From: Actinomycetota bacterium
GTDB taxonomy: Bacteria; Actinomycetota; UBA4738; CALAEC01
Length of the DNA stretch: 24,000 nt
Direction of reading: 5' to 3'
Assembly: GCA_036260395.1 (NCBI GenBank)
Contig: DASZZY010000126.1
Coordinates: 16,235-40,234, forward strand
Shown: one piece after another, positions 1 through 24,000 of the stretch
Position numbering within the stretch: the first letter of the stretch is position 1
How the letters are laid out: every line of letters starts with the position of its first letter
Made by a program: the position numbers and the translations under genes
Notes under the pieces: model-generated
What the model saw: only the letters and a program-made list of their open reading frames with translations
Database searches by the model: none
Told to the model about the DNA's origin: nothing

Positions 1-24
1 CATGCCGCTCCAGCCGGAGTAAGG

Positions 25-849
25 TCAGACCGACGTCGTATCGAGGCGGGCGAACAGCTCGTGCGCATCGGGACAACGTCCATGACCCCGCACCTCGCGG
101 CGCCAGACCGCCGTCTCGCTCCACCCCTGACCGTCACCCGGGCCCAGATCGAGGCCGTGCCCGAAGATGGATCGTTCCCATTCGTCCATCCACTCCCGGG
201 CGGCGAGGATGGGGTCCCCCGCCGGCGCCGAGCGAGACGCGTCTTCGATGATGCTTCGTCGGTCACGGTGCATGCGTCGGTAGAAGTGCGACGCGACCTC
301 CAGGAATCGCGCGATCTCCCCTCCACGATCCCGCAGCGCGGCCTCGCTCGCCACGAACCCGACGCCGTAGCCGTCGACGCCGCAGTCGCGGTACCGCACG
401 ATGCCGATGTCCCCGGCGTCGCCAACGGCACGCCGATACCGCTCGGCCAGCGCGGCGTAGTCGGGGACCACGTCGATCACGCCGTCTCGAAGGGCCGACG
501 GAAGGGCGTCGTACGGGAGGTCCACGTGTGATCCGGGTCGCTCTCCTCCCAGACGGGCGATCAGCGCCCGATGCTCGGCGACGAAGGTCGACGGCTCCGG
601 CCCCCCGTACCGTGCTCGCAGGAGGTCAGGGGGCTTCCGGATCGGTGCACCGCCCGCGGGGCGATCGTTCACGAACAGCGCCGCCATCGGGATGTGCCGC
701 GCCAGCACCAACACGCATCGGCCCCCGAACGACCGATCCTCCGCTACGGCATCGACGAACGACGCCAGCTCCATGAGGGCCAGATCGGCGCGGCCCGTGC
801 GGATGCGCTCGAGTCGCCCCTCTCGGCCGACGGGATCGAGGAACTCCAC
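25..849 (-). CDS. NMT1/THI5-like (SsuA/TauA-type) binding-fold protein, apparently truncated at the N-terminus (possible gene remnant)
   Basis: 274-aa ORF. The GTG at 847-849 is the first possible start after an in-frame TGA at 919-921. The translation just upstream of that start still reads like the family (..ALDGFGQASLDVEFLD..). There is no signal peptide and no Shine-Dalgarno sequence. GC3 is high across the ORF. The family assignment is by-eye resemblance only. Confidence 0.45.
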   Translation of the reverse strand: MEFLDPVGREGRLERIRTGRADLALMELASFVDAVAEDRSFGGRCVLVLARHIPMAALFVNDRPAGGAPIRKPPDLLRARYGGPEPSTFVAEHRALIARLGGERPGSHVDLPYDALPSALRDGVIDVVPDYAALAERYRRAVGDAGDIGIVRYRDCGVDGYGVGFVASEAALRDRGGEIARFLEVASHFYRRMHRDRRSIIEDASRSAPAGDPILAAREWMDEWERSIFGHGLDLGPGDGQGWSETAVWRREVRGHGRCPDAHELFARLDTTSV

Positions 850-950
850 ATCGAGACTGGCCTGCCCGAAGCCGTCGAGCGCCCGCGCCGCGTCCAGCGG
901 CGCATGCAGCCCCGGGAGTCAGCCGCAGTACGGCGAGAAGACCAGCGGCG

Positions 951-1820
951 TCATCGCTTCCATCCTTCCTTCGTCGGCAGGCCCCGACGCTGGAGCCGGG
1001 CGACCCGCGCGCGACGTTCGCGTTCCGGGTTTGGGACCGGCACGGCCTCCAGCAGCGAGCGCGTGTACGGCTGGCCGGGCTTCTGGAACACCTCGTGCGA
1101 GTGTCCCATCTCCACGATCTTTCCCCGGTTCATGACGGCCACTCGCTCGCAGACCAGCGGCACCAGCGAGAGGTCGTGGGTGATGAACAGGTAGGAGAGC
1201 TCCAGCCGCCGCTGGAGCGCCGCCAGCAGATCGAGGATCTGGGCGCGGATGGTGACGTCGAGGGCGGACACGGGCTCATCAAGGACCAGCAGGCGCGGCC
1301 GGGACGCCAGGGCCCGCGCGATCGCCACCCGCTGTTGCTGTCCTCCGCTGAGCGCGACGGGATAGCGGCGGCCGTGCTCGGGGAGGAGCTGAACGAGCTC
1401 GAGGAGCTCGTACGCTCGTATCCTCGCCTCGCGAGCGCTGGAGGCCAGCCCGTGGAACCGCAGCGGCTCCGCGATCAGCTCTTCGACGGACATCCGAGGG
1501 TTGAGGGAAACCCGCGGGTCCTGGAAGACGATTCCCACCTGTTTCCGGTACCACCTGAGGGCTCGCTGCGGGAGCGGGGACACATCCGCCCCGCGGAAGA
1601 GGATCTGGCCCCACGTCGGTTCGATCAGCCGAAGCACGCAGCGGGCCAGCGTGGACTTCCCCGACCCGGATTCTCCCACCAACCCCACGGTCTCGCCCTC
1701 GGCGATGGTCAGGGAGACCTCGTCGAGGGCCCGGACCCTGCCCACGGTGCGGCGTAGCACCGCGCCCCGCGTGATGGGATAGTCCTTCACCAGGCCCTCG
1801 ATCCTGAGCAGGGGGTTCAT
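951..1820 (-). CDS. Dpp/Opp/Nik-type ABC transporter ATP-binding protein (DppF/OppF-like)
   Basis: Walker [10 protein letters not shown], signature LSGGQQQR, Walker B LLVLDEP and a C-terminal oligopeptide-type tail ([12 protein letters not shown]). I prefer the ATG at 1818-1820 because it forms an ATGA overlap with the upstream ATPase stop at 1817-1819. The track start at 1835 is a GTG. Confidence 0.9.
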
Positions 1821-2632
1821 GGCCCACCTCGCCACGCCGGTGGGGCGAGCCGGGCGACGGAGGAGATGAGGGCCCGCGTATAACCGTCCCTCGGGCTGGC
1901 GTAGATGGAGCGGACGGAGCCTTCCTCCACCACGCGACCACGGTGGAGGACCACGATCCGGTCCGCGAATCCGGCCATCAGCGCGAGGTCGTGCGTGATG
2001 AGGATCACGCTCATCCCCCGTACCTCCGCGAGCGCGAAGATGAGATCGACGATCTCGGCCTGGGTGGTGACGTCGAGGGCCGTGGTCGGCTCGTCGGCGA
2101 TCAACAGCCCCGGCTGGCAGGCCAAGGCCATGGCGATGACTACCCGCTGCCTCATGCCACCGGATAGCCGATGCGGGTAGTCGTGGGCGCTCCGCGCGGG
2201 CGACGGAAGCTGCACCTCCTCGAGCAGCCGCGTCGCTCGCTCCCAGGCTTCTCGGCGGGAGACGCGCTCGTGCGTCCGGATCGCCTCGCTGATCTGCGCT
2301 CCAACCGTCATGGCGGGATTCAGGGAGTTGAGCGGGTTCTGGAAGATCATGCCGATCCGCGCGCCCAGTAACCGTCGGACGTCCCGACGGCGGAGCTGAA
2401 GCAGATCCGTCCCGTCGAGCAACACCCGCCCCGAGACCTCGGCGCCGGGGATCCTGAGGAGGCGCGTCATGCTGAGCGCGGTCATGGTCTTCCCGGCACC
2501 CGACTCGCCGACGATGCCCAGCCGCTCGCCGCCGGAAAGCGAGAACGTCACACCGTCGAGGATGCGAAGTGCCCCCTCTCGGACATGCAGCGTCGTCGTG
2601 AGGTCGTCAACCTGGAGGAGAGGCTGGCTCAT
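1817..2632 (-). CDS. Dpp/Opp/Nik-type ABC transporter ATP-binding protein (DppD/OppD-like)
   Basis: Walker A GESGAGKT, signature LSGGMRQR and Walker B LLIADEPTTALD. ATG start at 2630-2632, 10 nt after the permease stop. Confidence 0.9.
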   Translation of the reverse strand: MSQPLLQVDDLTTTLHVREGALRILDGVTFSLSGGERLGIVGESGAGKTMTALSMTRLLRIPGAEVSGRVLLDGTDLLQLRRRDVRRLLGARIGMIFQNPLNSLNPAMTVGAQISEAIRTHERVSRREAWERATRLLEEVQLPSPARSAHDYPHRLSGGMRQRVVIAMALACQPGLLIADEPTTALDVTTQAEIVDLIFALAEVRGMSVILITHDLALMAGFADRIVVLHRGRVVEEGSVRSIYASPRDGYTRALISSVARLAPPAWRGGP

Positions 2633-2642
2633 GCCGGCAACC

Positions 2643-3551
2643 TCATCGAAGCGTCGGATCCAGCACGTCTCGGAGGCCGTCGCCGAGCAGATTGAAGCCG
2701 AGGGCGACCACGGCGATGGCGATCCCCGGATAGATCATGAGCTGCGGGGCGCTGGCGAGGTAGCGCTGCCCCTCCGACAACATGGCGCCCCATTCCGGCG
2801 TTGGCGGTCGTACGCCGAGGCCGAGGAACGAGAGGGCAGCCAGGATGAGCAGGAGCTGGCCCGTGCGGAGGGTCGCCACCGCCAGGATGGGGCCGACGAC
2901 GTTGGGGAGGATGTGGCGCGTGGCGATCCGTCGTCCTGACAGCCCCAGCGCCCTGGCGCCCTCCACGAAGTCCCGCTCCCTCATGGCGAGCACGAGCCCC
3001 CGCACGAGGCGCGCGTAGCTCAACCAGTAGACGCCGATCATGGCGATGGCGAGGTTCAGCAAGCCCGGCCCGAGCACACCAGTGACCACCAGCGCGAGCA
3101 GCAGGGGCGGGAACGCCAGTAGAAGATCGACGATCCGCATGATGAGGCCATCGAGGATGCCTCCCACGTACCCGGAAAGCGTTCCCACCACGATGCCGAT
3201 CGTGAGGACCCCCGCACCGATCGCCAGGGTCGTGAGGACCGAAGTCCTCGCTCCCAACACCATCCGCGAGAACTCGTCGCGCCCGAGGTTGTCCGTCCCC
3301 AGCCAATGCTCAGCGCTCGGCGGAGCGTACCGGTTCATCACGTTCTGCCGGGCAGGGTCGTGCGGGGCGATCCAGGGCGCCAACAGGGCCACGAGCACCG
3401 CCAGCGTGACGATCACCAACCCGGCCAGCGCCGTGGGGTCCGCGACGAGTCGGCGGAGGAGGACGCCACGGGCCGGAAGCACGATCGACCGAGGCTCTGG
3501 CGCGGCCGGGTCGATCTGGAACGAGCGCCCCTCCGAGACATCGACGCTCAC
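2643..3551 (-). CDS. ABC transporter permease (DppC/OppC/NikC-like)
   Basis: 302 aa and multi-pass hydrophobic, with an EAA-type loop (FVEGARALGLSGRRIATRHILPN). The GTG start at 3549-3551 overlaps the upstream permease stop at 3548-3550 (GTGA). Confidence 0.9.
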   Translation of the reverse strand: MSVDVSEGRSFQIDPAAPEPRSIVLPARGVLLRRLVADPTALAGLVIVTLAVLVALLAPWIAPHDPARQNVMNRYAPPSAEHWLGTDNLGRDEFSRMVLGARTSVLTTLAIGAGVLTIGIVVGTLSGYVGGILDGLIMRIVDLLLAFPPLLLALVVTGVLGPGLLNLAIAMIGVYWLSYARLVRGLVLAMRERDFVEGARALGLSGRRIATRHILPNVVGPILAVATLRTGQLLLILAALSFLGLGVRPPTPEWGAMLSEGQRYLASAPQLMIYPGIAIAVVALGFNLLGDGLRDVLDPTLR

Positions 3552-4498
3552 CGAACCCCCCTACCCTGAGCCAACGCGACACGCGGATCCAGCCACAGAT
3601 AGACCAGGTCGACCACCAAGCTCACGAGGACGAACACCGTTCCGGAGAAGACCACGAAGCCCTGGAGCATGGTGTAGTCGCGCTGCCCGATGGCCTCGAC
3701 CGCGAGGCGCCCGATGCCCGGCCAGACGAAGATGATCTCGATCACCGCGGAATAGGCCAGCAGGATGGCGAATACCATGCCGACCTCCGTCACGACCGCC
3801 CCCAGAGAGTTCCGGAGGGCGTGGCGGATGACCACGCGCCTTTCCGGAACACCCTTCGCCCGGGCGGTCATGATGTAGTCCTCCCCGAGGACCTCGAGGA
3901 GGCTCGACCGCATCAGCCGGGCGACGACGGCGGCCTCGCCGAGCGCCAGCGCCAGCGCCGGGAGGACCAGATGCTGCAGTCCGTCGCGGCCGAGTGCGGG
4001 CAACCACTGCAGCTCGACTGAGAACACGATGATGAGCAGGAGGGCGAGCCAGAAGGCCGGGACGGAGGCCCCCAACAGTGCGGCGACGCGGAGGAGGTGA
4101 TCGAGGAGACTGTTCCGCCGGATCGCCGCCACAACACCGAGCGGAATGGCGATCACGAGCGTGATCAGCGTGGCGGCCGTGGCCAGCTGAAGCGTCGCCG
4201 GAAACCTCGACACGAGCTCGTCCGTCACCTCGCGGCCGGAGTAGTAGGACGTGCCGAGATCCCCGCGGACGGCCCCCCCGAGCCAGTCGAGGTACTGGAT
4301 CGGGAGCGGGCGGTCGAGCCCGAGCCGGGCGCGGGTCGATGCGAGCTCGGCCTGGTTGGGCTGTCGGTCGTGCACCCGAACGAAGTAGCTGTGTGCGGCG
4401 TCGCCGGGCGCCAGGCGCACGAGGAAGAACGCGAGCAGCGTGATCCCGATCCACGTGGGGATCAGGTACGCCACCCGGCGAGCGATGTACGCGACCAC
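3548..4498 (-). CDS. ABC transporter permease (DppB/OppB/NikB-like)
   Basis: 316 aa. The N-terminus MVAYIARRVAYLIPTWIGITLLAF is typical of this family, and it has an EAA loop (YIMTARAKGVPERRVVIRHALRN). GTG start at 4496-4498. Confidence 0.9.
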   Translation of the reverse strand: MVAYIARRVAYLIPTWIGITLLAFFLVRLAPGDAAHSYFVRVHDRQPNQAELASTRARLGLDRPLPIQYLDWLGGAVRGDLGTSYYSGREVTDELVSRFPATLQLATAATLITLVIAIPLGVVAAIRRNSLLDHLLRVAALLGASVPAFWLALLLIIVFSVELQWLPALGRDGLQHLVLPALALALGEAAVVARLMRSSLLEVLGEDYIMTARAKGVPERRVVIRHALRNSLGAVVTEVGMVFAILLAYSAVIEIIFVWPGIGRLAVEAIGQRDYTMLQGFVVFSGTVFVLVSLVVDLVYLWLDPRVALAQGRGVR

Positions 4499-4587
4499 GA
4501 CCTGGGCCCGGGGTCACCCCCTCGTCGCGCGACGATCGTCCGTGCCATCGCCGGCACGACCGACGACCGGACCGGAGCGTGCCCCGG

Positions 4588-6189
4588 TCACTCGGCGATG
4601 TACACCGTGTCGTATCGGTTGTGGAGTCCCGACGGCGCCGCCTCGAACCCCTCGACGTTCTGGTCGAGGACGTTCACGGTCACCACCCCGGCCAGCGGAA
4701 TCACGATCGCCTCTTGATCGATCAGGATGTGCAGCGCCTCCGCCGTAAGCTCCTTGAGCTCCTCTTCGTCCGGGGTCGCCACCGCCCGGGCGATCACCTC
4801 GTCGAACCGTCCTTTCGGGGCGAAGACCGGCTGGTACCCGATGTTGCCGAACAGGCCGATCGACCAGAACAGGAGGGCCGGGAGGAAGGCAGGGTTGGCG
4901 TCGTTCTGGCTCCCCTGCTCCAGCCACAGATCGCCGGCGAAGCGGTCGAGTCGAGCCTCGTAGGATGCCGTGTCCGGCGTCCTGATGATCTCGACATCGA
5001 TCCCCACCCGGCGTAGCTGGTCCTGGAGGAACTCCGGAACCGCCCCGTGCTCCTCAGCTGAGGGGAAGCCGGCAATCAGCTCGAGGCGCAACGGCTCCCC
5101 GCCCTTCTGCCTGATGCCGTCCGGCCCTGGCATCCAACCAGCTTCCTCGAGGAGGGCCTCGGCCTGCGCCGGGTCGTGCTCGTACCCCTCGATCCGACCG
5201 GCTGCCTCACCGAGCAAACGCGACGGCACCATGGTTTGCTCCCTGGCCGCGTATCCCTCGAACACGCCCTCCACGAGGGCCTCGCGGTCGATGGCGTACC
5301 CGATGGCGTGCCTCACGCGCTCGTCGGTGAGGATGGTGTAGCCAGATCTGCCGCTCTTGTTGAGGTAGATGGCCTCGTACGCGCCCGGCTCGCCGACCTC
5401 CACGGTGAACCCTCGGGCCTCCAGCTCCCCAACGGCATCGGGGGGGATGTCCAGCGCCATGTCCACCTCACGAGCCTCGAGCGCCAGTCGCCTTCCGTTG
5501 TCGTTGGGGATGAACCTGAATGTGATCCTTCGGAGGGTGGGAAGCTCGCCCCAGTAGTCGTCGTTCCGCGCGACCACGATCTCTTCCTGCGGTCGGTAGC
5601 TCACGAACTTGAAGGGCCCTGTCCCGACCGGATCGTCGTTGGGCTCCGTTCCCGGGGCCACGATGAAATAGTTCGGGTGCACCAGCTGCTGAGGGAGGCG
5701 CCGGTTCTCGAACATGGGGGTCACCTCGATCGTGTAGTCATCGATGATCTCGGTGGAGTCCTCACCGAGACCAGGGGTCCCCCCTCCGCCTTCGGCCACG
5801 AGGTTGAACGTGTGCTTCACCGCCTCCGCGTCGAACCGCTGCCCATCGTGGAACCGCACTCCCCTGCGCAGTTCGAACCGCCAGGTGTTCGGAGGCAGGA
5901 ACTCCCACGATGTGGCCAGGCTCGGCAGCACGTTGTACTGCGCATCCATCCGGACGAGCCCCTCGAAGATGTTGATGTTCAGCGGGTACAGCCCGATGGT
6001 TCCTTGATCGCTCCCCCCTCCGGACGTGTACCGGTCCGCGCCCGCTCCCACCACGTGCTCTTGCTCCTCGGGCGGCGCAGGCTGCGTGCCGCCGCGCCCG
6101 TCGGGTTGTCCTCGCATGCATGAGGCGACGAACACCAACAGCAGGCTGAGCGTGGTGATACCCGTTCGCAGCGTGTGGGACGTCCTCAC
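4588..6189 (-). CDS. ABC transporter substrate-binding lipoprotein, family 5 (DppA/OppA/NikA class)
   Basis: 533 aa. It has a signal peptide with a lipobox (LLLVFVASC). Its length and layout match family-5 binding proteins. GAGGAGGAGG lies 9 nt upstream of the GTG start at 6187-6189. The gene order (SBP, B, C, D, F) matches dpp/nik operons. Confidence 0.85.
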   Translation of the reverse strand: MRTSHTLRTGITTLSLLLVFVASCMRGQPDGRGGTQPAPPEEQEHVVGAGADRYTSGGGSDQGTIGLYPLNINIFEGLVRMDAQYNVLPSLATSWEFLPPNTWRFELRRGVRFHDGQRFDAEAVKHTFNLVAEGGGGTPGLGEDSTEIIDDYTIEVTPMFENRRLPQQLVHPNYFIVAPGTEPNDDPVGTGPFKFVSYRPQEEIVVARNDDYWGELPTLRRITFRFIPNDNGRRLALEAREVDMALDIPPDAVGELEARGFTVEVGEPGAYEAIYLNKSGRSGYTILTDERVRHAIGYAIDREALVEGVFEGYAAREQTMVPSRLLGEAAGRIEGYEHDPAQAEALLEEAGWMPGPDGIRQKGGEPLRLELIAGFPSAEEHGAVPEFLQDQLRRVGIDVEIIRTPDTASYEARLDRFAGDLWLEQGSQNDANPAFLPALLFWSIGLFGNIGYQPVFAPKGRFDEVIARAVATPDEEELKELTAEALHILIDQEAIVIPLAGVVTVNVLDQNVEGFEAAPSGLHNRYDTVYIAE

Positions 6190-6472
6190 GAGTGAAAACC
6201 TCCTCCTCGCCCCGGTACGCCGGTCGAGCCGATCGGTGTGCGGCGACCACGAGCGAAGGGAGGTGCCGGTGGCCGCCGATCCCCGTCCACGCTAGCCACC
6301 GCCGGTAATCGGAACAATTGGTGTGTTCGGCACATGACGTCGGTGGTACAACGGGTGAGCTTCGCATATAGCGTGCTGCTGACCCGTCGTGGCCACGTGT
6401 TCCCGGCGCTGGCTGCGCTGGAGGCGGGTTGTCGTACGCTAGGTGAGGCCCAGCCGTAGGAGGAGACGCACG
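6190..6472. promoter_or_regulatory. Divergent intergenic region between the binding-protein gene and the Cys-rich micro-ORF; probable bidirectional promoter/operator region
   Basis: This is the longest non-coding gap in the window (283 nt). It contains the window's most AT-rich patch (about 6306-6375). An imperfect inverted repeat CGGAACA-N7-TGTTCGG lies at 6310-6330 around a CAATTG core. A TATAGC -10-like hexamer lies at 6367-6372. No transcription start data are available. Confidence 0.3.
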
Positions 6473-6619
6473 ATGGCCACCGAACTTGGGATGATCGGCT
6501 GCGATTGCGGCTGCGACTGCTGCCAGCCGGGGCCGGCGAACGAGGCCGAGGAGCGCGAGCTGCTGCTGCACCAGAAGCGGCTGATCGACCAGCGGCTCGC
6601 GCAGCTGCAGGGGAACTGA
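6473..6619 (+). CDS. Unannotated 48-aa Cys-rich small protein (MATELGMIGCDCGCDCCQPGPANEAEERELLLHQKRLIDQRLAQLQGN)
   Basis: It is below the ORF-track size cut-off. The ATG is preceded by GGAGGAG with 7-nt spacing. 45 of 48 sense codons end in G or C, matching the genome's coding bias. Five Cys fall within 8 residues (codons at 6500-6523), followed by a heptad-like helical tail. It sits 47 nt upstream of the M50 protease gene. Confidence 0.6.
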   Translation: MATELGMIGCDCGCDCCQPGPANEAEERELLLHQKRLIDQRLAQLQGN

Positions 6620-6666
6620 CGGCCGCCCCGGATGCGCCCGGGGAGGGAGGATCTCCGCGGGCCGCC

Positions 6667-7365
6667 GTGGAGCGCCCGAGGGGGCGCACGCTGCCGTCGC
6701 TGCGGTTCCGGCTGGCGGGGATCCCCGTCAGCGTCGACCTGCTGTTCTTCGTCACCGCGCTGTTCCTCGGGACCTCCGCGGGGCGGGACGGCGCCTCGCT
6801 CCTCGTCTGGGTCGCGGTGGTGCTGACGTCCGTCCTGTGGCACGAGCTGGGGCACGCCCTCGCGCTCCGGGCGTTCGGGTACGCGCCGGTCGTCGAGCTG
6901 TGGGCCTTCGGCGGACTCACCTACCGCGCGTCCGGGAGCAGGACGCCGGCGGGCAGGTTCCTGGTCGTCACGCTCGCCGGCCCGGGGGCCGGGCTGATCC
7001 TCGGGGGGACCGTTCTGCTCTGGCTGCGCACGGCCGCGCCGCTCGACCTCGGTCCGCTTGCGGAAGCGGCCATCGTGGACGTCCTGTGGGTCAACATCGG
7101 CTGGGCGATCCTCAACATGATCCCGATCCTGCCGCTGGACGGCGGGAACGCCCTGGCGTCGTTCCTGGACCTTGTCACGCGCGGCCGGGGGATGCTCCCC
7201 GCCCGGGTGGTCTCCGTCCTTCTGGCGGGGGCCGGCGTAGTGGCCGCGGTCCTGGCCCGCGAGTGGTGGCTGGCGCTGCTGGCGGGGTTCTTCCTGCTGA
7301 CGAACGCCTCGGCGCTCCGCCGTCCGCGCCGTCCGGCGGCGCGCGCCGCGCCCGAGGAGCGCTAG
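6667..7365 (+). CDS. M50-family (site-2-protease type) membrane zinc metalloprotease
   Basis: HELGH motif (VLWHELGHALALRAFG) plus a second motif NMIPILPLDGG, in a polytopic hydrophobic protein. The track start at 6505 is a TTG inside the micro-ORF. The GTG at 6667 is the only in-frame start after the micro-ORF stop, but its Shine-Dalgarno sequence (GGAGG at 6646-6650) is 16 nt away, so the start is uncertain. Confidence 0.8.
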   Translation: MERPRGRTLPSLRFRLAGIPVSVDLLFFVTALFLGTSAGRDGASLLVWVAVVLTSVLWHELGHALALRAFGYAPVVELWAFGGLTYRASGSRTPAGRFLVVTLAGPGAGLILGGTVLLWLRTAAPLDLGPLAEAAIVDVLWVNIGWAILNMIPILPLDGGNALASFLDLVTRGRGMLPARVVSVLLAGAGVVAAVLAREWWLALLAGFFLLTNASALRRPRRPAARAAPEER

Positions 7366-8807
7366 CAGATCCGGGGGAGCGGGTCGCCGATCAGCATGTC
7401 GACGATCCGGGTGCCGCCGAACTCCGTCTTGAGGAGGACCAGCGTGGGCGGGTCGTCCTTGACCCGGCCGATCACCGCCGCGCCCTCGCCGAGCGGGTGC
7501 GAGCGCATCGCCTCGAGCGCCGCCTCCGCCCGAGCGCCATCGACGATGGCCACCAGCCGCCCCTCGCACGCCACGTAGAGCGGGTCGATCCCCAGGATCT
7601 CGCTCGCGCCGCGGACCTCGTCGCGCACCGGGATGGCGGACTCCTCGACGACCAAGGCCACGTTCGCCACCTGGGCCACCTCGTTGAGGATCGTGGCCAC
7701 CCCTCCGCGGGTCGCGTCGCGGAGGCACCGCACGCCGTCGGGGACCGCGTCGAGGAGCCGGCTCACCAGCCCGGCGAGCGGCGCGGTGTCCGACTCGACG
7801 TCGGCCTCGATGTCGAGCTCCCCCCGGGCCAGCATGATCGTGACGCCGTGGTCGCCGATCGGCCCGGAGACCAGCACGGCGTCGCCCGGGCGGACCTGTG
7901 CGGCGCCCAGCGTGACCGGCCGCTCGAGGACGCCGACCCCCGTGGTGTTCACGTACACGCCGTCGGCCTTCCCGCGGTTCACGACCTTGGTGTCCCCGGT
8001 CACGACCTGGACGCCGGCCCGTTCCGCCGCAGCGGCCATCGACCCCACGATCCGGCGCAGGTCCTCCACCGGGAATCCCTCCTCGAGGATGAACCCCGCC
8101 GAGAGGTACAGCGGCCGGGCGCCGGAGACCGCCAGGTCGTTCACGGTGCCGTTGACCGCCAGGTCGCCGATGTCGCCACCGGGGAAGAACAGCGGCGAGA
8201 CCACGAACGAGTCCGTGGTGAACGCCAGGCGCGCTCCGTCAACCGAGAACACGGCCTGGTCCTCGAGCGGCTCGAGGAGCGGGTTCCGGAAGTGCTCCAG
8301 GAACAGCGCCTCGACCAGCGTGTGGGTCGCCTTGCCGCCCGAGCCGTGCGCCAGCGTGATCCGCTCGTCTTTGATCCGGGCCTTCCGCCGGCGGGCCCGG
8401 TCGATCCGATCCAGCACCTGCTCCTCCCGGGACAGCACCCGTTCGCCGAGGGGGTACTGGGCCAGCTCCGGATCGTCGGCGTGCTCGCGCACCAGTCGCT
8501 CCACCCACTCCGCGGTCCGCCCCTCCGGGTCGGGGGCGGCGTCGCGGGCCCTGGCCCCTGGAGCCGTGGGGGGCTCGGGCGCCTCGATCTCGGCCTCGTC
8601 GGGGGCCGGCGGCGCCTCCGGCGCGTCGATGTCCCCGCGGTCCGGGGCCGGCGGCGCCTCCGGGGCCTCGGTGTCCGGCGTCGACGGCGCGGGGGGGGCC
8701 GGCGGCGCCTCGGTGTCCGGCGTCGACGGCGCGGTGGGCGCCTCGGGGAGCTCCTCGACGTCCGGAGCGCGGGGCGCCTCGGGGGCCTGGACCTCGCGCT
8801 CGGTCAT
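7362..8807 (-). CDS. hypE: Hydrogenase maturation carbamoyl dehydratase HypE with an N-terminal extension of about 146 aa
   Basis: From LAHGSGGKATH (residue 152) to the C-terminal PRIC it is colinear with canonical HypE. The ATG at 8805-8807 forms an ATGA overlap with the hypD stop, and GC3 stays high through the extension. An alternative internal start is the GTG at 8415-8417, with GGAGG 5 nt upstream. The 793-aa track ORF runs on spuriously into hypD. Confidence 0.9.
   Translation of the reverse strand: MTEREVQAPEAPRAPDVEELPEAPTAPSTPDTEAPPAPPAPSTPDTEAPEAPPAPDRGDIDAPEAPPAPDEAEIEAPEPPTAPGARARDAAPDPEGRTAEWVERLVREHADDPELAQYPLGERVLSREEQVLDRIDRARRRKARIKDERITLAHGSGGKATHTLVEALFLEHFRNPLLEPLEDQAVFSVDGARLAFTTDSFVVSPLFFPGGDIGDLAVNGTVNDLAVSGARPLYLSAGFILEEGFPVEDLRRIVGSMAAAAERAGVQVVTGDTKVVNRGKADGVYVNTTGVGVLERPVTLGAAQVRPGDAVLVSGPIGDHGVTIMLARGELDIEADVESDTAPLAGLVSRLLDAVPDGVRCLRDATRGGVATILNEVAQVANVALVVEESAIPVRDEVRGASEILGIDPLYVACEGRLVAIVDGARAEAALEAMRSHPLGEGAAVIGRVKDDPPTLVLLKTEFGGTRIVDMLIGDPLPRIC
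8604..8734 (-). repeat. In-frame tandem repeats encoding the Pro/Glu/Ala-rich part of the HypE extension
   Basis: A 27-nt exact repeat (cctcggtgtccggcgtcgacggcgcgg) occurs at 8666-8692 and 8708-8734, a 42-nt period. The 15-mer ggccggcggcgcctc occurs at 8604, 8646 and 8697. At protein level these read APSTPDTEAPPAPP / APSTPDTEAPEAPP plus further EAP/PAP units. Confidence 0.85.
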
Positions 8808-9928
8808 GCCCGGGTCGCCTCCCGCACGCGCTCCCGGGTGAACCGGCCGAAGTTGTAGTAGGCCGCGCAGGCGCCCTCCGAGGACACCATGCACGTCCCG
8901 ATCGGCGTCTCCGGCGTGCACGCCGTGCCGAACACCTTGCACTCCCACGGCTTGATGACGCCCTTCAGCACCTCGCCGCACTGGCAGGCCTTCGGGTCCG
9001 CCACGCGGACACCCGGCACATCGAACAGCACCTCGGCGTCGTGCGCCGCGAAGGTCTCCCGGACCTTGAGCGCCGAATGCGAGATGAACCCCAGCCCCCG
9101 CCACTCGAAGTACGGCCGGAGCTCCATGGTCTCGTTGATGGCCTCCAGCGCCCGCCGGTTCCCGTCCCAGGGGACCACGCGGGTGTACTGGTTCTCGACC
9201 TCGGCCCGCCCCTCGTCGAGCTGCTTCAGGATCATCCAGATCGACTGGAGGATGTCGAGGGGCTCGAACCCCGCCACCACCAGCGGCTTGTCGTAGTCGC
9301 GAGCGATGAACTCGTAGGGCCGGCAACCGATCACCGTGGACACGTGTCCCGGCCCGATGAACCCGTCCAGTCGCATGTCGGGCGAGTCCAGGATGGCCTT
9401 GATCGCCGGGATGATCGTCACGTGGTTGCAGAACACCGAGAAGTTGCGGATGCCCTCGGCGGCAGCTCGGAGCAGCGTGACCGCCGTCGACGGCGCCGTG
9501 GTCTCGAACCCGATGGCCATGAAGACGACCTTCCGGTCGGGGTTCTGCCGGGCGACCTTCACCGCGTCGAGCGGCGAGTACACCATCCGGATGTCGGCGC
9601 CCTGGGCCTTCGAGTCGAAGAACGACCCATGCCCGCCGGGGACGCGCATCATGTCGCCGAACGAGGTCATGATCACGTCCGGCTGCTCGGCGATGAAGAT
9701 CGCGTCGTCGACCCGGCCCATCGGGATCACACAGACGGGACACCCGGGCCCGTGGATCAAGGTCACGTTCTCCGGCAGGTAGTCCTCGAGCCCATGCTTG
9801 TAGATCGTGTGGGTGTGCCCGCCGCAGACCTCCATGATCTTGATGGGCCGGTTGGCGGCCAGCTCGGCGATCTCCCGGGCCACCCTCCGGGCGACCTTCT
9901 CATCGCGGTACTCGTCGACGAACCTCAT
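8804..9928 (-). CDS. hypD: Hydrogenase maturation Fe-S protein HypD
   Basis: 374 aa with all HypD hallmarks: VCGGHTHTI, GPGCPVCV, GFETTAPS, CQCGEVLKG and CTPETPIGTCMVSSEGACAAYY. The ATG at 9926-9928 overlaps the upstream stop (ATGA). Confidence 0.95.
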   Translation of the reverse strand: MRFVDEYRDEKVARRVAREIAELAANRPIKIMEVCGGHTHTIYKHGLEDYLPENVTLIHGPGCPVCVIPMGRVDDAIFIAEQPDVIMTSFGDMMRVPGGHGSFFDSKAQGADIRMVYSPLDAVKVARQNPDRKVVFMAIGFETTAPSTAVTLLRAAAEGIRNFSVFCNHVTIIPAIKAILDSPDMRLDGFIGPGHVSTVIGCRPYEFIARDYDKPLVVAGFEPLDILQSIWMILKQLDEGRAEVENQYTRVVPWDGNRRALEAINETMELRPYFEWRGLGFISHSALKVRETFAAHDAEVLFDVPGVRVADPKACQCGEVLKGVIKPWECKVFGTACTPETPIGTCMVSSEGACAAYYNFGRFTRERVREATRA

Positions 9929-10605
9929 GCCGTGGCTCCCATCTCCTCGAGCGCGACGTGGCTCAGCTCCCACAGGACGTGGTACACGGTGGTCTGGGCT
10001 TCCTGGATCCGGTGCACCGAGGAGGACGGCACGACGAAGAGGTGGTCGATCGTGTCGATCTCGGCCATCTTGCCGCCCTCGTATCCGGCCAGCCCGACCG
10101 TCAGCATCCCGCGCCGGGAGGCCTCCTCGAACGCCCGCACGAGGTTCTCGGAGTTCCCGCTGGTGGACAGGCCGACCGCGATGTCGCCGGCGCGACCCAG
10201 CGCCGCCAGCTGGCGGGCGAACACCACCTCGAACCCGATGTCGTTGGCCAGCGCCGTCACGACGGCGACGTCGGAGGTGAGCGACAGGGCCGGGAGCGGC
10301 CGCCGGCCGTCCCCCGGATGGGCGAACATCGCCGCCAGGTCGTGGGCGTCGGTGCTCGAGCCGCCGTTCCCGAACCCGAACAGCCGGGCCCCCGAGGCGA
10401 ACGCCCCGGCCATCTCCTCGGCGCACCGAGCCAGCCGCTCGCCGTCGCGCCGGAGGCACTCGTCGCGGAGCGCCACGACCTCGGCCGCCTTCTCCTCGGT
10501 GGACCGGCGGATGTGGTCCATGACCGCGTCGACGTTACGCTCCCCCGCGTAGAGGAACGGGTAGAGCGCCTCGACGCCCCCGGCGACGTTCTCGTCCCCC
10601 GACAT
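9925..10605 (-). CDS. GmhA-like SIS-domain protein, paralog 1 (motif-intact)
   Basis: 226 aa with GFGNGGSSTDAHD, LSTSGNSENL, LAGYEGGKMA and RIQEAQTTVYHVLWEL, colinear with phosphoheptose-isomerase-type SIS proteins. Its start ATG (10603-10605) shares one base with the hypC stop (TGATG). Confidence 0.8.
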   Translation of the reverse strand: MSGDENVAGGVEALYPFLYAGERNVDAVMDHIRRSTEEKAAEVVALRDECLRRDGERLARCAEEMAGAFASGARLFGFGNGGSSTDAHDLAAMFAHPGDGRRPLPALSLTSDVAVVTALANDIGFEVVFARQLAALGRAGDIAVGLSTSGNSENLVRAFEEASRRGMLTVGLAGYEGGKMAEIDTIDHLFVVPSSSVHRIQEAQTTVYHVLWELSHVALEEMGATA

Positions 10606-10832
10606 CAGCCCTGCACCACCGCGATCGCCTCCTTGGCGTGGACCAGGATCGTGTCGCCGACCCTGGCCTCGACCAGGGCCACGCTGACCTCCTCCTCGCT
10701 GACCCCGGTGTCCACGCGGGCCAGGCCGTCCCCGAGCAGCTCCATCACCGTGACCGCCACCGCCTCGTCGGAGCAGGTGATGCACACGTCGTCGTGGCAC
10801 TCGGGGACCTGGCGCGTGGGGGCCGGCCCCAC
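10605..10832 (-). CDS. hypC: HypC/HupF-family hydrogenase maturation chaperone, CxxC-type N-terminus
   Basis: ..ECHDDVCITCSDEAVAVTVMELLGDG..VSVALVEARVGDTILVHAKEAIAVV matches the HypC OB-fold core. I prefer the GTG at 10830-10832 (GGGAG 6 nt upstream, 17 nt after the preceding stop). The alternative GTG at 10785-10787 would give a canonical Met-Cys N-terminus. The track start at 10913 overlaps the upstream gene. Confidence 0.8.
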   Translation of the reverse strand: MGPAPTRQVPECHDDVCITCSDEAVAVTVMELLGDGLARVDTGVSEEEVSVALVEARVGDTILVHAKEAIAVVQG

Positions 10833-10849
10833 GGGGATCTCCCGGGCGC

Positions 10850-11470
10850 TCAGCGGATCACCTCCGGCTCCAGCACGCCTGGCTGCTCGAACAGGACGTG
10901 CACCAGCTCCCACAGCACGTGATACACGGTGACCTGGACCTCCTTGACCACCCGGGGGTCGTCGGAGGCCACCTCCAACACGTGGTCGGCACCGCTCCCC
11001 GCCACCTCTCCCCCGTCACCTCCGGTGAGGGCCACGGTGAGCAGGCCGAGCTCGCGCGCCGCCGCCAGGCCCCGAACCACGCTGGGGTCGCGGCCGTCGC
11101 CGGAGACTCCGAGCGCGATGTCGTCGGGGCCGGCGAGCTGACGGAGCTGGTGAGCGAAGATCTCCTCGAACCCCTCGCGCCCGGCCACCCCGGTCACCGT
11201 CGCGATGTCGTTGGTCAGGGAGATGGCCGGCAGGGCCCGCTTCCCGACGATCACCGGGTGGACGAACTCCACCGAGACGTGTTGCGCGTCGGTGCTGGGC
11301 GCGCCGGTCCCGAACACGAACAGCCGCCCTCCCCGGTGGAACCGCACGGCCATCTCGTAGCAGGCTCGGGCCACCCGGTCGGCGTCGGTGGCCACGGCCC
11401 GGCCGGGTTCCCTTCGCCGGGCGAAGGCCTCCTGGACCGCGGATGCCAGCCGGTCCGAGACCCGCCTCAT
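10850..11470 (-). CDS. GmhA-like SIS-domain protein, paralog 2 (degenerate motifs)
   Basis: 206 aa with the same architecture and the same C-terminal TVYHVLWELVHV block as paralog 1. GNGGS is replaced by GTGAPS, and STSGNS by VSGDGRD. ATG at 11468-11470; an alternative GTG is at 11498-11500. The 447-aa track ORF is a spurious upstream extension through def. Confidence 0.75.
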   Translation of the reverse strand: MRRVSDRLASAVQEAFARRREPGRAVATDADRVARACYEMAVRFHRGGRLFVFGTGAPSTDAQHVSVEFVHPVIVGKRALPAISLTNDIATVTGVAGREGFEEIFAHQLRQLAGPDDIALGVSGDGRDPSVVRGLAAARELGLLTVALTGGDGGEVAGSGADHVLEVASDDPRVVKEVQVTVYHVLWELVHVLFEQPGVLEPEVIR

Positions 11471-11523
11471 GGGGTGATGGTGGTCGAGCGCGCCACACAC
11501 ATAGATGTGGAACCACTCTACCC

Positions 11524-12024
11524 CTAGCGGTAGACCTTGCGGGCGAACAGGTCGGACGGGGCGGCCACCCGATCGAGGATCAGGAGCCCGTCGAGGTGAT
11601 CGACCTCGTGGAGGGCGGCGCGGGCCTCGAAGCCCTGCATCCGGTACACGCGGACCGACCCGTCGGGGACGAGCCCGCGGAGCGCGACGCGGCGGGGACG
11701 GCGGACGTTGGCGGTCAGGTCGGGCACCGAGAGGCAACCCTCCCGAAGCACGTCCGGGTCGCCGGCCTCGAGGATCTCGGGGTCGAACAGCGACACGAGG
11801 CCGTGCGCGGTGTCCGCCCGCCGGTGCCCGCGGACGTCGAGGACGAACGCCCGCACCGGCTCGCCGACCTGCGGGGCGGCCAGCCCCACGGTGGCCGGCA
11901 TGGCCCGCATCGTGTCGACCAGGTCGGCGCTCAGCCGGCGCAGATCCTCCGTGACCTCGCCGACCGGCTCGGCGACGCGCTTCAGCACCGGATCGGGGTA
12001 TCGGACCACCGGCCGGACCGCCAC
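11524..12024 (-). CDS. def: Peptide deformylase
   Basis: 166 aa with the three PDF motifs: GLAAPQVG, EGCLSVP and HEVDHLDG. GTG start at 12022-12024, 6 nt after the ACT-protein stop. Confidence 0.9.
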   Translation of the reverse strand: MAVRPVVRYPDPVLKRVAEPVGEVTEDLRRLSADLVDTMRAMPATVGLAAPQVGEPVRAFVLDVRGHRRADTAHGLVSLFDPEILEAGDPDVLREGCLSVPDLTANVRRPRRVALRGLVPDGSVRVYRMQGFEARAALHEVDHLDGLLILDRVAAPSDLFARKVYR

Positions 12025-12030
12025 CGGCCG

Positions 12031-12555
12031 TCAGAGGGTCTCGACCTCGACGGGCTCCAGCCGCGCGTCGACGCCGAGGTCCCGGGCCGCGGACAGCACC
12101 GCCCCGTGCAGGTCCTCGGCGGGAACCGACTCGGGGACCGCCACCTCGGCGATGATCGCGTAGATCGGCTCGGGCCCCGCCGTCCGCCGGCACGAGAGGT
12201 CGGTGATGTTCACCCCCCGCTCGGAGAACAGCCCGGCGAGCGTGGCCACGATCCCGGGGCGGTCCGAGCCGTAGGCGGTCAGGACGTGGGTGGCCCGGGG
12301 CCGTTCCGGGGCGCCGGCCTCGACGTCGGCCACGTGGACCCGGACCCCCACGTCGGCCGCCGCCCGCTCCAGCGAGGCCCGGACCTCGTCAGGGTCCCCG
12401 GGCGCGTCGACGACGAGCATCATCGCGAAGTGGCCACGCAGGATCGTCGACGAGACGTCCTCGAGGTTGCCGCCCAGGTCCTGGAGCGCGCCGGTCAGCG
12501 CGGCCACGATCCCCGGCCGGTCCGCGCCGATGGCGGTCACCGCGTAATGCGCCAC
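12031..12555 (-). CDS. Tandem ACT-domain protein (GcvR-like / ACT regulatory protein)
   Basis: 174 aa with two copies of the ACT signature (G.DRPGIVAALTGAL.. and GSDRPGIVATLAGLF..). GTG start with no obvious Shine-Dalgarno sequence. Confidence 0.7.
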   Translation of the reverse strand: MAHYAVTAIGADRPGIVAALTGALQDLGGNLEDVSSTILRGHFAMMLVVDAPGDPDEVRASLERAAADVGVRVHVADVEAGAPERPRATHVLTAYGSDRPGIVATLAGLFSERGVNITDLSCRRTAGPEPIYAIIAEVAVPESVPAEDLHGAVLSAARDLGVDARLEPVEVETL

Positions 12556-12594
12556 GCCGAGAGGATACGGCCCCGGGCGCCGCCGGTTCCGGCG

Positions 12595-12891
12595 CTAGGA
12601 GATGCCCGCCGCCGGACCGGCCCCGTCGTCGAAGAGCGAGAGCTGGACGGGGGCCTCCGGCGCCTCGTCGCCGTTGCGCTCGGCACGGGCGGCGTCCGGG
12701 CCCCACACCGCCTCGAGCAGCGTGGCCGGCGCGTCGAGGTTCGGCTCGGGACGGGGGCCTCCCCAGAGCGCGTCGACGTGCTCGGCGAGGCGGCCGACGG
12801 GATCGTCCCCCCGGCGCTCGGCGGCCGGCGCCCCCCGCCACACCGCTTCGGTGATGGACGGGTCCCATCTCGCGGATGCCGTCTCGCTCAT
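12595..12891 (-). CDS. Small acidic hypothetical protein (98 aa) with internal repeat and C-terminal QLSLF motif
   Basis: The ATG at 12889-12891 is preceded by GGGAGGAGG (5-nt spacing), and GC3 is about 90 percent. There is an internal duplication (ITEAVWRGAPAAERRGDDP / LLEAVWGPDAARAERNGDEAP). QLSLF is encoded at 12631-12645. The longer 211-aa track ORF overlaps gltX and is not supported. Confidence 0.6.
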   Translation of the reverse strand: MSETASARWDPSITEAVWRGAPAAERRGDDPVGRLAEHVDALWGGPRPEPNLDAPATLLEAVWGPDAARAERNGDEAPEAPVQLSLFDDGAGPAAGIS

Positions 12892-12985
12892 GGCCTCCTC
12901 CCTGCGACGCGTCGAACGCCGATTCTCGCGCGTTCCGGCCGCCGTGGGAAGGGGGAGCAGGTGAAGAGACCGTGACGTTCGGTCG

Positions 12986-14407
12986 TCAGCCGGACGACGC
13001 CCGCAGCCGTGCCAGGGTCCGGTCGCGGCCCAGGAGCGCCATCGACTCGAACAGCGGCGGCGACACGGTGGAGCCGGTGACGGCCGCCCGGACCGGCTGG
13101 AACGCCTTCCGCCCCGAGAGGCCGGAGGCCTCCTGGAGCTCCCGCATGGCGGCGGTGATCGATGCCACCGTCCACTCCGGGAGGGCCTCCAGGCGCCCGA
13201 CGACCTCCAGAAGGTACTCGGCCTGCCCATCGAGGAGCTTGCGCGCCTTGTCGTCCGCCTCGACGTCCTCGAAGAGGAACCGCACGAGCGACGCCGCCTC
13301 GTTCGTCGTGCGGCTCCGCTCCTGGACCAGCGGGGCCGCCGCGGCCACCCGGTCGGGCTCCGGCTCGATCCCAGCCCGCCGGAGCGCCTCTTCCAGCAGC
13401 TCCGCGAACCGATCCGCGGGCGCCTCGCGGATGTAGTGGCCGTTCATCCAGTCGAGCTTCTCGCGGTCGAACGCGGCGGGGTTCCGCGACACCCGCGCCA
13501 GGTCGAACGACTCGATCAGCTGCTCCCGGCCGAAGAACGTGGTGTGGTCGTCGTACGACCATCCGAGCAGCGCGAGGTAGTTCACCATGGCCTCCGGCAG
13601 GTACCCCTGCTCGCGGAACCACTCCACGGACACCGAGCCGTGGCGCTTGGAGAGCGGCTGGCGATCGTGGCCCACGATCAGCGGGAGGTGCCCGTACGCC
13701 GGCGGTTGCTCCACGCCGAGCGCTTCCAGCAGCAGCAGCTGGCGCGGCGTGGACGAGAACAGGTCCTCGCCGCGGATGACGTGGGTCATCCGCATCTTCC
13801 AGTCGTCGACGGCGGCGGCCAGCAGGTACGTGGGGAACCCGTTGCTCCGGAGGATCACGAAGTCCTCGATGTCGGACGCCGGGAACGTGGCCTCGCCGCG
13901 GACGAGGTCGTGCACGGTCACGTCGCGCCCGGGGGTGGCGAAGCGCCACGCGAACGAGCGGCCCTCGGCCTCGCGGGCCTTCCGCTGCTCCTCCGACAGC
14001 CCCCGGCATCGCTGGTCGTAGCGGGGAGGCTCCCCGCGGGCCAGCGCCTGGCGGCGGCGCTCCTCCAGCTCCTCGGGGGTGCAATAACACCGGTACGCGC
14101 GCTCGTCGCCTGCGAGCCGCTCGACCGTGTCGCGGTACAGCGACAGCCGCTCGGTCTGGCGGTACGGGCCGTACGAGCCGCCCACGCCGGGGCCCTCGTC
14201 CCAGTCGATCCCCAGCCAGCGGAGCGACTCCTGGATCGCCTGCACCGAGTCCTCCGTCGATCGGGTCCGGTCGGTGTCCTCGATCCGGAGCACGAACGTC
14301 CCGCCGTGGCGGCGGGCGAAGAGCCAGTCGTACAGCGCGGTCCGGGCGCCGCCCACGTGGAGGTAGCCCGTCGGCGCCGGCGCGTACCGGACGCGGACCT
14401 CATCCAC
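12986..14407 (-). CDS. gltX: Glutamyl-tRNA synthetase
   Basis: Class-I signatures are present: [16 protein letters not shown] (HIGH-type) and PLSKRHG (KMSKS-type). The remainder is colinear with GltX. The track start at 14437 is a TTG. I prefer the GTG at 14405-14407 ([14 protein letters not shown]), which overlaps the upstream stop by 8 nt. Confidence 0.9.
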
Positions 14408-15161
14408 CCTCGACCACCCCGTTCTCGAGCACGCCAACGCCCTCGACCTCGACCTCGACGGTGTCTCCGGCCTTCAGCGGGCCGACCCCGGCCGGCGTGC
14501 CGGTGAGGACCACGTCGCCGGGAAGAAGCGTGATGGTGCGGGAGATGAACGCCACCAGCGCGGCCGCGGAGAACAGGAAGTCCGAGGTCCGCCCGGACTG
14601 GCGGGTCTCGCCGTTGACCCGAGCCTCGACGCCGACGTCGGCCGGGTCCAGCTCGGTATCGATCCACGGGCCGAGCGGGCAGAACCCGTCCGACCCCTTG
14701 GCCCGCGCCCACTGGCCGTCCTGCTTCTGCCACTCGCGGGCCGTGACGTCGTTGGCGCAGGTGTACCCGAGGACGTACCGCAGCGCGTCGGCCTCGTCGA
14801 CCCTCCGGCACAGCCGACCCATCACCACCGCGAGCTCGGCCTCGTGGTCCACGCGGCCGGCGCCGGGCGGGAGGGGGATGGGGTCCCCGGGCCCGATCAC
14901 CGAGGTGGCTGGCTTGAAGAACAGGATCGGCGACTCCGGCACCGGGTTCCCGAGCTCCGCCGCGTGCCCGGGGTTGTTCCGGGCGACGGCCACGATCTTC
15001 GAGGGGATCACCGGCGCCAGGAGCCTGACGTCGTCGGCCGGGACCTCCTCACCGGTGGGGATGGGTTCCTCGAAGAACGTCCCCCGCAGCGCCCGGATCG
15101 TGGGGCCCTCGCGGACGCCGGTGGCGATGCGGTCGCCGTGCCGGAAGCGGACCAGCCTCAC
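14400..15161 (-). CDS. Fumarylacetoacetate hydrolase (FAH) family protein
   Basis: 253 aa with typical FAH-fold blocks: [40 protein letters not shown] and [16 protein letters not shown] start 3 nt after the ilvE stop. Confidence 0.85.
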
Positions 15162-15164
15162 GCG

Positions 15165-16091
15165 CTACTCGACGTACTCGACCCAGGGCTCGTACCGGTC
15201 GATGTCGCCCTTGACCGCCGCGAAGAACGTCTGCTGGATCTCCTTGGTGATCGGGCCGCGCCCGTTCGAGGCCAGGACCCGGCCGTCGATCTCGCGGATC
15301 GGCGTCACCTCCGCGGCGGTCCCGGTGAGGAACGCCTCGTCCGCGGTGTACAGGTCGGCACGGAGCAGCTTGCGCTCCACGACCTCGTAGCCCATGTCGC
15401 GGGCGATCGTCATCGCGGCGTCGCGGTTGACCCCCAGCAGGATCCCCGCCGACTCCGGCGGCGTCACGAGGACGCCGTCGCGGACGATGAACAGGTTCTC
15501 GCCGGTGCCCTCCGCCACGTCGCCGTCCGAGGACAGCATGATGGCGTCGTCGTAGCCGGCCTTGATGGCCTCCACCTTCGCCAGCCCGGAGTTGATGTAC
15601 TGGCCGGTGGCCTTGGCCTGGGCCGGGAGGACGTTGGCGTCGGGGCGCCGCCACGACGAGATGAGCAGCCGGGCGCCGTTCTCCAGGCAGTCGTCGCCGA
15701 GGTAGGTCCCCCACGGCCACACCCCGATGGCCACGTTGACCGGGGCGTACAGCGGGTTGAGCCCCATCTCGCCGTAGCCGTGATAGACGATCGGGCGGAC
15801 GTAGCACGCCTTCAGGCCGCTGGCCCGCACGGTGTCCTTGGCGGCCTCGACGAGCTCGTCAAGCGAGTACGGGATCTCGATCATGTAGACGGCCGCGGAC
15901 CGGAACAGCCGCCGGATGTGGTCGGTGAGCCGGAAGATGCCCGGGAGCCCCCTCGACGTCTCGTAGGCCCGGATGCCCTCGAACACGCCGCTGCCGTAGT
16001 GCAGCGCGTGGGTCAGCACGTGGACCTTGGCGTCCTCCCACGGGACGAGCTTCCCGTCCATCCAGATCTTCTCGACAGGCTGAATCGGCAT
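15165..16091 (-). CDS. ilvE: Branched-chain amino acid aminotransferase (fold type IV)
   Basis: 308 aa: MPIQPVEKIWMDGKLVPWEDAKVHVLTHALHYGSGVFEGIRAY.., and later EGTGENLF and GILLGVNRD. The ATG at 16089-16091 has AAGGAGG 7 nt upstream. The track ORF start at 16166 is a spurious extension. Confidence 0.9.
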   Translation of the reverse strand: MPIQPVEKIWMDGKLVPWEDAKVHVLTHALHYGSGVFEGIRAYETSRGLPGIFRLTDHIRRLFRSAAVYMIEIPYSLDELVEAAKDTVRASGLKACYVRPIVYHGYGEMGLNPLYAPVNVAIGVWPWGTYLGDDCLENGARLLISSWRRPDANVLPAQAKATGQYINSGLAKVEAIKAGYDDAIMLSSDGDVAEGTGENLFIVRDGVLVTPPESAGILLGVNRDAAMTIARDMGYEVVERKLLRADLYTADEAFLTGTAAEVTPIREIDGRVLASNGRGPITKEIQQTFFAAVKGDIDRYEPWVEYVE

Positions 16092-16211
16092 CCCGCGTCC
16101 TCCTTCGTCCGACCTGGCGTCCGGCCTCGGCGGCGGCCCCGGCGCTGACCCGCCTAAAGCGTACACCGCCGCCTCGGGCCCCGACCGAGCGCGGCCTGCG
16201 GGGCGCCGGGG

Positions 16212-17792
16212 TCAGTCGCCGACCGCGATCGAGCGGGCGGTCTTCATCCCGACGGCCTCGACGATCTCCTCGAGCGTCGGTGCGGGGATCGGGCTGTCGA
16301 CCGTCAGCCCCATGAGCGCCAGCCCGCCGGCCTCGCGCCTGCCGACCTCCATGCTGGCGATGTTGATCCCCGCCCGGCCGAGGATGCTTCCCACCTTGCC
16401 GATGACCCCCGGGCGGTCCTCGTAGAGGAAGAACGCCATGTGATCGGCGGGCGCCATGTCGACGTCGAACCCGTACACCCGGACCAGGCGCTCGGCGTCC
16501 CGCTTCCCGACCAGCGTCCCGGCCACCGCAACGTCGCCGGCCTCCGTCTCGGCGCGCAGCGAGACGAGGTTCACGTAGTCCTCCGACTCCATCGACCGGC
16601 GCTCGGACACCGCCAGGCCGCGCTCCCGGGCGATCACCGGGGCGTTGACGTAGGAGACCGGCTCGTCCACCACGCCCGTCAGCATGCCTTTCAGCGCGGC
16701 CAGCGTGAGCACCTTGGTGTCGAACTCCGCCACCCTGCCGAGGTAGTCGGCCGAGACGCTCCGCAGCGGGGCGTCGGCCAGGCCGGCCAGGATGCGGCCC
16801 AGCCGCTCCGCCAGCGGCAGGAACGGCCGGACCTGCTCGGCGACCTCGGTGGCCGCCACGTTGACGGCGAACGGCACGAACTCGCCGCGGAGCGCCAGCC
16901 GGACCATCTCGGCGATGGCCAGGCCGGCCTTGTCCTGGGCCTCGCGGGTGGAGGCCCCGAGGTGCGGCGTGACCACGACCTGGTCGAGGGCGAACAGCGG
17001 GTGGTCGGTGACCGGCTCCTCGGCGAACACGTCGAGCGCCGCGCCGGCCAGCCGCCCGTCCCGCACGGCCTGCTCCAGGGCCGCCTCGCTCACGATGCCG
17101 CCGCGCGCGGTGTTCACCAGCCGGGCGCCCGGCTTCATCAGCCCCAGCTCGCGTGGCCCGATCAGCGCCTCGGTCTCGGCGGTGCGTGGCAGGTGGATCG
17201 TGACGAAGTCGGCCTGGACCAGCAGGGCCCCGAGGTCGGGCATCAGCTCGATGCCCATCTGCCGCGCCCGCTCCCTGGACACGTAGGGGTCATAGGCGAT
17301 CAGCCGCATGCCGAACGCCAGCGCCCGCTGGGCGACCATGGTCCCCACCCGCCCCAACCCCACGATCCCCAGCGTCTTGCCGTGGAGCTCCGTGCCCTGG
17401 AACCGCTCGCGCTCCCAGGTGCCGGACCGGAGCGCCTGGTCGGCGCGCGGCAGGTTCCGGGCCATGGCCAGGAGGAGGGCCATGGTGTGCTCGGCCGCCG
17501 AGAGGACGTTGGACTGCGGGGCGTTCACGACCATCACGCCGCGGCGCGTGGCGGCGTCCACGTCGACGTTGTCGAGCCCGATCCCCGCCCGGCCGACGAC
17601 CTTGAGGTTGTCGCCCGCCTCGATCACCGCGGCGTCCACGCGGGTCTGCGACCGGACCACCAGGGCGTCGTACGGGGCGATGGCCTCGGCCAGCCCGCCG
17701 GAGGCCAGCTCGGTGCGGACGTCGACCTCGAAGTCCTGTCCGAGCACCGACAGCCCGCGCTCGGAGAGCTTCTCGGTGACCAGGACCTTCAT
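16212..17792 (-). CDS. serA: D-3-phosphoglycerate dehydrogenase (long form with ASB and ACT domains)
   Basis: 526 aa with the NAD-binding motif GIVGLGRVGTMVA, a 2-hydroxyacid dehydrogenase catalytic region and a C-terminal ACT domain (DRPGVIGKVGSILG). Confidence 0.92.
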   Translation of the reverse strand: MKVLVTEKLSERGLSVLGQDFEVDVRTELASGGLAEAIAPYDALVVRSQTRVDAAVIEAGDNLKVVGRAGIGLDNVDVDAATRRGVMVVNAPQSNVLSAAEHTMALLLAMARNLPRADQALRSGTWERERFQGTELHGKTLGIVGLGRVGTMVAQRALAFGMRLIAYDPYVSRERARQMGIELMPDLGALLVQADFVTIHLPRTAETEALIGPRELGLMKPGARLVNTARGGIVSEAALEQAVRDGRLAGAALDVFAEEPVTDHPLFALDQVVVTPHLGASTREAQDKAGLAIAEMVRLALRGEFVPFAVNVAATEVAEQVRPFLPLAERLGRILAGLADAPLRSVSADYLGRVAEFDTKVLTLAALKGMLTGVVDEPVSYVNAPVIARERGLAVSERRSMESEDYVNLVSLRAETEAGDVAVAGTLVGKRDAERLVRVYGFDVDMAPADHMAFFLYEDRPGVIGKVGSILGRAGINIASMEVGRREAGGLALMGLTVDSPIPAPTLEEIVEAVGMKTARSIAVGD

Positions 17793-17876
17793 GCCGCGAG
17801 TATACGGACGGCTTGTGGTCCGACGGCGTGATGCGCTTGGATAGCTCCGTCCGATGCCCCGACGAGAGGAGGCGGG

Positions 17877-18188
17877 ATGGCCGTGTACATCAACCTCATC
17901 AAGTGGACGGACCAGGGGCGGGCCAAGGCCGACTCGCTGCCGGCCCGGACCGACGAGGTCGCCAAGCGGATCGAGGCCGCCGGCGGGAAGCTCGTCGGCA
18001 ACTACCTGACGATGGGGCGCTTCGACCAGGTGGCCATCACCGAGGCGCCCGACGACGAGACGGCGGCCGCCCTGCTCATCATCATCGCCCAGCGCGGCAA
18101 CGCGGTCACCGAGACGCTGCGGGCCTTCACGATGGACGAGACGCGGGAGCTGGTCCGCCGCGCGGGGGAGATCGCCGGCAGCTCGTAG
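17877..18188 (+). CDS. GYD-domain protein
   Basis: 103 aa: MAVYINLIKWTDQG...YLTMGRFDQVAITEAPDDETAAALL, a typical GYD-family layout. GAGAGGAGG lies 4 nt upstream of the ATG. Confidence 0.7.
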   Translation: MAVYINLIKWTDQGRAKADSLPARTDEVAKRIEAAGGKLVGNYLTMGRFDQVAITEAPDDETAAALLIIIAQRGNAVTETLRAFTMDETRELVRRAGEIAGSS

Positions 18189-18203
18189 CGGGGGCCGCCC
18201 GGC

Positions 18204-19358
18204 TCAGCGCGCCGACGCCGCGAAGACCCCTTCGGCGGCGGCCACCGCCGCGCCCCGCTTCACGGGGTAGCCCATGGCCTCCAGCGTGAGCTCGATCGCC
18301 GCCAGGCACCGGAGGATGTCCAGGCGGTCGTAGAACCCCAGGTGCCCGATCCGGAACACCTTGCCCTTGAGGGGCCCCTGGCCGGGGGCCAGGATGATGC
18401 CGTGGTCCCTGCGCACCCGGGCCACCAGCTGGTTCCCGTCGATCCCCTCGGGGGCGCGGACCGCGGTGACCGCCCACGCCCGCTCCGGATGCTCGCCGTC
18501 GAGGTCGAGGCCGAGCGCCCGGACGCCCTCCTTGGTGGCCTCCGACAGCACGCGATGCCGGGCCAGCACCGCCTCGGCACCCTCGTCCAGGTAGAGGCGG
18601 AGCGCCGCCCGGAGCCCCAGCAGGAGGCTGATCGCCGGCGTCCAGGGGCTCTCGGGGTCGGGCATCTCGTAGGACTTCCGGTACGCGGCCCAGTCGAAGT
18701 AGAACCGCGGGTTCCGCGCCTCGCGCGTCGCGGCCCACGCCGCCTCGGACACCGAGACGAACGCGAGGCCGGGCGTGGCGCCCAACGCCTTCTGCGACCC
18801 CCCAACGCCGACGTCGATCCCCCAGGCGTCGCCCTCGTACGGGACCGCGCCGAGGCTGGAGATGGCGTCGACGACGAACAGCGCGCCGGCGTCGCGGCTG
18901 ACCCCGCCGAGCGCCTCGATGTCGTGGATCACGCCGGTGGAGGTCTCGCTGTGCTGGGCGAGCACGCCCCTGGTGGGGGCCTCCGCCACCGCCGCGGCCA
19001 CGTCGTCGGGCCGGATGGCCCGGCCCCACTCGTACTCCACGCGGCGGACGTCGAGGTGGAACGCCTCGGCGATCCGGGCGAACCGGTCTCCGAAGTAGCC
19101 GGCCACCGGGACCACGACCCGGTCGCCGGGAGAGAACAGGTTGGCCACCGCCGACTCGAGGCCCCCGGTGCCCGACGAGCTGAACACGAGCACGTCGGAC
19201 TCGGTCCGGAGCAGGCTGCGGAGCCCCGAGGTGACCTCGCGGAGGAGGTCCCCGTACCCCGGCCCGCGGTGGTACACGAGCGGCGAGGCCTGGGCCAGCA
19301 GCACCTCGGGCGGGACCGGGGTGGGCCCCGGCGTCATGAGGATCTCGGGTCGTTCCAT
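18204..19358 (-). CDS. Class-V aminotransferase (serine-pyruvate / alanine-glyoxylate / phosphoserine aminotransferase type)
   Basis: 384 aa: MTPGPTPVPPEVL.., SETSTGV and GSQKALGATPGLAF (PLP-lysine block). I prefer the ATG at 19356-19358. The track ORF extends 40 codons further and overlaps the next gene. Confidence 0.85.
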   Translation of the reverse strand: MERPEILMTPGPTPVPPEVLLAQASPLVYHRGPGYGDLLREVTSGLRSLLRTESDVLVFSSSGTGGLESAVANLFSPGDRVVVPVAGYFGDRFARIAEAFHLDVRRVEYEWGRAIRPDDVAAAVAEAPTRGVLAQHSETSTGVIHDIEALGGVSRDAGALFVVDAISSLGAVPYEGDAWGIDVGVGGSQKALGATPGLAFVSVSEAAWAATREARNPRFYFDWAAYRKSYEMPDPESPWTPAISLLLGLRAALRLYLDEGAEAVLARHRVLSEATKEGVRALGLDLDGEHPERAWAVTAVRAPEGIDGNQLVARVRRDHGIILAPGQGPLKGKVFRIGHLGFYDRLDILRCLAAIELTLEAMGYPVKRGAAVAAAEGVFAASAR

Positions 19359-19474
19359 GGCGTTCCCTTCCCCGGGCGGCTCCGGCCAGCGTATCACGGG
19401 CCTTCCGGCCCTCCCCCCCGAACGGAACGGCCCCCGGCCGGCGGGCCGGGGGCCGTCGCGCGAAGCGGACGTCG

Positions 19475-19786
19475 TCACGCGGCCTTGGCGACCTTGCCCT
19501 GGGGCCAGATCCGCCGGTTGATCGGGCGGAACGCCTTGGCCATGTTCAGGGCGTAGGCCCGCTGGGTCTTGACCAGGCGCTCGACGAAGTCGAAGTAGGT
19601 CCGCACGTACTCCTCCGGGGTGGGGAGGTTCCGCACGAACGACGCGCCCGGGAGCCGGTCCGGCAGGACCGCGTCGAGCCGCTCGTTCACCGCGGTGGCG
19701 GCCTTGACGGCCAGGTCGTCGGCCTGGCCGACCAAGTCGATGATGCGGTCGGCGACCCTGTTCATGGTGCCCTCGTAGCTGGCCAT
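19475..19786 (-). CDS. Small helical hypothetical protein (HbhA-N-terminal-like / phasin-like?)
   Basis: 103 aa with a strong RBS (AAGGAGGAG 3 nt upstream of the ATG) and high GC3. It lies directly downstream of an XRE regulator. I recall that mycobacteria have an XRE regulator followed by hbhA; this is unverified. Confidence 0.6.
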   Translation of the reverse strand: MASYEGTMNRVADRIIDLVGQADDLAVKAATAVNERLDAVLPDRLPGASFVRNLPTPEEYVRTYFDFVERLVKTQRAYALNMAKAFRPINRRIWPQGKVAKAA

Positions 19787-19840
19787 GTCTCCTCCTTGGT
19801 TGACGGCCGTGCGCAGTTTACCAAGCGGTCGGGTGGAACG

Positions 19841-20194
19841 TCAAGCGGGGCGGTCAGCGACGCCCACGAAGCCCCGGTAGACCCGCAGGAGCGTCTCCTT
19901 TTGTTCGTCGGTCAGCCGGGGATCCAGGCGGATCGCTCGCTCGACGTCCACCTGTTCGTCGGCCTCCGGCTCGTCGAGGAGGCCGGCCCTGGCGAACAGC
20001 GTCTCCGCGGAGACGTCCAGCGCGCCGGCCAGCGCCTTCAGGACCTTGGCCGAGGGACGGTACAGCCCGCGCTCGACCTGGCTCAGGTAGGCGTTCGAGA
20101 CCTTGGTGACCTCGGCCAGCTGCCGGAGCGACAGTCGCGCCAGCCGGCGCTGCGTGCGGATGAACTCGCCGATCGCCCGCTTCTCCCTGCTCAT
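19841..20194 (-). CDS. XRE-family helix-turn-helix transcriptional regulator
   Basis: 117 aa with an HTH_3 core LSLRQLAEVTKVSNAYLSQVERGLYRPSAKVLKALAGAL. A TATCCT hexamer (plus-strand 20202-20207) ends 7 nt before the ATG, with no Shine-Dalgarno sequence, which suggests a leaderless mRNA. Confidence 0.88.
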   Translation of the reverse strand: MSREKRAIGEFIRTQRRLARLSLRQLAEVTKVSNAYLSQVERGLYRPSAKVLKALAGALDVSAETLFARAGLLDEPEADEQVDVERAIRLDPRLTDEQKETLLRVYRGFVGVADRPA

Positions 20195-20213
20195 CCCACT
20201 CAGGATACCACGG

Positions 20214-20231
20214 CGCTTGGCCGGCCAAGCG
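20214..20231. promoter_or_regulatory. Perfect 18-bp palindrome CGCTTGGCCGGCCAAGCG: candidate XRE operator and/or kynU terminator hairpin
   Basis: It lies between the kynU stop (20246) and the XRE start (20194), just upstream of the putative -10. Its CCAAGCGG arm recurs at 19821-19828, upstream of the next gene. Confidence 0.45.
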
Positions 20232-20245
20232 GCCGCGTGGCGCCG

Positions 20246-21400
20246 TCAGGTCAGCCCGGCCAGCTCCTCGAACAGCCGGTCGATGTCGCCCTCGACGTTG
20301 AAGAAGTGCGGCGAGATGCGGAGGCCGTCGCCCCGGTGGTCGACGCAGACGTCGCGCTCGAACAGCGCGTCGGCGATCTCCCCGGCGCGCTCCCCGACCC
20401 CGACGTTCACCACGCCGCCGCGGGCCTTGCGGTCCCGAGGTGTGCGGACCGCGAGCCCGGCCGCATCGGCGCGCTCCATCACGTGATCCGTCAGCTCGCC
20501 CTGTCGCTCGCGGATCCGCTCGGGGCCGACCTCGGCGATGATCTCCAGGCCGCCGCGGGCGACGAAGGCGACCGGGGCCGGGTGGGTGCCGGTCTCCAGC
20601 CGCCGCGCGGTCGGGTGCCAGTCCAGCTCCTCGAGGTGGAAGCCGAACGGCTCGCGCTGCCCCCACCACCCGGTCACCGTCGGCTCCAGCTGCGGAAGGA
20701 GGTCCCGGCGCGCGTACAGGAACGTGAGCCCCGGTCCCCCGCACAGCCACTTGAGCACACCGGTCGTGTAGAAGTCGCACCCCACCTCGTGGACGTCGAT
20801 CGGGAGGATGCCGGCCCCGTGGAAGTCGTCGAGGACGGTCCAGGCGCCGGCATCGCGGGCCAGGCGGCAGATCTCCTCGACGTCCAGCAGCGCGCTGCTC
20901 CGATACAGCACCCGGTTCAGGATGACCGCCGCGGTCCGCTCGTCGATGGCCTCGGCGAAGGCCTCGGTCGGCACGCTCAGGCCGTCGGGGCTCCGGAGGA
21001 ACACCACCTCCGCGCCGCGGCGCCGCTGGGCCAGCGCCACGTGACCGTCGGTCGGGAAGTCGAGCTCGGTCAGGACGATCCGGTTCCGCTCGCCCGACAG
21101 GTCGAGGCACGACAGCACCGAGGACAGCGCCATCGAGACGTTCGTGGTGATCGCCAGCTCCCCGGGGTCCGCGCCGATGAGCGCGGCGAACACGGCCTTC
21201 ACGTCCCGGATCTCGGGGAAGATCCGGCGGAACCACACCGGCTCCGGAGCCCCGAGGTCCTCCCAGACGTCGACGTACTCCTGAAGGCGCCGCTTGGCCC
21301 GGCCGGAGACGGGGCCCAGCGAGGCGCTGATGAGGTACGCCTTCCGGCCGACCACCGGGAACTCGTCGCGGTAGGACTCCAGCGGGCGGACGGCCGCCAT
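20246..21400 (-). CDS. kynU: Kynureninase-type class-V-fold PLP enzyme
   Basis: 384 aa with a PLP-lysine block LKWLCGGPG that resembles the kynureninase K-[YW]-L-x-G-G-P-G block. The start ATG (21398-21400) shares one base with the kynA stop (TGATG), implying translational coupling with TDO. The track ORF (595 aa) is a spurious extension. Confidence 0.7.
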   Translation of the reverse strand: MAAVRPLESYRDEFPVVGRKAYLISASLGPVSGRAKRRLQEYVDVWEDLGAPEPVWFRRIFPEIRDVKAVFAALIGADPGELAITTNVSMALSSVLSCLDLSGERNRIVLTELDFPTDGHVALAQRRRGAEVVFLRSPDGLSVPTEAFAEAIDERTAAVILNRVLYRSSALLDVEEICRLARDAGAWTVLDDFHGAGILPIDVHEVGCDFYTTGVLKWLCGGPGLTFLYARRDLLPQLEPTVTGWWGQREPFGFHLEELDWHPTARRLETGTHPAPVAFVARGGLEIIAEVGPERIRERQGELTDHVMERADAAGLAVRTPRDRKARGGVVNVGVGERAGEIADALFERDVCVDHRGDGLRISPHFFNVEGDIDRLFEELAGLT

Positions 21401-22209
21401 CACAGGTCGCTCCGGAGATCCCAGAGCTCGGGGAAGAACCGCTTGTCCAGCGTGGTCCGCAGGTAGGACGCGCCGCTCGACCCGCCGGTCCCGGTCTTGC
21501 TCCCGATCTCCCGCTCGACCATCAGGATGTGGTGGTACCGCCACTGCGAGAACAGCTCGTCGTAGGTCAGCAGGGCCTCCGACAGCGCGAACAGCTCCGC
21601 GAACGCCTCGCGGTCCCGGGCCATCTTCAGGAGGCTGGCCCGCCGGACCTCCTCGTCGTCCGACGGCGCCGGCAGCCCCTCGTGCTCCAGCAGCGTCAGG
21701 AACCCGTCCCACAGCGAAGGCTCGGCCAGCCGGCGCTCCAGCCGAACCCGGTCGTCGTCGGTCTCGGCGAGCTTCACGTAGCCGGCGTTCTTGAGGCCCG
21801 AGAGGAACTCGATCTCCCGGAACTGCACGGACTGGAAGCCGCTGGCGGGGTCCAGGTTCGAGCGGAACTCGAGGAACTCCTGGGGGGTCATGGTCTCCAG
21901 CACGGCGATCTGCTCGAGCAGGATGCGCTCGATGGCGTGGACCCGGGTGAGCGCGTGGCGGGGCCGGTAGGTCTCTCCGGCCGTCATCCAGTCCCGCGCC
22001 GACTGCAGCTCGAAGACCACCTCCTTGAACCACAGCTCGAACGCCTGGTGGACCGTGATGAACAGGAGCTCGTCGTGCGCGGGGGGCTCGGCGATCGGGG
22101 TCTGGAGCTCGAGGAGCTCCGCGAGGCGGAGGTAGCGCCCGTAGGAGAGCCGTCCCTCCTCCTCGGAGATCCGCCCCATCCTCCGCGTCGAGCGGGGGCG
22201 CTCGTCCAC
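21400..22209 (-). CDS. kynA: Tryptophan 2,3-dioxygenase
   Basis: Motifs SYGRYLRLAELLELQTP, HDELLFITVHQAFELWFK and GTGGSSGASYL are characteristic of bacterial TDO. The start is uncertain: GTG at 22209, or ATG at 22179. Confidence 0.88.
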   Translation of the reverse strand: MDERPRSTRRMGRISEEEGRLSYGRYLRLAELLELQTPIAEPPAHDELLFITVHQAFELWFKEVVFELQSARDWMTAGETYRPRHALTRVHAIERILLEQIAVLETMTPQEFLEFRSNLDPASGFQSVQFREIEFLSGLKNAGYVKLAETDDDRVRLERRLAEPSLWDGFLTLLEHEGLPAPSDDEEVRRASLLKMARDREAFAELFALSEALLTYDELFSQWRYHHILMVEREIGSKTGTGGSSGASYLRTTLDKRFFPELWDLRSDL

Positions 22210-22234
22210 GTCTGGATACTATCCCCGCCGGCCC

Positions 22235-22654
22235 TCACGGGACGTCCGCGGCGTCCAGCGGCCCGGACCCCTCCAGCAGCCGCCGGTACTCCTCCGGCCA
22301 GCGGCGCGGGGCACCCCCATCGGTGATCAGCACGGCCACCACTCGCCCCTCGGCGCAGACCTCGTCGCCGGAGGAGATGCGGAAGGCGTAGGAGATCGAC
22401 GTGGCGCCGACCGCGTCCACGCGGAGCGAGATGTCGACCTCGTCCCAGAACCGCAGCGGACGCCGGTAGTCGATCGAGACGTGGGCCCGTGGCAGGAGCC
22501 CGTAGACCTCCCGGACGATCCCCAGCCGGTCGAGGAGGATGGCCTCCGCTTCCTCCATGAACCGCAGCGGCGCGGTGTTGTGGTACTTCGTCGACGAGTC
22601 CGTGTCGAACCACTGCACGCGGCGGCGGACGACGACGGAGGCGGCCTCGGCCAC
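22235..22654 (-). CDS. Hotdog-fold acyl-CoA thioesterase (4HBT/YbgC-like)
   Basis: 139 aa: VRRRVQWFDTDSSTKYHNTAPLRFMEEA.., typical of 4HBT-type thioesterases. GTG start. It lies 25 nt upstream of kynA on the same strand. Confidence 0.7.
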   Translation of the reverse strand: MAEAASVVVRRRVQWFDTDSSTKYHNTAPLRFMEEAEAILLDRLGIVREVYGLLPRAHVSIDYRRPLRFWDEVDISLRVDAVGATSISYAFRISSGDEVCAEGRVVAVLITDGGAPRRWPEEYRRLLEGSGPLDAADVP

Positions 22655-22692
22655 GGCGGAATCGTACCCGCCGCCGGTGTAACGTAGCCGCG

Positions 22693-23538
22693 ATGCGGGT
22701 GGGCGTCGGCTTGCCCAACGGGATCCCCGGGACGGAGGCCACCGCGTTGCTGGAATGGGCCCGCCGGGCAGAGCGCGGGCCGTTCACCAGCGTGGGGGTC
22801 GTGGACCGCATCGCCTACGACTGTCACGAGCCGATGGCGGCCCTGTCCGCCGCCGCCGCCGTCACCGAGCGCGTCTCGCTGGTGACGATGGTGGTGATCG
22901 GGCCGCTCCGGAACACGGCGGTGCTGGCGAAGGAGGCGGCGTTCATCGACGCCCTGTCCGGCGGGCGGCTGGTCCTGGGGCTGTCCGTGGGGGCCCGCGA
23001 GGCCGACTACGAGGCCGCCGGCGTCGCGCCCCGCGAGCGCGGGCGGACCCTGGATCGCCAGCTGGCCGAGCTGCGCGACCGTTGGGAGGAGGGGCCCGGC
23101 TCCCGGCCGGCGCGCGACGGCGGGCCGGTCCTGCTCGTGGGCGGGACCAGCGACCGGGCGTTCGGGCGGATGGCCCGCTACGCGGACGGCTACGTCCACG
23201 GCGGCGGGCCGCCACGGGCGTTCGCCCGCGCCGCCGAGCGGGCCCGGACCGCATGGGCCGACGCCGGCCGCCCCGGGAGGCCGCCGCTGTGGGGGCAGAG
23301 CTACTTCGCGCTCGGCGACGACGCCCTCGACGCCGGCCGGGCGTACATGCGCGACTACTACGCGTTCACCGGGCCGTTCGCCGAGAGGATCGCCGAGGGG
23401 CTCCTGACGACGCCACAGCAGGTGGCCGCCCAGCTCCGGGGCTACGCGGAGGCGGGCTGCGACGAGCTGGTGCTGCTGCCGGCGGTGTCCGACCCCGAAC
23501 AGGTCGACCGGCTGGCGGACGTGGTGTCGGGGCTGTGA
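22693..23538 (+). CDS. Luciferase-like (LLM class, probably F420/flavin-dependent) oxidoreductase
   Basis: 281 aa: MRVGVGLPN...FTSVGVVDRIAY....GGRLVLGLSVGAREADY..., with a C-terminal ..GCDELVLLP, typical of the LLM family. Confidence 0.75.
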   Translation: MRVGVGLPNGIPGTEATALLEWARRAERGPFTSVGVVDRIAYDCHEPMAALSAAAAVTERVSLVTMVVIGPLRNTAVLAKEAAFIDALSGGRLVLGLSVGAREADYEAAGVAPRERGRTLDRQLAELRDRWEEGPGSRPARDGGPVLLVGGTSDRAFGRMARYADGYVHGGGPPRAFARAAERARTAWADAGRPGRPPLWGQSYFALGDDALDAGRAYMRDYYAFTGPFAERIAEGLLTTPQQVAAQLRGYAEAGCDELVLLPAVSDPEQVDRLADVVSGL

Positions 23539-23548
23539 GGCGGCCGGC

Positions 23549-24000
23549 GTGAAGCCGATCCGCGTCGTCGTCCTGGGCGGGGGGCCGGCCGGCCTCTACG
23601 CGTCGCTCCTGCTCAAGAGGGTCAGCCCGAAGGCCGACGTCACGGTCCTGGAGCGGAACCCCGCGGGCGCGACGTACGGCTGGGGGGTGGTGTTCTCCGA
23701 CCGCACCCTCACGGAGTTCCGGGAGGCGGACCAGCCGACCTACGAAGCCATCACGGACCGGTTCGTGCTGTGGGACGCCATCGACATCCACTACCGCGAC
23801 GAGCTGATCCGCTCCGGGGGGCACGTGTTCGCCGGGATCGCCCGCGTCGCGCTGCTCGGCATCCTGGCGCGCCGGGCGGAGGAGCTCGGCGTCGAGCTTC
23901 GGTTCGAGACGGAGGTCGAGGACGTCGCCGGGCTCGACGCCGACCTCGTCGTCGGGGCCGACGGCGTCAACAGCCTGGTGCGGGGCGCCCATGAGGACGT
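23549..24000 (+). CDS. FAD-dependent aromatic-ring monooxygenase, 5' partial (anthraniloyl-/salicylyl-CoA monooxygenase-like N-terminus)
   Basis: It starts at a GTG 10 nt after the LLM stop: VKPIRVVVLGGGPAGLYASLLLK (a GxGxxG FAD fold), then YGWGVVFSDRTL and GADGVNSLVR. It runs off the window end, so it is missing from the ORF track. Confidence 0.7.
   Translation, partial: MKPIRVVVLGGGPAGLYASLLLKRVSPKADVTVLERNPAGATYGWGVVFSDRTLTEFREADQPTYEAITDRFVLWDAIDIHYRDELIRSGGHVFAGIARVALLGILARRAEELGVELRFETEVEDVAGLDADLVVGADGVNSLVRGAHED

Follow-up and report, generated by a model that had tools for sequence, protein, structure and literature searches.

Between the genes of an ABC importer and those for [NiFe]-hydrogenase maturation in an actinomycetotal genome lies an unannotated frame of 48 codons, and the locus raises the question of whether this micro-ORF is a gene and, if it is, what its product might do. 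The window, meaning the whole 24,000-nucleotide stretch of DNA analysed here, is G000:C126:16235-40234, from a genome (G000) that is 94.9% complete and whose glutamyl-tRNA synthetase has its closest named relatives in MAGs called "Actinomycetota bacterium". The features referred to below, in window coordinates, are:

951–6189, minus strand: five-gene Opp/Dpp/Nik-type ABC importer (Pfam), divergent from the micro-ORF.
6456–6465, plus strand: Shine-Dalgarno sequence GTAGGAGGAG of the micro-ORF, read directly, with GGAGG 9 nt before the ATG.
6473–6619, plus strand: gene of a 48-aa CxCGC micro-protein (ATG 6473, TGA 6619), called from the ORF together with conservation, dN/dS and family searches.
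6500–6523, plus strand: cysteine cluster C10-D-C-G-C-D-C-C17, with C10, C12, G13 and C14 invariant in alignments A3 and A4.
6542–6613, plus strand: C-terminal amphipathic helix, residues 24–47 (AlphaFold2), with E27, L31, R41, L42 and L45 invariant and heptad-like spacing L31-I38-L45.
6667–7365, plus strand: M50-family membrane metalloprotease, 232 aa, GTG start (PF02163, 40 bits, E 3.6e-10).
7362–8501, minus strand: hypE core (AIRS domains, Pfam), convergent with the M50 gene.
8804–9900, minus strand: hypD (PF01924, 526 bits).

The micro-ORF translates as MATELGMIGCDCGCDCCQPGPANEAEERELLLHQKRLIDQRLAQLQGN (48 aa). Its GC3 is 0.90, compared with 0.80–0.97 for the real genes of the window (window GC 71.6%), and the strong Shine-Dalgarno sequence, genome-typical codon bias and five cysteines within eight residues (codons 10–17) reported in an earlier sequence-only reading of this DNA were all found as described. 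An open frame of 48 codons would by itself be little evidence in DNA of about 72% GC, and the coding call stands on conservation. An orthologue of equal length and 73% identity was found in locus L021 (gene order: DppC-type permease, peptide, response regulator, hypE), the protein being present in two metagenome assemblies, with start and stop at the same positions as in the window copy and with flanks that could not be aligned except for a TAGGAGG ribosome site before the ATG. Between the two copies, 10 codons carry synonymous-only differences and 13 carry non-synonymous ones, giving a dN/dS (Nei-Gojobori) of 0.27 in frame and 0.15 over codons 1–21, compared with 1.17 and 2.12 in the shifted frames. 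The C-terminus of the adjacent hypE gave 0.26 for the same genome pair, and purifying selection on the micro-ORF is therefore as strong as on this neighbour. With frame and cysteines kept both in this orthologue and in the wider family described below, the earlier coding call was upheld, and by sequence comparison the 48-codon ORF is confirmed as a genuine, conserved and overlooked gene under purifying selection. That annotation had missed it was also foreseen: the micro-protein matched zero families in Pfam (E up to 1) and NCBIfam scans, and one relative is deposited as "hypothetical protein [Acidimicrobiales bacterium]".

Scans around the gene showed no promoter consensus in 6100–7450, no Rfam element (e.g. 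a NiCo riboswitch) in 6000–6800, and weak inverted repeats upstream. Polycysteine leader ORFs are known in mycobacteria, and five Cys codons within eight, upstream of another gene, could be read as a cysteine-sensing leader (translational attenuator), or the ORF could be taken as non-functional. Such an explanation is scarcely credible, since conservation is as strong in the non-Cys helix as in the Cys block, the downstream genes differ at every locus, and the next gene in L021 is convergent, leaving nothing downstream to attenuate; the leader-peptide attenuator was ruled out on the conserved helix and that convergent gene.

The product is a small soluble protein consisting of a flexible N-terminal thiolate cluster, a proline-containing linker and a helix of about 24 residues. 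The AlphaFold2 model has one helix, at residues 24–47 (block-mean pLDDT 85–94 over residues 21–48), and residues 1–23, including the cysteine cluster, are low-confidence and unstructured in it; the sequence contains no hydrophobic or transmembrane segment. In longer relatives the positions aligned to residues 28, 31, 35, 38, 42 and 45 are mostly hydrophobic, with the a/d spacing of a coiled coil. In the short forms, positions 28 and 35 are Arg/Lys and the helix is weakly heptad-like, which was counted against the nickel reading developed below; with charged residues at two core positions of the short forms, we therefore infer oligomerisation rather than observe it.

The wider family was collected by profile searches (E down to 5e-14) and comprises about 25 relatives of 43–110 aa, all of which have the invariant CxCGC, once to three times, and an amphipathic helix at the C-terminus. 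A two-sequence profile run against 1.84 billion representatives returned six small proteins, and a profile search of a 5.8-billion set returned 18. When 401 sampled genomes of the phylum were searched in six frames, five further copies came to light, four in the genome G431 and one in G656 (four of these five were read as sequences), and a DNA pattern scan of species genomes for CxCGCDCC gave, among the matches listed, one true member, in a Nocardioidaceae MAG, amid chance matches. Narrower searches yielded matches at chance level (single sequence, 61 relatives; two-sequence profiles, 294 genomes of the order) or no relative at all (back-translated pattern scans from the two-sequence alignment, genome and metagenome collections). 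CxCGC is invariant in all 18 aligned members, and the invariant positions of the family are C10, C12, G13, C14, E27, L31, R41, L42 and L45, so that no more than three Cys are invariant. The CxCGC block occurs once in short forms and two or three times in long forms, and the helix that comes after it is the same in all. The unrestricted search of the 1.84 billion representatives gave matches of at most 84 aa and thus no fusion to a larger domain. No paper on a natural CxCGC family was found in the literature, and judged on these alignments the micro-protein belongs to an undescribed, unnamed family of tiny Cys-rich proteins.

An intact M50 protease lies 47 nt downstream, as the sequence-only reading had stated (PF02163, E 3.6e-10; HELGH and NMIPILPLDG motifs), and that reading had paired the two genes and proposed the peptide as a substrate or regulator of the protease. 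The genes are co-directional, with no terminator-like site between them (the only one in the 6100–7450 scan lies inside the M50 gene) and no significant fold in the RNA of the gap, and the protease is weakly similar to a daptide maturation protease model (27 bits, cut-off 300), which would suit either a substrate or regulator of M50 or a RiPP precursor processed by it. The check that had been proposed, whether the peptide stays upstream of M50 in relatives, went against the pairing, which is missing at every other family locus: in L021 a response regulator stands in M50's place, and no M50 match was found in the hyp clusters of G431 and G656 that bear family members. Within the taxonomic family of G000, the M50 protein itself has no more than distant relatives (34–42% identity, in longer open frames of 380–390 aa), and these in 4 of the 26 genomes. 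Substrates of site-2 proteases have a membrane segment, and the micro-protein has neither a membrane span nor a conserved protease partner. As to a RiPP precursor, the genes flanking the micro-ORF showed no domain of a modifying enzyme at any locus, the neighbours change from one locus to the next (importer, MerR, arginine deiminase, DUF6390, response regulator) with no modifying enzyme recurring among them, and the conserved part of the peptide is unlike a typical leader/core arrangement. A role as substrate, regulator or precursor for M50 is thus highly improbable and largely refuted by synteny; M50 was rejected as a partner on the same grounds, and it is probably an unrelated neighbour whose adjacency is incidental.

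The other neighbours, hypCDE and a Nik/Dpp-type importer flanking the locus, had been named correctly by the sequence-only reading (Pfam calls for hypE, hypD, a second hypC and the importer). Gene order in the window is importer, micro-ORF, M50, hypE, hypD, two SIS genes and the second hypC. The importer consists of a substrate-binding protein (4588–6189), two permeases and two ATPases and is flanked by a DUF3303-like gene; the best NCBIfam model for the binding protein is nickel_nikA, at 202 bits below its cut-off of 393. Upstream on the same contig are a NifU-like gene, the large and small subunits of a [NiFe]-hydrogenase, hypC, a CooC/MinD-type ATPase and hypF. No Ni-CODH gene was found in G000, and a Ni-SOD gene on contig C58, another possible client for nickel, was counted against the nickel/hydrogenase reading.

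The reported lack of hypB in the window extends to the genome: neither HypA nor HypB was found above family cut-offs in G000, nor in G431 (98% complete) or G656 (96% complete), all three of which have a [NiFe]-hydrogenase and hypCDEF. Within the family of G000, HypB was found in none of 27 genomes and a hydrogenase in 4 of the 27. In the 401-genome phylum sample, HypB was found in 145 genomes and the peptide in 3, and none of the three carriers gave a HypB match, although three carriers are few and the sampled genomes are related and hence not independent. About 19 other HypB-less genomes with a CooC-like ATPase are without the peptide, which is therefore not required for that pathway; given the rarity of the family and its absence from most HypB-less genomes, the peptide would be accessory at best.

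The CooC-like ATPase beside hypC in G000 (G000:C126:12126-12917, contig coordinates, minus strand) has an observation of its own attached to it. Its reading frame contains one in-frame TGA, at the first Cys position of a G-C-x-C metal motif (…HAGSG*NCNAH…), and its orthologues have TGA or Cys at that same motif position. A second CooC-like paralogue type reads GCP*CG, with a 3' hairpin that is strong in G656 (z -3.7) and weaker in G431 (z -1.9), and tRNA-Sec and selB are present in G000. The in-frame TGA is probably selenocysteine. When CooC-like genomes were grouped by the in-frame TGA (a score-based grouping was chosen after seeing the data), it was found in the CooC-like match of 20 of the 401 sampled genomes, 19 of them without HypB, the exception, G608, being a partial match; in five near-complete genomes, in which HypA was not found, a distance of 3–7 kb separates the TGA-bearing gene from that of a hydrogenase large subunit. 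HypB proteins come in two kinds, GTPase and MinD-type ATPase (PMC13202556). The TGA-bearing CooC-like ATPase, distributed complementarily to HypB, looks like a selenocysteine-containing ATPase-type HypB replacement, on which no paper was found in the literature.

Across the family, the recurrent context consists of NikA-like importers, hyp genes (in three distant genomes), heavy-metal MerR genes (beside the longer forms) and CooC/MinD-type ATPases, which share a cluster with the peptide in G000, G431 and G656; most of the metagenome contigs with family members are short. At locus L038, the gene of the relative P0004 follows a DUF3303-like gene, the same as that flanking the importer in G000, and is convergent with an OppC permease gene. 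Contig C91 of G431 carries a CooC-like ATPase, hypF, hypC, hypD, hypE and two permeases, continuing with two CooC-like genes on the opposite strand and then MerR and peptide. Contig C110 of G656 carries hydrogenase subunits, a CooC-like ATPase, hypC, SIS, hypC, SIS, hypD and hypE, continuing with a CooC-like gene, MerR and peptide, two CooC-like genes on the opposite strand, and hypF. On Acidimicrobiales contigs, merR and peptide are divergent from the cobalt-transporter genes cbtB/cbtA. Elsewhere, the short form P0003 is near a NifU gene, an ArsR-family gene is near the member in L032, and some members have neither hyp genes nor a nickel link around them, standing beside arginine deiminase and DUF6390, beside a SpoIIE phosphatase, or in other places.

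The MerR partners belong to the heavy-metal branch, with invariant CPCGH and W-x-C motifs and with MerR, ZntR, CadR and CueR as best NCBIfam models, and in at least five different loci the long form overlaps the 3' end of merR by 4 nt, an arrangement of translational coupling. MerD and CopZ act as co-regulator or metal donor for their regulators, and the peptide could likewise be a metal-dependent partner of MerR, with the short forms as derived orphans; the layout of MerR proteins, in which CPCGH stands just before a long dimerisation helix, resembles CxCGC plus helix. No MerR gene, however, is near the window copy and its closest relatives, and this account of the family is very improbable. 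Homology of the peptide to the C-terminal region of MerR (CPCGH plus helix) was tried and rejected, the profile-profile comparison giving 20% probability over the helix only.

The same MerR coupling bears on the main rival, that the peptide is a general metallothionein-like sponge for excess thiophilic metal (Cu, Zn, Cd, Hg) and that the proximity of hyp genes is incidental. The coupling of long forms to heavy-metal regulators agrees with this, as do the ArsR-family gene in L032 and the several contexts without hyp genes. Against it, no MerR gene stands beside the short forms, the window copy included, and of the nearest short forms P0002 and P0004 are by a NikA-type importer or hyp genes and P0003 is near NifU; the MerR-peptide pairs of G431 and G656 lie inside hyp clusters, and HypB was found in none of the three carriers. 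With no more than 3–5 Cys per module and with its conserved helix, the protein also does not resemble metallothioneins, and no match to the bacterial metallothionein family PF02069 was obtained (Pfam, E up to 1). A metal sponge is accordingly possible but somewhat unlikely.

Closely spaced Cys and a dimerising helix could also ligate a bridging cluster, so that a helix-mediated dimer would hold [2Fe-2S] or [4Fe-4S] as an electron carrier or scaffold for hydrogenase or Hyp maturation, and NifU-like genes are indeed near the hydrogenase in G000 and near P0003. Only three Cys are invariant, however, the links to MerR and cbtAB indicate free metal ions rather than clusters, and CxCGC is not known as an Fe-S motif; an iron-sulfur or redox-dithiol function is quite improbable.

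The reading we prefer, although we infer it only and hold it to be evenly balanced between right and wrong, is that the micro-protein is a nickel-binding buffer or donor for [NiFe]-hydrogenase in a HypAB-independent maturation route of which M50 is not part. The earlier proposal of a metal-binding or metallochaperone peptide is in keeping with the conservation of the motif and with the surroundings in which it recurs (NikA-like importer, hyp genes, MerR, no HypB), the binding itself being presumptive. The thiolates would bind Ni(II), possibly Co(II), in square-planar geometry with thiolates and backbone amides for ligands, like other CGC sites, and the helix would pair at least two chains, a dimer thereby bringing together a cluster of 6–10 thiolates. 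Placed between the NikA-like importer and the hyp genes, the micro-protein would hold imported nickel, which would be passed to the hydrogenase large subunit either directly or via the CooC/MinD-type ATPase standing in for HypB. Elsewhere this job falls to the N-terminal CxxCGC site of HypB, the SlyD tail, or CooJ/CooT, and the longer relatives behind a heavy-metal MerR gene would be a metal-induced version of the same buffer. Counted against nickel are the binding of other metals (Zn, Cd, Cu(I), Hg) by thiolate clusters and the best matches of the MerR partners, which are to sensor models for Hg, Zn, Cd and Cu.

What is known of how [NiFe]-hydrogenases receive their nickel comes almost entirely from HypA, HypB and SlyD. 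In the Actinomycetota carriers the enzyme and hypCDEF were found with neither nickel chaperone, and for the steps left vacant two concrete candidates are at hand, the micro-protein and the CooC-like ATPase. Independently of function, the micro-protein is another conserved gene missed by annotation pipelines or labelled "hypothetical".

Compared with the metallothioneins SmtA/BmtA and MymT, the family is likewise small and Cys-rich, with some relatives under a metal-sensing regulator. It differs in having far fewer Cys, a conserved helix that makes up half of the protein, and coupling to MerR in some relatives, whereas bacterial metallothioneins are controlled by an SmtB/ArsR repressor.

CooJ and CooT are small nickel-binding proteins (CooT dimeric) that assist a MinD/CooC-type ATPase in CODH maturation (PMC6006190). 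The likeness, a functional analogy only, is that CooC-like ATPases share clusters with the peptide in G000, G431 and G656. The ligands differ, CooJ being His-rich and CooT having a beta fold whereas the micro-protein has Cys ligands and a helix, and the client would be hydrogenase rather than CODH, as no CODH gene was found in G000. The zero Pfam/NCBIfam families matched by the micro-protein bear on CooT and CooJ only if these libraries include their models.

The N-terminal CxxCGC of E. coli HypB binds Ni(II) at picomolar affinity in square-planar geometry and is needed for maturation (PMC12284835). In both it and the micro-protein, a flexible segment carries a run of Cys that closes with CGC, and both are associated with genes for [NiFe]-hydrogenase maturation and with a Nik importer. 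In HypB the motif occupies residues 2–7, the N-terminal amine is the fourth ligand, and the site is fused to a G3E GTPase (TIGR00073); in the free-standing micro-protein, which has its own helix, CxCGC is at residues 10–14, and the N-terminal amine therefore cannot be a ligand. The resemblance to HypB pointed out by the sequence-only reading accordingly stands as far as CGC chemistry is concerned, and falls short in spacing and position; neither a CxxCGC at residues 2–7 nor a GTPase fusion was found.

The closest correspondence of motif, Cys-Gly-Cys preceded by Cys-x throughout the family, is with CGC peptides. At the distal nickel of acetyl-CoA synthase, a CGC motif gives two thiolates and two backbone amides (an N2S2 site), and a designed 13-residue 'nickelback', CxCGCxxxxxCG, binds two Ni, its CGC likewise giving two thiolates and two amides to one and bridging the second (PMC10005181). 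The micro-protein has the same CxCGC core as nickelback and the CGC of acetyl-CoA synthase. It differs from nickelback, which is designed and has a further Cys at about +6, in being natural and in having extra Cys at +2 and +3 (DCC), with Ni binding that is presumed. We entertain, as a doubtful extension, the idea that the micro-protein is the natural counterpart of the di-nickel nickelback, serving as nickel donor in a HypA/HypB-free maturation with selenocysteine-containing CooC-type ATPases. CxCGC is the core that protein designers picked for a minimal nickel site, and a natural example would be of interest to bioinorganic chemists.

At least five of the CxCGC micro-protein genes, putatively encoding nickel binders, were coupled to a merR gene. 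These heavy-metal MerR regulators form a group of their own in which the CPCGH and W-x-C motifs are invariant, and each of the merR genes overlapped the start of the CxCGC protein gene by 4 nt:

L054:7469-7915, heavy-metal MerR
L039:2613-3065, heavy-metal MerR
L032:1207-1632, heavy-metal MerR
L103:2638-3105, minus strand, heavy-metal MerR
L202:1760-2221, heavy-metal MerR

In two contig sets, cbtB/cbtA were divergent from the CxCGC-coupled merR. For two short members of the family, P0005 and P0006, the neighbouring genes encode arginine deiminase on one side and DUF6390 on the other (L033:326-2601; L072), with gaps of 10-60 nt; no connection with metals is evident in this setting.

On the minus strand of contig C58 of the source genome (G000), near 2094 from the reverse end, lies the signature of a Ni-SOD precursor (…AYA/HCDLPCGVYDPA…). 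Ni-SOD is a second nickel enzyme of this genome, and a possible further client for a nickel-handling CxCGC peptide.

The window's HypE carries a long N-terminal extension of Pro/Ala/Glu repeats (window 8358-8807), and the N-terminus is likewise long in the 531-residue HypE-like ORF of G431, another CxCGC-carrying genome (L053:2341-3936; AIRS domains from residue 233). In G431, hypE is followed by two ABC permease genes (G431:C91:24242-25904; L208), whose similarity to the window's permeases is confined to several short stretches that lie in different frames, and which may be decayed.

Neither HypA nor HypB was found in the whole genomes of G000, G431, G656, G545, G399, G500, G338 and G634, all of which carry a [NiFe]-hydrogenase and hyp genes. 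CooC/MinD-type ATPase genes, and a tRNA-Sec found along with selB in the source genome, were located as follows:

G000:C126:12126-12917, minus strand, CooC/MinD-type ATPase adjoining hypC (same coordinates in L031), ending 3.3 kb ahead of the window start
L054:8296-9033, CooC-like ATPase
L053:5830-6594, CooC-like ATPase
C39:1418-1510 (G000), tRNA-Sec

In the G000:C126 gene, a single in-frame TGA stands where the CxC metal motif would have its first Cys; orthologues have either TGA or Cys there, and in a second type of paralogue the sequence is GCP*CG, with a hairpin after it. The CooC-like gene lay 3-7 kb from a hydrogenase large-subunit gene in all five near-complete genomes checked. Within the 401-genome phylum sample, HypB was present in 145 genomes, and was missing from 19 of the 20 carrying a TGA-containing CooC-like gene. 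The TGA is probably read as selenocysteine, in an ATPase-type protein that probably stands in for HypB.

Follow-up and report, generated by a model that had tools for sequence, protein, structure and literature searches.

Positions 1-11470 of the 24,000-nt stretch of DNA analyzed here (the window) very probably make up the distal portion of an island of [NiFe]-hydrogenase genes, of a group 1h-related lineage, that ends 53 nt downstream of a housekeeping array running from serA to def. The setting of hypC*, hypD and hypE is then an ordinary one, namely the outer end of a usual hydrogenase island. The window derives from a 43,929-bp MAG contig and its encoded proteins are HEX2031412 to HEX2031435. 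Its features are as follows, where HypC* is a HypC-like but non-canonical protein:

12031-12555, minus strand, 2xACT protein (Pfam and NCBIfam assignments)
11524-12024, minus strand, def (Pfam and NCBIfam assignments)
10850-11470, minus strand, SIS-2, GmhA-like SIS protein of 206 aa (HEX2031422)
10605-10832, minus strand, HypC*, HypC-like OB-fold protein of 75 aa, GTG start at 10832
9925-10605, minus strand, SIS-1, GmhA-like SIS protein of 226 aa (HEX2031420)
8804-9928, minus strand, hypD (100% identity to HEX2031419)
7362-8807, minus strand, hypE, 481 aa (TIGR02124, PRIC)
ending at 7365, plus strand, M50 metalloprotease (Peptidase_M50, 38.9 bits; HELGH motif)
6473-6619, plus strand, small Cys-rich ORF with no family match
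4588-6189, minus strand, solute-binding protein (SBP) of a nickel-type ABC importer (best match NikA, below cutoff)
3548-4498 and 2643-3551, minus strand, permeases of the importer (NF045470, NF045474)
1817-2632 and 951-1835, minus strand, ATPases of the importer (operon span 951..6189)
25..849, minus strand, NMT1-like gene, 274 aa (synteny with relatives' hydrogenase islands)

The minus-strand genes run in the order ACT, def, SIS-2, HypC*, SIS-1, HypD, HypE, with junctions of +6 nt (ACT/def), +53 nt (def/SIS-2), +17 nt (SIS-2/HypC*), -1 nt (HypC*/SIS-1), -4 nt (SIS-1/hypD) and -4 nt (hypD/hypE). These measurements agree with the original prediction of a seven-gene chain whose gaps span -4 to 53 nt, and the co-directional array starting at serA, which it also described, is real. 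Its statement that hydrogenase and hypA/B/F genes are absent from the 24 kb was confirmed by tblastn, in which representative queries for HhyL, HhyS, HypF, HypA, HypB, canonical HypC and the endopeptidase found no match in the window. The missing hydrogenase reflects where the window stops, since a [NiFe]-hydrogenase large subunit of 638 aa (HEX2031393) is recorded on a contig that is likewise 43,929 bp in size. Because the two contigs are of equal size and share a MAG label, and the accession of HEX2031393 is 19 numbers before that of an ATPase of the window, its gene is apparently carried by the source contig of the window, ~17-20 kb past the left edge of the window. Thus, where the original prediction left two alternatives, the one placing the partner genes elsewhere was right. 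HEX2031393 carries the L1 motif TSRACGVCGGVH (RxCGxCxxxH) and the L2 motif DPCMPCTTH (DPCxxCxxH), and its best solved match is HofG (5AA5, 479 bits). It is only 40% identical to canonical HhyL, in which the L1 motif reads TSRICGICGDNH; judged from its sequence, it is a sister lineage of canonical HhyL, possibly group 1l. We infer that the same genome also encodes hypF, hypA, hypB, a canonical hypC and the small subunit; hypF would lie immediately to the left of the window, going by synteny with the related loci L085 and L090.

The closest relatives (HypD identity 88-92%) all carry the overlapping pentad SIS-HypC*-SIS-HypD-HypE. In L085, L089 and L090, the pentad immediately follows the genes for the small and large subunits, an endopeptidase and NifU, and in L085 and L090 it is itself followed by a nickel-type importer and hypF; the L089 contig stops soon after hypE. 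HypF is encoded ~4 kb from the pentad in L083 and L086, and thus nearby in four of the five closest relatives (L083, L085, L086, L090). This gene order is the standard arrangement beside hydrogenase genes in the closest relatives, an outcome that by the original prediction itself speaks against a novel context. More broadly, the SIS/HypC*/SIS trio was found in 56 of 59 actinomycete loci with full flanks, and 52 of these 56 have a large subunit within 10 kb. A canonical hypC occurs near hypD in 80/80 GTDB loci; in this clade, none precedes hypD. Published loci of group 1h/5 (Hhy/Hof, actinobacterial-type) include M. smegmatis MSMEG_2702-2720, R. eutropha H16 PHG hof/hyp, and those of S. avermitilis and Acidobacteria (PMC5900883, PMC11879354, PMC3505973, PMC5445863). 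In all four of these reports, one or two GmhA-like SIS genes are drawn with hypD, hypE and HypC-family genes. The remark in the original prediction that such genes had been drawn in these loci without an assigned role is thus borne out by the literature, as well as by the actinomycete loci.

HypD and HypE are intact, and the original view that the hyp genes are not a decaying remnant holds. HypD is the [4Fe-4S] scaffold for assembly of Fe(CN)2CO, and HypE is an ATP-dependent dehydratase whose C-terminal PRIC cysteine bears the cyano group; carbamoyl loading of HypE requires HypF. HypD of the window scored 519.8 bits against TIGR00075 (cutoff 192.8), and contains CGGHTH, GPGCPVC, GFETT and the C-terminal Cys cluster that ligates the [4Fe-4S] center. 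HypE scored 458.8 bits against TIGR02124 over residues 149-481 (cutoff 251.6), with AIRS and AIRS_C domains and PRIC at residues 478-481. At 481 aa vs. 385-391 aa in relatives, its N-terminus is lengthened by an insertion of ~90 Pro/Ala-rich residues, and a 42-nt tandem repeat lies within hypE at 8653-8742. As in relatives, there is a 4-nt overlap between the ATG of hypE and the stop of hypD.

The housekeeping side of the junction is separable from the hyp module. The array serA-ilvE-FAA hydrolase-gltX-ACT-def is kept without hyp genes in L093 and L095, and in L093/L094 and also in L095, ACT-def is retained behind gltX with unrelated genes after it. Therefore, the hyp genes are located at a synteny breakpoint, and ACT and def are a housekeeping pair that flanks the island and lies outside the hyp module. 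The hyp genes do physically follow gltX-ACT-def, as originally noted, but the picture of an orphan hyp core within a housekeeping operon has to be abandoned, since ACT-def occurs elsewhere without hyp genes and the relatives' pentad sits beside hydrogenase subunits. A MAG chimera at this point was ruled out, as the def/SIS-2 junction recurs at 99-100% identity in an independent Logan assembly (L001).

On the opposite flank, the ABC importer is of the nickel type (Nik/Opp2), with nickel as its predicted substrate. Both permeases pass nickel equivalog cutoffs (NF045470, 361.3 vs. 350; NF045474, 303.8 vs. 300); NikA is the best match of the SBP (TIGR02294, 202 bits, cutoff 393), and the ATPases fall under the nickel-specific cutoffs. 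A homologous SBP and two permeases follow hypE in L085 and L090-92. Identity to the relatives' importer is 45-52%, against 88-92% for HypD, and the importer of the window may be a paralogous replacement. Along its entire length, the NMT1-like protein shares 49% identity with the product of the gene after the nik permeases in L085, L090 and L091, where this counterpart is followed by a MIase-like gene and then hypF. The small Cys-rich ORF and the M50 protease gene, which converge on hypE, were found in no related hyp locus examined; they represent an insertion, specific to this lineage, that separates hypE from the nickel importer.

Three other explanations were considered. Peptide deformylase might act in the pathway, for example by giving formyl- or formate-derived C1 for the CO ligand, with def and ACT sharing a transcript with the SIS/hyp genes. 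On the same strand, def and SIS-2 are only 53 nt apart, a terminator-like site was sought in this gap and none was found, and a route from a formyl donor to the aerobic CO ligand is known in HypX (PMC12134894). Such a role is nonetheless quite improbable, given that the ACT-def pair precedes unrelated genes in L093, L094 and L095, and that def, ACT and gltX are near none of ~90 related hyp loci except L001, which has the same junction (99-100%). The juxtaposition is therefore confined to one lineage. A second hyp copy that has been relocated, is unexpressed or is decaying would fit the ~25 kb between the cluster and the structural genes and the lack of a canonical hypC beside hypD, but every catalytic motif is intact, the overlaps that couple translation match those of relatives exactly, HypD is 88-92% identical to that of relatives, frameshifts are absent, and a HypD scan, whose database did not cover the MAG itself, gave no second hypD from it; we consider this explanation very improbable.

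Finally, in a genome without a hydrogenase, HypD, HypE and the trio could serve some end other than hydrogenase maturation, by making or handling a cyanylated or carbonylated iron species. The absence of hydrogenase, hypF, hypA and hypB from the 24-kb window is compatible with this idea, as are the 4 of 59 related full-flank loci in which the trio has no large subunit within 10 kb. However, it is largely refuted, and its likelihood is slight in the extreme: a large subunit is recorded on apparently the same contig, an identical pentad is embedded in the closest relatives' hydrogenase loci, a nickel importer is adjacent, and by established Hyp biochemistry HypE needs HypF for carbamoyl loading. 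No support was found for the original suggestion that a HypCDE plus SIS module might act outside hydrogenase maturation.

As the distal part of a hydrogenase island, the module would operate along the established Hyp pathway. HypF, encoded outside the window, would supply the carbamoyl group to HypE, which would dehydrate it to a thiocyanate on the PRIC cysteine and hand CN to iron on HypD, the presumed [4Fe-4S] scaffold for Fe(CN)2CO synthesis. Nickel for the later HypA/HypB step would come from the nickel ABC importer, and the completed cofactor would pass to the large subunit encoded, apparently, beyond the left edge of the window.

The gene originally called hypC does match Pfam HupF_HypC (PF01455; 33.0 bits, cutoff 28.5), but the call does not stand in the strict sense, as the protein scores 16.5 bits against TIGR00074 (cutoff 48) and has no N-terminal Cys. 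HypC* instead carries an internal motif, PEC-x4-C-I-T-C-S-D (C-x4-C-x2-C). Among 150 family representatives, 138 retain this motif; its Cys has a median position of 21 and is at position <=2 in only one of the 138. T, H, S, I, N or G frequently precedes the Cys motif, which excludes a start codon there; moreover, natural fusions occur (SIS2::HypC*, HypC*::SIS1, SIS2::HypC*::SIS1), and where HypC* is fused downstream of SIS-2 an N-terminal Cys is ruled out. HypC* thus lacks the Cys after the initiator Met (MC[LIV]xxP, an Fe ligand) required of HypC/HybG/HupF chaperones. It is always placed between two GmhA-like SIS proteins and, on these sequence features, is a distinct subfamily rather than canonical HypC.

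The two SIS proteins match Pfam SIS_2 (SIS-2, 54.5 bits; SIS-1, 60.5 bits) and score under the gmhA cutoff of TIGR00441 (101.0 and 131.7 bits, respectively; cutoff 209.45); the best PDB matches of SIS-1 are GmhA and then DiaA. Relative to B. pseudomallei GmhA (His64, Glu68, Gln175, His183 and a Ser-Thr-Ser phosphate loop), SIS-2 has invariant H64, E68, H71 and H184 across 71 orthologs, with Gln replaced by Lys and the sugar-phosphate loop degenerate or lost. SIS-1 keeps an S-T-S-G-N-S phosphate loop without the catalytic Glu and zinc-binding His: the Glu68 equivalent is L/M/A in 74/74 orthologs and His64 is replaced by D/Q/E. Neither chain combines the GmhA catalytic/zinc residues with the phosphate loop. 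The paralogs look catalytically degenerate in complementary ways and are unlikely to be heptose isomerases; by analogy with DiaA, their role may lie in protein binding instead of catalysis.

The trio is a known accessory of high-affinity hydrogenase loci to which no role has been assigned to date. The natural fusions argue for SIS-2, HypC* and SIS-1 forming one physical accessory unit that accompanies HypD/HypE in aerobic high-affinity hydrogenase loci, and we infer that it most likely serves as an auxiliary holder of iron or a cofactor intermediate, alongside canonical HypC. A more specific proposal, which we regard as speculative and rather unlikely, is that the three proteins form a complex dedicated to the maturation of aerobic high-affinity [NiFe]-hydrogenases, in which the SIS pair (a phosphosugar pocket in one, a His/Glu/His metal site in the other) would hold the C-x4-C-x2-C arm of HypC*. 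Such a complex might either deliver or protect the Fe-CO/CN intermediate under O2, or use a phosphorylated aldehyde metabolite as the source of the CO ligand, and so stand in for HypX, which has this task in some Proteobacteria.

Several known systems resemble parts of this locus. Group 1h/5 (Hhy/Hof) loci share hypD, hypE, HypC-family and GmhA-like SIS genes with it, and in 52 of the 59 actinomycete loci the trio also occurs with HhyS/HhyL; here, in contrast, ~25 kb separates the module from the structural genes and housekeeping genes adjoin it, the large subunit is only distantly HhyL-like (40%), and no canonical hypC stands ahead of hypD in the clade. The importer has the five-gene layout of NikABCDE/Opp2 nickel importers and both its permeases reach the NCBIfam nickel-permease cutoffs, whereas its SBP and ATPases do not reach nickel-specific ones. 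GmhA (sedoheptulose-7-phosphate isomerase) and DiaA share the SIS fold and are the best PDB/NCBIfam matches, GmhA first and DiaA next; unlike GmhA, both paralogs fall below the gmhA cutoff, SIS-1 without the Glu/His and SIS-2 without the Ser/Thr loop. HypC* has the Pfam match and size class of canonical HypC/HybG/HupF (TIGR00074), and its LVHAxEAI aligns with LVHVGFAI at the C-terminus, but the essential N-terminal Met-Cys of those proteins is replaced by a C-x4-C-x2-C ~20 residues in. Lastly, O2-tolerant proteobacterial hydrogenases have HoxL/HupF and HoxV/HupK, to which a role in holding or protecting Fe(CN)2CO is ascribed (PMC12134894). These also pair an extra HypC-family protein with a partner scaffold beside hyp genes in aerobes; their partner is large-subunit-like, whereas here it is a SIS pair, and the likeness would be one of functional analogy only.

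The hyp genes of this locus form an intact and conventional maturation cluster that lies at one edge of a hydrogenase island. Genes in the window, where GC content is 66-76% and mostly about 70-75%, were picked by third-position GC and start-codon context, which gave the following array:

16212-17792, minus strand: serA
15165-16166, minus strand: ilvE
14400-15161, minus strand: FAA hydrolase
12986-14437, minus strand: gltX
12595-12891, minus strand: 98-aa ORF
12031-12555, minus strand: 2xACT protein (+6 nt to def)
11524-12024, minus strand: def (+53 nt to SIS-2)
10850-11470, minus strand: SIS-2, a GmhA-like SIS protein (+17 nt to the HypC-like gene)
10605-10832, minus strand: HypC-like protein, here HypC* (-1 nt to SIS-1)
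9925-10605, minus strand: SIS-1, the second GmhA-like SIS protein (-4 nt to hypD)
8804-9928, minus strand: hypD (-4 nt to hypE)
7362-8807, minus strand: hypE

HypD (520 bits) and HypE (459 bits) score far over their NCBIfam cutoffs, and both retain all the motifs that the original prediction listed for them. The SIS-2/HypC*/SIS-1 trio is translationally coupled to hypD and hypE, tightly conserved and sometimes fused. The order gltX-ACT-def-SIS2-HypC*-SIS1-hypD was reproduced at 99-100% identity in an independent Logan assembly (L001), so the junction between hyp and housekeeping genes is real. An Rfam search of the window found no RNA element, and a promoter and terminator scan of this 72% GC DNA gave nothing usable on operon boundaries. 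HypE is 481 aa long vs. 385-391 aa in its closest relatives because of a repeat-derived Pro/Ala/Glu-rich stretch near its N-terminus (8440-8807, minus strand), made of APEAPPAPSTPDTE repeats encoded by a 42-nt tandem repeat (2.1 copies, 8653-8742). The exact 481-aa form was absent from the protein collection; therefore, a shorter start has probably been annotated by NCBI.

The observation that 24 kb contain no hydrogenase and no hypA, hypB or hypF agrees with tblastn, in which representative queries for HhyL, HhyS, HypF, HypA, HypB, canonical HypC and the endopeptidase had no match in the window. The window's HypD is 100% identical to a TPA MAG protein ("Actinomycetota bacterium") from a 43,929-bp contig, and the window's proteins carry consecutive accessions of that contig, from HEX2031412 (ATPase, 1817-2632) to HEX2031435 (tryptophan dioxygenase). 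When the large subunit of a relative was used as query, the search recovered HEX2031393, a 638-aa "nickel-dependent hydrogenase large subunit" with the same MAG label and likewise from a 43,929-bp contig, which appears to be the window's own. By accession, it would lie 19 genes ahead of the window's ATPase, some 17-20 kb past the left edge, and the lack of a hydrogenase therefore follows from the window boundary. HEX2031393 carries the L1 motif TSRACGVCGGVH and the L2 motif DPCMPCTTH, is 40% identical to canonical HhyL, and has the group 1h enzyme 5AA5 as its top solved match (479 bits, with all other structures at 183 or less). Its lineage is 1h-related, and it may belong to the recently named group 1l (PMC13554262).

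The original prediction also regarded the gene order as unusual. A HypD scan of species-representative genomes listed at least 80 actinomycete loci at 79-85% identity (best listed, 85%), and def, ACT, gltX and M50 genes were near none of the 80. Where flanks of 10 kb were complete (59 loci), tblastn placed the trio within 10 kb of hypD in 56, a [NiFe] large subunit in 55, both in 52, and the trio without a large subunit in four. A search of a large protein collection found closer relatives (HypD 88-92% identical), and in all five close lineages examined the window's exact pentad, SIS-HypC*-SIS-HypD-HypE, is present with the same stop/start overlaps; canonical hypC was 5' of hypD in none of the five. 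In three related loci (L085, L089, L090), the pentad is directly 3' of genes for both hydrogenase subunits (the large one of 635 aa), an endopeptidase, NifU and PadR; next after it in L085 and L090 come a nickel-type binding protein (SBP), two permeases and then hypF. In two others (L083, L086), the structural genes do not adjoin the pentad and hypF is about 4 kb off, and a further locus (L088) has a canonical HypC (TIGR00074, 82 bits) beyond hypF. Since the pentad is shared and adjoins hydrogenase genes in relatives, the window's order is the standard one for this clade. The finding as posed is of little weight, being a hydrogenase maturation cluster with its structural genes cut off by the window.

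The relatives' hydrogenase loci also carry two protease-like genes (L085 2751-3506 and 5611-6108, with equivalents in L089 and L090), one of the HycI family and the other encoding 251 aa that match a hydrogenase maturation protease below threshold, as well as a TPR protein and several conserved family-less proteins. In addition, a CbiA/ParA/ArsA-like P-loop ATPase and a 146-aa protein adjoin hypF or canonical hypC, where hypB would be expected (L089 12804-13520; L086 16935-17270; L088 10770-11105), and may be a HypB substitute.

The other flank also has counterparts in these loci. The ABC importer beside the hyp genes is a five-gene operon whose permeases reach curated nickel ABC permease cutoffs (NF045470, 361 vs. 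350; NF045474, 304 vs. 300); NikA is the top match of its binding protein, under cutoff, and the inverted repeats that precede the nik SBP gene are weak. At the left end of the window, the gene at 25-849 shows 49% identity to an NMT1-like gene that lies, in relatives, 3' of the nickel permeases and 5' of a MIase-like gene and hypF. The M50 metalloprotease gene (6505-7365, plus strand) is convergent with hypE, with a 4-nt overlap at the hypE stop. None of the related hyp loci has this gene, which is therefore an insertion that separates hypE from the nickel importer. Its product has a weak NCBIfam match to a daptide intramembrane metalloprotease (26 bits vs. a cutoff of 300). Just 5' of it is a 48-aa ORF (6473-6619, plus strand) with a strong GGAGGAG ribosome-binding site, whose product, MATELGMIGCDCGCDCCQPGPANEAEERELLLHQKRLIDQRLAQLQGN, begins with a Cys-rich head, ends in a helical tail and has no Pfam match; the peptide may bind metal, serve as an anti-sigma-like partner or be an M50 protease substrate.

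As for the housekeeping genes, def has its closest homolog (81% identical) on two related contigs, L093 and L094, which keep the window's order of HTH regulator, 103-aa ORF, aminotransferase, GYD, serA, ilvE, FAA hydrolase, gltX, ACT and def, with genes 69-85% identical to the window's; a CorA gene is interposed in their array. Past def, L093 has an amine oxidase, a toxin-antitoxin pair and an acetyltransferase, and a third contig (L095) keeps ACT-def, followed by a chromate transporter. Thus, ACT-def is a conserved pair that ends a conserved array, and the hyp genes fill a variable region beyond it. Transcription may run through the 53-nt gap from def into SIS-2, but this arrangement is not conserved. 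A role for def as source of the CO ligand was rejected on the same synteny, given the unrelated genes downstream of ACT-def in L093 and L095. Upstream of the serA array is a kynurenine-pathway pair (19841-22209, minus strand) unrelated to the hyp genes, consisting of tryptophan 2,3-dioxygenase (21400-22209) and an adjacent probable kynureninase, of which the kynureninase alone was found in L093/L094, partial at the locus edge.

The question that the locus touches, namely the function of the trio, belongs to the whole family rather than to this locus. HypC* is over the Pfam HupF_HypC threshold and under that of TIGR00074. Its orthologs (about 74) share two motifs, (P)EC-x4-C-[IV]-T-C-[SA]-D close to the N-terminus and LVHAxEAI towards the C-terminus. 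Because Thr, His, Ser, Ile, Asn or Gly often precedes the central Cys, translation cannot start at that position. The family comprises 331 clusters in a search of 1.84 billion representatives; among the best 150 of these, 138 have the Cys motif, at median position 21, and only one motif-bearing member has the Cys at its N-terminus. Because the protein lacks the defining N-terminal cysteine, the "HypC" label in high-affinity hydrogenase loci is misleading. In one cluster representative (P0505, 172 aa), canonical HypC (MCLGVPG...) is naturally fused to a HypC* domain (GDVCITCSD...), which suggests that the two types work side by side and do not substitute for each other.

SIS-1 and SIS-2 are GmhA- and DiaA-like, and both are under the gmhA cutoff.

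GmhA active-site residues in the two SIS proteins (column counts over 74 SIS-1 and 71 SIS-2 orthologs)
Ser-Thr-Ser phosphate loop: SIS-1, kept; SIS-2, lost
His64 equivalent: SIS-1, D/Q/E/A in 72/74; SIS-2, invariant His
Glu68 equivalent (catalytic): SIS-1, never Glu, mostly Leu, also Ala and Met; SIS-2, invariant Glu
Gln175 equivalent: SIS-1, kept; SIS-2, Lys/Arg instead
His183 equivalent: SIS-1, mostly kept; SIS-2, invariant His

Since neither protein has a complete GmhA active site, the "GmhA/phosphoheptose isomerase" label misleads in high-affinity hydrogenase loci as "HypC" does, a point of use for annotation. Natural fusions include SIS2::HypC* (nine cluster representatives), HypC*::SIS1, a triple SIS2::HypC*::SIS1 and canonical HypC::HypC*. 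Gene-calling artefacts may account for some of these; even so, the number of fusions and their in-frame linkers argue that the trio acts as a single unit. Previous studies have seen gmhA in such loci and assigned it no role (PMC11879354, PMC5900883, PMC3505973, PMC5445863, PMC3231954), and a 2025 review of [NiFe]-cofactor assembly leaves GmhA unmentioned, using "isomerase" only for HypX's own domain (PMC12134894). The trio, being conserved, coupled and sometimes fused, is therefore a concrete, genetically tractable candidate for unexplained steps of oxygen-tolerant cofactor assembly in bacteria consuming atmospheric H2.

Gene content, motifs, synteny and nickel-type permeases are direct observations, as is the record of a large subunit on a contig that appears to be the window's own. 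By established Hyp biochemistry, the cyano groups would come from HypF and HypE, Fe(CN)2CO would be assembled by HypD together with a partner of the HypC family, and HypA/HypB would insert the imported nickel. Where the SIS/HypC* unit would enter is speculative. One conceivable role is to contribute the CO ligand; the other, also speculative, is to hold or protect an iron intermediate in air. As a possible holder of that intermediate, the SIS/HypC* unit can be likened to HupF/HoxL with HupK/HoxV.

Follow-up and report, generated by a model that had tools for sequence, protein, structure and literature searches.

The window, a stretch of 24,000 nt from an Actinomycetota bacterium, contains two genes encoding proteins of the SIS family, SIS-1 and SIS-2, which, judging from their sequences, very probably function together, as a heteromer whose active site they share. 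Taking all of the evidence together, it is likely that the two proteins and the HypC-like protein encoded between them form a heteromeric, GmhA-like accessory module of [NiFe]-hydrogenase maturation. The genes are on the minus strand in the order SIS-2 (10850..11470; 206 aa), the HypC-like OB-fold gene hereafter called HypC* (10605..10832), SIS-1 (9925..10605; 226 aa), hypD (8804..9928) and hypE (7362..8807). The extent of the SIS pair, 9925-11470, is exactly that given in a preliminary description of this DNA. The identity of hypD is supported by matches to Pfam HypD (527.5 bits) and TIGR00075 (519.8 bits), and that of hypE by its AIRS and AIRS_C domains. The HypE protein ends in PRIC and carries an N-terminal extension of ∼149 residues rich in Pro, Ala and Glu.

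Most of these genes overlap their neighbours. The SIS-1 ATG shares 1 nt with the stop codon of HypC* (TGATG), the hypD ATG overlaps the SIS-1 stop (ATGA) and the hypE ATG overlaps that of hypD. SIS-2 and HypC* do not overlap, being separated by 17 nt if HypC* starts at GTG 10832, the likelier start, or by 62 nt if it starts at GTG 10787. The proposed translational coupling of the SIS genes to hypC and hypD thus has overlapping codons behind it for SIS-1, but not for SIS-2. A scan of positions 7200-12700 for promoters and terminators returned one weak match of each kind, each within a gene. The SIS pair sits between def and hypD. The peptide deformylase gene 5′ of SIS-2 was considered as a component of the module and rejected as a chance neighbour, being kept in 0 of 80 related loci.

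Both proteins belong to Pfam SIS_2, the flavodoxin-like fold of about 190-200 residues that GmhA has; their scores were 60.5 and 54.5 bits, the cut-off being 27. An alignment of SIS-1 with SIS-2 spans 171 residues at 47% identity (E = 2e-46), far above chance, and both have the C-terminal block TVYHVLWEL.HV, in agreement with their description as proteins of SIS layout with a near-identical block at the C-terminus. Their best family matches were GmhA models, and GmhA structures in the PDB were matched with E = 5e-33 (SIS-1) and 7e-24 (SIS-2). With the two NCBIfam GmhA models (TIGR00441 and NF010546), whose cut-offs are 276 and 209 in one order or the other, SIS-1 scored 136.2 where the cut-off is 276 and 131.7 where it is 209, and SIS-2 scored 97.3 and 101. 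We did not use these cut-offs as a discriminator: the organism's own canonical gmhA also scored below (171 versus 209). Scores against the DiaA model were 98 and 70, the cut-off being 352. Near its N-terminus, SIS-1 carries a LYPFLY motif (10549-10566) that 72 of 81 orthologs have without change; disorder is predicted for the segment around it.

To locate the active-site residues, we aligned both proteins to Burkholderia pseudomallei GmhA using HMMER. Structures of GmhA include those of B. pseudomallei (2X3Y, 2XBL and 5LU5), Neisseria gonorrhoeae (5I01) and Escherichia coli (2I22). The zinc ligands of GmhA come from two subunits, one monomer supplying His, Glu and His and its neighbour the Gln (PMC5387315, PMC4697000), the Glu being on helix α2, the His on α6 and the Gln on α6′ (PMC4697000). 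GmhA residues H64/E68/Q175/H183 correspond to D89/M93/Q201/H209 in SIS-1 and to H64/E68/K176/H184 in SIS-2. SIS-1 thus has the zinc-ligand Gln201, within RIQE (10000-10011), His209 and both sugar-phosphate loops, GNGGS (residues 79-83; 10357-10371) and STSGNS (residues 147-152; 10150-10167), and has lost the His and the Glu. SIS-2 has three of the four zinc ligands (His64, Glu68 and His184) and Asp61; Lys176 replaces the Gln, and the phosphate loops, intact in SIS-1, are altered relative to GNGGS and S-T-S-G-x-S, reading GTGAP (residues 54-58; 11297-11311) and VSGDGRD (residues 122-128; 11087-11107). The earlier motif assignments for both paralogs are borne out, and the alignment confirms the by-eye observation that the His and Glu survive only in SIS-2 and the Gln only in SIS-1. 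The four zinc and catalytic residues of GmhA were not found together in one polypeptide; SIS-1 and SIS-2 hold them jointly. By this measure, neither paralog is intact alone. The characterization of the pair as one motif-intact and one degenerate protein therefore fails for SIS-1, which is without His and Glu, and the label degenerate misleads for SIS-2, as shown below.

Because GmhA draws its zinc ligands from two adjacent subunits in the manner described above, a complete site would occur only at a SIS-1:SIS-2 interface. Of the two sites per interface, one is predicted to be complete, with SIS-2 as the metal/catalytic half and SIS-1 as the phosphate-pocket half; the reciprocal site is by the same reasoning dead or remodelled. 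A docked model of GmhA places sedoheptulose 7-phosphate (S7P) in contact with N53, G55, S121-S126 and Q173 from one monomer and with E66 from its partner (PMC7705670). The sites of GmhA are paired, an Asp61-water-Asp61 bridge is present and reactivity is half-site (PMC5705639). From the docked model, this bridge and the conservation pattern described next, we infer that the phosphate pocket facing the complete metal site is that of the Gln-donating subunit.

To evaluate how consistently the residues are divided, we compared the proteins from about 80 related loci (81 SIS-1 and 80 SIS-2 sequences). Among the SIS-1 relatives, GNGGS, STSGxS and the Gln were present in 81/81 and the His at the His183 position in 80/81; none had His at the His64 position or Glu at the Glu68 position. 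Among the SIS-2 relatives, Asp61, both His, the Glu and the Lys were each present in 80/80. The SIS-2 loops have the consensus GNGG[PA] and S-x-D-G-x-C in these relatives, the conserved Cys position being occupied by Asp in the window. The conservation of the retained Asp, His, Glu and His, and of the replacement residues Lys, Asp and Cys, shows that SIS-2 has not decayed. Overall, even at about 40% identity the residues of the complete site are all preserved in trans, and those of the reciprocal site drift. His209 of SIS-1, expected in the dead site, is nonetheless conserved (80/81). A second interface site comprising this residue and the conserved Lys, Asp and Cys of SIS-2 may, on sequence grounds, have a function of its own outside our model.

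The same conserved SIS-2 Asp, Cys and Lys could also signify that SIS-2 functions independently. If so, SIS-1 and SIS-2 would each form homo-oligomers, SIS-1 as a sugar-phosphate-binding sensor and SIS-2 as a metal-binding protein, with no joint site. Each protein has a complete SIS fold, and GmhA-like homotetramers are possible. However, the zinc site would want a fourth ligand in either homomer, SIS-2 occurs together with SIS-1 in all 79 loci with upstream DNA (the eightieth contig ends short of that position), and the two halves are repeatedly fused, in several orders and lineages. We consider independent homo-oligomers very improbable.

The fusions include SIS2-SIS1 proteins on independent contigs, encoded beside hypF, hydrogenase subunits and NifU or beside hypE-hypD-hypC, as well as a HypC-SIS1 protein (P0077), SIS2-HypC-SIS1 triple fusions, a SIS2-HypC protein in Mycobacterium intracellulare and SIS2-SIS1 proteins in Thermus and Sulfobacillus. 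According to representatives of clusters at 50% identity, the N-domains of the fusions retain D-H-E and H and have variable phosphate loops, and the C-domains retain N, S, STSS, Q and H and have lost the His and Glu. An AlphaFold2 model of one natural fusion had a pLDDT of 82 and a pTM of 0.80. In Foldseek searches with a fused relative, each domain showed the GmhA fold, with TM-scores of 0.85-0.91 to GmhA chains; DiaA was also among the structure matches. Phylogenetically, SIS-2 groups with the fusion N-domains in a single clade (SH-aLRT 99), canonical GmhA makes up a separate clade (SH-aLRT 100) and fused and split forms interleave. The complementary pattern, invariant in 80 loci, matching the architecture of the GmhA site and accompanied by fusions, strongly supports the earlier suggestion of a hetero-oligomer with composite sites.

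Unsplit relatives occur in the group-1h hydrogenase clusters of Proteobacteria. H16_RS31885 on pHG1 of Cupriavidus necator H16 and OCA5_RS17420 on pHCG3 of Afipia carboxidovorans, both annotated as SIS domain-containing protein, have the full residue set N, S, D, H, E, STSS, Q and H. They are 43-44% identical to SIS-1, are placed between hypC and hypD or hypE, and share a HIAVEF..HP block with SIS-2; the Cupriavidus protein has an N-terminal LYPFLH in place of LYPFLY. In contrast to the pair, each is a single gene with a complete set, so presumably a homo-oligomer, and the hypC next to it has the canonical form, beginning MCLGIPGQ.

The HypC-like gene of the window differs from this canonical form. 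It matched Pfam HupF_HypC with 34.5 bits (cut-off, 28.5) and contains a C-x4-C-I-T-C-S-D motif, which is internal in the fusion proteins; the NCBIfam hypC model gave 18.7 bits against a cut-off of 48, and an NCBIfam profile search with the 75-aa form of the protein returned no match. GTG 10832 is preceded 6 nt upstream by GGGAG, and translation from GTG 10787 would yield a Met-Cys N-terminus. Since more than 80% of 76 loci share a Cys five residues further upstream, the protein appears to have an N-terminal extension. The combination of an N-terminal Met-Cys with a score above the NCBIfam subfamily cut-off was not found in it. A canonical hypC (81.8 bits) occurs elsewhere on the same contig, which also carries hydrogenase subunit genes and hypF. 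The gene flanked by the SIS pair, previously called hypC, therefore does carry a HupF_HypC domain but is a divergent paralog. The SIS2-HypC*-SIS1 triad was found in 75 of the 80 related loci.

Genome context provides a basis for assigning the pair a role in hydrogenase maturation, which we consider probable. Genes encoding Hyp proteins (HypD, HypE or HypF) or hydrogenase subunits occur within 8 kb of the pair in 73 of 80 fetched loci, and the linkage recurs in 11 of 12 additional, more distant loci. Among 251 sampled genomes of the phylum, a [NiFe] large subunit is encoded in 36 of the 38 that carry the pair versus 133 overall; the assemblies of the two carriers without one consist of 190-230 contigs. 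In four of the 80 loci, no hyp genes are near the pair. We considered these as a break in the link and set this aside: all four genomes encode the large subunit elsewhere. At least six sampled genomes have similar large subunits and not the pair, indicating that the module is accessory rather than universal.

These data also bear on whether the pair is an ordinary S7P isomerase supplying heptose for the envelope or glycans and merely located in a hyp operon. The best family matches are, as noted, GmhA models, public annotation is often D-sedoheptulose 7-phosphate isomerase, and the putative composite site, holding all GmhA residues, may well accept S7P. Nevertheless, the pair is tied to hyp and hydrogenase genes across phyla, its carriers are nested within the hydrogenase-positive genomes, and a heptose-pathway context (hddA or hldE, gmhB, glycosyltransferases) was not found around it. 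Such a context surrounds the third, complete and canonical gmhA, which is on another contig between a GHMP kinase gene (best match, HddA) and a gene for a GmhB-like phosphatase, with a glycosyltransferase gene adjoining. The ordinary-isomerase explanation is accordingly the least probable of those considered, and the gene context supports the earlier view that the pair serves maturation, not heptose synthesis.

An association of ‘gmhA’ with the hydrogenase genes of group 1h/2a operons has been noted (PMC11879354, PMC5900883, PMC5445863). In the literature on ‘gmhA’ in hydrogenase clusters we found passing mentions and no functional study, and SIS proteins go unmentioned in a 2025 maturation review. 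Searching the genome for a HypX-like gene, we found only two formyltransferase-domain genes, which we tentatively take to be purN and fmt. The absence of HypX was considered as the reason for the module and discarded: C. necator has the SIS gene and HypX as well.

A role in maturation need not entail catalysis. DiaA has the GmhA fold and forms a tetramer, yet acts through DnaA binding (PMC4697000); with its catalysis lost, it is a precedent for the recruitment of a GmhA relative. By analogy, a SIS-1/SIS-2 oligomer might be a non-enzymatic scaffold organizing Hyp proteins (HypC*, HypD, HypE or the large subunit). DiaA's appearance among the structure matches, the repeated fusion of SIS halves to a HypC-like domain and the conserved LYPFLY peptide in its predicted disordered segment are consistent with such a scaffold. 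It nevertheless appears unlikely. The invariance in trans of a complete catalytic and phosphate-binding site while the reciprocal residues drift fits it less well, as a scaffold would not need these residues and DiaA itself, which is homomeric, lost the catalytic Glu. In the pair, the SIS-2 Glu is kept in 80/80, the set is complete in trans and the context is one of hyp genes; the unsplit proteobacterial form also retains the full GmhA residue set. On the residue pattern, retention of catalysis on a phosphosugar by the joint site is somewhat favoured, though no plausible chemical reason is known why the assembly of the [NiFe] cofactor should require a sugar-phosphate isomerase.

The heteromeric module can be set beside characterized systems. 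SIS-1 and SIS-2 resemble GmhA (EC 5.3.1.28), the isomerase that converts S7P to glycero-manno-heptose-7-phosphate, in fold and length and jointly hold all of its site residues, and the GmhA site is itself already composite and half-of-sites. GmhA, however, is a homotetramer with four equivalent sites, whereas here the residues are divided over two paralogs; the pair has features of its own, namely the LYPFLY motif of SIS-1 and, in SIS-2, Lys, Asp and either Cys or Asp; and its genes lie among hyp and hydrogenase genes rather than with hddA and gmhB. In the GlmS isomerase domain, too, two duplicated and diverged SIS units cooperate in one asymmetric sugar-phosphate site, and the fused SIS relative superposes on it over about 400 columns with a TM-score of about 0.6. 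GlmS differs in its low sequence identity (8-14%), its SIS subclass and its chemistry, and it is always fused and has no hydrogenase link.

A course of events consistent with these data is as follows. The ancestor would have been a GmhA-like gene of a hydrogenase cluster, still single and complete in Proteobacteria (hypC-SIS-hypD). Duplication would have been followed by partition of the active sites that are paired across the dimer interface, SIS-1 keeping the sugar-phosphate pocket (GNGGS and STSGNS) and the zinc-ligand Gln, and SIS-2 keeping Asp-His-Glu and His, that is, the other three zinc ligands and the catalytic residues. The product would be an obligate hetero-oligomer, likely an α2β2 version of the GmhA tetramer, having at each SIS-1:SIS-2 interface a single complete site, zinc-dependent and of the aldose-ketose isomerase type, such that the half-of-sites behaviour of GmhA would have been made permanent. 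The pair would work with the Cys-rich HypC* as a maturation accessory of group-1h-type, oxygen-insensitive [NiFe]-hydrogenases, not in heptose biosynthesis. As a long shot, the composite site, tethered to HypC*, might perform an undescribed step of [NiFe]-cofactor assembly in air. In one version of such a step, a metal-held, open-chain phosphosugar would supply a ligand precursor to iron handled by HypC*. This precursor could be a source of the carbonyl ligand, whose origin is, to our knowledge, settled only for HypX. Another version would have the module delivering or protecting the iron handled by HypC*.

With group-1h-type hydrogenases, soil bacteria can subsist on hydrogen from the atmosphere, and the assembly of their cofactor in air is only partly known. 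A three-gene module of two putatively complementary isomerase halves and an unusual HypC-like protein is conserved in maturation operons of several phyla and is absent from current maturation schemes. The labels usually given to both genes, D-sedoheptulose 7-phosphate isomerase and SIS domain-containing protein, hide that each gene would encode half an enzyme. The series from unsplit to split to re-fused forms would be a clean natural case of a half-of-sites homo-oligomer frozen into an obligate heteromer. If the module does perform a step of [NiFe]-cofactor assembly, it would be a new maturation enzyme.

Every real gene between window positions 7362 and 12555 lies on the minus strand of this high-GC DNA (~72% G+C over the window). 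Transcription order begins with an ACT-domain gene and a peptide deformylase gene (12024-11524), the latter ending 53 nt before the gene for SIS-2 (11470-10850), one of two GmhA-like SIS paralogs. A divergent hypC paralog, here the HypC-like gene (10832 or 10787 to 10605), follows, then the genes for the second paralog, SIS-1 (10605-9925), hypD (9928-8804) and hypE (8807-7362). The spacer after SIS-2 is 17 nt if the HypC-like gene starts at GTG 10832 and 62 nt if it starts at GTG 10787. One base is common to the HypC-like stop codon and the SIS-1 ATG, and ATGA overlaps occur at both the SIS-1/hypD and hypD/hypE junctions. According to gene models and translations of the window, the coordinates and all motifs quoted in the preliminary description were correct. 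Because none of 80 fetched loci that carry a SIS-1 relative has a deformylase gene at the corresponding position, the adjacency of this gene to SIS-2 looks accidental. The predicted HypE has a Pro/Ala/Glu-rich repeat extension of ~149 residues ahead of the usual HypE core, and ends in the canonical PRIC.

SIS-1 and SIS-2 both have the SIS_2 fold, share 47% identity (E = 2e-46) and have GmhA as their best family and structure match. We used HMMER to align them to GmhA of Burkholderia pseudomallei and mapped the zinc-ligand positions His64, Glu68, Gln175 and His183. These positions are occupied by D89, M93, Q201 and H209 in SIS-1, and by H64, E68, K176 and H184 in SIS-2. The alignment thus bears out the by-eye reading that the His/Glu survive only in SIS-2 and the Gln only in SIS-1. 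The phosphate loops are GNGGS and STSGNS in SIS-1, with GTGAP and VSGDGRD at the equivalent places in SIS-2. Asp61, which connects the paired sites of GmhA (PMC5705639), is kept in both proteins.

A pattern scan across prokaryote species, each represented by one genome, identified at least 584 loci with a SIS-1 relative, including the 80 that were fetched. SIS-1 orthologs invariably possess GNGGS, S-T-S-G-x-S and the Gln (81/81 each), and 80 of 81 have His at the His183 position. The His64 position holds D, A, E or S and never His (0/81); the Glu68 position holds L, T, M, C or V and never Glu (0/81). All 80 SIS-2 orthologs have the His, the Glu, the Lys and the second His, and their phosphate loops follow the consensus GNGG[P/A] and S-x-D-G-x-C (Asp in 75/80, Cys in 73/80; SIS-2 of the window has Asp in place of this Cys). 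By this measure across 80 orthologs, SIS-2 is conserved and is not decaying, and SIS-1, lacking the His and Glu, is by the same alignment no intact GmhA either. The initial characterization of one paralog as motif-intact and the other as degenerate therefore misplaces the emphasis. SIS-1 also contains an LYPFLY peptide (residues 14-19; window 10549-10566) N-terminal to the SIS fold. It is exact in 72/81 orthologs, invariant in the fusions described below and, in the Cupriavidus protein, LYPFLH; AlphaFold modelling of a fusion places it in a low-confidence linker. This peptide may be a docking motif.

In the GmhA zinc site, described as identical to that of the B. pseudomallei enzyme, three ligands are contributed by one subunit and one by its neighbour (PMC5387315). 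In the Colwellia structure, the Glu is on helix α2, the His on α6 and the Gln on α6′ of the other subunit (PMC4697000). Given this division, SIS-2 retains exactly the three ligands of one subunit. SIS-1, as aligned, retains exactly the single ligand given by the neighbouring subunit, and neither protein could form a complete site as a homomer. In a docked model of the Mycobacterium tuberculosis enzyme, N53, G55, S121-S126 and Q173 are grouped and E66 comes from the other monomer (PMC7705670). Further, a single water connects Asp61 of one GmhA subunit with Asp61 of its partner (PMC5705639), so that this residue sits close to the two-fold axis; the GNGGS loop from one side would then face His64/Glu68 from the other subunit. 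The docked model, the Asp61 bridge and the conservation pattern point to SIS-1, the Gln donor, as the source of the phosphate pocket at the complete metal site. Under no other arrangement do the invariant residues all share a site, with nearly every variable residue in the other. Of each pair of adjacent GmhA sites, just one is active at any moment (PMC5705639), and SIS-1 and SIS-2 together look like a permanent form of this half-site asymmetry.

Homologs found by search include proteins of 344-390 aa in which a SIS-2-type domain precedes a SIS-1-type domain, each keeping its respective residues. Two such proteins are encoded on independent contigs from different samples: the first adjoins genes for HypF, hydrogenase subunits, NifU, DUF5947 and DUF6084, and the second adjoins hypE-hypD-hypC. 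Two SIS domains were found in ~58 of the best 150 SIS-2 relatives (50%-identity cluster representatives, counted with 7 added fusion proteins), with a uniform residue rule among these representatives. In the N-domain, D-H-E and H are invariant, the phosphate loops are variable and the Gln position holds Q, K or R; in the C-domain, N, S, STSS, Q and H are invariant and the His and Glu are lost. In six representatives the two SIS domains are separated by a HupF_HypC domain, one homolog (P0077) is a HypC-like-SIS-1 fusion, and a Mycobacterium intracellulare plasmid encodes a SIS-2-HypC-like fusion of 236 aa followed by SIS-1. Domain order in the fusions is always the gene order of the window. An AlphaFold2 model of one natural fusion, built from seven sequences only (pLDDT 82, pTM 0.80), fits two domains packed in a defined way. 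Foldseek matched each domain of the model to GmhA and the whole chain to the tandem-SIS isomerase domain of GlmS. Together, the residue partition, its conservation and the fusions strongly support, on comparative grounds, the proposal that SIS-1 and SIS-2 form a hetero-oligomer with composite sites. Two-domain fusions also occur in Thermus thermophilus and Sulfobacillus acidophilus, where the fused gene is directly followed by a small glutaredoxin-like gene (4617-4877 of fetched stretch L126 and 4634-4861 of L127, respectively) and then hypF. A glutaredoxin has been marked beside 'gmhA' in such clusters of Acidobacteria (PMC5900883).

The HypC-like protein has an extra Cys five residues ahead of the usual one, in the motif C-x4-C-[IV]-T-C-S-D. 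This Cys is conserved in >80% of 76 loci, which makes GTG 10832, with GGGAG 6 nt upstream, the probable start of translation in preference to the Met-Cys start. In natural fusions the motif is internal, as is C-T-D-D-V-C-V-T-C-S-D in the M. intracellulare protein. Judged from its sequence, the HypC-like protein, unlike canonical HypC, cannot employ a mechanism that uses a free N-terminal Cys.

SIS-2, the HypC-like gene and SIS-1 are collinear in 75 of the 80 related loci, and SIS-2 is present in all 79 where upstream DNA exists. Downstream of the triad are genes for the small and large hydrogenase subunits, hypD-hypE or hypF. Of 12 more distant examples fetched, 11 have hyp or hydrogenase genes around them; at four loci the pair is remote from hyp genes, and those genomes encode hydrogenases elsewhere. 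Within the phylum, 38 of 251 sampled genomes have a SIS-1-type gene; a [NiFe] large subunit is encoded in 36 of these 38, the two exceptions being fragmented assemblies, versus 133 of 251 overall. At least six sampled genomes have similar large subunits but lack the pair, and the module is therefore accessory.

The contig of the window also encodes [NiFe] small and large subunits, canonical HypC (81.8 bits) and HypF (5323-8687 and 11845-15312 of fetched stretch L006), 1-11 kb past the low end of the window. For the large subunit, the group-1h enzyme of Cupriavidus necator (5AA5) is the nearest match, yet the protein is divergent: it scores 479 bits to 5AA5, against 1070 bits for that of a Streptosporangium locus. 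Counted from its earliest potential start codon, the small-subunit ORF spans 481 aa, which is long. The subunit pair is 72% identical to one in another genome (stretch L101) that lies beside SIS2-SIS1 encoded as one open reading frame. A Dpp/Opp/Nik-type ABC importer, comprising a family-5 binding protein, two permeases and two ATPases, is encoded at window 951-6189 (minus strand), between the hyp genes and these hydrogenase genes; it is possibly a nickel importer. No protein of the 95%-complete assembly reached the family cut-off for HypA or HypB, and a third gene with a formyltransferase domain, which HypX would represent, was not found. Adjoining canonical hypC is a short ORF for a CbiA/MinD-type ATPase (L006 12126-12560) that might substitute for HypB.

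The genome carries a heptose cluster elsewhere. A third SIS_2 gene, with all GmhA residues, is a canonical gmhA and lies on another contig (C78; stretch L007, 1670-5014) between genes for a GHMP kinase (best match HddA) and a GmhB-like phosphatase, with a glycosyltransferase gene adjoining. This kinase/gmhA/phosphatase set corresponds to the pathway for heptose that M. tuberculosis is described as having (PMC7705670). This separate cluster, the linkage to hyp and hydrogenase genes, and the hydrogenase-positive carriers support, from gene context only, the suggested role of the pair in hydrogenase maturation.

On C. necator H16 pHG1, the order is hypF, hypC, SIS, hypD, hypE, hypA, hypB, beside a group-1h hydrogenase, and Afipia carboxidovorans pHCG3 has the same gene order. 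The single SIS protein of each plasmid (229-230 aa) has the complete residue set; that of Cupriavidus combines the LYPFL motif of SIS-1 with an HIAVEF block as in SIS-2. A tree of 111 domains groups SIS-2 with the N-domains in one clade (SH-aLRT 99) and sets canonical GmhA apart in another (SH-aLRT 100). Fused and split forms are intermixed, indicating repeated fusion or fission. In the simplest history, a hydrogenase-cluster GmhA-like homomer would have been duplicated, the two copies sub-functionalised, and many fusions or splits would have followed.

In several papers, clusters for group 1h and group 2a hydrogenases include a gene marked 'phosphoheptose isomerase' or 'gmhA' with no function assigned, among them the clusters of Frankia (PMC11879354), Acidobacteria and Streptomyces (PMC5900883), and M. 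smegmatis (MSMEG_2706; PMC5445863). A network study recorded an association of HypD/HypE with GmhA, unexplained there (PMC3231954), and a neighbourhood survey listed 'SIS domain' (PMC12727194). Hydrogenase-cluster SIS proteins go unmentioned in a 2025 review of [NiFe]-cofactor assembly, and we found no description of the two-paralog complementarity in the literature. The HMMER alignment and ortholog counts confirm the original observation of two diverged GmhA-like paralogs with complementary residues. The SIS-1/SIS-2 module is widespread, mis-annotated and unstudied.
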